Source: Sphagnum compactum (Eukaryota). From it: a stretch of 64,000 bases of DNA. The position numbers were made by a program, and so were the translations under genes. Numbering within the stretch: the first letter of the stretch is position 1; every line of letters begins with the position of its first letter. The notes under the pieces are model-generated. The model saw nothing but the letters and a program-made list of their open reading frames with translations. It was not told the DNA's origin and ran no database searches. Shown here one piece after another: positions 1 through 64,000 of the stretch. The DNA lies in NCBI GenBank assembly GCA_965153455.1, contig OZ234493.1:24790213-24854212 (forward strand), in the 5' to 3' direction.

Positions 1-1097
1 ATCTATGGCAGGTGAAACTGGAGGTGCATAATGTGGATGACCACCGTCTTGCAAAGGAGCTTGACACACGAGAGAAGCTTGTCAGCCTTGTACTTCAGGA
101 GATAAATGAGGCAAACCTTGCATGCACAACTTAAGCTGTCATGTTGATGGTAGATGATCAGGCACATGTTGCTCAATTGATTCCATAGATTATTTGCCGT
201 TTTCTGAGATGCATGCAAGCATTTTTTCAGGAAAGTTTGTTTCCAGCCTAAATATGAACAATACCTAAGATATTCCCAAAGCAACCCTCCAGACAACCCA
301 GATGTGGCGAACATTGGTTGCACAATCCTCAATATTTGACTGAGTAAATATTTTTAGGTAGTCCAGACATCAATCTTGTGTTCCTGTCGGAAAATTGACT
401 GGTCAAGTACCATTCACACATTAGATCAGTAGAACCTAACCATAGAATACTTCAGCCAGTAGAGCACCAACTTCTGTACGACTCTAGCGATAAATAGCTG
501 GTCAGTACAACTGTAAATCTGCTGGATGGAGCCATCATGCATGTAAAACATTAGTGATAAACAAGCAACTAGGGCTTTGTATATTAACCGACTTGCCATA
601 ATCTGATGAGATGAAAGCAATTCTAAAATCATCAATTCACTTCCTTTCTTCGTCAGTCAACCTTATTGTGTAATAAGGTACCTCATCAGCTAATGCTATT
701 ATTCCTCAGGTTTGCCAGCCAGGGCACTCTTCTTCTCAGCTGTCACTAGAAACCAAAAATTGTTGATGAGATTGCTGTTCAATTGCAATTACACCAGTTG
801 CATGCACACCAAAAATGCCCAACCTGTTCTTGGGAATCTGTATCCAAGGAAAAAAACAATAACAGAAAATCTCAACAGAGATGTGTGAAATGACAACTGC
901 ATGTCCAGGTTTGCAATGTAAGATGGCATCTGCTTACTAGAATCCTCAAATGTGATCACTGAACAGAGAAACTCCATTATTTTCCAGGGGCAGCAGTACA
1001 CTAAACAATAAAGTCATAAACACAGCTGTGGTGCACAAAACAAATGGCTGGATTCCACAAACCAGTCAACAATCATCGAAGTCCTCCAAAAGTTAAT

Positions 1098-3822
1098 TTA
1101 CATCCGTGGTGCTGCAGCAGAACCCACCAGCAAATTCAGCACATCAAACATGACACATAGCACTCACAGATCCTTTGTGCAAACTGTTTAAGTCAAGTTA
1201 GTTAAATTTTCTAGAATGTTAAATAGCTTCAAGAGGATCCAAGAGCAAGGCAACAACTTTGCATTGAAAGTGTCTTTTACCTCCACCAAGGGTAGCTTCA
1301 GGTAGTCGCTCTATGGAGTACCGATGTTGTGTAATGTACATGATAGGAACACCAGGAATCTGCAAGAGAGCAACCCATCACATCAATCCCTGGCACCTAG
1401 TCTAGAAAACATGTTGCAGTATGCCCCATGCCAAAAACCAGTCCTGTAACTCTAGAACAAGTGTGCCATTACAACACAATTTACTAAAGAAAGCCAAAAC
1501 AAAGCCTAACAAAGCCCATGTAGGAAAGTCTGCTGCAGGTGAACATTTGTCACCTTGCGAATGCGACGCTTCAAATCTCGATCACAAGTGGCCACAATGT
1601 AACACTTATGCTGCAAGCCAACCATATCTCACTGGTTCAGTCAAACTAGACATCACTAGTAGGAAAATTGGTAGAAACACTGGAAACTACAAGGCAGTTA
1701 GCAATCTACAATCCAAAATTGTAGTTAGTTAGAGAAAGGATACAGGAAATATGGGGTGGGCCTACTTGGGTAACACGTTCAACAAGACAGTCATCAGCAT
1801 ATGTGCCCTTGTGAGTGCATGGCAACCTGTCGAATCGTGGGTCCTTCGCAATCCTGTTATACGTGCTCAAACTTCAGAACTGTTCCAAGCACCACAAATC
1901 AACACTAACAAACAATACAACGTATACACAGACAAGGACTTCAATATGGCAAACAAAACTTCACCCACCACACTGACATATACAAAGAGAATTTTTCAAA
2001 CAAGTACTATAGTCTATAAGACAAACAATTGGTGTTCAACCAGGCCACTACCATGACCAAAAAACAGCTTCCAAAGAAGCTATCACTTTGCAGAGCACCT
2101 TTGAAGCATTGTTGTTCAAAGAATCTATTTTACAAGCAACAACACATGAACTGAAGGAAATACCAGATTGAGGGAGGCAATGTGATCAGAGGACTTTCCT
2201 ACCTCAAAGCAACACGATACTTTTGACCCAGCTTTTCAAGCTCAGCCATGACACAGTCTGTGATGCATGGAGTACCTGCTTTCCATGCCATACAGCCCCT
2301 TTGTATGCATTGCAAAGGCCATAGTAATAAGACAAAAAGGTGAATATCGCTTGAAACTCTTTGTGTGATCCACTTACAACAAAGTCATCCTAGGCTCAAA
2401 CTCAACAGTGGGATCCAATCATGATGCTGAAGGGACAGATGTGATACTTACACTTGGCATACAGACAATCCATCATTGCCTTCTCCAAATCCAACTGCAA
2501 AACATCGTAGATAGAAAGCTTTCATAGTTAAAATACATTCAACATGACCATTATTGTTAGAGACATAGACAACAGTGGATTTCATAGGTTGAGAAAAAGG
2601 CCATATGGTTTGCTTGCCCATGTGCCAAATTCAATCTGTGAATTGGTTGCAATGAATAGAAAAAAGGAGTCCTGGGGAAAGGAGAAGGTTCAGAACAGGA
2701 ATTCACGAACAACTACAAGATTTGCTGAAATACAATTAAGTGAAAGAGAGAACTAAATGTGTATGAGAAAAACAAAGTGCTAGCTAGCAGACAAACCTTG
2801 TTTTGAATGGAGAAGTTGATGAAGTTTGTATCCACCAGCACCTGATATGGTGGACCTAGTGCAGTGTTGTACTTGAAAAAAAGCGCTGAAGATGTGTTGG
2901 GTCTGCAAAACATTCAAGCACACTTGCTAGTCCCACTTAACATATCTAGCTTCAAAGACTGTGGCCACAAGACATTTGCACTAGCTTTGGACTGAGGAAG
3001 AACAATATCTTCCAGGGAAAGTGTTCCATTCTCTCTCCACAAATGCACATATCACTGGGCTATTACCATCTCAAAAAAGCTTGTCTGTTCTCTATACATT
3101 ATACAATTATGAACTGCCCATGTATTCAGAGACAAGGATCAAAATTTCAGTTGCTTGAGATTGCCTCCCCTCTTACATACTTCAAAAATTTCAACTAAAA
3201 ATGCAGTATTTCTTTTGACCTTGAACCAATAGGCTTTCCCTCCTGCCCAAAGTCCATAAGTAGCGAAGGATGTGAAGGCAGATGTGCACAAATACTGAGC
3301 TCTTGCTTCTCACTCCAGTAAACTTTGCAAGTATCAAGCTTCATACCTCAGAAACTCAACGATCGGCCAAAAATTGAGTATGACCTACAGGAAAGCTAGG
3401 ATTCAACAAACGAAATTGGCGCAAAGAATTTCAGGGTCTGGGCACGTACACATTTCTTGGGAGTTTCTCTTTCTCAGTATTTTTCTTTGAAGGATTCAGC
3501 ACATCCTCTTTATACCTGCAAAGCACATACGCGGATCCAACTATACCTCATTACCAAACTGATAGATGTTTTCTTCCAAACCCCCCTAAGAGAAAGAAAA
3601 ACAGAGCCTCGCACACAAAGTATAGTCAGATGCCCAAAACAAAAGACGGAAGTGCATCGGCGAAAATTTCTACAGATTTTGGATTCCTCACTGAGAACAA
3701 CGCAGACACACACACACAAAGCATAATGGTGAGTGGTAGCGGAAAACTCACTGCTTCACAGCACGAGGCGTTAGCATGCGCTTCATCTGCGCAAATTTTC
3801 TAGTCTTCTTCGCCTTACCCAT
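1098..3822 (-). CDS. FCF1: rRNA-processing protein FCF1/UTP24 homolog (PIN-domain endonuclease), 9 coding exons, about 198 aa
   Basis: GT-AG exons 3822-3752, 3515-3450, 2902-2797, 2494-2452, 2275-2203, 1853-1766, 1610-1554, 1359-1281 and 1111-1098 join in frame (597 nt). Translation: [17 protein letters not shown]...[121 protein letters not shown]...GGAPRM*, the conserved FCF1 sequence. Confidence 0.96.
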
Positions 3823-3949
3823 TTCGCTAATTTCTGTAGCCTCAAAGTGCAGACCGACGCTCGAATTGCAAACCAACGATCAAGCGCACAACGCACCAGA
3901 GATTCACGCTCCCTCGTACTCTCGAGTGGACGGGATGCGGGCTCAAGCA

Positions 3950-4040
3950 TTTAGGGTTTAGGGACTAGGGTTTGAGGGACTAGGGTTGTGGGTAATTCGC
4001 AACTACGGGCAGGGCCTCTCAAAACATTCGGGCCTTGCCC
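3950..4040 (-). promoter_or_regulatory. FCF1 proximal promoter with a telo-box cluster and GGGCY site-II-like motifs
   Basis: TTTAGGGTTTAGGGACTAGGGTTTGAGGGACTAGGGTT (AAACCCTA on the gene strand) lies about 130 nt upstream of the ATG, followed by GGGCC motifs. This combination is typical of plant ribosome-biogenesis gene promoters. Confidence 0.6.
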
Positions 4041-6989
4041 GCATGTGCCTTGCCCCAAACTTCTTCTTTGTGAAACAAAGACAATCAAGGTTTTTTTTTT
4101 TTTTTTTAAATTCACCCAATTTTTTATATTAATAATTTGGCAATTTTTTCCAAATTTTAATGAGGAAAAGTTGTCATACTTAGAGTACAAAAACAAAAGT
4201 TCCCAACTCTTTTTTTTTTGTGGAAAATTAAATTATTGAAGAACAAAAACACTAAACATAATGACGTCAATTCTTTTGATGTTAGGGAGTTGAATGAAAT
4301 TTTAGTTGATTAAAAAAAAATTGTAAAAATAAAAAAATTTAAATGTGGTTTCGATCTATCTTTTCACTTCTTGTCACACAAACTTGTGCTTCAATAAATC
4401 AACATTGACTTAATGTTGATACCATATGATTAGTGTTACAAGATGATACAATGCAAAAATCAATACAAATTGTTGTAAACATGAACCTATAGTCTACAAC
4501 CCAACATTGTCTCAATGATAAAACAATAAGGTCATTTACAACATATACTCAATGCATTGTTAATGTTCATTGAAACGCAAATTTGAATCAATGTGGATCA
4601 AGTTCAAATCAACCAAAAAAAAATTGTATCTATGTTTTTAAATCAATATTACATCATTATCAAATTATTGTAATCGTGACACATACACCATGTCAATAGA
4701 AATAGTATTGTAAACACATTAATTTGTTAGTTTTTGGCATTGCAATGAACCTTCACCTAGATCATGTTCATCAAGGTAATGTCACGCCCACATTAGTTTA
4801 GTGGTCTTTTGATTTTGCACTAAACATTCACGTAAACCATGTTTATAAGAACAATGTTGTACTCATATTATTTTAATGATTTTTGACATTCAACATTCAC
4901 TGAAACCATGTCCATAAGGATAACAATGCACTTGTAATGTCTCAATGATTTTTAAATTTTGATTTAATTGAACTTTTATCTAAATCTTGTGTATTTATCG
5001 CAAAAATTTCAATATTAAGAAATTTCAATAGAATCAATGTGAAATCATAAAGCAATATGTTTGTGCAAAATCCATGAGCTTAAAAATGTAAAAATGACAC
5101 AATAAATATATATTATTTTTATATAAATGGTGTGTTTTTTCTATTTATGATGTTGTGATGTGAAATACATACAATTTACATTAAAAATTAAGTTCATGTA
5201 ATTATCATATTGTGATTCTTGTGTATTAAACATCAACATTTAATTATGTCATTCAAAAATATATATTCATATGTTTGAATACTTAAAATATTGAATACGT
5301 ACAAATATCGTTCATATTAACCATAGGATGGAATTCATGCAATTTATGTACAAATTTATGAAGTTTGGTTCGTTTATGATGTTGATTTTTCATTGAATAA
5401 TCATTTAAACCTTATATACAGAAAACAACATTACATCTATAATGTTTTAATATTTTTGACTTTACATTAAACATTCATATTAATTTGAATTAAATTTCAT
5501 TAATATTAAAGTTATTTGTAAAGTCATGTGAATTAAATATGGGAAGCACTAGTTTTGTGAAAATGTATGTGTAACCCAAAATCAAGTGCAAAAAATGAAG
5601 AAGGGTTTTCAACAAGGTATGAAATTTAGTTTTGAACTTGAAGTGGGGAATCAAACTAGTTTCATGTTATGCTTGTGCCCATTGAAAAAAAATCACAAAA
5701 CAACCATTATTACAAAATTAGGTTTATTCAACTAGAAAATCTAGTTAAAAAGGACCCAAAGAAGGTAGGTGTTAAAAAGACCATCTTGTCAATATGGACA
5801 AGTTGATTTGGACAATGTTCACTATAATTAGGTGATTTTATTTTACCAAGCCCAGGTTGGCAATTTTGACTAGTATAAATGTGATCTGTTTCATTTATCA
5901 AGTGAATCAAACTATAAAATATTGTTGGCACCAAATGTGGCAAGGAAGCAGTTTGTGTTGGAGTTTCATGCCTCAGCAAAGTGTTGGTTGCAACAATGTT
6001 GTTGAGCGCAAAGACTTGGCAACATTGTTGAGTGCAAAGACCTTTGAAGTGTAGAAGGTTTTATAGGTGTTTAACATTGAAGACCCACTCACATAACAAG
6101 TGAGGACTAAAACTTTAAGATTATGCTTGAGAGTGGAAGAAGGATGGTGTGTTTAAAAAAATTCAAGGCAAGTGACGAAGACCAATACATCTTCAAGAAT
6201 TGTTGTTTTCATGAACTTTCTCTATGGGAGGCTTGCTTATTGTCATTATGGTCTTGATCAATTGTATGGTGCAAGTTTTGTAAATGGATGCATTTTGTGG
6301 ATAAACATTATGTGTGGATGCACTACATAGTTCACAATTAATTATATAATCCATTTTATGTGTGAATGCATTACGTAGTGAACTTTGTAGTAACGCCAAA
6401 GTTGCCATTAACATTTAACTGAAAATGTGCATTTCTAGAAAACAGCTTAGAAAATTAAACCTCTCCTTATGCACACCCTACTTTTGCTCCTCCTTGATGT
6501 GATTGTGATAAGCTAGATTCTATTGCGCCTACAACTCCACAAGAACCCATCATTACTTTGGCATCTACATTGAGTTAATAAAATTAGTATATGGTTGTTA
6601 GTGATAGTATGGGTGGCATCCCCTTAAGATTGTCAAAGGTAACAACCTTTTTTATTGTAAGTCAATCATTTAACTATGGATTAAAAGGTGTTATGTCAAA
6701 AAATGATCACACCTTTAATTTGACATTTTGAATTCTTGTTTGTAGATGCCCAATTTAGGGTTACCCAAAGAAAAACCCAAAGTTTAGAAGCCCAAATTGC
6801 ACCTATGTAACACTTTGTAATTATTGAGGTTTAACATGACTTTTGGTTTACAAATGAATTTCTTTTTCTAATTTTTACATCTTTGGGAATCATTCCATTT
6901 ACTCTTGCATCATCTATGTTATCCTCAAGAGGCACCATTTGGATGTTTTGGTTTGCAGTTGAAACGGTTAATTTTCGATATTTAATCGA

Positions 6990-7810
6990 AAAACCAACAT
7001 TTGAATCCTTGGTTTCCTTCACTGTAATTTGAAGGTAAGAATCTACCTTTAATTTTCTAGGTTGAAATTATAATGAAATTCATGTTTTTATGAACATTTG
7101 GGTTTTAAACCATGAATATGGCAAACTGGTGAATACCTTATGTCCAGTTACATTTAAATTGAACCAACATTTGGATCCTTGGTTTTCCTCATTGTAACTT
7201 GAAGGTAAGAATCTACTTTTAATTTTTGAAGTTGAAACTATAATGAAGTTCATGGTCTAATGAGCATTTGGGTTCTAAGTAGTAGGTATGGTAGACTAGT
7301 GGATCATTTATGTTTGATTACATTTAGACTAAATTAAAATTTGGATTTTGGCTTTATGGTTTCTTACTACAAGGTAATAATCTACCTTTAAGTTTCAAAA
7401 ATTAAATTCTAATGAAGTTCATGGTTTGCCAGTGTTTGGGTTCTTAGTCATGACTGCTAGGTTGGTCATACTTCATTCAAATTGAACTAGTAGTTAAATC
7501 CTTGGTTTCTTGGTTTACAAATACAAAGTAAAAAAATTTCTTTCTATGTTAAAGTTATGGTGAGGTTCATGGTTTGATGAGTATTTGGGTTTTGAATCAA
7601 TAATGTTTCCGTATGAATGCATTCAAACTAAACTAACAATTGGACCTTGGTTTTTTGGTTTACTAATTATGCAAAGTAAGAATCCATTTTTCTATAAATT
7701 GATGACACACTAGTCCATGCCTCATGTTTGAGTCATGACAAATTGAAATTAGCATTTGCATCCTTAAACAATTCATCTACAACTTGAAGGCAAGAATCTA
7801 CACCTTACCT
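6990..7810. repeat. Degenerate tandem repeat, about 5-6 units of about 140-170 bp
   Basis: The motif AACATTTGGATCCTTGGTTT...GAAGGTAAGAATCTACCTTT...TAATGAAGTTCATGG recurs near 6997, 7166, 7338, 7490, 7635 and 7750. Confidence 0.7.
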
Positions 7811-7984
7811 TTTTCTATTTGTGAAATCACTTGAAGATCTCCAACTTGAAGGCAACCCAAGAATTAGGGGTAATTTTAAAAAAGGATTTTAAAACAAAAG
7901 TTAGAGCTTGCTTGGACTTGTAGTTATAAATATCCAATCCATCCATAGTTTGTTGGATTAGGAAGGTGTTCACCAATCACCTCA

Positions 7985-9102
7985 TATGTGAGGTCCCTCC
8001 TCCTCCTATGTAGGAAATTAGTGAGTAGGACAACATATTGGAGAGGTGGTTGAATTTTGATTTTGTGTTATCAAATCTTTTCACGAGTCTCTTCCATTTT
8101 ATTTTCAAGCCTCCAATACCCCAACTTCATTGCATTCAATATTCGACATGCATCTTGTCATATGCTTGTATGACATCTAGGTTTGAATTGAGAACTACCT
8201 CCCGTCTCCCAATCCTTGTCATTATAAACATTTCATCTCTCATGTAATTGGGATTTCTCGACATAAATTCAAAGTGATTGTCATCATGAGTAAAATATTA
8301 ACGTTATTCCTTGTAAAGTGTGGAGTGGCAAAAGATATTGACATTGTGGCAAGAACTAAGGTATGTGGTATCTTTGTAGATGAACAAGCCTATGTGGTCA
8401 AGAATAACAATGTTGTTCATAACATAAATTTTCTTTTGTCCATTAAACTAAGACCGATGACCTCGGTCCTTCCAAGGCTTCCATATCTCAACTAAGGTTC
8501 CATCAATGAACCTTTTGTATCCTAATAACTCAAGCAAATGGGTGCCCAATGTAGTTATTTCTTGGGTTGTATGCCAATGGATTTCGTTTGCAATGGAAGC
8601 ATTAATGTAAGATGAAATGAACAAAACATCATCACACATAAAACTCTTGGACCAAATCCACATAAAATAGTCATACCTTGTGATGTTGTCATGTGTCATG
8701 AACAAAGTAAAGTTCAAAAGCCTTTCTTGAAGGTTTAATTTTGATGGTCTTTTAATCACAAGAAAATCTTCACATGTAGACCTTAGTATGTGAGATGATG
8801 ATAGGCACCATAAGGCATGCAAGCTCCCCAAACTTGATGGCAATGAAGTTTATGAAATTCTTGAATAATGTCAAGGTGGCTTGCATTGTGGCCAACACAT
8901 CTCAGACACTAATGGCTAGGTCCATTTATTGCCCATTACCTTTTTCCATTTCATGCGAGTTGAAAAACTCTTGAGCATTGCATGCCACCAACCCACATTG
9001 AAAGAACAATGTAGCCTTTTCATTCATGTCATACAAAATATCATCATCGCTTGAAGAAGAATTGAAATGTGAAAAGGTGCTTGAACTTGAAGAAAAATCC
9101 AT
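7985..9102 (-). mobile_element. Degenerate PIF/Harbinger-type DDE transposase (DDE_Tnp_4-like) remnant
   Basis: The interrupted minus-strand frame begins MDFSSSSSTF...SSSDDD and contains FIDGTLVEIWKPW (first catalytic D region) and AYDKMH...WGIGGLKIKWKRL...LLTNFLHRRR (the E..FG.LK.RW region). Multiple stops and frameshifts. Confidence 0.7.
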
Positions 9103-9894
9103 TTGCTAAAAAAGAAAGAACAAAAGAATTTGAAAAAAACAGACCTTAAAAAGAACAACAAGAAAACACTAATTCAATGTGAAAAAAGGAACCTTGGGAC
9201 AAACTAAACCCTAATGAGAAATGTAAAAATAAATATAAAATGGAAAAAAAACAAACTTGAAAAATAATAAACCCTAAATACAAAGAACAAGAGAGAAAAA
9301 AAAAAAAAAAGAACTTGAACAATACAAATCCAAAAGAGAAAACCATGTTGTGCTTCAAACATAAATTCAACTCTAAAACCCTAACCTTGGCATTTTTTTC
9401 CCATAGACTAGTAACATACCAAATCCCAAAATTAAAAAAACCATGAAACCTCCCCCCCATGTTAAAACGCCACACACCAAACCCAAGTTGTCAAAAACCA
9501 CCATAGAAAAAATAATAATATATCTTTGGGGTAGCCTGGACATTTTTTTTCATCCCTAGTTTCTGAATCTGATCCCCAATTTTCGAGTTTCATCCCTAGT
9601 TCAATACACTTTGCGGACAACATGAAACTAGGGATGAATTGAAAAATGGCAGTCTAGAGGGAGGTGAAGAAGCTATGTCGCACACACATTTCAACCTGCC
9701 TTTGTTGAGCTTCACATCTTGTTTGTGTGTTTGCTTCACATTTAATTGTTAGAATATTTTTGTCATTGCAAAACATTTCTTTGCATTTAACTCATTTGGC
9801 ATGAGCTTTACTAATTTCAAAATTAGGGTATGAAAATGTCTCGAGATGCCCTGACCGCCTTCGGTGGACTGAAGAACGCCGGGGTCATGTTCCG

Positions 9895-9915
9895 CATTAG
9901 GGTTTAGGGTTTGGG
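9895..9915. promoter_or_regulatory. Telo-box-like motif upstream of the EngB-like gene
   Basis: TTAGGGTTTAGGGTTTGGG at the start of the GC-richer 5' region of the GTPase gene. Confidence 0.45.
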
Positions 9916-10284
9916 AGAGTCGCTGTGCCGACGCTCTTCCTCCTGGGGTTTTTCTTGAAGACGGTGTTTTCGCTCTTGGTTGGTGGAGCGATGAGAGTTA
10001 TCTGGTAGAATCCTGCAGTGTTCTGTGATAAATATTGTCTGCAGGGCGAAAGTCCCCATTTAAGCGGAAAACCAGAGCATTGAGCATGCGCGAGTAAACC
10101 GGATTTAATGCGCGGGTTTGAATCATGTTTAACATCTCTTGCACTAGTGTTTGCAAGCAGTTGCCATGCCTACGACAAGGGATGTGATCTGTTGCTCTGG
10201 TTGTAGGGTTCTTGGTTTTCTCTGTGGCCAGTATGCTTGGAGGAAAATCTGCAAGGCTTAAGTGTCTTTGAGAATTCTGTGACT

Positions 10285-11913
10285 ATGGGTTTTCATCAGA
10301 GGTTGTTGTTGCTACCAGCTTGTACGCATTGTCGTTGTGCCATACTACCCACATCGCTTTCACTTTCCCGCGCTTTGAACACAGTCTGTCTCTTCTCTAC
10401 TCAACCTTTAGCTCTCGCCCGCCCCCGCACTGCACCTCCTTCAGCGCCAACAATCTCAAGCAAATGGTGGAAGGAAGCAGCACCGTTGCGGGGGTTGTGT
10501 CTCGGTTTCTTTTCTCATCAATTCAGCAGTAGAGCAAGAACTAGGGTTGCAACAGCTCAAGCTCGACTCTCCGAAGTCTCTTTCACAGAAGAGTCAGGGC
10601 TTGTTTTGACAGATACTGGCAACCAAACTCTAGAAGGAGATAATAGTAAGGCTGTGAAAAAGTTACCGGGTTCGAATATAGTGATCTCTGGACCAGATTT
10701 AGGCCGCACTGCGCAAGTGAAGCAAGCTGAGTTCATCAAGAGCAGCAGCAAGGAGACGGAGTGTCCTACTGAAGGATTCCCTGAAATTGCATTAGTTGGC
10801 CGCTCCAATGTTGGGAAATCGTCCTTGATAAATGCGATGGTCCAGCGCAAAGAGCTAGCGCAGACCTCCAAGAAGCCTGGTGCATGTCTATCCTTCTGCT
10901 TATCCTCCCCCCCTCTCTCCACCCGTCTCTCCCATTATGGCAATGTCTCTTACATGATATCATCTTGCAGGTAAAACACAGCTCATCAACCATTTCCTCA
11001 TCAATAAGAAGTGGTACTTGGTGGATTTGCCTGGCTATGGGTAATTCTTCTTTCTTTTCTTGCTCATATTTGTTGCATGAAATCAACTTTGGATGTGTCT
11101 TTGTACTCATGTTCTTGGAGATCTTCCACCAAACAGCAAGTACTCAGCTGAATTCTTCCACGGTTGAAAGTCTAACACTCACCACAGTCAGATATTCCGA
11201 AGGGCAAGAGAACCTTGAAATTGTGTTTGTAGCAGTCTTTCTTGTGTATATGAGGAGGCAGTTTTGAGGACTGGATGGGTAGAGCCCTGGGCATTAGAGT
11301 GCGAAAGGAACTCAGCGCCACAAAGGTTTTGAGATTGGGAGAGGGTGGCTGTAATTGCAGGTTTGCAAAGGCTCCAACAGCCATCCGCACTGATTGGAAT
11401 GAGTTCACAAAAGACTACTTTCTGAATCGAAAGACACTTGTCACAGTGCTGTTGTTGGTTGATGCATGCATCCCTCCACAACAAATTGACCTTGACTGCA
11501 TTGATTGGCTTGGCCGAAACAAAGTAAGTTGGCATTTGCTTCTCTTGTATCTGGACTTCAGGTAGCAACAGTCTTTTGATTTTTTTTCCTCTCCTAGTAC
11601 ATCATGAGCAGAGAGACATTAACTTCCACTCATCTTACATACTCGTTAATAATATTAGCTTACACTCCTGTAAACCTCTGTTTGTGGAATATTGTAGATT
11701 CCAGTCACTATTGTATTCACCAAGTGCGACAGGAAGAAGAAGAAAAAGAATGGGGGGAGAAATCCTGAGGAAAACATACAGGATTTTCTAGACAAACTGA
11801 AGGCCTTCTTCGATGACACTCCACCATGGATCATGACCAGTGCAACAACAGGACAAGGGAGGGATGAACTGATGCGGCACCTTGCCCAGTTGAGATTATT
11901 TTGGGATAGTTGA
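10285..11913 (+). CDS. engB: EngB/YihA-family ribosome-biogenesis GTP-binding protein, probably organelle-targeted (At2g22870-like), 4 exons, about 347 aa
   Basis: Exons 10285-10879, 10971-11040, 11361-11523 and 11698-11913 join in frame. Motifs: G1 GRSNVGKS, G2 KPGKT, G3 DLPGYG, G4 TKCD, and C-terminal [25 protein letters not shown]. The long Ser/Arg-rich N-terminus resembles a transit peptide. Confidence 0.94.
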
Positions 11914-14900
11914 GAGTTTAATACAAACTTGCTTCCACTTCTTTGTTGTTGTAGTCTGTCCTGCACAAGCTGGACTGTTACTTTCTGCCTGGTACGCACT
12001 CGTTATGTCAAGAGTTGTTTCTCTCAAGCAAGCAATGACGGGAATTGGACATTTTCTTTGTATAATGTTAACCTTGAGAACTAACTTGTACATGGACCAA
12101 GTTTTATTGCCTTCCCTGTTTTGATCTAATATATGAGAGTGTAGGGCTGTGGATGTGAATGCTGGAAATTGAATGCAAATTGCTAATCAGGATCCTTGTG
12201 CTCATGGACTCAAATGCATGGATATAGAGGGTAAATGGTGTTGCAGATCAATTCACATGTTGGAACTGGCTGTTTACGTACAAATACACCTCTGGGATGT
12301 ATTTCCACTCTGTCCTGTTTGCTGATATGTCAAAAGAGATGTGAACTCTCGAGAACCTTATATTATCGTGTCATCTCTCAGTTCCATTCGTGTTGACTCA
12401 GCATGGAGTAGTGCTTCAGTTGTGACAAAGATGCAGTTGAGCCGCCATGTTCCAGTCAGTTAATGTTCTACTCATCACCACCTTTGCTGTTTTGTTCTGT
12501 GAATGTGCACAATCTTCATATCCAACTCCTTCCTAAGAAACTGATGGCCTGGTAGAACATTGAAGGCCTTTTGAGGTTGAGTTTTGGGTGGCTGGTCAAT
12601 GGACTATCCCTTGTGGTGGATTGGAATTCTATCAATTTTCATCAAATCATTTTGACAACTGTCTCTGTCGACAACTCCAGTATTGGCAGTCCAGTCTGGT
12701 AATGACAACAATTTGTAAGCAACTTCTGAAGAAAATGATTAGAAGAGGGCAGACAAATAACTATTTCTACCAGAACCATCATCATTCACTGTAACTGTTC
12801 TTTGTAAGAGTACCTGTATGGTGATCAGTGATCATGGAGCTATAGAAAATCATTAGCAATTTCACTTCTTTTCACTTTGGCATTGACAGAGCACTGATAC
12901 TTTGTATAAGACAATGTTTGCATGCACCCTTTGGTCTCTCACAAAAGGATCTCACAATCAACACTCTTGTATTGCCTGTGCTTTGATGCTGGTTTAAAAG
13001 CTTTGATATCATAGAGGACAAACCTCTGCTTTGCAAAATTTGACTTTCCTGTGAGTATGCTTGCAAGTGACACATCATTGTTGCCAAGTAAAGCACAAGA
13101 GATCAACACCTAAGCATCTGCTTGAAGACTTTGCAAGAACTCAGGGGAGGTAGCTAGTATATAGTGACAGATAGCAATTGTACTATCTGTTCCATTAGAG
13201 AAAGGTTGCTGTGGAAGGCAGGTAAGGGATAGAGCAGGTGGGGTGACTAGGGATTAGCCAAGTGTTGTTTCTTGTCTTGCTGTAATTCGAACTGTGCAGA
13301 GTTCCTGTATTTCTGCAGAATTTTTGTTCATTGTAACCTAGAAGCATCAACCACATCTCAAATCACCTTCAAGCTGGGAGTGGGAAACTAATCTGAACTG
13401 CAAGAGGGTCCGCAAATGCATCCAGCCAGCAGAACTTTGTTCAACTGGTAGCACGCTTTCTTTGTGCAACCACCGAAAACCGACCAATTCTTTTCCAGAT
13501 CCTGCTTTGTAAGCACTGATGCTCACCTTCTCTTGTATTTCTTCTCATTTGTGATGAACATATAAAGCTACCATAAAATTATGCCTGCTGGTGCACACAG
13601 AACCTGCTCTAGTTTCTTTCTTGTCATCCTGATTTAAAAATGGAATCATGCAAGGTGTAGTGGTTGAGGTTATCACATGCAGCCATTTCACCTTGTTGCA
13701 CTGTACCCTTCAATGTTGCTCTGGAATTTCAAGGAGGTGATAAACATAGATAGTGCACAGGTATAACTGTGTTACTCTTACCTTGCATTGTGGGGCATGT
13801 ACATGAAGGCAGATATGTTGTGGATTCACATGGTGTCCACCATCACATCCTTCATGCTGTGTTGAATTTTCCTGTTATAGAGGTAAATGGTGATATTGAT
13901 TCATTCTGCACCCATTTTTTCCTTGCATGGAAGTGACTGTCTGGCATCAGGTACTTCAAACAACCTTGGTTACATCTGTGAACAACATTTTGGTGATAGG
14001 CTTCTGCCAGGCAACCATGCATTTAGCATGAATAGAACAAGATTGATGCAAATTTTTATAGATCATCTGTAATACATTCCCAAGTCACAGATGCACTTAC
14101 AATGAACATTCTGCCTTCGCCATTACATTCAAGGCAATGAGCATGCAGAGCAACCTTAGAAACCAGCAGTGGAATCGCATGGGTAAGTATAAGGAACTAT
14201 GACCCTTTTTCCTTTGCTTGCTTATTCACAGTGCTCAAACAATACGTCATTGTGTTGAATGTGCCACCATCTAAGTCATCATCTATACCATTTGTAACCA
14301 GAGTCATGATTCCAACACAGAAACAAACCAATGAGAGCTTAAATGCATGTTCCAATCATACTGCAGACTTTGGTCAGGGACATGAGAAAGAGTAGTGTTC
14401 ACTTATTAGTCACAAGACTTGCATTTAGAGGACAACAATTTGTTCCTCTTCTTCACATATCACAAATTGTTCAAGATAGCAGCTTTGTTTTTGCTTCATA
14501 TTCACAACGCAAATCACATTTCTATAGGTTTATTTCCTCATACTTGCTGATAAGAAGCAAATTTGCCACAGGACATGGATTGAATGGACAGGTTGATTTT
14601 CCATGCACAATGTGATGTATAAATAGAAACAAAGCCTCATCTGCCCTCTTTACTGCTGTAGGGAATGCTATAATCATCCGGGGGCCTTATTGATCACCAT
14701 TTACACTGCTGTGGTGCCTCCTTCTGTGCCTTGGGAGCATTCCGCTGAGAACTGAGTCCTATTCTTCCAGCTTTTCAAATATGAATTTTTTTCCAAACAA
14801 TACAACTTACACTTGATTTGGAATGAGAGATTGACTGCATATCTATGACATTGCTGAGAAATCTCCACAACAACAAATTGAAGGTAACAAATTAATGAAT

Positions 14901-15493
14901 GGAGTCATAACCTTGTGAGAGTCACTCACAAAGTGGCAGACCATCATCATCTTCATCATGAATGGCAGTGATGAGCTGCCCCAACTACCCACTGACTTCA
15001 TCAGCTCCCAACACTGGGTATGTAGATATAAGTAGACCCAAAATCTAGGCAAAGCATTGTTATACAAAATCTGCATCCTGAGTTCCTGTCGCATTCCCAG
15101 AAGCAACAGGAAGATTCACTCATGCTGTTGGCTAGCATTCAAGAGACATAGATGATCATAAGATTGACCACCAAGACCAATGATTTCTATCACCATCTCT
15201 GCTTACAATCACTCTGAGTTCATTTACTTCTTTTGTGGATGAACTCTTCTGCAAGTCAGTCAAATCTATAAAGATCAGAAGCAGCTGCTGGACAAGTGAT
15301 CACCCAGATCAGCACAAAATGCAAGAAGGTGGTGGAGCATTGCTGTTATAATGGACATGAGGTCAATCTGTATGTGTAGATAAACAGAAGCAGGAACAAA
15401 TCAGTTGTGATCACATATGATCCCGCGGCGTACTCTCACCATCACAAGCAAAGGGATGCCAAAAAAGAAGAGGAAGAGGGAAGAAAACCGTAC

Positions 15494-15586
15494 TTCCCAG
15501 AGCAGTGTGGAAGCAAACACAGTAAAAAAGGCACCTCCCATCATCAGCACAGGACCAACGGCCAAGTTCCATCTTGCAGAAGTCAT
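15494..15586 (-). CDS. Putative first coding exon of a small spliced membrane-associated protein of unknown function
   Basis: An acceptor near 15619 precedes the ATG at 15586. The exon encodes MTSARWNLAVGPVLMMGGAFFTVFASTLLWE (one hydrophobic helix) and ends at a GTACGG donor in phase 0. Downstream exons are uncertain. Confidence 0.35.
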
Positions 15587-17556
15587 GATTGTTTTCTTCA
15601 GTCCTCGATCATTTCGCCCTATTTGCAAGCACGCTGTTATTGTTGAGCTTTTCAAAATCCTCCTTGCGGCACAAATTGACAGAAAACGAATATCATTTGC
15701 ACAGAAACATGCCACAAACGAAGAATCCAAAACGAAGCAGATGAAAACAAACTGGAGCAGAAAGATATGCGGCCAAAACAGAGCCCTTGCGACAAAACGA
15801 AACGTGGCAAACAAGATGAAGAAGAAGAAGAAGATGAGCTCCAAACCCTAGAATAGACCTCAGTCGTTGATCATGCCTATCGGACGATGAAGAGGCAGAA
15901 GATTGATTCTCAGCTTGTCATGGAGCTTTGAGAAGAAGTTTTGTTCCAGTGTTTTTAGCAATGGATTGTTCGAGCCTTCTTGCCTCATTTTACGGAAGGG
16001 GCATCCTAGACCGTGGTAGCTATACATCCAGTTGATTCAAAACTTCTTCAGCATCTTCTCATCTTGTATAATGAAATTGTAGGCTCAAATTGACGGCTCA
16101 AAACCTCTAGAGAGAGAGAAGAAAACAAAAGTATCACATTGCAATGAAGCCCAGATTGAGCGTCTGGACGTGGAATGGTTGCTGCCTGCATCTTTTGAAA
16201 TTGATACTTGTTGCTTTGACTTTTGTTCTTGGATCATAATTTGTTCAAGAGACTGTGTGCCATGTGAGGTCTTATACTTGTGTGCCTGTGTGAGTTCTCC
16301 ATTGGCCACAACACATATAATCAAACTCAGTAGACTGTTTTTCGTGATGAGCATTGTTGTAATGTGCACAACACTACTCTGCATTTCAACAAGAATTGTG
16401 TGATTCAAACTTGTGTTTCATGTGATAACAAGTAGGGAAAGAAGAATTTTGGGGTTTCAATCTCTGTGAGAGAAACAGAGACATCCAAACATCTGCCGAC
16501 AACAACAGCCAGTGAGATCATCAAACAAACATCAAGAGACAAGGACTGTAACATGTGAGACATTGGTACAAATGCACAGCAGCTGCAGCTCTGAAACCAA
16601 ATTGTTGTACCCCCTGAAATAATTGTCAATGTCAACAAGTGTACATAACTCACAAAGAAGATAGCACCTCAGGAGAGAGACATGGAAGAAGGCTTCACTC
16701 CTTGATATCCTTCAAGTATTCTAGCTCTTCAGAAAGTCATCAAGATTGCGAATCTGATTTCCAAGATTCTCAAATTGTACATCCCCAGAACATTGTGACA
16801 CACACTGCAGTGATACCACAAGCATGTGCAAAGGAGGAGGCCATGTCACAGCTCTCATCAGGCTTGAGATCTTGGGTCATTGGCTAGAAATAAAGCAATG
16901 CAGCAATTGTGTTTTTTGAGAGACATTACGAAGGGATTTGCTTTCAACTTCTTCGGCTACAGATCTTGATGTAGCAATATACTTTGGCTTGCAAGGTCTG
17001 ATCTTGGGGTGTGGTGAGGTTTGATTGTGATGGATGGAGATGCTCTCTTCTTCTCTCCAGTATGTTTCTAACAACCGAGCGTTTTTCGGCGTAGTAGACC
17101 TAGCTTTAGGAGCAAGAGGCCTTTACCTGTTGAAGAAGTCAAAGAAGTTGACTGTTCAAATTGCTCCAGACAATTGGTTTTCTTGTTGCCAAGTGCATCT
17201 TTCACAGATTTAGCTCTGCTGCTGCTAGCTTTTCGCACAGCTTTGCCTCCATGAAAAATCAGGTTCCTTAAAGTGCCTGCAGAAAAAAACATACATACCA
17301 AGTCTCAGGTTTAGGTCTTTCTAAGAAATGCTCATACTAATCCTTGGAAGAGCTTGCTGCTGCTGATGTCTGGTATATATATATGTATATCATCAGGCAG
17401 GAAATCTTTTGGAGATAAGGTGCATAATTTGCATTTCTAGAATCATGAAAAATCAGACCCAAAATTCCAATTTTCAGCTTTGGAGTCTGCATCTTCACCA
17501 TCTGGTATAGCACCTTGATGTCCCGTGCATGCCTGTTGTTAAGGTATAGTTCACAT

Positions 17557-20157
17557 CTAGTTGATGGCACATGTGAATTGCATAAGGAGCAGAAGAATGG
17601 GGTCTAACAGATTGATGAGTGGGAGGACAAGGACGAGGATGAGCACAACTCCTATCATGAATGTATTACCTGATTCAGAAGCTGATTCAGAAGCTGATGC
17701 TGCAGCAGTAACTCCTCCTGATGACGGCACATCTGCCACTGCATTGCCATTGAAGCATTTCTTGATTTGAAAACAAGCAAAATCCTTACCTGCGAAGCGC
17801 ATTATCCTGATTCCAAGAGTATGATGATTATCATCATTGTCAAAGGATTCACAACAGCTTGATTCATCCCCACCATGCCCATCCAGTGGATTGTTGGAGG
17901 AAGTGTCTTCAGTGCTCGGTAATGATTTGGAAGCTGCAAATCTCTTTGAAGAATTTTCAGCAGCAGCAGGATTACAAGCTCGTTGTTGTTCTTGAGAGAA
18001 GCTTTTTTGGTCAAAAAAATTGGTCTGAGATGCTGCTGCTGCTGCTGCTGCTGCTGTTTCCAATGTTGCTTGGCTTGCTGGTAATGGAGCTTTCCCAACT
18101 GTTGCATTCTCTGCCTCCTTGTGTCTGAGCTCTTCTTCATCAAATCCTGTCCCTTGGAACTCTTCAAGAGTTGACTTTCTACAGGCCATTTCTTGCATCA
18201 ACTTTGTTGACTTCATCTGCTCAATAATATGCCCAGAGCCCACCTCCTCAAAAAGTTTAGAAGATGGTGAGCTCGGGAAGGAAAAGAAAGAATCTGGGTC
18301 TGGATCTTGCTCCTCTTTTTCTTCTTCGTCTTCTATCTGAGCTTCACAATCCTGAATTAAATTACCACAAGTGCTGCTGCTACTGCAACAAAGATCACTG
18401 CACTCCTTCCCTGCTGATATAATTCTGATTCGTAAGCAGCTTGTTGGGCAATCCAACCAACCCTGATGAGGATTCTTAGAATCCTCACCACTTTGTGATG
18501 ATGGTAGAAGTTGTTCTCCTACATTGGCCGAAGAATCTTGTTCTCCTTCCTTGCTCCTTACTCCATGATCTGGTGCCAAATCTGCTCGCCTGCTGCATCC
18601 CAGTTTCTGAGCTACATTGCCACTGTCCACATCTTGAAGCTTCACATCATTGTTTTGTGAATTGGTTGTGAAACTTCCATCTTTTTGTTCTTCAGAGATT
18701 CTGGGCGGTGTTCTCTGAAGTTCAAGAGTGGTCCTACAATCCTCCCTGGAGGTTGTCATCCTCCTATTCCTAAGAATGTCAGGATGAGGAGGAGCATTGC
18801 AGCAGTTTGGCTGATCTTGGCTTGATTCTCTAAGAAGCTCAGCACTAGTGCAACATGGACCAGCACATCCTGGTATTGCTGAAGAAGAAGTTGCTCCTCC
18901 TCCTCCTCCTCTTCCGTCATCTTGATCAGCTTTGTAGCTTGTAGGAACTACTGCCCTTAGTTCAAACCCTGGCACACAGCTGAGGTTAGCTCCTCGTTCG
19001 TCTTCACGCTCAACTTCGCCTTGTCCCTGTTTCTTCTTCAGTGTCTGAGTTGGGGGGATTTGCAGAGGCCTTGTAGCAGCCAGGCAAGCAGCGGATTGCC
19101 GGGCTGCATTCACTACAGATGCCCACCTGCTGCTGCTGCTGCTGCATGTTGCTGGAAAACAAAATTCAAAGAGCGACTTCTGATCTGTATATTGCGCAAG
19201 CTCGTCCTCATGGTAATACATCCCGGGTTTGAAGAGATCTACAGTTCCAGGATCCGAATCCTCAGAGCTCGTCTCAGCGGCTGTAACATCGGTCTCGTCT
19301 TGTTCCTCGTCCTCCTCGTCCTCTTCCTCTTCCTCTTCCTCCCCGAGTGTAATGTCGTTCTCTTCGGGGACGCAGCTCGCCAAGGCATAACCTCCTTGCA
19401 GCTCCTGCAGCTCATCAGGCCTATTCCCTGACGAGGTCTGGAAGTTGTGCGAGCTGTCGTTCTCGTTTAGGAACAGGAACGTGTCTCGAGCCGCGGCTTT
19501 GGCAGCGGACTCGGCGTAGGATTTGGCGATGGCATCGAGACCATCATGCTGCTTCATCATAATAGCGTGTTGCTCGAAGCCTTGAGGTCGGATGAAGGGC
19601 GTGCTGAGATACGACGCGAAGGAGATCTCAGCCGGGGACTTAGTCTCGTCGGACGATGTCTTGCAGAGGATGGAGGAGAGCAGGTTAGTGAGGTGCGCGG
19701 ACAGGATATCGGAGGAATTGTTACCCACCAAGGAAGAACGTCCTTGTCCTCGTCCTCGTCGTTTACAAAACAGCGACCCCAGCTGACCCATCTCCCCCAC
19801 CTCGGCGGAGGATCGCGACGAGTCGAAGCTCAAGGTTTTGAAGAGGGAGTTGGTGGAATTACGACTGTTCCTACTGCTGCTGTAGCTCATGCGCGAGCTA
19901 CTGGCTCTCGAGTCTATATGGTAGCTGCATTCTTCTTCTTCTTCTTCTTCTTCTTCCTCCGCCTCCTCGTCTTCTTCCTGCTCAAATTCATTCAGGTGCT
20001 CCAACGCGCTCGATGCGCACAACCCCATTGCGACGCACGGAAACAACAAATCGCCCGAGGTGGGGACCCGTGTGCTGCTGCTGCTGCTGCTGCTCCTCCT
20101 CCTAGTGCTCAGCAAACCTCGAACATACAGCCACAAACCTTCACCCCATGACTGCAA
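17557..20157 (-). CDS. Large low-complexity (Ser/Glu-rich) protein of unknown function; the true start may be ATG 20028 (MGLCASS) and the 3' end may be spliced
   Basis: 866-codon open frame with poly-E, -S, -A and -G tracts. A candidate donor at 17670 (G|GTAAT) and a phase-compatible exon at 17276-17127 (GTLRNLIFHGGKAVRK...) suggest a spliced continuation. No domain recognised. Confidence 0.7.
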   Translation of the reverse strand: MQSWGEGLWLYVRGLLSTRRRSSSSSSSTRVPTSGDLLFPCVAMGLCASSALEHLNEFEQEEDEEAEEEEEEEEEECSYHIDSRASSSRMSYSSSRNSRNSTNSLFKTLSFDSSRSSAEVGEMGQLGSLFCKRRGRGQGRSSLVGNNSSDILSAHLTNLLSSILCKTSSDETKSPAEISFASYLSTPFIRPQGFEQHAIMMKQHDGLDAIAKSYAESAAKAAARDTFLFLNENDSSHNFQTSSGNRPDELQELQGGYALASCVPEENDITLGEEEEEEEDEEDEEQDETDVTAAETSSEDSDPGTVDLFKPGMYYHEDELAQYTDQKSLFEFCFPATCSSSSSRWASVVNAARQSAACLAATRPLQIPPTQTLKKKQGQGEVEREDERGANLSCVPGFELRAVVPTSYKADQDDGRGGGGGATSSSAIPGCAGPCCTSAELLRESSQDQPNCCNAPPHPDILRNRRMTTSREDCRTTLELQRTPPRISEEQKDGSFTTNSQNNDVKLQDVDSGNVAQKLGCSRRADLAPDHGVRSKEGEQDSSANVGEQLLPSSQSGEDSKNPHQGWLDCPTSCLRIRIISAGKECSDLCCSSSSTCGNLIQDCEAQIEDEEEKEEQDPDPDSFFSFPSSPSSKLFEEVGSGHIIEQMKSTKLMQEMACRKSTLEEFQGTGFDEEELRHKEAENATVGKAPLPASQATLETAAAAAAAASQTNFFDQKSFSQEQQRACNPAAAENSSKRFAASKSLPSTEDTSSNNPLDGHGGDESSCCESFDNDDNHHTLGIRIMRFAGKDFACFQIKKCFNGNAVADVPSSGGVTAAASASESASESGNTFMIGVVLILVLVLPLINLLDPILLLLMQFTCAIN

Positions 20158-23100
20158 AACGAGCTTGCTTTCTCAAACAAGGAAATAAGCTTCAAGACCA
20201 GAAGAGAGATTCACAATTCAGGTCCCAGAATACAAACAAAAAAATTCGACAAACACGGAGACAAAATCGTCATCTCCATAAACACTGTTCATCATCTTGC
20301 TTGCAACTTCTAGGGATTTGAATCAAAACCCTTCGACTTGCTTTGCTGGTCTCTCTCCAAGTCATATCCAACAAAGCCAGCCTCACACAAGTTACTGAAT
20401 GCTGATGTACTTCTCCAGCAACTAGCTCATGCATCAGGTTTGAAACTTCAAGCATGCAACAACAAGTTCCTCCTCCTCCTCCTCCTCCTCCTCCTTCTTC
20501 TTGTGCATTATTTAAAACTGGTCCAGCCCTGCACTGAGAGATTGCTGCCAATAACTCCCATTTGCAGCAAATACAAACCGATTTCAAGACATTATCTGAA
20601 ATTCTTGCTACTCATCATGTCAGCTAAAAGCCCTCCTTTCTTCTAGCGTCAGCTCAGTGCTACCTAAGCTTTGTGGTACCTGAGAGAGAGGTCCATGACA
20701 AATCCCAATTTTCCTCTTCTTCTTCTTCTTCTTCTTCTTCTAGTGTCAGTTCAGTGCTTGCTAAGTTTTGTGTACCTGAGAGAGAGGTCCATGACAAATC
20801 CCACTGCCATAAATTCTTCCAGCTTCATACATTCCAAGCTCTCTACTCCCCCCCTCCCCACCTCCCCTATTCCTTCCTTCCATCTAATCTCCACAACACA
20901 AACACTTACAGCTTCCTTTTTGTCATGAGAAACTTATCAGCAAAAACCAATCAGCATTTCATGGCTGCTGAAAAGGAAGTTGTGAAAAACTGAAACACAA
21001 GTAAAACCAAAATAAGGAAAAAAAACCAACCCAAAAAATAACTCTGGATCTTCAAAAAACTGGAGATGGTGATGAGCATGTGAGCACCAGTGGAGGAATC
21101 AAATGAGAGGAATTTGATGAGATTAAAAAAACTATGGAAAGACCAATCAATCTATCTGTCTTTGTGTTTTAGTTGAGGTTCAGATGATAGCAGCCACCAC
21201 AAGTAGCCAAACCTTTTTTACCCATGTTTTCCAATGCATGTTTTCACCATCCCACTTTCATTCTTTGTGGTAGAGTACTCATCTGCTACTACTACTGGAT
21301 TCATTATTGGATACAATTTCAATGTGGAATCTGGGATTTTTCTGAATATATGGATTGGCTCTCTTTTACCCAATGTTTGCACCATACCCCCTTTCTTTCT
21401 TTGTAGAAGCTACTATTGGATTTGTTATTGGACACAATATTTCAATGTGGAAAACGGGTTTTTTCTTTGAAATGGGTTCTCTCTCTCACATCCACAAAAA
21501 TACAAAAGAAAGAAAGAAACACCAACACCCATGACATACGAGTAGCAGCATGATTCAGGTAGGGGGTACACCAAAAGATCTATGGGTGCATTATTATTTT
21601 CCAGGTCATGATAGCAGCTGGTAAGAACTATGAACAACTTATCAGTGATGCTCGTGGTATGGTAGTACCATGTTGGGAAGGTGGTGGGTTGGTGACAAGC
21701 TTATCCTTTTAAATACATTGAAAAATGTCTACATTGCATTTTTATTATTACAAAACCAGAGGTCATAATTGTATGACAGGAAGTATAGTATTGGGTCTTT
21801 TCTGTGTGTGTGTGTGAGAGAGAGAGGCTGCACACATGCACTTAAAAGAGGTGATTTGATGCTTATGATTCCTTATTGAAAAGCCGATTTCCAAATTGTC
21901 TCTTTGGTGTCTTTGGTGTGGTGTGCTTGTGTGTGTGTGTGAGTGGTGATTGTCTATTTAGCAACTTTTTTTCAGGCCTCTGTCCTTCTGGGTTGGTGTG
22001 GATCTCTATAGAAAATTGATGGTTATGATGATGACCACATGTAGCTGGGTTCATTTTTGCAAGGACAAAGCTTGGTGAGGTGGAGAGGAGCAAAGGATTG
22101 GTTGTATAAAGAGTTTTCCTTTTTGGTTTCTTTCTAGACATTTGGGTCTTTGTCTTGTCCATTTGTCTCCATTTGTCTGATGTGGTGTTCCCTTGGCAAT
22201 CCCAAGAACTCATTCATTATCTCGAGGCCTCAATATGTGTGCATTGGGTTGGTGAAGGTTGGAAAACATTTGCTTCACAAGTGCATCCAAAAAGCTTTTC
22301 CATACAAGATTTTCTTTGAGGGCTGTGTTGTTGCATCTCTGTTTTTACCTTGAGGAGGCCCCCAAGTAGGAAAAAAATGCTTGTTTTGTGAATCTGTTCA
22401 TTATTAACATATTACAATGCTGTCAAATTTCTGGGTGGTGCACAATTATCCTAAGCTAACACCTTATACATATATGTATTCCTGGCCCTGTTCTTATACT
22501 TATACATCTTCTAATGAAGTTTGAGATAGTTGGCCTTCTTGTCCTCCTTCAAGATCCTACATGAACACTTACCAGACTGTTGGATCTAGTGAATTGCTTA
22601 AAAAAAGTCTCATACCTTCTCTTCTTTCTCCATCTTTTTGGCGCATTCTAGCTACTTTGAGCAAATGCAACAAGGTGAAAATGTAGTTGGAGATTTGGAG
22701 GCGGACAATTGCCCATGAGTGGAGAAATACAATGCAATTGAAACTTCTGGTCTTGTATGTCTAAACTCTATAAGCACTAAGAGATACTCCTAGATCATTG
22801 AAGGAACAACATCAACCCCCAAACTAAGCCTTCATTAAAACATAAAAAATGTCACATGATAAGCTTCACACGCCCTACATATCGAGCCATTATTTCCATA
22901 GAACTCATATCAAGTCTCTTTGAGCATTCAACTTCCAAACAAGTCCTAGATATATAATAACAATTCAATTTCATGCCCCTAAACCACAATAATCCTCCAC
23001 ATTTTCTAACATCTTGAATGTTGTCCATCTTGACTATCATGTTTGCAACATCAAAGCGCAAACATGGGGACACATATCTTCATCTCTAGCATAAGCTCTC

Positions 23101-23630
23101 ATAATCAATGGAGACAAAAAATCATGTCACTTGTCAAAATGATCTCTTGTGGTTTTTCAAATTTTTTGCAAGCCCCTTTTCGCTTGTAATTAATGATTTT
23201 GCAATATTAAACATTCCATAGACATGAAATTTCTTTGGAAATGGGGAAAACAAAACTATAATGGGAATAGTGAATTTAATGATGTTGTTAAGTGTAATAG
23301 GAGCTACAAGTGGCACGGTGAAAGAAAAGGAAGGCGTGGCAATGCAATGTGCAATAGGGAAATTTGTATTGCCACAACCTTTGCCAAAAAGAATCCTAAT
23401 TTAGAGAAGGTTGAAAACGTCAAACTTTGAAAAATAAAAACTCTTGTCAAAATAAAAAGAATGTTGACTTGCGAGTTTACTCCCAATACTCTGAAAATGG
23501 AACATATAAAGCACTAGTAGCAATATCCATGAATGGAATCTAAGATTTAGAAGCCATGAGGAAATGAGCAAGGGCTCTCTTGCTTTAGTGGTGTGATGCA
23601 TAGTTACAACTCTCCAAAGGGTTACCATAA

Positions 23631-23819
23631 TACCTTGGCCATTTCAACACATGTCTGTCGAACAATTAATTAATTTTGAAAAAATTCATTTCAACAAACG
23701 AAAAATTCATAAATATTCACTATTATTCTTCACAATATTTTTTGATTTGAAAGAAATAATTTTTTGAAAATTTCAACATTTCTGAAAATAATATAATTAG
23801 TGTCGAATAGGCCAAGGTA
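23631..23819. mobile_element. Small MITE with about 20-bp terminal inverted repeats and TA ends (Tc1/mariner-Stowaway-like)
   Basis: The left end TACCTTGGCCATTTCAACAC nearly matches the reverse complement (TACCTTGGCCTATTCGACAC) of the right end GTGTCGAATAGGCCAAGGTA. The interior is AT-rich. Confidence 0.7.
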
Positions 23820-24176
23820 CTAGTGTATTGTCTAATCTCTATTTAGTATTGAAGTGTCCAAAGTACATGTAAAGCACTTGCAGAAATGTTGTAGGGTATT
23901 TGAAAGCCACCTTATCTGCATGAATATTTCTCCTAGAAAAGAGGAAGGATCTTACACCTACTCCTTAAGAGAGGAAGGGATCTTGCACCGACTCCTTAAG
24001 CTGTGGAAGGGTCATTAGCAAAATGCCGGGCTGGACTTGGCCTTGATTTGGAAGATTGTGTTCCAACAAGGGTCTTCAAGGCTTAAATCTTCTTAAGTTG
24101 GGCGTGGGCATATTGTGCCATGAGTGGATGGGCTTTTATTTGGAGCTTTGAGTCATCTATGTTTTAAAGATCTGAA

Positions 24177-24688
24177 CTCCAAATGCTCGATTATACAAGT
24201 TATTCTTATTTAATTCTTACTTTGATACAACACACTCGAAATGCTTGATTATACAAAGTTACTTATTTAATTCTTACTTTGATACAACACATTCCAAATG
24301 CTTGATTATACACGTTACTTATCTAATTATTAATTTTGATACAACACATTCCAATATTGCTTGATTATATAAGTTACGTATCTAATTCTTATTTTGATAC
24401 AACTCACTCCAAATGCTTGATTATACAAGTTACTTATTTAATTCTTACTTTGATACAACACATTCCAAATGCTTGATTCTACACGTTACTTATCTAATTA
24501 TTATTTTGATACAACACATTCCAATATTGCTTGATTATACAAGTTACGTATCTAATTCTTATTTTGATACAACACACTCCAAATGCTTGATTATACAAGT
24601 TACTTATCTAATTCTTACTTTGATACAACACACTCCAAATGCTTGATTATACAAGTTAATTATCTAATTCTTACTTTGATACAACACA
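24177..24688. repeat. Minisatellite, 9 units of 56-58 bp
   Basis: The unit CTCCAAATGCTTGATTATACAAGTTACTTATCTAATTCTTACTTTGATACAACACA repeats head-to-tail with no unique spacers. Confidence 0.95.
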
Positions 24689-25580
24689 ATCTGTGTACCT
24701 CAGATGAAGAAGATACCTCGTTGGATCAAGTACACACTACACACCTTCCGATGGACATCTCAGAAGTTAATTTATGTGCAGTGCTTATTACTTTGGGATT
24801 GCCAGTGTACTACCATCTACATGTCTGCTGCAACTCTGTGTTTCTCTCTTGGAGTAAACACCTTGAAATGGTCACCTTCCGATTGTAAGTAGATAGTTCC
24901 TCTGAAGAAGTTCCATATATACCAAAACCAGGGATACTCAGATGGAGTTTGGTGGGTGGGAGAGCATTACTTGCAATATTAATTTGTGTTGATTTTTCTC
25001 TTTGAAAAATTGAGAATTCTTTTTTCTTCCACTTAGGTGCACATGTCAAGGTAACCAAGCACCATCTCCTTGCAAAGATAAGATGATTGCTCTAGGTTAG
25101 CTTTCTAAGAAAACCCATAAGCTTGACTTGGATGTTTTTAGTCACTTTTGCCATGATGCTTTTTTGTGGTATCTGTCTAGAAGGGAGGCTCGTTGTTGGG
25201 AGGCAAAATAATTGTTGCACACACAATTGCTGCTCAACAAATTAAAAATAGCAAGATTTCTATATTTGGTTTTCAATGTGTAGCTAAAAAATATAGAAGA
25301 ATGGTAAAAGATTTTGTACTTTGTATGTTGGTTTATAGCCAGATTTGGCTGAATCTTCCTAGGGACAATAGCCACTTTTTTCTACCTCTTCCTATGGATG
25401 ATGATGCTCACTTTCACTGCATTAAGAAAATCCTTTGCAAAAAACACTGTTGGCAATGGTATGTCAGATCTGTGATACAAAGTCTGGCAGGTGCATGAGA
25501 ATTGTCAGAATTTTGGGGGGTATGACTTATAAGTGCACATGAACTAATTAAATTGACAGAGCTAGCTAGCCCCCCACCCA

Positions 25581-25596
25581 AACACACACACACACA

Positions 25597-25628
<32 letters not shown>

Positions 25629-25636
25629 CTGTGTGT
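25581..25636. repeat. Compound (CA)n/(CT)n microsatellite
   Basis: ACACACAC...CTCTCTCT...GTGTGT read directly from the sequence. Confidence 0.85.
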
Positions 25637-28600
25637 TTGGAGTGAGTAGAGAGAACAAATTAGCAGCAAGTCTAATAACACAACAACAACAACACAAAGG
25701 ACAAAAACAACAGCAGAAAGGACTCCTTTTTTAAGTTATCTGAAGACTTAGCATTGCACACCCCTTATGGCCAGTCTGCTGCAATTATTCAATCATGGGA
25801 TTGTCTAAGGCTCAAGAAATCAATATCTTTGTTGCTGCAAATGCTTGAAGCCCACCACCATCATATGGAATTGTGCTGTTGCTCTACTCTCTCTATGACC
25901 CCATCAATCTTGTAAATCAGGGCCACAACTGAACTGAACTGAACTGAACAGATGAGTCATAAGTCATAACAGGCTTTTTCAATTGGATGGTGTGCTGGTG
26001 GCTGTTGGTTTCACTTTGGCCCCCCCCCTTTGATGCTGGAAGTACTCATCAGCTTTGGGCATGAGGTCCACTACTGTAACTGCACCACCACAAAACAGGT
26101 GCAAAATAGTAATAATAATAAGATATTGGTGCTCAAGTCAATGGATCAGGAGTTTTTCAGAGAGAAAAAAAAGGCCCCAAGTGGAGGAAACAACTTGCAG
26201 TTAAATTCACCATAGTTAGACCATAGGTTCTTCTTCTTCTTCTTGTATGTTGCCAATATAATAATTCTACTTTTCTCTCTGACCTCTAGCCAAATTTAAC
26301 CTGAGTCCTCTTGTGGATGATTGCCTGTCCACCTATAGTCAGTTACTCACAGAATTGAAAAAATAATAATAATAATCCCTGCATTGGGACTGAGTGTTCC
26401 TAGCACCCAGCAGTGCACCAGCCCTGTTTTTTGGACTGAGTGGATGAAACCTGGAATGGGTTTTTTTTTTTTAATAATTCTTACATTGCCTCCCTGACCC
26501 CCAATGATCATTCCTACCTTGCCTTCCTACCCACCCCCCTCCGTCTTACCTACCCCCTCCTAGCTACCTCCCTCCCTCCCCAACCGCAAAATACATGCTA
26601 CGGGATGATCTTCTTTTTCTTAGTTGTAGTGTGACCTAAAAACAATATCCAACATTTTTTGTAGATGAATGAAACAGGAACCCTAATTCAGCTGTGTGGC
26701 AGTTGATGCTAAAGCTGTTGTGCTTCAAGGATGTCGAAAGTTCAATTACTTGTTTTTCTGTTTTTGGCTTTGTTTGTTGTTTTGCAGGTTATTGTGGAGT
26801 GGCTTAGGTGAGCTGGTTTCGGTGATGGAGCAGGATCCTTGCTACTCAATTGAAAATCTTTATGGGGAGTGTGAGTCACGGTACTTGGAGACAATTGGTG
26901 CGAAACTTTCAAAGGAATGGAGGGAGGTGGACAAGGAGCAACTATATGAAGCTGGCTGAGGAAAAGGAGAGGAGGCAATTTTTCTTTTGGGAGTGGGAGA
27001 AGCTAAGTTCCGATGTTGCTTGTTAGGAAGGTGGCATTTGTTTCGATTTGGATTGTACTTAGTTGAGGACGAAAGTCCCTCTGGATTTTTCTTTTCTTGA
27101 ACTTTATGCTTGATCTTTCATTGTGCCAAGAGCGTCAAGAAGGAATTAAAAGGTTTAGCATTTGCATTTTAAGGACCAGAGCAAGGGAAATGATGAAAGA
27201 GTCTAGGATTTCAAGAGCGGTTGTAATGGCAACCATCATCTTTGACAGTTTGGGGGTCTTCAAGTGAATGTGTAATGTGGTCCATTCTGAGAAGAAAGTA
27301 CCTATGATATAATGGGAGCTCTGGGAATTTTGGAACAAGAGGATACTATGAGGTGTAGAAGATCACATCCACCCGCTCTGTTCTTAGTCTCTGTCCAACT
27401 TCTGAGAGAAACCACGTAATGATGTTGGGGTTGCACTTGTGGGATTTCTATTGTTGAAGGATGAGCTGCCACACTCATTAAGCAACCAATTGGCTCCTTG
27501 AGAGGAAATCAAGAGAGGTCTGATCCCTTAAGGTCCATAGAACTAAAATAACAAAGTTTGATGATTGGAAGGATTTGGGTTTAGAAATAACACCTGTAGT
27601 AACCTTCTTTGTGTTATTTGGAAATTCTAGCAAATCTTGTTACATTTGTATTCAAAATGTTTGGGATTTCCATCCCAAAATCATCATACCCTTTCTTTTG
27701 GTGATAGTAGCAACAATGTAAGCACCAACAACCCACTTTGATGATCTTCTTTTTCTTCGTTGTAGTAACAACACAAACACCAACAACTTGCGTTGGTAAT
27801 CTTCATTGCAGCATGCGACCACCAACAGCTTGCATTAGTGATCTTTTTTTTTGCAATGTAATGCACAAACACCAACAACCCACACTAGTGATGGTCTACT
27901 TCTTCATTGCAATAATGCGTGCTACAACTTCCTTCTTCATTAGTTTGAGTGACCTATCGCCCATAATCGCACCAATTTTGTTTCGGATGAACTATGGCTC
28001 ATCTCACTTATTGAATTTGATGCAATCAGAGAGGTTTAGTCAGACTTTTTTCTTTTCCCACCCCTTTAATTATCAATTTCTTTTCCATCCACGTACCTAC
28101 CCTATTCGCCTAGCTACAAAACTACCCATTCACCCACATTACCCACCTACCCTAGTCACCCAAGCTACCTATCTTTTCATTTTTTCAAAAAAAATTCTTT
28201 CTTTTCTACCATGGCCACCACCATTACCACAACAACAAAGAGCTCTACCATCATCGTCACTATTGCCACAAGTTGTGGGCTATTGAAGGTAATGTAACAA
28301 GGTGAAGGCATGAGGATGGTTGTGGGGTGAAGGCATGATGTGGGTTTGGCAAAGATAGTTATGGGGTGAAGGTGTGAGATGAAGGTATGTATTTTGTCTC
28401 TATGTCTATGCTCAGGTTATTGTAGGTCCATTTGCTATTCTATGCATTCCAGAGAAAATGTTTTTGGTTGTTTTTCTATTTCATGTAGAAGGCAACTTCT
28501 TTCCTATTGCATTTGTTGTTTAGGGCATTTATTTCTTGTTCTTTTTTTTCAAGAAGATGACAATGAGCCCAATTGTCATCTTCTGGTTGATATGTCTATA

Positions 28601-30664
28601 GAAGATGACACGAAGCTTGCTATGCGTGTCTTCATCTTTTTTCTTGGTTCTACAAAATTCATCAATGAATTGGGCTTCTTGTTGTTTTCAAGTTTTTTTT
28701 TGTTGTTGTTTTAGAAAAGATGATGATGAAATGGCTTGTCATTAACTTCTTTCCTGGTTCTACAAAAGATGACAATGATGCTCATTGTCATTTTTTAGTT
28801 TTCTTTGTTGTTGTGTTGCATAAAACAATGATGTTTTTCTTGGTTATACAATAGATGACACATGACAATTTTTTTTAAATCAAATTTTTGGCGATGATGT
28901 TTAAGCCTTTAAAAATTCAAAGGCTTGATAATATTTTTAAAATTTCAAGTATTTTTAATTTTTAAAATTCAAATTAATTATATAACTTATTATTATTATT
29001 ATTCAATTAATTTAATAAAAATTATACATTTTAAAAAATATTGGCTTATAAGCCTTTAAATATAATCAGCAGCATTAGTTGTTGTTGCTAGTAGTGGCAA
29101 CAACATTGATCAACCTTGATATTATGGCAATTGTTAATACTACAAGTTGTTTGCGTGTGCATAAGAAGATTGCAACAAGTCACAATTGATTGAATGAAGT
29201 TGCAACAAGTAAGTTGCCATCCCATTTTGTATATTTTTTACAATTGTTTATTCTTGGGGGAGCTTGAGCCCCCTAATAGTTACAATTGATGGTTATTGTC
29301 ACCATTACTGCAAAGCTTCAAGTTTTTTTTCTTTTGGATTGATTATCGTCAAAGGAATTGTGTGTTTTCTTTATGACGTGCTTGTTAATGAAGATGAAAT
29401 TGTTGAACTAGAAGTAGATGAAGGAACAAAAAACATTAATTAACCATTGTTTATTTTTTAGGATTGCACATCCTCAGAAGAAAACCTAGATGCCAAACAA
29501 AGGCATCAATTAACAATAATCAACAACAAATGAGTGTTATAATAAATGAGGAACAAATTAAAGGAGACCAAAGAATTGTTATATATACACTTGTTATTGA
29601 TGTTAAATCTCTTATGATGAATTATGTGTTTCACATGTTAGGGTTTAGAAGAATTTAATGTAACACAAACATTTCGAATAAAAAGTCTCATCTCATCTTC
29701 ATTCTTTATTCCATAGTGAAGATGGGTAAATTTTTGACTATTTTTTTCCAAACAATACCCGTATGTTTAAATATGTGTTTTTCCCACATAATACCAAATA
29801 ATACCCAAAAATAATGGGTGTAGGTTTTGATTACAATACTCTCATCATGTTTACCATCCGCTTGTTGGTTTGATTGTAATACCCTCATATTGTTTACCAT
29901 TCACTTGTTGGTCTAATTGTAATACCTTCATGGTGTATAAATGAATATTTGATTTTTTGGGGCAATATTCACATCCATTTGATAATGATATTATTTTTGT
30001 AGGGGTTGAGATGACTTTTCATGAAAGTGATCATGGAAAAATCTCACCAAAACATGTAATGGAAAATGTAGATTGGGTGCATGAAGGGTCAAGGTGGGTG
30101 TGTACATTTGATGCATGCATTAATAGTAATACGGCTAATGGTTATTCCACTAACATTTTAGACAACATACATGGGCTTCACATGGAAGTAGGTAAATTTG
30201 GCCATCTTTCTACTTGTCTTGGGGGGCCAAGATAACAAAACCATCATGCCATGAATGTTTGCATTTTGAGCAACTTGCAAGCATGACAAACTCGTAATGA
30301 AAAGAATGCAATTGATTGAGTGAAGAAAAAAGTTGAAACCAAGTGGGGTTGATTTCAAATTGAAACATAACACCTCAAAGAGGTTCAACAACTTTTATTA
30401 GTAAAAATAGTTTTTAACAAATAATTACACATCATTAACATACTTATGTGGGAGGTGGGGTTTATTTTATGTAATGTCTTTTCACAAATTGAAAAGGATG
30501 ATGATCTTGTTGAAACAATTCTAGTGAGTAAGGTTGGTTACACAAAGTTTTTTAAGCTCACTTGGGATGCTTGCAATTGGAATTCCAAATTCACCAACAG
30601 CAAGAAAGAAAAAGAGATGCAAGCGATGTGTACGTACCATGAATTGGAAATGATTCGTGGTTAG

Positions 30665-31180
30665 TAAGTTTTGCAAAAAAATAAGGTTTAACTAAGAAGA
30701 AATTGAGGTTTTGTTAAAAGGTAAAGGTTTAACCAAAAAATATAATTTTTTTGGAAAATCATAGAAATTTAACCAAGAAGTAGAAATATTTGGCCAAGAA
30801 ATAAAATTATTTAACCAAGAAGTTTAAGGGTTTTGATGGGATGTAAAAATAAAGCCAAATAATAAAGAAGGTTAACTAGGAAAAGAAAGAGTTTTTGTCA
30901 AGAAACAAAAAGGCTTTGTTAAGAAGTAGAGGTTTAGCCAAGAAGATATAAAGGTTTTGGCAAAAAATAGAAGTTTAACCAAGAAAAAATAAAGGTTTTG
31001 CTAAGAGTTGAAGATTAACCACGGAAAAAAAAGGTTTTGTCAAAAGGCAATGGTTTAGCAAGGAAAATATAGGGGCTTTTCCAAGCAATAGAGGTTTACC
31101 ATGAAAAGACATATGTTTTGTTGAAGGTTTTGCTAAGAAATAAAAATTTAGCCAATAAATAAAAAGGTTTTGCCAAGAAT
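30665..31180. repeat. Degenerate short-period (about 20-22 bp) A-rich tandem repeat
   Basis: GGTTTTGCCAAGAA-like and GGTTTAACCAAGAA-like units alternate over about 500 bp. Confidence 0.65.
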
Positions 31181-34100
31181 GAAAAAAAAACTATGAACTA
31201 TGATTAGAAATGAATTTTGAGGTAGGTTTTTTTGAACAATCATTCAGTGGTTGTGGAAACTTCTTCAATGGCAATGAGTGCTTTTGTAAAATGAAATAAA
31301 ATTCAAACAAAATTTTTGGTTGATAACATGGATCGAAGAATATGGATGGGGATTCCAACTTAGAAAAGAAAGGTTGTTGTTGTCAAATGTTGAAGGTAAT
31401 CCAATCGTGTTGGGCTATTCATTTGCTGTTTTGGCTATGGTTGTAGATGTTTCCAGATATGGGAATTTTAGACATGATATGCTTGTATTCAATTTGGTGT
31501 TGATTGATGGACCTTATAAGGAGGCCATGGTACAAATGTTGGAGGATGGACAAGTGAAGGGATAAATCTTGGTGTAGTAGCAAAATATTCTAGTGGATTT
31601 CAATGTTGGTCTTCGGAGAAGTCTTGAGTTTTTGGTTTGAGTAAGCATGTGGATGGATACATTGTAGATAGGTGCAATACTTTGCAATGTATCAAACAAC
31701 TAAATTGGAACATGGAAGGATAGTGATGAGAATTCTAGGCTTGCCATGGTTTGGGTGAGGATTGGGATTGTGGAAAACTTCAAGATATTGGGCATTGGGT
31801 GGAGTAGCATATTGCATAAGTAGTGTGTTTTGGATGTGTCTTATGTTTTAACTTGATTAGAGTTTGGTGTTTGGTGAAATTTGCAATAACCTTGTGGGTT
31901 GTAGATGTGTATCATGAGTCACAAAGTTGTTGGATGAGATGATCAAATGAAGTCAATGAGTAGTGAATATTGTGAGACATTTGGATTGTGCTATGGAAGA
32001 TTTTAAGGTGTCATAATGTACATGAATTGGGTTTCTTGAAGTGGATGTTGATTAGAACAACAAATCTTCTAGAGGAGCTAGGAGTCGTAATTAAAATTAT
32101 GTAGCTTGTTGAGGTGTGTTTATGTTGGAGTTGAAGTCTAAGTAATGTGATGTCTCGTGTGAGATTCAATCAAGTGGTAGAACAACTATATTGGTGGGGA
32201 ACACCATTCATTGTTGTGAGATTGAAGTTCTATGGTACCTCTTGTTTTTTTGTGTTGTATGGTAGTGTTCTCAATCATATATCTAGTGTGTTTGCGTGAT
32301 TGGATCTCTTAGATGTAAGGATGAAAATGGATGTTAGTTGGAACATTGGATTGAGTGGCATTTCCAACATTGTGGGCTTGGGCAACGAGGCGCATAACTA
32401 CATTGGTGCAAGATAGAATTTAACCTCTTTCATTTTGAAATATGTTACTAGTTGTGCATATTGATAACAATTAGTTTCTTGATATTTCATAATTTACTTG
32501 ACTCTAAATAAAATCTGCAACTACCTAATGAAAGTGTGATTAGTGCTTTTGTGATTTTACATTAGGTTTTGTATTTGTAACCTTTCCTTTTTGGTTACAG
32601 AACAAGCTAATAATGCGTAGGACTTATAAGCATTAGGGTTTTGTAAAAACCTTCCAATAAATTCTTCCTATAGTTGGAGGAGTGCTTACAACACTTAAGA
32701 TCCCTCAATGCATTTTGGAAAACAAGATGCTCACAAGATTGGGAGATGAAACACCCATTCTTGTGTGCATTTCATTCTCCAAAATTTCGTGATGCAATTA
32801 ATGCCCTTGAGCCGGGGTGATTACCCTACACAAAGCTATAGAGACTGTACAGCTTCAAATTTTCTTTTTTAAATGGCACTTGGAGGAGTGAATTTTCCAA
32901 TAAATCAGCAATTTAGAAAGTAATTTAATGACCACGGAATCTGTTACGACACTACAATAGTAACTTGCGTTCTTTTAATGACAAATTAACATGAAATTGT
33001 ATTGTGCATGTGCTGAGCACATCTCAGCCCACACGCTGTATTTGGGCTTCTATCAATGTTTACCACATCCCACATACAGTGTTCATTATTCCCCCATCCC
33101 CCACCCACAAACGTGAAAAAGTGGACGGTATGCAGTGAGACACTATTTACATGACACCACTGAATGCCTCAATAAGAAAGTAGTTTCTGACTCACTACCC
33201 TAAAATGTGAACCCTAGAACTCTAAATTTCTAGTTCTGAAACAGATGGCTCATGATTAGAGACTCGACTCCAAATGGATGGATACTGCTGTATCCTTTGT
33301 CGGGAGCAAAGGAATTTGCAAAATGCAGCAACAACCTTGATTGTGAATTGCCACCATATTCACCCACCAGGTCTGAGTCCACCTCCTACTGCACCTCCAA
33401 AACACCTGCTGGCACTTATCTCCTATTGGCAGAATTTGTAGCACTTTCCCTTGTGGTAGGTAACATATCTTGCTTTCTTTAGCTTTATGGATTTTCACAT
33501 CTTTCATCTGTGCCAAACCACCAAAAAAATAAATTCTGTCAGGTTTACAGCAGTTGGACTATAGACGCCATCCCTCCAGCCTCCTTCTCCTCTGAGTTAT
33601 CTCTCTGCTTGCTGTCCTCATCATGGAAGGACCCCTTATGATAATCAGAGTGTGAGAAATGAAGAGACAAGGTCTTAAACCACTGCTTTGCTCCTTAGGA
33701 GTGTCACAATGTACTCCTCCCTCTTAGCATGTGATTTTCTCTTGAGTCTCCTCCTCACCAAACATGCATTGCATTCTGCCTCGAGAAGCTATAAATCAAT
33801 TTGTGATGTGCCGTGTGTTGAGTACAGTCGCAGAAGGATTTCAGTGCCAGAGAAGGAATCTGGATATTAATGGATCAATCCAATGAGTCTGGTTTGTTTG
33901 TTCCTCCTCTTGCTGCTGTTTGCATGATACTACTCAGATCAAAGAGAGTGGCCTGATGATGAAGCTTCCTGCAAAATACAATCCGCTTGCATTCTGGTTT
34001 GGAAGATTCTTAGCCAATTTACCCTCAGTCTACCCTCCAAAGGGTGGACTTCAGTCTTCTACTTCAACACGGCATGTCTTCTAATCAAGCACACCCTCAT

Positions 34101-34196
34101 GTCCAAATTATCAGATGGAATATAAGGGGATTGACGTGCTGTAAACAAGAGAACTATTCCAGGGCCATTGAGAAGAAAAACTTGCGGCATTCTCTC

Positions 34197-36566
34197 TCAC
34201 CAATAATCCCTGCAAGAACAATAACCATCCTCGAAGTGATGAAAGCGATGGGCATCCCTAACAATGATTGTTCTCCCAACTATTCTCGAAATAAATTTGG
34301 TAGCAGTGTGGCAGTCACCACAAATGCGCAAATTCTTGAAAATGCGAAGTGAAGTGCCAGGAGGAGTGCTGATAAGTCCAAATGCAATGGCCAGCTTCTC
34401 ACTGTGATAACACAATTGAAGTGCCTTTTCTTCTTCATCTACATCATGTAACACAAATCTGGTATCTGGTACATATCCTATCTCCTCCATCTGTGCAGAC
34501 AACTTCCTTAATTTTGCATGGATTTCAGTGATATGAGGATGTCCTTGGTCATCTACCATAAATGAATGCATCTCATTATTCACCTCAATCCAAGTGCGCC
34601 CTGGTTCTTTCTTCACTCCCCTTTCTAGCCTCTGACATTGAATATCTGCACTGATATCCCACTTGCCAGCAGCAGCATAGATGTTTGATAGCAGCACATA
34701 GCCTGCAGAATTTCCAGGATCCAAGTCAATAACTTCTTTTGCAATCCGCTCTCCCATCTCCACATTTCCACAAACTCTGCAAGCACCAAGCAAAGCCTTC
34801 CACACAGCAACATTGGGTTCAAAAGGCATTGTCTTGATGAGATCCTCTGCCTCGTCCAGATGGCCAGCACGGCCAAGAAGATCAACCATGCAGGCATAGT
34901 GCTCCACTGTTGAAGAAATACCATAAACTAATCCCATGGATTCATAGTAGTGCATGCCTTCATCAACAAGGCCCAGATGGCTACAAGCTGACAAAAGAGC
35001 AACAAGAGTGACATTGTCTACCTCTACACCTTCTTTGCACATCCTTTCAAGAAGCTCAAGAGCTTCTTTAGCAAGCCCATGCATGGCATATCCTCCAAGC
35101 ATAGTATTCCAAGCAACAACATCACGTGTGGTCATCTTGTTGAAAACTTTCTGTGCATCATCTATGACCCCACATTTGGAATACATGTCAATGAGGCTAT
35201 TCGCCACAAAGACATCAGAGCCCAAACCGTTTTGAATTATCTGTTCCTGAACACACCTGCCTTCATTGAGTGATGCTACACTGGCACATGCATTGAGAAC
35301 TGCCAAAAAAGTGGCACGGTCTGGCTCTGCCCCTTCTTCGCATTGCATTCTTTGAAACAATTCCAATGCCTCTTGCGCTTGCCCAGATTTCACATGTGCC
35401 AGAATCATAGCATTATAAGACACCACATCTCGTGCATCCATCTTGTTGAAAACTTTCCTTGCATCTGCTAAGCTCCCACATTTGGCATACATGTCAATGA
35501 GTCCACTCTCCACAAAAATATTGCACTCACAGCCAGATTGAATGATCTGTGCATGAATCTGTCTGCCTGATTCAAGTGCTCGTAAACTAGCACATGCATT
35601 GAGCAACTGCACAAATGTGAAGCTGTCTGGGATCAAGCCCTCTTGTTGCATTTGTGCAAAAAGATCCAATGCCTTGTGATGTAAGCCTGCCTTGACATAT
35701 CGTGCAAGCCTCAAATTCCATGGGAAAATATTCAGTTGCACAGTTCCTGGCACCATTGTAGCTATCTCTGCTTCTACCCATGAGGGTTTGAATTTATCAC
35801 TGAGCCAGAGTCCTTCCCGTGTCTTCTTGTGTTTGAAATCAGGATATCTTGGATTTGCCTATGACCAGAAGAATACAAAATCCAGTGGCTGATCAGCTCC
35901 TTAGCTACTACCACACTCCTCTATTCACAGCAGCTTTTGTGAACACCAGAGTGCACACACTGGGTCCTTTTCTCAACGTACTGACTTGCTACAAGAAACA
36001 AAGAAAATTGCAACATCTTAAAAGAAACAGCTCTCATTTTACCTTCTCTGACCTATGATCCCACCATTGTGAAGGATCTGAGAAGAACTCCCGCCAAAGT
36101 TTCTCCACACTCTTTCTTTTCTGACCTGCCATGCAAATAACACACAGGAAAAAATTAATGGGTGTGCAAAATTCAGCCAGCAAATTGGCAAATCTTAACT
36201 GAGAGACCACGCAAATCCATACATACATCGTCTAAACGACTTCCAGGCCCGGCAATGAAACGGTAGTAGCAACACAAATGTGAGAACAGTAAAAAGGGGG
36301 AAAACTTAACCACCGCCATGGCCTCTCAGCGGCGCCTTGATTTCGACCCATTGCACCACGAGGAGAGCGACAGGGGACGCATCAGAATGCACCTGAATTC
36401 GTTGGATATGATGGCGCACAGGCTGCTGCTGCCGCTGTAAACGGACTCCTGGTAACAGTATTCTATCCTCCTTCCTTTCTCTCGATGTAGCAGCATTCTT
36501 GTACTGCAGAGATGGTGCGAAATTCCCCGCAGTCACCCCTTGCACTTCCCTCGGCAATGAAACCAT
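34197..36566 (-). CDS. PLS-class PPR protein with E1-E2-DYW deaminase domain (organellar C-to-U RNA-editing factor) and an N-terminal OSB-type PDF motif; 3 exons, start codon uncertain
   Basis: The main exon 35858-34197 encodes 9 PLS repeats, E motifs, a PG box (PGRTWIEV), HSEKLA, CGDCH and terminal DYW. Upstream exons 36125-36043 (phase 1 to 0) and about 36566-36311 (phase 1) splice in frame via GT-AG introns. Confidence 0.93.
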
Positions 36567-38490
36567 TTCCTCCGTCCGTCCCCACACACTCCCCAACCCC
36601 AAGTTCTCAAAACATCAACGACACTCCTCCGTGACTCCCCCCCAACACGCACTCTCCTCCCTCTCACGCCAACATCAACAACACAAACATCATCGCCACC
36701 CACCACCTTCCATCAAACCGTCGATGACGACGACAACAATACGACGCCACAGACATCGCCACCGCCCCCACCTTCAAGCAAACCCATCAACAACGCAATA
36801 GAGACAAAACCTCACCAAGACCCCCACCAAAAGAACCACATCTTCTGGGCACGGTTCCAGTTAGAGGCGGCTAAAACTCACCCGCCATACTTCAGGGTCT
36901 GTTCTTAGGGTCAGATCTAGCAAGGAGACCGCCCCCGCCTATTTATAACGCAACTTTTTGCTTTCTCTCCAGTCTCTTGGATCTTGACTTGAGGGACCCA
37001 CCCTAGCGAAGGCCGGGTGGGTATACCCTCTCTAACTGGTACAGCGCTCAACGAGTCCACCACTTCCTCCCTCTCTTTATCGTTGTTTTGGTTTTTCGTG
37101 GCATGGCGAAGTGCGTGCGTGCGAGCGAGCACGATGTTTGCTTGAGGCCGTGGTTCTTCGACGTCCTCCTGCTTCTGTGTTTTTTTGGTTGGTGAGTACC
37201 TATGTGTATCCGTTTGTTGTCAAATTCTCTCTGTTTTGTTGTTCTTTTGATTGATGCTTTGTTTTTGGTCAATTTTTTCTTTGGAAGATATAACTGCAGC
37301 AAAATGTTCCTCACAATTGCAACAATCTTCTCCGGTTCACCGGTTTTCCAAAGAAATAGAACAGAGCTGCAAGAATTCCACTCATATTATTATAAGAAAC
37401 GGAGAAACGTGAAATTTGTGAATTGTGTTGTAAATTTAGTCTATTTCTTCTGCCCTCTTGGTTTTGTGTTGTTGCTGGTGATGATGGAGGTGATGGTGGT
37501 GATAGTGGTGGTGGTGGTGCTACGGGAGCGGCTTTTTTGTGTTTGGTTTCATATGTGTCAGGTTCTTCAATTTGGTGTGCGTTTCTTGAATTTTATGCTT
37601 CCGCCATTCGTACGCGGTGCTGCAGCTGCGGAGTTTTTGTCGATTAACGCCAAGTTTTCTTTTGGAAGAAGAGTATCATTATCGTCGTCATTCAAGCTTA
37701 ATAACCTGTACCAATTTTCCACCTTCAATGCAAACAAGCAGTGGATGAGTTGGAATATTGGTTGTTAAACTCCATGAGTTCTGAGTTGAAATGAACAAGA
37801 AATTTCAACAGATTCATGTTTGGCACAATTGTCACTGGAATTCTTTGATGTCCGTTTGTTGTTGCAACTGTTATTAGCATCAACCTCGAAACTGGTAGTT
37901 TTGATTTGTATCATCTTCCTGGCTCACTTGAAAGTGGGTTTCAATGATCATGTGTTGTTACATTATTTGAGCATCTCTGTTGGCAATCTTTAACACATGA
38001 CATCTTCCTAATTCTGATTAGATTCATGTGGGCTTCTGTTGCCAAGGCATTGCATGATTGCAGGTGTTCAGGGGATGTAAATCGTAACCCTGTCTCCTGA
38101 CCACTATGATCAATGCGGTATGACCTCTCTCTCACCCTTCCTTCTCTCAAAAGCTGGACTGATTTGAAGGTTGGATTTTGGCTGATTGCCAACACATGCA
38201 TGCATGCAACAAGGTGTAATTTAAGTCTATATAGTTTTGAAAGAGCAAGAGTTTCTTGAACAAAGAGTCTGCAATGCAGGAAGATCCCAAGGGCTCTTTC
38301 TCTCCCTGTGTTGCTGTGACATAATTTGTTTGCCAAGTTTGTTGGTAATCTAATTTTAACTTAGCATGGAGATGTCATGGGACATAAGAGCTACAACAAT
38401 CGTTGGAACAGAGAAACCCTTCCAGTTGGTGTTGTGTTGATTTGACTTCATTCCTTGTGCAGCTTGAGACAGTCTTGACATTTGTGAACA

Positions 38491-39908
38491 ATGTCAGAGA
38501 AATCTTTGGTAGAGCAGATGGAAGGACATCAAACTGTCCAAGGTGCCAAGGGTCAGGCTTGCTCACCAACAGGTCAGGTTGGGGATGTGATCAGGTTCTT
38601 CCTATCAACAATGATTTCTGCTAGTTTTGTGAAGGATGTGCCCTCACATGCTTTTCCTACCTGTTGCACCTAAATTGTTCCATAGGCAGCACATTGTCAG
38701 TTAGGCTTCTTCTTTCTAGTTCAGCACTATGTATTGTGATCTGTTCTTCTACTTGATCCTTTGTCTATGGTGATATTGACATTGAATGATTCCTCAGTCT
38801 TCATTGAAGCTACAAACTTTGATATGACAATGGAGACCTACATCCTTATGTGCTTTCTTTTTGGATGGAGGGGAGCTCCCCTTTTGCATTGCATACTTGA
38901 TAGTGGAAAGATTTTGGTTCTAATTTTAGTATGATTCTGCCTTTCATTGTGCCAGGATTGGGATGATACCAATCATTGGATTGAGTGGATTCATGCTTGG
39001 ACGATCAAACTCCCATTCTAAACACCAAGAAGATGAAACAGCACTCCCATTTACCAGTGAACATACAGCTCTATAATGGAAAGTATCCAGGGTCAAAATG
39101 CAAATTGACATCCTACAAGCCTTCAACTTATGGTGTATCTGAACTGCTTTCTGACCAACCTGATTACCTAGGTGCCCTGGAGAATGGGAGCAACCTAGTG
39201 GAAGAAGAAAGTAGCCCTATGGAAACAGCTGAGGACATTTCAGTGCCTGGAGAGGGTTTCCAAAAAATACCATTTTGGACTACTCTCAGTGCTGGGAGCT
39301 CCCATCATCTTAGGTTTTATGCCAGAACTAGTACTTCCCTCAGCTTTCCTGACCTCTCTGCATCTTTGCACTCTTCAGCACCTTATGTCAATTTTGAAGC
39401 CTCAGGTCTGAAACCCACCAGTGCAGACATGAGAATGATTGTTAATATGGGAGGAAGTGCTTTTCATTCAACCACCAGTAGTTTCATGAGAAACCCAGTG
39501 TCAATGTTAGTTCATGGTAATGAGCCATAAGGAAAACCTCCTGCTGGGAAAGGGGATGGCACTGGTGATGGTTCTGGGAAGTCCAAGCATCATAGGCTGA
39601 GGGATCCCAGTGACTGTATTCAAAGACAGACAAGGATTCGATTTGAAGCATCTGATCATCACTGTGCTGCACAAATGTCAATAACTGACACCAGTCAAAG
39701 TGATGTACAGGGAGCAGAATCAGGGAACTTTTCAACCTCTGAGGGACCTCTTCTAAGAAATTTGTGGGGACCACAGTCGTTGAGGTGGGTTAGAAATCAG
39801 ATCAGAGAAAAAGCACAGAAGGAAGCAAAGGACAAGCCCAAAAGTCTCAGAAGCTGTTCACTCAGGGATATGATGGAGCAATTCAGACTACTTTGGATCC
39901 TCTCCTAG
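38491..39908 (+). pseudogene. Spliced gene of unknown family interrupted by three in-frame stop codons
   Basis: Exon 38491-38572 (MSEKSLVEQ..., phase 1) joins exon 38956-39908 in one frame containing TGA 38964, TGA 38982 and TAA 39528. ORFs 38985-39530 and 39675-39908 share this frame. Candidate non-coding upstream exons end at GTGAGT (about 37192) and GTATG (about 38118). Confidence 0.5.
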
Positions 39909-40881
39909 GTAGCTTCAGTTCAATCTTACTACCTGAAAGATGTGTGAAAGTGACCTGGATGTTCATTGCTTGCCCTTCTTGCAAGTCCAGTCAGAGGACC
40001 AAATTTGCTGCATTACTTGGTCTACTCCACTAAACAGAGATTCCCACATGAACTTCAAGGTCTGCTGAGGAATCCTGCACAGCTCTGTATCTTCAAAGGT
40101 GACATTTAACGTCCTGGCACACCTGGAAAGAAAGCAGTCATGTTATTTTGACGGTAATGGATTGGTGCAATGAGGTTTGTTATTTCTGATTATTTTTATG
40201 TGATGCAGCAGAGCACCTAACGTCTGATGATGTCTCCAACAAGGAGGAACACAAGGACTTGTTGGGAGTACAGTCAAACAGGCCAAGGAGGCACATTGCA
40301 CAGACCCATGAGTCATCATTAGGCAAAGGACTGTCTGCAGAGCTTCATTCATGGATCAGATTCTGTATGGGATGGTGAAAGGTCTTTGGTACCTCCTTGG
40401 ACTTACCAAACTCCTACAAGTTTTTTGGCAGGGTCAATGTACTACAACAATAGCTAGTGTGATTTTCTTTGCAGCAGAGTTATATGGTGCCACATGTATG
40501 TGTAGTATAGATGCTGATTTGGGCAATTCTGTAAACTTCTCGAATAGGGTGTATTCCAAGTTGAATAGATTCCACGAAGAATTGGCTTCCACTTTACTAG
40601 CCAATCTTTCCAGCTGTAGTCATGTCAGGTGTTTGACAACATGATTCTGCTTTTTGGCAAGTATGAAGATATTTTTCTGACAAGTATGCTGCCAACATGT
40701 GCAGGAGAGAACGTACATAGTATTCTGACCACAAAATTTGAGGTTCATTCCTTCAGGTGCTTGCTGTACCCAGAAAAATCTCTCTCGGAATTTACAGAAG
40801 GCTTTTTCTGGAGTTACAGGAGAGTTCTTTATTTGCTCACCAAGCAAGAGACTGATGATGTTACAAGGAAACCCAAGGAGT

Positions 40882-43800
40882 TCAAAGTCTTTGGGTTCCA
40901 ATTGTATCTAAAAGTCTAGAGATTTGGAGCATAGATGGCCGCTTTGACCTCATGTCTTCTGTACACCAGACAGCTAATCCTAACACTCTGACCAATTCCT
41001 GCTTCATCCCACATTCCCTAAATGTACACTCAAACTCAGGAATACCATCAAACCCTGACATTGGACTATACCCAAAGCTGCTGCGGCGAGCATTTGATGC
41101 AGGACTTGACACACTACTTAAGCCAAGGCTAAACCTTGGAGGAAGCCTCACATGTCCCCCACCTCTCATCTCCATACATGACAAATTAGCCCCTGGAGCA
41201 GCAGCAGTAACAGCAAAGCTAGGACTGAAGTGGACTGGGTGAACATCAGGGCTGAATAATGGACTCCTCCCAGGGCTTGATGCTTGGCTTGACCCTGGGG
41301 AAAAATGAGGGTGAACATAAGAATCAACTCCTCCTACTAGTCTATCTACATGGTCTCTTAGCTCTGCATCCAACTCCAGAATCAGCTCAGGGTCAAGGAT
41401 CTCAAGAATCTTGCTTTGTAGAACTGAATGTCTAACCCAACTAATCAGATCTGAATCTTCTTTGTCTGTGAAAAATCGATCAGTAGGACGCTTTCCTGTA
41501 AGAATTTCCAGGAGCACAATCCCAAAACTATACACATCTCCCTTGGTGGATGCCAGGGCACACTGTCCATATTCGGGAGGAATGTAACCGACGGTGCCTG
41601 CAAACTGTGTACTCAGGTGACTGTCATACGCTGAGATCAGACGTGCTAGCCCAAAATCTGCGATGAAGGCATTGAAATCAGCATCTAGCAATATATTGGA
41701 TGCCTTTATATCACGATGAATTACATGTGGAACACATACATGGTGGAGAAATACCAAGCCCCTTGCAGCTCCCTGCAATGATATAAGATAACAGAGAGTC
41801 AGTTCAACCATTAGTGTAAAAGCACTAATTTACACTCTGTTAACCACAGTTTTGCACATAACAGAAGACCTAATATATGAACAGCGCTGTGGAGGTTGAT
41901 TAATATGCTGGCATGCCCTTGATTAGCCAGATACAAGCAAGTGGTTCTGTGTGCCTAAGGTGTTGGAATCAACTCAAAACCTTAGCTATAGCACACCAAC
42001 TTTAAGCTTGTTTCTTCTCCTCACAAAGCATACAAGGACTTTAAAGGATACTCAGGATATTCTAGATATAGCAAGGAGAATCAAAATTTGGATTAGAACA
42101 AGTACTACACTTGGATCTGGTGTGATTCTAGCAGAATGGCATAAAAAACCAAGTCAACACCCGCAGATTTGGAATGAGAGGACAGCACACAAACCTGGGC
42201 TATTTTCAGCCTTGTAGACCAATTCAATCCAGTTCTTCCAGCACAAATGAAAGCATTTCTGTGGAGCCAAAGGTCCAGATTCCCATTGCACTTGTACTCA
42301 TACACCAAAACTCGATCTGAGCCAAATGTGCAGTAGCCAAGTAAGGGCACAATGTTAGCATGTTTGACTTTCCCGAGTGTTTCCATTTCAGCCAAGAACT
42401 CCCTCTCTCCTTCGGTCTTATCACCCATCAGTCTCTTCACTGCCACTACCCTGTTGTCCTGCCTCAACAAATGCAGCAACATATTCAAACACCATTAACC
42501 TACCCAACATAACAACTGCACAATTTGCCAACCTACTTTTGGCCCCTGCAAGACAAGGCTTTGGTGGAAAGAAAGTGATGGTGCAAGATTCTGGATCAGC
42601 AACCAAATACTGTTGCCATCAGCTGCTACTTTCTCTTCCTCACAATTGAGTTTCAAAATCTTTTCCAAACTGCCCTAATCTCAGTTCGAACCACAAATTA
42701 TTCCTGATAGGTGCCCCAAGCAAGCTTGGTAACTTGCTCTAAAATTTTGAGGTTCAAATAATAAATTTTACCCCTTTTCTTAAGGACTCTCACTGAAGAG
42801 AAATCTAGGCTAAACTGTTACCTTGAATGTAGCTTTGTAGACAGTGCCAAAACCACCATCCCCAATGACATTCTCTATGGAAAAATTGTTGGTGGCTTCC
42901 ATGAGATCACCCAAAGTCAACTTTGGCAAAAGGGTTTCAAACATAGCCACATTGATGCTGAGAGCGTCTTTTGGGGTTGGCCACTCATGGGTCACTAAAT
43001 CATGAACAGCCAACAACCTTGTCAAAATTTTCCGCCGTCGTGAAAGCTCCCACCAGCATAGCAGCCCCAATACAGCCCAAGTGCCCATGCCTGTTGCAAG
43101 CACTATGCATACCAAGGCACCTGTTCGCAGTTGACCCCGATGTTTGCTGCAAGAACATCATACAAATATACAGCATGTAAGCACCATTTTTCATCACTAA
43201 GTTCAGAAATATCCAAACCTAAACCATTGCTAATCCACTATTTTGAAAAGTTCAAGCTACAAGTGAAGTCAAAACATAAAAGTTGTTGAGAACTCTGCAA
43301 ATCGTAGGCCTGATTCTATGACCAGCCCCTTGCTATGGAGTCTTCTGTCTTCACAGAAAAGAAATTCAGGTGTAAGTGAGAGTGTCAGAGAACTTATTAC
43401 CTAAAAGCAGATCTATGACCATTGCCATCACTTATATTCATCAGCTGTGCAGAGGGTGGACCACAGGTTCTACCAACAGGCACACCACACAGGCCCAAAT
43501 TTTTGGAGAATGAGTCTGGTCCAAATGTGTCAAACTGGCCCTGCTCTGGGATTGGCCCAGTTAGCTGGTTCTGAGAAACATTGAAGAAACTCAGAAATGA
43601 AAGATTCTCAAGCTCTGCTGGTATTACTCCTTGAAAGGAATTTTGAGACAGGTCAAGGTAACAAAGGGCTTCTGCATCTCCAAGAGAAGCAGGAATTTCA
43701 CCAAAGAGTTTGTTATCATGAACATCGAGAACCCACAGGTTTTTAAGCTCCCCAAAATCAGCTGGAAGAGTACCCGAAAAATGATTACCACCAAGCAACA

Positions 43801-46768
43801 GATATGTTTGGCCCCTGGAGGCTCCTATGTACATCATGTCCAAGGCCCAATTGGTTATTGTTTCTGGACTTGCTGGTTGGGGAGTCAACAATGAATCTTG
43901 GCTTTGGAAGTAGGTTACATTTGCAAGCCCCATGGGAATTTCCCCAGAGAGGCTGTTGAAAGAAAGATCCAATGCTTGCAGTTTAGTCAACTGACTAATC
44001 CAAGTAGGAAATGTACCAGTAAAATTGTTTTGACCCAATAGTAAGAAACGAAGGGAGATCAATCTTGCAAGTTGTGACGGTAGGTTGCCAGAGAGCATGT
44101 TTCCTGCTAAATCCAACCCTTCTAGAAGAGCAAGATCTCCCAACTGCAATGGAATACTCCCTGACAGATTGTTGAAGGAAAGGGAGAGGACCACCAAGTT
44201 TGGAAGCTGGCCCAATTCTGCTGGGATCTCACCATTGAAGGCATTTGAACCCAAGTACACTGTCTCCAAATATTGACAGTTTGCCAAGCTAGAGGGAAGT
44301 TGGCCTTCAAGTTTGTTGTTGGCAACTGACAAGGCAACAAGATTTGGTAAATTGCCCAACCAAGCACCAAGATTTCCTGTCCATGCATTATGGTCAAGCC
44401 AGAGCTGTTGTAGCCATCTACAGTGTGCAAGTGACTCAGGAATGCTTCCAGTCAAGTTGTTGAAAGAGAGAGCAATGAGATGGAGAAATTGGAGTTGTCC
44501 CCATTCAAGTGGAATACTTCCACAGAAGTTGTTCGAGGGCAGAATAATCTCTTCCAAAAATGGTGAGGTTCTTCCCCATGCAGGTAAGCTCCCTGAGAGA
44601 CTGTTCTTCCCCATTGCCACTACTTTGAGCCAGCTAAACCTTGTAAAGCATACTGGAATTTCACCTTTGGAGGAAGACACAAGAATGAAGGTTAATCAAG
44701 AAAATCCATCCATTAGATTGGCAGAAAATTTTCTATAACACCAGGATTGAGTTGAGACAATTCTGTGAGGAAGAACCTTCAATCATCAGGCACATTTTAC
44801 TTCATGGTTGAAATCCCAATACAACAAAAGCTGAAAAAATAACTTTAGGTACCTTGAAGTGAATTGAAGGATAGCAGTAGAAATCTGAGGAGTATACAGT
44901 TGCAGAGGGCTGGCGGTAAGAAGCCCGTAAGATTGTTTGACTGGAGGTCCAGGAAGAGCAGCAACCCAAGATTTCCAAGACTAGAAGGAACCAAACCAGT
45001 CAGGTTGTTGGAAGAGAGTGACAAAACTTTCAGGGATTCAAGGTTGCCAAGAGACATGGGGATGGATCCTGATATAAATGTGTGATTCACATACAAGGCC
45101 TTCAGCTGCACACAAGAAAATGCACAACCAGCATGATCAGCCATTTGAACCCTTTTCCAACTGTATCAAATCATCTGGAGTTGTAGCCCAAGAATGAAGA
45201 GAACGAGGAACTCAATTGCAGCTCATAGACTGAAATCTAGCTAGCCTCCCCCCCTTTGCTGTTGTTAAACATCTCCAAACCCCTTTGCTTGTCTCAACAG
45301 TTTGCTGCTGATTTTTGTCATTGATCCTTCAATCAATCTTTTGAGAAGCAGTTAATGAAAACCAAACCTTGGTGAGTTGAGAAAGCTCATCAGGAAGGCT
45401 CCCAGAAAACTGGTTGTTTGAAAGGTCCAATACTTGGAGGGAGGAAAGCATTCCCAGTGAGTTGGGTATACTGCCGTTCAGCAAATTGTTTGAGAGTCTG
45501 AGTACTAGGAGAGAAGAGATCATGCCAAGAGACAAGGGAATGCTCCCACTCAAGCTGTTCCTCTGGAGCCGAAGCACTTTCAACAACCAAAGATTCCCAA
45601 ACTGAAATGGAATGCCTCCTGTGAGACTATTGTTTTGAAGATCCAGGACTTTTAGCAGCTGAAGACCTGTGAGTTGGATTGGAATAACACCACTGAGATT
45701 GTTATGTGCAAGAGAGAGAAACTCGAGGCTTTGGAGGCATCCCACATTGGGAGGGATGATACCATGCAAGTTGTTGAAAGAGAAAGAAATGTATCTAACA
45801 CCTGCCATCCCACACAGCTCAGGAATCTCTCCAGAGATATTATTCCCAGAAAGACTGATGCCCTTCAAGCTCTTGATTGCCAAGAGGTTTGCTGGTATGG
45901 AGCCACTCAGTTGATTGCCTCGCAAGTCCAGGACACCCAGATTAGCCAAAGATCCAATGCTCGCTGGAATGGAGCCAGAGAGACAGTTGAAGCTCAAATC
46001 AAGGCTGGTGAGATTGGGAAGCAACCCGAGCCATGAAGGGATCCCTCCAGAGAAGCTGTTGTGCGACAGATTGAGGGCCTGCAATCCTGTGAGAAGAGAA
46101 AATGAGAAAGGGATTGGCCCCCTCAAAGCTCTGTTGGAGAAATTGATGGCGATCACTCTTCCTTCATAGCACTGAACCCCAATCAAGTAACACATGGTGA
46201 TCAGATCCGTTTCCAATTTGCCAATGGCACTGTGAGATGATGCTGATGATCCCTCCAACTCTGCCGCTGTGCCCAGCAATCCTGCTGGCTCATCCATCCT
46301 GCCCTCCTCCAACAACCAAGAGGGCATCTGTTTGCTGAATTTCAATCTAGGGTACCTTTCAGCGAGCTTCCACCTGCTAATCTTCAGACTGTTGTTGATC
46401 TCCATTGATGGTGGTGCTCTCATATGTGGTTGTGCCAGAGATAGCAACCCCCGAACTCCTCCAGCTTGATTCCCTCCACTAAACAAGCATGGAGAAGGAG
46501 CAAGCATCTGGAGTCTCCCGTCCTCAACATCTTGCTGATCCACATGTCCACTAGTCGAGAATTCTTTTGCACCAGTCACCACCAGATTCTGACAGAATAC
46601 CCAGAAGAAGAAGAGCAAGGTCAGGAGGACATGCTTCCGATCTCTTCTTCTCCTTCCAGAAGCAGGACACTGGCATCCTCGATTATTATTCACGACTGAG
46701 GCTCCAGCAGAAGTGCCGCCGCCGCCGTCGTCGTCGTCGAGGTGGTTCTTGACCACCCAGGACCTCAT
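40882..46768 (-). CDS. Leucine-rich-repeat receptor-like kinase, LRR-X EMS1/BRI1/PSKR-like, 6 exons, about 1465 aa
   Basis: Exons 46768-45368, 45105-44853, 44664-43401, 43146-42822, 42458-42195 and 41772-40882 join in frame. It has many plant LRRs (LxLxxNxLsGxIP), a capping motif NLGLCG, a transmembrane helix, the juxtamembrane [35 protein letters not shown] (EMS1-like), and kinase motifs [20 protein letters not shown] and [10 protein letters not shown]. Confidence 0.93.
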
Positions 46769-47896
46769 TATTATTGCTTGAGCGAGGAGACAGAAGAGTC
46801 TCTCAAGTCGGCCCACAGCAGCACCACCACGAAGTTCCTCCTCACTACATTCTCTCTCTATTACTCCTCATCTCACGAGCTCCTCCTCCGCCTCCTCCTC
46901 CTCCTCCTCACAGCCATGGCCACCACCACCCCCAAGGCAAGTGGCCAAACTCCCCGGCAGCATGCTCATGAATTCCTTTTGCTGCTGGTCCTGCTGCTAC
47001 TCCTCCCTCTCACCCCGTACCCTCCTCTCTCTCTCTTCGATGTCCGAAAGAGCATTAATTTCTACAACCAAAATGCTTGCAAACCAGCAACCTCTTCTCT
47101 CTCGATCATCAATCCAATGTGATCGATCAAGAGCTTCTCTGGAGGGATCTCACTCAACTTGCTTACAATGAATTTCAACAACAAAGAAACAAAACCACAA
47201 AAAACGAAAAACAAAAAAAAAAAAAAAGCGCTTGATGCGCAAAGTCCTGAATAAAACACCTCGACAGGTACGAGAGATATGTCAGTCACCTGATGATTAT
47301 CATCATCATCATCACACACACACCCACAATCACACGGGTGTGTATTCTTGTCTCTATCTTTAGGCAGAGATTCTGTTGCAGGCAGCAAACGCAATTGAGT
47401 ACGCGTCCGTCACACACATATAATTAGTATAATACACATATTACACTAGAGTTTTGAAGGACATTTTTGCAACCGCGTCTGACTAGAGTCTCTACTGTCT
47501 GTGTTTTTGTCCTTGTAACTCAAATGATTGATTGCATCAAAAGGGGCCGCCGGCTCTTGAGTCCGTCTATCCTCCCATTTTGGCAGAATGGGGATGGAGC
47601 CCTTCTTGATTAATAAATGTCATAGGTTGGTTTTTTTTGGTTTTTGTTTCTGTTTTGGCAGAATGGACGTAGCCTTTTCCTATTCAATCAATGCCCACTT
47701 CTTTCTTCATAGTAGAAAAGCAATGATCAGGAAAAAAGCAATGATCCAAATCATAAATCAAGCAATTAATGTTGTAGGTTTTTGCTGATTGGGTTTAGCC
47801 TCTCTTACTCAATACCATTCTTTCATTCATTCTTTTAAGAGTTTAAACAAAAGAAAAAGCAGTGATTGAAATCAGGAATCGTGGGTTCATTTTTCA

Positions 47897-48025
47897 TCAC
47901 ATCCCATGGGCCACTATTCTCTCTCTTTCTCTCTTCAGCAAACCCATCTTCCCCGAATAGATCACATCCCATGGGCCACTATTCTCTCTCTCTCTCTCTT
48001 CAGCAACCCATCTTCCCTGAATAGA
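47897..48025. repeat. Tandem duplication of about 65 bp upstream of the LRR-RLK
   Basis: TCACATCCCATGGGCCACTATTCTCTCTC...CTTCAGCAACCCATCTTCCC.GAATAGA occurs twice. Confidence 0.8.
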
Positions 48026-50033
48026 TAGGATGTTCTTAGGAAAGGCTATTAATCGAGGGCAAAAATAGTGGCAAGCCAATTTTAGGAATAGAATTTCCTC
48101 ATGGAGTGAAGGGGGCCTCCCTTTTTTTTTCTTGTATTTGCTAAAAACTACTTACAACCCAGTAGAAGTCTTTCTCCTCTCATAACGGATCAGTCCAAAA
48201 ATAAGTACCACAAATGACAAATGCTGGACTCAGCCAGCCGCACATGCATTTCCTCATTCCCTGTAAATACTTACAACACACGTACTTACAACATACACAA
48301 ACATATATAGAGACGCTTTATCAATTAATGGAGACAGAGACAAGAGACAACGGAGAGAGAGAGAAAAAGAAAGAGAAACTCTTTTGAACTGCAGAATTCA
48401 TTCATGTGCCACACTCCCCCATCCATGTTTGAAAAAAAAAGAAAATAAGGAAGCAGAATTGGTGCTTTTGCATTTCATTTAAGTTAAGCCTTACATCCTC
48501 AAAAAGCGATGATGGATCGATCCAGCTGCTGCACAATCAACTGATGAGACGACTCAGGAGTGCGAGCAAGATATCAAAATGCGTGATGGTTTGAATGATC
48601 GCGATGCTAATGATTTTAGAAAACAGGGGGTGAAAAAAAACCATAATAATAATAATAACGGAAACAAACTGCCACGCGATGCCTGCGACTATAAATGCAG
48701 CGAGCCTGCGAGCGAGCGGAAGTTCGGCGCGGGAGCGGGAAATCGGTGCGTGAGCAACGGACGGGAAGAAACCACACGAAGCAACCGCAGCTGCCGAGGA
48801 GTCTGCACAACGCCGCCATCGCGTGTTGGGGGGTTCTTTCGTCGGGTCCTTAAGTGGAGTCCTTTCGTGAGGTCTTTACGTGGAGTCCCTTCGTGGGGGG
48901 GTATTTCTGTGAGATTCTTTTTGTCAGCACATGGAAATTTTGGTATATGTATTAAAGTTATCTGTAAAGTAAAGAAAATTTTATTAAATCTCAGTATGAC
49001 AAGATTCGAGAGTAATTATAGTAGTTGTACAGGTAGAAGCAGTGAAAATATATGTAGCAGCAGTGGAGGCGCTTTGGAAAAAGGAAAGACAGATGAAACT
49101 CAGGCTCACTTTAGACTAGGGCCCAAGATCCAATCTCCTAGGAACCAATTTGCACTGATTTGAAGCAAATTGAATCCTTGAGTTGGACTGTACCTTGGTC
49201 CCTAGCCTAATTCTTGCATTGGTTCTCCAAATGAGGAGCTCTCCTTTTAGCACTGTTTTTGGGTCAGAACCAAGTGATTTTCCCTCCAAAACAGGTGCTA
49301 TGTAGGTTTAGCCTCAATTTGCCACTGTTTGGTCTTGGAACCTTGTCTACATGTGTTGGGATCAATTTAAAGCTTCTGACCAATAGGATTGTTTGAATTC
49401 ATTGGTCCTTGGACCTTGGACCCTCGTCTAAAGTTGCACTCAATTTACCACCAAAACCGATGGAAAAACTAGTTTGGGTCCCAGTTATTTTGATTTGTAA
49501 AATTTTCATTCCCAGTTACACATTTGATGCCCTATGATGCCAAAACTGGCCATTCTCGCCCCCTAATCACATAACTTTCCAAACAACTCAATTATTTTGT
49601 GAAAATGGAATATATTGCCTCGTGTATTTTTAAAGAGTAGAGTTAAGACACCCAAGCAAGGGACTTCACTAATGGATGGGGGGGGGGGGGAGGTTCTTTC
49701 ACATGTTTTTTTTGTTTTCCAACAGGTTTTTAAAGCCACCAGTCACAGGAGCAGCATTGTGTCAAGAATTTTTTTTGAGACACAAATGCAAAATCCACTG
49801 TAAAGAGAACACCAGGCAAGGGGGGAGCACCCACCTTAGACACTGAAAAGTCAAGTCCGAAACTAATCATGGTGGGTAACTGATGACTCCATCTACTGTA
49901 GGGGAAGGGACTAATTTGAGACCCTTTCAGATTTGAGATCTCCTGAGACCAGTAGACTGAGGGGAGAGTCAAAGACTTGAAAGGGTCTAAACCTAGACCC
50001 CTCCCCTACATAAAAGCATAGCAAAAAAAATTT

Positions 50034-50326
50034 AGGAAAATTTTGAATTCACACCTTTTTTGGTTAAATTCACACCCTTTCTTCGCGCGTCCGATTATAT
50101 GCAGGCTCTAAGAACAAGACAAGCACGACCAGAGACAAGTCTCACTTTGAATACGTGGAAGGACGCAAGTGTGGGGTCTGTAGTCAATCCGGGCACAACT
50201 CGAGAAACTTGCCCGCAAAAGTAATTGAACTAATAAAGGAACATACTCTTAAAGTTTAATCTGCATAAAATCGGACGCATGAAGGGTGTGAATTTAACCA
50301 AAAAAGGTGTGAAATTTGAAATTTTC
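50034..50326. mobile_element. Non-autonomous Mutator-like element (MITE) copy 1, about 70-bp TIRs enclosing a zinc-knuckle remnant
   Basis: Left end AGGAAAATTTTGAATTCACACCTTTTTTGGTTAAATTCACACCCTTTCTTCGCGCGTCCGATTATATGCAG; right end CTGCATAAAATCGGACGCATGAAGGGTGTGAATTTAACCAAAAAAGGTGTGAAATTTGAAATTTTCT. The interior reads GSKNKTSTTRDKSHFEYVEGRKCGVCSQSGHNSR. Confidence 0.8.
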
Positions 50327-50939
50327 TTTTTTTTAATGCTTTTAAATTATTATTTTTTAAATGACAGCCCAGATGGGTAGCTTCCAAGTTGTGAAAGTTC
50401 CTCTGACAGCCTTGGAGAGTAACTTCCACCCTCTCTAAAATTTGTCCTCAAGGCTGTCTGTCCATGAAACAGGTTTTCTTAGGGCCGACAAGGGGTCCCA
50501 AAAAAAATCCCCAAAAAAAAGTTTGGTTGCTTCTCGTAAAATGGGGACACCAAATCCCCATTTGTTGAGCCCTGCCCCCACAGGGACGAGGACTATTATC
50601 GCATTGGATCCAACTTTTGGAAGTTTTACCTTATTAGAACTGGTTCCTTTGGTGAAAGTGTTTAGACTGTTTAGATCGGAACAGATTTTTTTGGTGTTCA
50701 GAGTGTGAACACAGTAGGTGGATGTACAGCATCTTATCTATTGGCAGGGCCGGCGTGTTTGTTTGTTAATGCCTTGTTGAAATTCCATGAGATATTCCAC
50801 CTCTGCAATCGGAATTGCAATGTCCCTCGACTTGCTCGACCACTCAAGAATTTCTCACGAGCCTTAATTTTTATGACAACACATCAATTGTCATGGCAGT
50901 AGTAAAATGTGTTACAAAGAATATTTTATGCACATATTC

Positions 50940-51137
50940 AGGAAATTTTAAATTCACACCCTTTCTTTCACGCAAGTGTGGGGTCTGTGGTCAATCAGGG
51001 CACAACTCGAGAACTTGCCCGCAGAAGTAACTGAACTGATAAAGGAACATACTCTTAAAGTTTAATCTGCATAAGATTGGACGCTCGAAGAAAGGGTGTG
51101 AATTTAACCAAAAAAGGTGTGAATTTAAAATTTTCCT
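50940..51137. mobile_element. Second, internally deleted copy of the same Mutator-like MITE
   Basis: Shortened left TIR, interior RKCGVCGQSGHNSRTCPQK*, and a full right TIR ...GGGTGTGAATTTAACCAAAAAAGGTGTGAATTTAAAATTTTCCT. Confidence 0.8.
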
Positions 51138-51315
51138 ATTTTATTCAATGACACTACTACATCCATGCGAACGTATTTAAGTGTTGGATAAGATACCTAC
51201 ACACGCAAGTGGTTTAAAGGAAAGGAAATTTTCATACACGTAATTAATTATTTGATGACACTTTAACAGAGAACTCCTCCATCCATGGGAATATATTTTA
51301 AGTGTTGGGTCAGAG

Positions 51316-52711
51316 GGCCACAGTGAAGGAACCAGCACCCACCAGTGCTCCATCCACTGGATGCCCGTTGTTACTCAGTTGTGGATGAACCTCAACTGAG
51401 GTTAATATTTGATTTCATCTTGGTAACCATTTCTGTAGGAAAATAGGTCTCATATATGGACAGATAGGTAGGAAAATATCCATTTTTTTGGCCAATTTTT
51501 TTCACTTACACACAGGGCATCAAATATTAAGATTTTTCAATTTTTTTTAGAACCCACTTGGTATCAACTTGTCGAAATAATCAACCACTAAAGGTATCAA
51601 TTTATTTTTGTGTTTTTTTTACATGTAAGAACTGGCTGATATGCATAATGTTCGATTTTTGCAAGACCTTCCTAAGAATTGGCCAATATCGTGCCTAGGT
51701 CAATTATCAAACAACGTTTTTTTTAAAGCAAATTATTTTCATTCTTCTTATTTTCATTCCTTTCACTTTATTTTATTTTATTTTATCTTCATATTTTCTT
51801 ATTTTCATTTTGTTAACATTTCTTATTTTCTTATTTTCATTTTGTTAACATTTCTTATTTTCTTATTTTCATTTTGTTCACATTTTCTTATTTTCATTCT
51901 TTTCACATTTTTCTATTTTCATTCTTTTCCCATTAACCAAAACTTCAAGACTCCAAAATGATATAGTGTAATCAAAATCTTTCAAACTAGACACTAGTGC
52001 ATTGCATTCACACATTTACACCTCATAAAACCAACACTCAATTGATGTCAATATTTCAAAGTATAATTTCCAATATACCTCCTTCCTCACTTACAACAAT
52101 GTTGCCTACATAAAAACATTAAAAAATGAAAGTGGATTGGATTAGACTATCAAAATATGATTACTTGATATCACCTTGATGATCTATTAACTATGACTTT
52201 CAAACCCACTCAATCTTTATTCCTTGCAATTCTATTTTTTGAACTGCATTCCTCTCTCTAAACTTAATTATATATTTAAACATAGCTTCACTTTCACAAT
52301 TTGAAAAAAAATTGACTAATGAACAAATAGCATTTCTACTCTCTAATGACTCATGAAATCTCTCACAAAACCTCAAATCCAAACGTTCATCTTTCAACCC
52401 CGACTCAATCTTGATTCATTGCATTTCTCTCCCTAAACATAACTCTCTCTAAACATAACTTCATTCTCACTATCTAAATGTGAATGAAACTATCTACCCC
52501 TCATCTACAAATCATCAAAACCTAATACATAGCTAAGGGTTGTTTTTACTACCTACCTACTAACAACTTGCTTGTGCATTGTTGGTAGATATGTAAAAAA
52601 AAAGTAACCAAGTTAACCACCATTTTTTTTAGGGAATTGGAACCCAACAAAAAATTGATTTTTACCGTTCAACCTTCATGGTATGCTGGTGGGTGTTGGT
52701 TCCCTATGGCC
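51316..52711. mobile_element. Non-autonomous TIR DNA element carrying an approximately 1-kb internal insertion
   Basis: Left end GGCCACAGTGAAGGAACCAGCACCCACCAG; right end CTGGTGGGTGTTGGTTCCCTATGGCC. Subterminal segments match an inverted, more compact copy at about 55400-55693. Confidence 0.7.
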
Positions 52712-55399
52712 AAATCAGAGACCAATGCAAACTCACAAAAGATTTCCTAGGTTTGAATCCTTTGTTACCTTACTTCATGGAAAAAGAAATTGTCATAAAA
52801 CAAGAAAAGTTGATGACCCTGCAACAATGTTGGGTGAATTTGAAGTGCCTAAACCCTAGACCTTCAACCCTAAATACAAGCGAGTGTGAAAGTAAAATAC
52901 TTATCAAAAGAACCAAAAAGATGTGAAAGGATGGGTGTTAACATAAATCTTAAGCTTTGAATAGAAGGTTTTCGTTACCTATGCGAATTCTGTGTATGGT
53001 GATGCATCTTTGATATAAGATTGCTACAACTGAAATTTTGATGAACAAATTATCCTCCACAATACGGAGCCAAAACTTTAATCATATGTCCTAATTTGTA
53101 TATTTATAAATTCTTTACAATTCAAGAATGTGCCCATAATTTTGCATATATAATGGGGCCGTCTTTGGAAATTTTTATTAAGATTGATTTCCATGATTTT
53201 TGTTAGCGAGATTTCGTTCAAAGTTTTACTACATAGTTAATTGCTTGTTGAATCCTCATGCTTGGTGAATGGTATTCAAAGTTAAAACCTATGAGAAGTA
53301 AAGTCTCCTTCATCATTAGACTATAAAATCTTAGATATAAATATCTTTCATTGGAATGAATATGTGCCAAATCAAAAAAGTTATTCAAGTGTATACATTT
53401 TCAATCTATACATTAAGATAGGTGTTTGTTTTGTTTGTGATACAAACCCTAGGGACCCTCATTGTGCTTTTGGTATCATTGGAAAGCTCTCATGTCTGCA
53501 ATGATCATTTCCCAAATTTTAGATCAATGTAATAAAAGCTATTGAATTTAAAGTGATTTTTATCATTAGAAATTAATTTTAGATTACAAATTTGTTATTT
53601 CCTACCTTTCAGTCAATGCCTTTTCATCATATTGATTCTTTTCTTTGCTTTTTCACAACCAAAACCTTGACACTTGGGTTAATGATGTTTGAATTCATAC
53701 TTGAACCAACAATTTTTTTTTCATAATTAAGTTTTTTTTTTTTAATTTGTGTTTATTAGAACTTGGAAGAAGTGTTTTTTCAAAGTTGTATCCCTCAAAA
53801 GCCTTCAAGATGGTCCCACTTGGGCCAAGAACAAGTGAATACATGTTGAAAATCCTTTTGGAAATGCTGATATATAAATTATGTACATTGATCGACAAAT
53901 CAGAACTTGTTAGATGGCTAAACCTATATATGGTTGCACGTTACATTATTTGTTATCAAAAGATCACAACTAACTTGTATTATAGAATTGAACATTTAAT
54001 AATTTTATTGTTTTCATATATTCTCTTGGAAATTCAAAAGCTATTAATTCTAAAGAGAAACCAAAAAAAATTTATTGGCAAAGTTCCCCAAAAAATGATA
54101 TTTATAAGTGGTAAAAAAGGGAGGGGGGACATTTGGTATTTAATTTTCATATTTCCACAAAACAAATGTTACTTTTGTATATTACATTACAATAGGTAAC
54201 AAAAAACATAGAAATATGTTTCAAAACATTTTTTTTCATATCTTGATTATAGCCAAATTTGGCTAAATCTTCTTCTAGATGATCACCACTTTGGCTACAT
54301 CATAGTTGTTATATAATTCATTTAAAAAATATTGAAGAAGAATGTCTTTAAAAATTAATTAAACTCAAAATTGTAACATTTAAAAACTTATTTACATAGA
54401 CATCACCCAAGGTGTACAACAACATTTTGACTTGGCCTAATATTTTGTGGATATAAAATATTTAATTTAACATGATTTTTTTATAATTGCCAAAGTTGTG
54501 ACATGCAAATGTTCATAATATTCTAGATAAAGTTCAATTTCAAACCACCACAACCAAATTCATGGTAGTTTCATCATCATGGCAACCCATGGCCTTTTAT
54601 CCATGAAATAAAAAAACAATTGTGCATCCTTGTTTTACAATGTGAATTTAGTGAAATTACCATTTGCCAACAAGTAACATCAAAGATTTATAGTTGATCA
54701 TCACATTTACACGTCAAATCTTAATGTTGGATCTCAATTGAACCACTAGGCACATCACTACCTAAAGTTGAATCAATGCATATCATTCAAGTACATTTTG
54801 AAGTCGTGGTAATGAGTGATGACCATTGTGGGGATCAATTTCAAACCCTTTTTTAAGAGTGAAAAAACAATCACATTTAGTGGATGACACTCAAGTTGTT
54901 GTATGTTTTCATTTTTATACTATTAGTCAAGGATGGACTTGTAAAAAGCATGGATATAACATCAAATTCAATTAACATGTTTCAATGGGCAACAAGAGTT
55001 GAGTGGATACATTGGTCATAAATTTACATGGTCAATTTTTTTTACTCTTGTTTCTCTTTTGTTTGCAACATTATATCAATGTGAAAGCTTTTGGAAACAC
55101 TTATGTGGAAGGAAGAATTTTGCAACATCTTCTTACTGCATGTTTTGAAATGGTTAGGTATGGGTGTTTCTTTCATTTAATGGATTGTGGATCTTTTCAA
55201 ATTTGTTGCTATGGAGCTTTGGAGAATTATTTTTGAAATTCAAATTTGGGTTCATTACAAATTTTTAAAAATCAATTTATTTGACATTTTGAAATATCTA
55301 ATTCTTTGAAAAATTTTGAAAAAAATAATTTTTTCTATGTTTTTAAAAAATTACAAATTATAAATCATGTAGCGGGATGAATGGTAAGTGGTCAAGAAA

Positions 55400-55693
55400 C
55401 AATTTTCTGTTTGGTTTCAGTTCCCTAGCTAACCATGGTGCTTAGTTCAATTACTTTTCTTTTTTCCACCTACCTACAAACAACCCACAAGCAAGTTGTT
55501 AGTAGGTAGGTAATAAAAACAGCCTTTAGCTATGTATAAACCATTTATTCACCTAAAAGTTGCCTATTTTCCTACCTATCTACCTATATATGAGACCTAT
55601 ATTTCTTAGCGAATTGGTTACCAAGATGAAACCAAATATTAACTCAGTTGAGGTTCATCCACAACTGAGTAATACCAGACATCCAGTGGATGA
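55400..55693. mobile_element. Inverted compact copy of the 51316-52711 element
   Basis: 55566-55693 is a near reverse complement of 51351-51478 (CATCCACTGGATG...CTCAGTTGTGGATGAACCTCAACTGAG...), and 55400-55535 is a diverged reverse complement of about 52528-52660. Confidence 0.7.
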
Positions 55694-58600
55694 AAAATGG
55701 AAAACCCTAAATATCCGGATATGAATTGTTGCATCGGAGATAATTGGTAACCTAGAGGTTTAAATTCTTTGAAGGTATGGAACATATAAGCACCAAGGTT
55801 TTTTTAAAAAGTGCATCCCCCTTTCTCAAAGAAACAAGCCATCTCCTTTCCAAGGGGTTAAAAACTAATGGGTTTGATGTCTTGATTCGTTGGTGGTAGG
55901 GATTTTATTTTTTCAATTGGATACCTCCCCAATTTTCTCCTACATTAATATTTCACTCCTGATGAGTACGGGTACATATTTATATAAATTATGAAATTTT
56001 AAGAGTATGAGTACCATATTCATTTAAATTATTAAATTTTAAATGGAACCCAACTGGTTCTTAACCTGTATAGAGCTCCCAATTCTTACTAAGTCTTCAG
56101 AATCAAAGGTTTAATAAATTTAGAAAACCGTTCTCTTAATTACCCTACCGAGCTGGTAAATATTTCAGACTTACCTTGTCGTTATACCATATGGCTACTA
56201 TATATTTGAGGTTTGCCCGTATGCAAGGGAGGGTGAACTGATTTGAAGGTGGTAAAAAAGGTGGGGTAAAGGATCATGATGTACCTATGTTATGCCTTTA
56301 TGTGTTCTTACTATGTCTTTTCACCCCAGTTGATATGTTTTTTGAAACTTTATTTGAACCATTAAACAAGCGATATATTAAAATTGATACGTATACCCAC
56401 CTACTCGAGTTTTCCTTAAAGTCATCCTCTCTTCACCCTGTCTTTGGGCCTCTTTTCACCCCCTATACCCTTCTTTGAGTGTGAGGTTTAGGGTTTAGTT
56501 CCGCAAACTATGGAAGTTTTATTAAATCTGGGTATGAAATGCTGAAAATGAGCATTTAGTGCACAAGGATCGAAGTAATTATAGTAGTTGTACATGTAGG
56601 AGCAGTGAAAATATATGTAGCAGCAGCAGCAGTGGAAGCGCTCAGGAAAAAGAAAGGAAAGACGGGGTCAAAACCGGATCAAACTCAGTTTGGCACAAAA
56701 AGTGGTGCATTTCTGAGTTTGACCCCGTTCAATGCTAATGTACTCTTTTGGAGGTTTTTTTTTTTTTTGGGTTAATCTCACCCGGTTTTGGACCAAACTC
56801 AGGGTACTGGTGCCGTGTTTTCCTGACTTTTATGGAAAACTCTAATATGGGTATGAAATCTGGGTATGGAAGTGCATTTGCATGAGGTTGTCTAATCTTG
56901 GCTGCAAAAAAATTTGCCCATCCACATGGAAATGCAACTAAATCCCGAGTAGAGAGTCTACAAGAGTAAGGTAACACTAGAGGAGCAAGACATTCCCAAA
57001 ATAAGTGCCTACGTAATGCACATTGTAGAGCCGAGCCCAGGTGCTTATTTTGGGAACACCTCACTCCAAGGATATTACGCGACGGAAAGTGCCACGTAAA
57101 TTGCAGAAAGTGGCAGCAAAAAAAATTACCCAAAGGGTGGCTCTAGATGGTAGCAATGTTTTACTTTTCTGGTGAACTGGTACGAAATTTCACCCTTGGG
57201 TAGGCCGCCCACCGACCCCAACATGAGTCTATTACAATCTACATGTCCAATTGGCCCACTTATGCTTTAACATGAGGTTTAGGGTTTAGGGTTCACCAAG
57301 TCGCATCCAATCTCAAAGAAAGTTTCACCAGATTTCTTTACTATCTAAAGGCATTTTTTATCTGCTATTTTCTACCAGTGTTTTTATTTTTGGAGATTTT
57401 TTACCATTTGGTAACAAAAAAATAAAAATAAAAAACCTTAGGCCATAAATTTTTTGATTTGCAAGATCTGAAAAAATTGTCATAATGCAATGACACAAAT
57501 GAGTGGAGTAGTCATCTTGTCATTTAACAATTCCAATCATGAGACACCCATATTGACCAATTCCTTTCATTGGATGTCAAAAATATGATTTGCGATAGGT
57601 TTCCATCACCACTTTGCTCCCCCCGATGTGCCTCCCATTGTTAAGAGTAATGAAAGCTTAAGAGCAATGTTCATAATTATTATCAATTTGTGATCAAATT
57701 TTTGTTATTTGTGATTTTTTCATATCAAGAGTGGTGCAATTGTCCGGTATCCACTTACTTTTGCTTTTGAAAGTACACATGAACTTGAAATTTCTTTTTA
57801 ATTGCAATTGACAATCATGAACATGTTTATGAATTCTTAAATGTTGATGCATCAAAGACTAGAATGTCACTAGTTGCAATAATATGAAATTATGTAGTGC
57901 AACTTGACATCATACCCATTGTGTAGGTTTTTCATTGATTTCAATTTTTTTTACTTAAACATCCCAATTATTTTTTTTGAATATGATTTTATTTGTGTAA
58001 GAATTTTAATGTTGTGAGTGTTCAATGTATTCTTGAAAACCATACATTGTTTATCATCTAAATTGTTGGTGCAAGTTTGAATTTCTTCTAATTGCACAAC
58101 TTTACTAATGATATATGATATAAAAAAAGGTCAACTTTTTAACATCCCCATCATTCAAAAATAATTCACATTCTTTGTGTTTTTTCTTCACTCTTTTTCC
58201 CATTTCTCATGTTCTTGTGTATGTTTCATAGATGATGGAAAATTGGGAGGGAATCCATTTTTTTAGTGGTATTCTTTTCTTGGTTTATGAAAACTTTGAT
58301 TATCTTGACTGAATGTGTGAGTTGTTTTTTTTAGGGTAGAGAGGTCCGTCATAGTACACTTAAGGTAAGGTTTTTCGTCGTTTTTTTTTGCAGGAGGCCC
58401 CATTGTTTATGGTGTCCAAAGAATAGATGGAGCCTTTTTCTTTGTGCATCTATTGCATTAAAATAAAAAAATATGGATTAGAGGCAAGAATTTTACGACC
58501 CCTTGAAGTAGGGGGGGGTCATTTTTACAAAAAAATCTTAATCAAACAACTCATAGCCTATTTTCGAACCCCCCAAAAAATACTTAAATATTATTATGTT

Positions 58601-60343
58601 GCTTTTAGAGTTAAAACATGATTTGTAGAACTTAAGACAATGATTTCAAAGCAATTTGAATCGCTCAATTTGGACAAAAACATGAGAAAGTTATGCACCG
58701 ATGAAATAGTAGGGGTCAAAATGAAAAAAACGCATTTTGCAATTCAAAAAAACGTTTTTTCTTTACTACTCTTTTTGGGCTGTTCCTTTGGCTTTGCATT
58801 TCCAAGATGAATTGTAAAGCTTGAGAAGGCACTCCTATTACATTTTAAATCACTCAAAATGGAGAAGAATTGAAAAAGATCTACCAAAACATTCGGTGAT
58901 AAGCTAGTGTTCAAAGATGACCCAATTTACCCTAGTCCTCCTCTAGCCTTTCACAAGCAGAAATTTGATTTGATGAAGTTTGATTGCACAAATATATTTT
59001 CAAAAATAAAATAAAAATCAAAGATGTAAACTTTATATAATAACTTTAAGTGCCTATTTTGTTGTGCATGGTTATGTGACAAAATAGACGTAAATCGACA
59101 ACTTTTCACATTCAATAGCCACAAAAACTTCCCATCTCAAAACATTTGTCATCACAATAACACATTGTTCAAAATTCAAGAAGTAGGTAGCCAAGAATAT
59201 AGAAATTTTCTGCTTTTTTTTTAACTTTCATATCTAGTGCGTAGCCAAATTTGGCTAAATGGTTTTTTGGATGATTGCCACTTTGGCTCCATCACAAAAT
59301 CCTTAAAAGAAACCCCGATAGGTAGAGAGCCGCCTTTCTCCCGCAATCGAGCGTTTGCCTTGCGACTACTACTCTGGTTGGAGTTTGGTTCTCACGACCT
59401 TTTTTGGTTGCGGAAATCGAGCAAGATTTTGCACAGGATCCGAGGCCACGAGTCTCGAAGATCGGCAGTGTGCCGCCTTTGATTTTTGGCGTGGATTTGG
59501 ATCCTAACTTTTCATGTCCAATAGGGTTCAGCCACAGTATAAGAGCTATAGATAGATCTGGTTGGGCCTGCATTCATGTCATGCATTGAATGTTAAAGCG
59601 TTGAAAGTAATTCAAAAAAATTCTGACTACCTGATCTCGATCTGACCTGATAATTTAATCATGACACCGAAAACACAAAGTTTACGCAACAACACACACA
59701 CATGATAAGGACAAAAATGACCACTCCTATATAATTATTACAGAGGCTGGATTCCGGCCTTGCCTACTAAGCTAAGCTCTAGCCAAAATTAGAATGTTTT
59801 CCTCTATGTAGGCTAGTGGAGTGATTTGGTCTCGGTTTCAAATTCTTTTGGACAGCTACACACAAGTTGGGATTCCGTGGATTTGGTGACCCACTAGGCT
59901 AAAATGGTCGTTGCAAAAACGAATACTTACATACCATGCTTACTCCTTCGTGTGAGTTCATAAAGAAGAACTGGGTCATGTGTCTAGTGCCAGAGGAAAG
60001 TCTTTAGGTACTGCTTTTGACTGCGAAGCGGCCTACAGCTCAGCTCAGGGGGTTGAGATCAGACACGTTACTAGATTTTTTACCTCTATTTTTCTCTATG
60101 CTAGAAACCACAAATAGTATGGACAGCTAATTAGGTCTGCTTCTACCTTAACTAATACTATGTCATCTGCACCAAGTCTACAGCAAAACCGAAAGTTAAT
60201 AAGGGAGGAGGCAGCAGCCCCCATCAACTCACCAAGTTTACAGTCTTAAACGCCAAATGGTGGCTTGAAGCCAAGAGATCATTTCTCAAGAGGACGACTA
60301 GTAGTAGCTAGTGCATTTTCATATTTTGCATGCTATGTGGTCA

Positions 60344-60463
60344 GCTCTCAGACTTGGCAAAATACAAATGATCAGTCTAGAGTCCATAAGTCCAGACTTG
60401 CTCTCAGACTTGGCAAAAATACAAATGATCAGTCTAGAGTCCACAAGTCCAGACTTGGCAAAA
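60344..60463. repeat. Tandem duplication, about 2 units of 57 bp
   Basis: CTCTCAGACTTGGCAAAATACAAATGATCAGTCTAGAGTCCAYAAGTCCAGACTTG occurs twice. Confidence 0.85.
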
Positions 60464-63400
60464 TACTTAAGTTCCCAATGGGTTTTCAACATTTCCCTTA
60501 CTTCTCAATCTGTTGCCCAACATGTTCTCAATAGTACCTCATTTTATCTCATACCCTTTGCCCTAAGTTTTACTCTTGTAACCTATAAAGGTGGCCCAGA
60601 AGGAGGGAACTCCAATGTATCTCTTTTGGGACTGTCCAAAGCTTGATTGATTTTTTTATTTTTTAAAATTTTGTGACGGGCCGATCAATGATGCTAATCA
60701 CAAAAGAAAATAAATTGAAGTTCAAAGGTCCCCACAACTAATTGATATGAGTCACACATTAATGTGGAAGATTTAAGCAAACAAAAGATTTTTTTAAGCT
60801 TTTTGTTAATGAGCCAACCTTGTTTTTCTGAGATATTACTAAGAGATGTTGCTAAAGAAACACTAAGGTCCCTTGTAGGAGTAGAGCTTTTCTTTTGTAA
60901 CATCGAACTATTTTCCTACAAGGGACCTTAGTATGCAAATTTTGAAGAAAAGATTAATAATACTCATTATCAAGCCATGCTACAGGGATGTCAAGTTTGA
61001 ACATCAAAGTTTGTGTTATAAATTCAAATAAGGTTTAAGGTAAATTGACCATGATCATGAAAACAAAAGCTGCCATATTATTAAAATTGTTTTCAGGAAT
61101 TGACGATCCATCATCCCACAACACTTAAGAGTATCAGACATTTGCCATGACAAGCATATGCAATGTGTGCATCATTGAACAATTGTGATTATTTAATGCA
61201 AGTGTGAACTCTACCACAGACAATGGGTAGCTTGACCTGAACAACAATCCAACAAGTCAAGCAACATTAAAACAAAACATAATACATCAAATTCACAAAT
61301 GACAACAAAACCTCAAATACTTGCATCATTAGTTCAATGGAAATGAACCAAGAGGACAATTCATGGTCTACCTACATGTTGAAACAACATAAATGATATC
61401 CATTGATATAATAAAACAATATCAAGGCATCATATACATGACAAACACCAACAACCTTTAACTTCTTGATGTCTTGGTTGTTAAGAAAATTTGCTGACAA
61501 TAAAAGTTTTGAGCAAACATTTGGATGACTAAGTTAAGATGTGTTCTTAACCTGCTACATCTTGGGTCGTTTTTCATTAAGTTGAATGTATTAAAACATG
61601 AGTCATCCTTGGGAAAGCTAAGGACTTTCATAATCACAATTATATTCAATTGTTGTACTTTGACATCTTATGCACAACAATCCAAAACGTGGTCACCTCA
61701 CAAACTTTAAGAGGTTACAACTACAAGGTTTAAGCACTACAAGCTGAGAATTGTTCCTCATTGTTGCAATAGATCTAGCATTCTACATATTTAAGGTTGT
61801 GGGGTTCAACATAGATGGGATCCACATCTCCATAAGGCCACACTTCTCATAAATAGTTTTGATCATGCCTATTAAGATACATAAGAAACATTGTTCTATA
61901 AGCAACCAATATTCGGTATGAACCACCCTAAGTGCACCATCAATTCATGAGGGGACATTATTCCTTTGAGCTCAAATATCATCTTTTTAACACTATATGC
62001 ACATTGACATTTTACTTTTACAATTGCTTTGACATGAATGTCCCTAATGACAAATCAAATAGTACCACCATGACCTAGTTCTTGTACCTTGCCAATATGT
62101 GAATTACCCTTAATTAAAAAATTTGATGATCAATCTTCGTGTTCAAGCTTGTGTTCCAGTTCATGTAATTGGTCTTGTGAATGCAATCCACACCAGTAAA
62201 ATGCTTGAAGGCATCACCCCCCCCAACATAAATATTTGATCAAAACACATTTGAAACAAGTAGCTCTATATACCATGAAAAGCTTTGTCCTAAAAAAGTG
62301 TTTTACATACAATTTTACATAAAGATGCAATGAAAATGTTTTCATTATTATGAACTCGTTAAAATGAGTTAAAATTTTGTTGGTTTATAAGGAAGGGCCT
62401 TGAAAGTGATTTGCTCACATTTGTATTGACAAATAATTTTTTTGGCCCTCTTGATAATCATTGTGTATATTGGGAAATTCAAATTTACTTTCACATTATT
62501 TAAAGTCCATAGGCCCACCACCTTTCCTTTAGCCTTACAAATGAATGTAAACATGTAAAAAAACCATATTGTGTAAGGAAATCCAAGTTTTAAAAAAAAA
62601 GTGCAATCAATTTCCTTGGAAGGCTTCACAATGTGCACAACTTAAAACTAGATACTTGGATGCTAGGTTTAAGGTGAATAGAATCCCCCAATCATAGGAT
62701 GGATAGAATCTAAACATAAAGAGTTGCAAAAATTTCCCACCTAATTTTTCCTGTCCATCTTGTTTCTAAGATGCTTTATTTTCAAGTGACAATTTGATAA
62801 CTCTTAGATAATGTAGTGTTTTTTTTGGGTCACACTTTGGGTTTTAAGTTTTGAACGAAGGGTGTTTTGTTGTTGTGGTTGGTGGGTCTACCTAAGTAGA
62901 ACAATATATTAAAAAATTGTTTCATGGTTGGCAAATGAAAAAACTTTCTACATGTGGTTTTCAAAAAGTAATAATTTTAGCCCACAAGGTGACTTTCACA
63001 TCTAGCAACCAATACGGGCCTTGTGCAATACATGATGAAACATTTGGTGATAATATATGTTCAAACCATTTGGGGATAATTAGGTGGAAAATGCAACATG
63101 TACGCATAAACATAATCACATAATCACATATGTTACACTTTAAATAAATGGAAATGTGAATGGCTTTTTTGTTATACATTGAAAATGTGTTTGGTAATTT
63201 GATTGCAATATAAATTGATATGAAACTTTGGTTGATATACTTTTTGTGCACCAAATTTGCATTTGTTTCCATGGACATATGCCCATATGTGGTCTAGTTG
63301 AAATTCGACTTTTGTGGTGCTTCCATTAAATTATGATTATTATTTGAATTTATCCATGAAATTTAATAGTTTTTGTGTTTTTTTTTTTGCATGACTTTTT

Positions 63401-64000
63401 TATAAAAAATGTCAACATTAAAACCTCCCAAAATCATGATTAGACAAAGCTTGAAAGAATGTTGATTTATAATTCAAAGACTATTTTAAAATGTATAAAA
63501 ATCAAACAAAGATGAACTTTATACACACATTTGATTTTTTTCTTTTCTTGTATCAATAGTAAAAGTTGTTGTTACGTATTGTTGTGTTGAAAAATTCCAA
63601 GTGTATATGTATGTCATACATCATCATAAACCCATGGCTATTGTGGATTGAAATACGTGAATACTTTGATGAATTTATATTTGTGCACAATTATTGATGC
63701 ATGATTAGGACAATTAATGTATTTGTTTATGATCAATGAACATTTTATATTAGTTGAACCTAATTTTGATTTGATGCAACTTGTGATTTTAACACAAAAG
63801 CACATTTTTCAAAAGGAGAAATATTGATGAATTGAAATGTTCAAAATCAACGATATTATAGTAAAGGAAACAAAAGGTTAAAAGAAGTTGAGTAACAATT
63901 TGTTTAACACACTAATAGAAAATGGCCATTTTGCAATTGGTCCTTATGACTAATTTTTAGTTGCAAGTGACATTTGCAATTAAAATCTTAATAATCGCGT

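Follow-up and report, generated by a model that had tools for sequence, protein, structure and literature searches.

An OSB-type PDF motif ahead of the PPR array of a putative RNA-editing factor in Sphagnum compactum and in a wider family of early-diverging land plants

The window analysed here is a 64,000 nt stretch of the Sphagnum compactum genome (contig OZ234493.1, 24,790,213 to 24,854,212), and all coordinates refer to positions within it. On its minus strand lies a gene for a pentatricopeptide repeat (PPR) protein that runs from a putative start ATG at 36566–36564 to a stop codon at 34197–34199. The upstream coding exon (36314–36566; MVSLPRE...RGHG), which corresponds to the N-terminus of NCBI model P0002 and is represented in X3 contig record 22, ends at a phase-1 donor (G followed by GT) and is probably a presequence. 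Intron 1 (36126–36313, 188 nt, GT..AG) was delimited from its splice-site sequence and from the length of X3 record 22. Exon 2 (36043–36125, 83 nt) encodes the first half of a PDF motif, as seen in the sequence, in model P0002 and in RNA, and is followed by intron 2 (35859–36042, 184 nt, GT..AG), which according to the sequence and the RNA joint splits the motif. The start of exon 3 (35757–35858) encodes the second half, as recognised by sequence comparison. The remainder of exon 3 encodes a PPR array of nine motifs (34812–35729, ORF residues 44–349), the E1 and E2 motifs (34608–34811, ORF residues 350–417) and a DYW cytidine deaminase domain (34200–34607, ORF residues 418–553).

A first-pass annotation made from the sequence had proposed that the exon at 36125–36043 is spliced in frame to the main PPR exon, and that the latter stays open for 34 codons ahead of its Met; both proposals were borne out by the gene structure. 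The 3′-end of exon 2, read on the minus strand, is ...CAGAGAAG, followed at the donor by GTAAAATG, and the acceptor before 35858 reads ...GGTCATAG, followed by GCAAATCC. As intron 2 sits between codons (phase 0), exons 2 and 3 join in frame. The long open reading frame of exon 3 (35858–34197) comprises 553 codons, with the first Met at residue 35. Model P0002 (S. compactum, 564 aa) has the same exon 2/exon 3 join, with 100% identity over the query part, and contains a single PDF copy at residues 85–147, N-terminal to the PPR array. The expectation that ORF callers would miss the motif held for the JGI models P0009–P0011, which begin at the first Met of the long exon (MAPGTV) and thereby lose the PDF domain, but not for the NCBI models P0002–P0004, which contain it.

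Analysis of RNA data revealed the joint 35857/36042 (35858/36043 when one is added to the cut) in two raw polyA RNA-seq reads of run X23, which began at two different positions and reached 74 nt into the shorter side, and also in one contig of X3 and one contig of X10. X3 contig record 22 covers 36312–36544 and is joined to the downstream exons. Its length of 546 nt is the sum of 232 nt from exon 3, 83 nt from exon 2 and 231 nt from the upstream exon ending at 36314; by this arithmetic, the unlisted 82 letters between its outer pieces would be exon 2. RNA depth was approximately zero above 36542, and the putative start ATG had no RNA coverage. Unspliced pieces were found across the intron 2 region (X10 record 8, 35831–36071; X2 record 14, 35472–35956; X3 record 23, 35888–36064), and intron 1 was retained in an X2 contig spanning 36108–36341. 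Of the 456 X23 reads placed on the stretch, 369 fit only in part and derived from paralogs. An alternative donor at 36393, present in one X10 contig, shifted the frame relative to the annotated ATG and was treated as a minor or paralog-derived form. Intron 1 contains an in-frame ATG at 36132–36130, directly ahead of the acceptor, and translation may alternatively start there (MAGQKRK...), giving a protein without the presequence; against such a start, the ATG lies inside an intron whose RNA depth is low and inflated by paralogs. The reading frame is intact and transcribed, and we have very little doubt that the architecture, a PDF motif and a PPR-E-DYW protein in one gene, is real.

The nine PPR motifs were segmented as P-L-S, P-L-S and P2-L2-S2, with lengths of 35/35/31, 36/35/31 and 35/36/32 residues, and the array matched the Pfam families PPR_2 (E = 6.6e-53) and PPR (E = 4.8e-45). 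The code residues (5th/last) at the P and S motifs were ND, SD, ND, ND, ND and AN, a code that would define roughly U-n-G-U-n-U-U, and no more, ahead of the edited C. Downstream of the array, E_motif was matched with an E value of 1.4e-14 (54.5 bits against a cut-off of 27.3) and Eplus_motif, at residues 431–456, scored 23.1 bits, slightly below its cut-off of 24. The DYW_deaminase profile was matched over its whole length (positions 1–93 of 93, E = 7.1e-45), with HSE at ORF residue 485, CGDCH at 513 and a terminal CSCRDYW at 547–553. Judged by these signatures, the DYW deaminase is intact and of the standard PG-box, HSE and CxxCH RNA-editing type, in agreement with the first-pass annotation. 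The PLS triplets ending in P2-L2-S2, the E1/E2 extension and the deaminase with its HxE/CxxCH zinc site, second zinc site and terminal DYW are those of PLS-class PPR-E-DYW proteins, and the protein is best explained as a C-to-U RNA-editing factor of that class, with a presumed organellar location.

The joined 63-residue stretch ahead of the array is, by homology, a true OSB-type PDF motif, as had been suggested from its letters. A BLASTP comparison with the Amborella protein annotated as 'protein OSB3, chloroplastic/mitochondrial' (P0039) aligned it to all four PDF copies at 37–48% identity (E values of 4e-18 to 7e-14). A phmmer search of 1.84 billion proteins returned 907 matches at E ≤ 1e-3, the top ones being multi-copy PDF proteins such as Amborella OSB3 (E = 3.2e-51); because of this number of matches, with OSB-like proteins on top, the resemblance is not due to chance. 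The P-D-F signature is present as PDFKHK, and 10 of the 63 residues are aromatic and 14 are Lys or Arg. Ten of the OSB-like matches were scanned with Pfam and seven had SSB (PF00436), four of them above the cut-off. Pfam returned no family for the motif alone at E ≤ 10 and none for exon 2 alone, and the only ESM Atlas match to the motif was to a phage cluster (0.75), below the useful level. A word-indexed search named no OSB protein among 30 candidates, which the exhaustive phmmer result shows to be a limit of the word index.

OSB proteins (OSB1-4 of Arabidopsis, Amborella OSB3) share with the gene described here the same PDF motif of approximately 50–60 residues with all of its core residues. 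They are reported to have a central SSB-like OB fold followed by one to five C-terminal PDF copies (PMC4166229; PMC13393729), whereas the gene here has a single N-terminal PDF copy followed by PPR, E and DYW parts. SSB was absent from the 21 Pfam families returned at E ≤ 1 for the 553-aa exon-3 product, which thus has no SSB-like OB fold to which the PDF motif could be C-terminal, as it is in the OSB family.

Searches for the same layout elsewhere found it at no fewer than 17 loci of Sphagnum fallax and at least 34 loci of Diphasiastrum complanatum, in at least nine Calypogeia fissa proteins and, in a divergent form, in a fern. The co-occurrence of PDF and PPR/DYW parts that the first-pass annotation had suggested looking for exists in Sphagnum, a liverwort, a lycophyte and a fern, and the singular 'chimeric editing factor' that it described is, on this sequence comparison, one of many members of an old, conserved family shared by Sphagnum, a leafy liverwort and a lycophyte. 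Among the best 120 matches of one word-indexed search, the named ones came only from bryophytes, a lycophyte and a fern, and none was named as Physcomitrium. The first PDF copy was N-terminal in all of the 164 PDF+PPR proteins gathered by homology searches, a set whose counts are not a census (median start at residue 47, latest at 216); the P0236 model has a second copy at about residue 735, past the start of its PPR match. An E or DYW part was detectable in 125 of the 164, and many family members have long PPR arrays. In keeping with the earlier statement that this architecture lacks functional characterisation, none of the papers covered by a literature search links the PDF motif to PPR proteins or describes or tests the combination.

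No core residue of the OSB-type consensus (W, P, W.D.R, K, PDFKHK, LWL, P.WV) is lost in the PPR-linked copies, which are more strongly conserved than those of OSB proteins and separate from them in a tree as essentially one clade. An alignment of 12 sequences from three lineages, covering the PDF motif and the first P motif, had 98 columns with zero gaps, 23 of which were invariant. This conservation bears on whether the PDF domain is a leftover of ancient exon shuffling that has no role of its own in this gene. The unusually short PPR array and the start codon without RNA coverage might indicate a degenerating copy, but orthologs in two other Sphagnum species share the motif at 97% identity, nearly a quarter of the aligned columns are invariant across three plant lineages and the frame is intact and transcribed; we consider a leftover very improbable.

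AlphaFold2 modelled the PDF domain and first PPR with a mean pLDDT of 89.1, as a helix, three short strands and a helix that continues into the PPR hairpin, so that the PDF domain is confidently predicted to fold compactly. Residues 1–86 of P0002 had a pLDDT under 50, and the 83-residue stretch ahead of the motif, the putative presequence, was modelled as disordered, in keeping with the lack of an OB fold there. Foldseek found no PDB match to the PDF+P1 model at E ≤ 0.001, its 20 weak rows being mostly PPR hairpins; VIA-align, run against 48,161 chains, gave 105 matches at Z ≥ 2 and none at Z ≥ 5, the best of them (Z 2.9) being placed on the PPR part, and a PDB sequence search gave one chance match (E = 0.14). 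The modelled PDF domain thus matched no known fold, which does not by itself prove a new one. A homodimer prediction of two PDF+P1 chains, run without controls, scored 0.00 with no verdict and speaks neither for nor against a dimer.

The fixed distance to the first PPR, and the modelling of both parts as one confident unit, are what would be expected if the PDF domain were a protein-contact or capping module, whether by stabilising the PPR solenoid at its N-terminal end, by recruiting a partner or by forming oligomers. Its action may be similar to the help that PLS-type factors of seed plants receive from MORF/RIP proteins; the restriction of the named matches to bryophytes, a lycophyte and a fern would fit, but this seed-plant absence rests on the best 120 matches of one word-indexed search, which is not a census. 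AtOSB2 has been reported to be a tetramer (PMC6963530). However, a mere cap would need neither ten conserved aromatic residues nor homology to a self-sufficient ssDNA-binding motif, and no partner is known. We regard a capping or contact role as unlikely, though far from negligible.

The first-pass annotation had offered three mechanisms: tethering to nucleoid ssDNA or R-loops, auxiliary nucleic-acid binding and deamination of ssDNA. Among these, auxiliary binding is the best fit to the anatomy of the protein. Our preferred reading, for which doubt still slightly outweighs confidence, is that the PDF domain serves as a single-strand nucleic-acid clamp without sequence specificity, positioned 5′ of the PPR footprint. 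In the protein, a disordered putative presequence is followed by one OSB-type PDF domain and, at a fixed spacing, by the first PPR motif. PPR arrays bind RNA with their N-terminal repeats toward the 5′ side, and the PDF domain would therefore be expected to contact the RNA immediately 5′ of the PPR footprint, upstream of about −12. The ligand would be RNA rather than DNA, affinity would be added through the aromatic and basic residues of the PDF domain, and the clamp would be of greatest use for short arrays such as the nine-PPR array here. OSB homology, the retained core residues, the gapless and fixed coupling to the array, the confident model and the short array all argue for a clamp. Because many family members have long arrays, making up for a short one cannot explain the PDF domain in general.

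Physcomitrium patens PPR56 resembles the protein described here in its PLS triplets ending in P2-L2-S2, its E1/E2 motifs and its DYW domain with PG box, HSE and CxxCH (PMC10482289). In its routine E. coli expression, PPR56 edits although no more than 14 residues precede its first PPR (PMC10482289), which shows that PLS-DYW factors do not strictly need an extra domain at their N-terminus; the protein here, in contrast, has a PDF domain at that place and only nine PPR motifs. Excerpts of the PPR56 study and of a review of Physcomitrium PPR proteins mention no N-terminal nucleic-acid-binding domain (PMC10482289; PMC9459714). An auxiliary binder that precedes the array is known from a P-class RRM-PPR protein, reported to have a separate N-terminal nucleic-acid-binding domain (PMC9459714), although it carries an RRM and not a PDF motif, is of the P and not the PLS class and acts in rps12 trans-splicing and not in editing, the added domains being non-homologous.

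The nature of the ligand separates the clamp from a nucleoid tether, in which the PDF domain would bind ssDNA as in OSBs, hold the editing factor in the organelle nucleoid (at replication intermediates, R-loops or transcription bubbles) and so couple editing to transcription. According to reviews, the PDF motif of AtOSB1 alone is enough for ssDNA binding (PMC6963530; PMC4166229), and AtOSB1 and AtOSB2 favour ssDNA over dsDNA or RNA (PMC4166229). This preference counts against a clamp on RNA and favours DNA, ssDNA binding being the only activity reported for PDF motifs (PMC6963530; PMC4166229), and the PPR-linked copies have kept the whole OSB-type core. These copies nevertheless form their own clade with a sharper consensus (including PDFKHK.T), which is compatible with a changed ligand, and the gapless junction to the first PPR resembles one continuous binding surface more than a flexible tether. 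A tether seems to us improbable, if still worth keeping in mind. A further step would be a DNA editor, in which the PDF domain delivers ssDNA to the DYW deaminase for deamination of organelle DNA cytidines. Nothing speaks for it beyond the fact that one protein carries both an ssDNA-binding motif and a cytidine deaminase; the two lie at opposite ends of the chain with nine PPR motifs and E1/E2 between them, the DYW domain is of the standard RNA-editing type and, we infer, a plant could hardly tolerate dozens of genes for organelle DNA mutators in its genome. We find a DNA editor scarcely credible.

In plant organelle RNA editing, PPR-DYW proteins supply both specificity and catalysis, and efforts are under way to engineer programmable editors from them. 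To our knowledge, PDF motifs had been described only within OSB proteins, which guard organelle genome stability, as the part that binds ssDNA, and the plants that carry the PDF-PPR family are not known to have MORF helpers. The fusion, conserved in mosses, liverworts and lycophytes with dozens of genes in each genome, is a second and unreported context for the PDF motif that can reveal its true ligand. With approximately 60 residues, a confidently predicted fold and no structural match in PDB searches, the PDF domain is a candidate add-on for designer PPR editors. More broadly, the fusion suggests that editing factors of early-diverging plants carry an accessory module for affinity or tethering. 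A bolder reading, which we hold to be rather unlikely, is that PLS-type editing factors of these plants have the PDF domain as an ancestral accessory common to the whole family, and that it couples dozens of them in each genome to single-stranded nucleic acid of the organelle nucleoid, be it the displaced DNA strand, R-loops or nascent RNA. If so, early-diverging land plants would edit their transcripts during transcription and with no need for MORF-type helpers, and the PDF motif, labelled 'ssDNA-binding' in OSBs, would be a general single-strand binder common to both families.

The long exon 3 of the minus-strand PPR gene (35858–34197) stayed open over 553 codons and ended in ...CSCRDYW. Its first Met was residue 35, which confirmed the 34 upstream codons described in the first-pass annotation. 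Exon 2 (83 nt, 36125–36043, minus strand) ended in CAGAGAAG followed by the donor GTAAAATG, and the acceptor before 35858 read GGTCATAG followed by GCAAATCC. The 184 nt minus-strand intron between the two exons had GT..AG ends and lay between codons. A six-frame scan of the 64 kb window found a single copy of the PDF motif. Elsewhere in the window, long ORFs resembled, by eye from their translations, leucine-rich-repeat receptor-like kinase exons (40882–46867, minus), YihA/EngB-type GTPase exons (10207–10974, plus) and a large acidic Ser-rich protein (17557–20172, minus).

Four RNA runs were compared over 33500–37000 of the window. A joint at 35857/36042 had plus-strand ends CT..AC, equivalent to GT..AG on the gene strand, and moving the cut by +1 gave 35858/36043. 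The joint was found in two raw polyA RNA-seq reads from run X23 (two different starts; shorter side 74 nt) and in one contig each from runs X3 and X10, so the splice that had been proposed between exon 2 and exon 3 is real. X3 record 22 (546 nt) comprised 232 nt of exon 3 (35627–35858), the 83 nt exon 2 and 231 nt from an exon further upstream, whose end is at 36314, in agreement with the three exons of the NCBI model; its two outer pieces were tabulated and the middle 82 letters were assigned to exon 2 from length arithmetic. Unspliced pieces were also present (X10 record 8, 35831–36071; X2 record 14, 35472–35956; X3 record 23, 35888–36064; X2 record 15, 36108–36341), and one X10 contig used an alternative donor at 36393 that shifted the frame. 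Only a partial fit was seen for 369 of the 456 X23 reads aligned to the locus, because paralogs share the motif, and RNA depth values are therefore inflated.

RNA coverage was ~0 above 36542, stopping at about 36544. The annotated start codon at 36566–36564, which lies above this point, is therefore a provisional one. Within 36126–36566 (minus strand), an in-frame ATG (36132–36130) was noted inside intron 1, five bases ahead of the acceptor. If transcripts that retain the intron or start internally were translated from this ATG, their product would start at the PDF motif and lack a presequence. Past the stop codon, contigs (X2 record 9 and X3 record 17) and X23 reads extended for at least 700 nt (33500–34200, minus strand), which points to either a long 3′ UTR or a transcript that overlaps the gene.

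Over the searched part, the exon 3 product was 100% identical to P0002, the 564 aa NCBI model of this gene in S. compactum, and it shared 97% identity with S. troendelagicum and S. tenellum proteins. The NCBI models of these three species already contain the exon 2–exon 3 join and an upstream exon. The JGI models P0009–P0011 (519 aa) begin with MAPGTV and have no PDF motif. Additionally, P0002 drops 101 residues within the PPR array (35453–35151, minus strand, in-frame GT..AG), corresponding to one S-P-L stretch between two nearly identical ...KVFNKM... repeats. This extra intron was read through at both ends by RNA contigs (X10 record 6 and X3 record 21, 35170–35600; X2 record 12, 34939–35198; also X2 record 13), and it is probably a gene-prediction artefact. 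Among the 15 joints listed of 28, none corresponded to 35453–35151. The uninterrupted 553-codon exon 3 is therefore the better model.

Analysis of the product revealed, after the PDF motif, nine PPR motifs (P-L-S, P-L-S, P2-L2-S2), E1, E2 and a full DYW domain. Pfam E-values were 6.6e-53 for PPR_2, 1.4e-14 for E_motif and 7.1e-45 for DYW_deaminase, and the DYW part retained the PG box, HSE, CGDCH and terminal CSCRDYW, bearing out the earlier PLS-E-DYW assignment. The gene is transcribed and spliced, and the deaminase of its PLS-E-DYW product is intact; that this deaminase acts on ssDNA is scarcely credible. At their fifth and last positions, the P and S motifs carried ND, SD, ND, ND, ND and AN. 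Under the published code, as quoted in a passage of PMC10482289, these pairs predict the target U-n-G-U-n-U-U-n-(a?) at positions −12 to −4, counted from the edited C. This array of nine motifs is short and of low information.

No Pfam family matched the 63-residue motif at E≤10, and the stretch (P0002 residues 85–147) was therefore searched with phmmer against one representative per 50% cluster of ~15 billion proteins. This exhaustive search returned 907 matches at E≤1e-3, of which 297 reached E≤1e-10 and 30 reached E≤1e-30. The best were mostly proteins of 250–700 residues with 2–13 copies of the motif, largely C-terminal. Among the top matches was P0039, annotated as 'protein OSB3, chloroplastic/mitochondrial' from Amborella trichopoda, each of whose four copies shared 37–48% identity with the Sphagnum motif (BLASTP, E 4e-18 to 7e-14). 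Both searches uphold the first-pass identification of an OSB PDF motif. The Pfam SSB family was detected in 7 of 10 such multi-copy proteins scanned (4 above cut-off); nine further matches gave two weak SSB hits, six PPR proteins and one kinesin model. In the last of these, P0064 (Coptis chinensis, 1526 aa), a modelled protein with a kinesin motor, the PDF motif matched three times around residues 337–387; the model may have fused separate genes, or the protein may represent a further PDF architecture. P0154, P0163 and P0171 (102–162 aa) have one PDF motif followed by neither PPR repeats nor a recognisable SSB part, and may be fragments or stand-alone PDF proteins.

According to passages of two reviews (PMC6963530, PMC4166229), the PDF motif is an OSB element of ~50 residues named from its Pro-Asp-Phe, that of AtOSB1 is sufficient to bind ssDNA, and ssDNA is preferred to dsDNA or RNA by both AtOSB1 and AtOSB2. 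This reported preference favours a role for the domain in tethering the editing factor to nucleoid ssDNA, which we nevertheless consider unlikely.

When the motif was used in a word-indexed search, 26 of 30 candidates matched, and every match was a PPR protein; the sources were species of Sphagnum, the leafy liverwort Calypogeia fissa and the lycophyte Diphasiastrum complanatum. Of 8000 candidates scored against a gap-free profile of the PDF motif and first P motif (12 sequences, 98 columns), 181 matched at E≤1e-3. Among the best 120 of the 181, which were named, local phmmer found the motif together with PPR repeats in 93 of 93 new proteins, and none was from Physcomitrium, hornworts, Selaginella or seed plants. 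Counting by locus tag gave at least 17 loci for S. fallax, 10 for S. magellanicum and 34 for D. complanatum, and there were at least nine proteins in C. fissa; the search ranks by shared words and the best 120 of 181 were named, so these counts are not a census. Cluster look-ups added four D. complanatum loci and a protein of the fern Adiantum capillus-veneris (P0067), which has two copies of the motif. The 'chimera' first described as a single gene is instead one member of a widespread family.

PDF and PPR parts occurred together in 164 of 328 stored proteins (143 with one PDF copy, 15 with two and six with three). The first copy started at a median of residue 47, and an E or DYW part was detectable in 125 of the 164, the remainder being mostly fragments. 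Tandem copies, two or three ahead of the PPR array, were observed in some lycophyte, fern and other PPR proteins (P0046, P0092, P0131, P0184, P0012, P0067); they resemble the C-terminal tandem copies of group III OSB proteins.

From the stored proteins, 507 near-complete motif copies were taken, of which 453 were unique (124 PPR-linked and 329 others). All core residues were common to both sets, with the PPR-linked copies more uniform. The PPR-linked consensus started with E.lW. and ended with.R.eK.n.ryPDFKHK.T..aLWl....nPpWV; that of the other copies was W..l...P..W.D.R..K..p..PDFkhk..g..LWl....P.Wv. In a FastTree tree, a quick method applied to about 60 columns of related rows in a sample shaped by the searches used, one branch (support 94) held 120 of the 124 PPR-linked copies and six 'other' rows. 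These six were N-terminal fragments of 87–159 residues from Sphagnum, Calypogeia or metagenome records. The three P0046 copies and the first copy of P0067 fell outside this clade. The PPR-linked/other label changed 10 times on the tree, compared with 101–117 times in 100 shuffles. The motif sequences point to one old fusion common to bryophytes and a lycophyte, possibly with separate events elsewhere. The PDF domain is a true, strongly conserved one, joined to the first PPR without length variation, and is very unlikely to be an inherited leftover in this gene copy.

AlphaFold2 modelling of the 98-residue PDF and first PPR segment (43-row alignment) gave a mean pLDDT of 89.1 and a pTM of 0.67, with a predicted helix (2–11), strands (16–18, 31–33, about 39–40), a second helix (51–57) and then the PPR hairpin. 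In the full-length P0002 model, pLDDT was below 50 at residues 1–86, a region compatible with a presequence in this prediction, and good from 87 onward across the PPR array. Foldseek and VIA-align searches returned no solved structure similar to the PDF part, and no PDB chain contained the motif by sequence. A protein-contact or capping role for the domain seems rather improbable. According to a passage of PMC10482289, the binding of PPR arrays to RNA is parallel: N-terminal repeats contact 5′ nucleotides, and S2 lies opposite −4. The PDF domain would then sit on the strand directly 5′ of the PPR footprint, where its 10 aromatic and 14 Lys/Arg residues could contribute binding energy. We hold this placement and contribution tentatively as the likeliest reading, at somewhat short of an even chance.

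A full-text search of non-subscription literature found no description of a PDF motif or OSB combined with PPR. The words PPR and pentatricopeptide were absent from the main text of a 2026 survey of 182 OSB genes (PMC13393729), the supplements of which may list other PDF-bearing proteins. The added domains named in a passage of a Physcomitrium PPR review were RRM, SMR and NYN, with PDF or OSB absent there (PMC9459714). An OSB PDF motif in a PLS-DYW editing factor is apparently an undescribed combination of known parts. The PDF-PPR-DYW architecture, in which the role of the domain is so far an inferred one, is real, conserved and easy to test.
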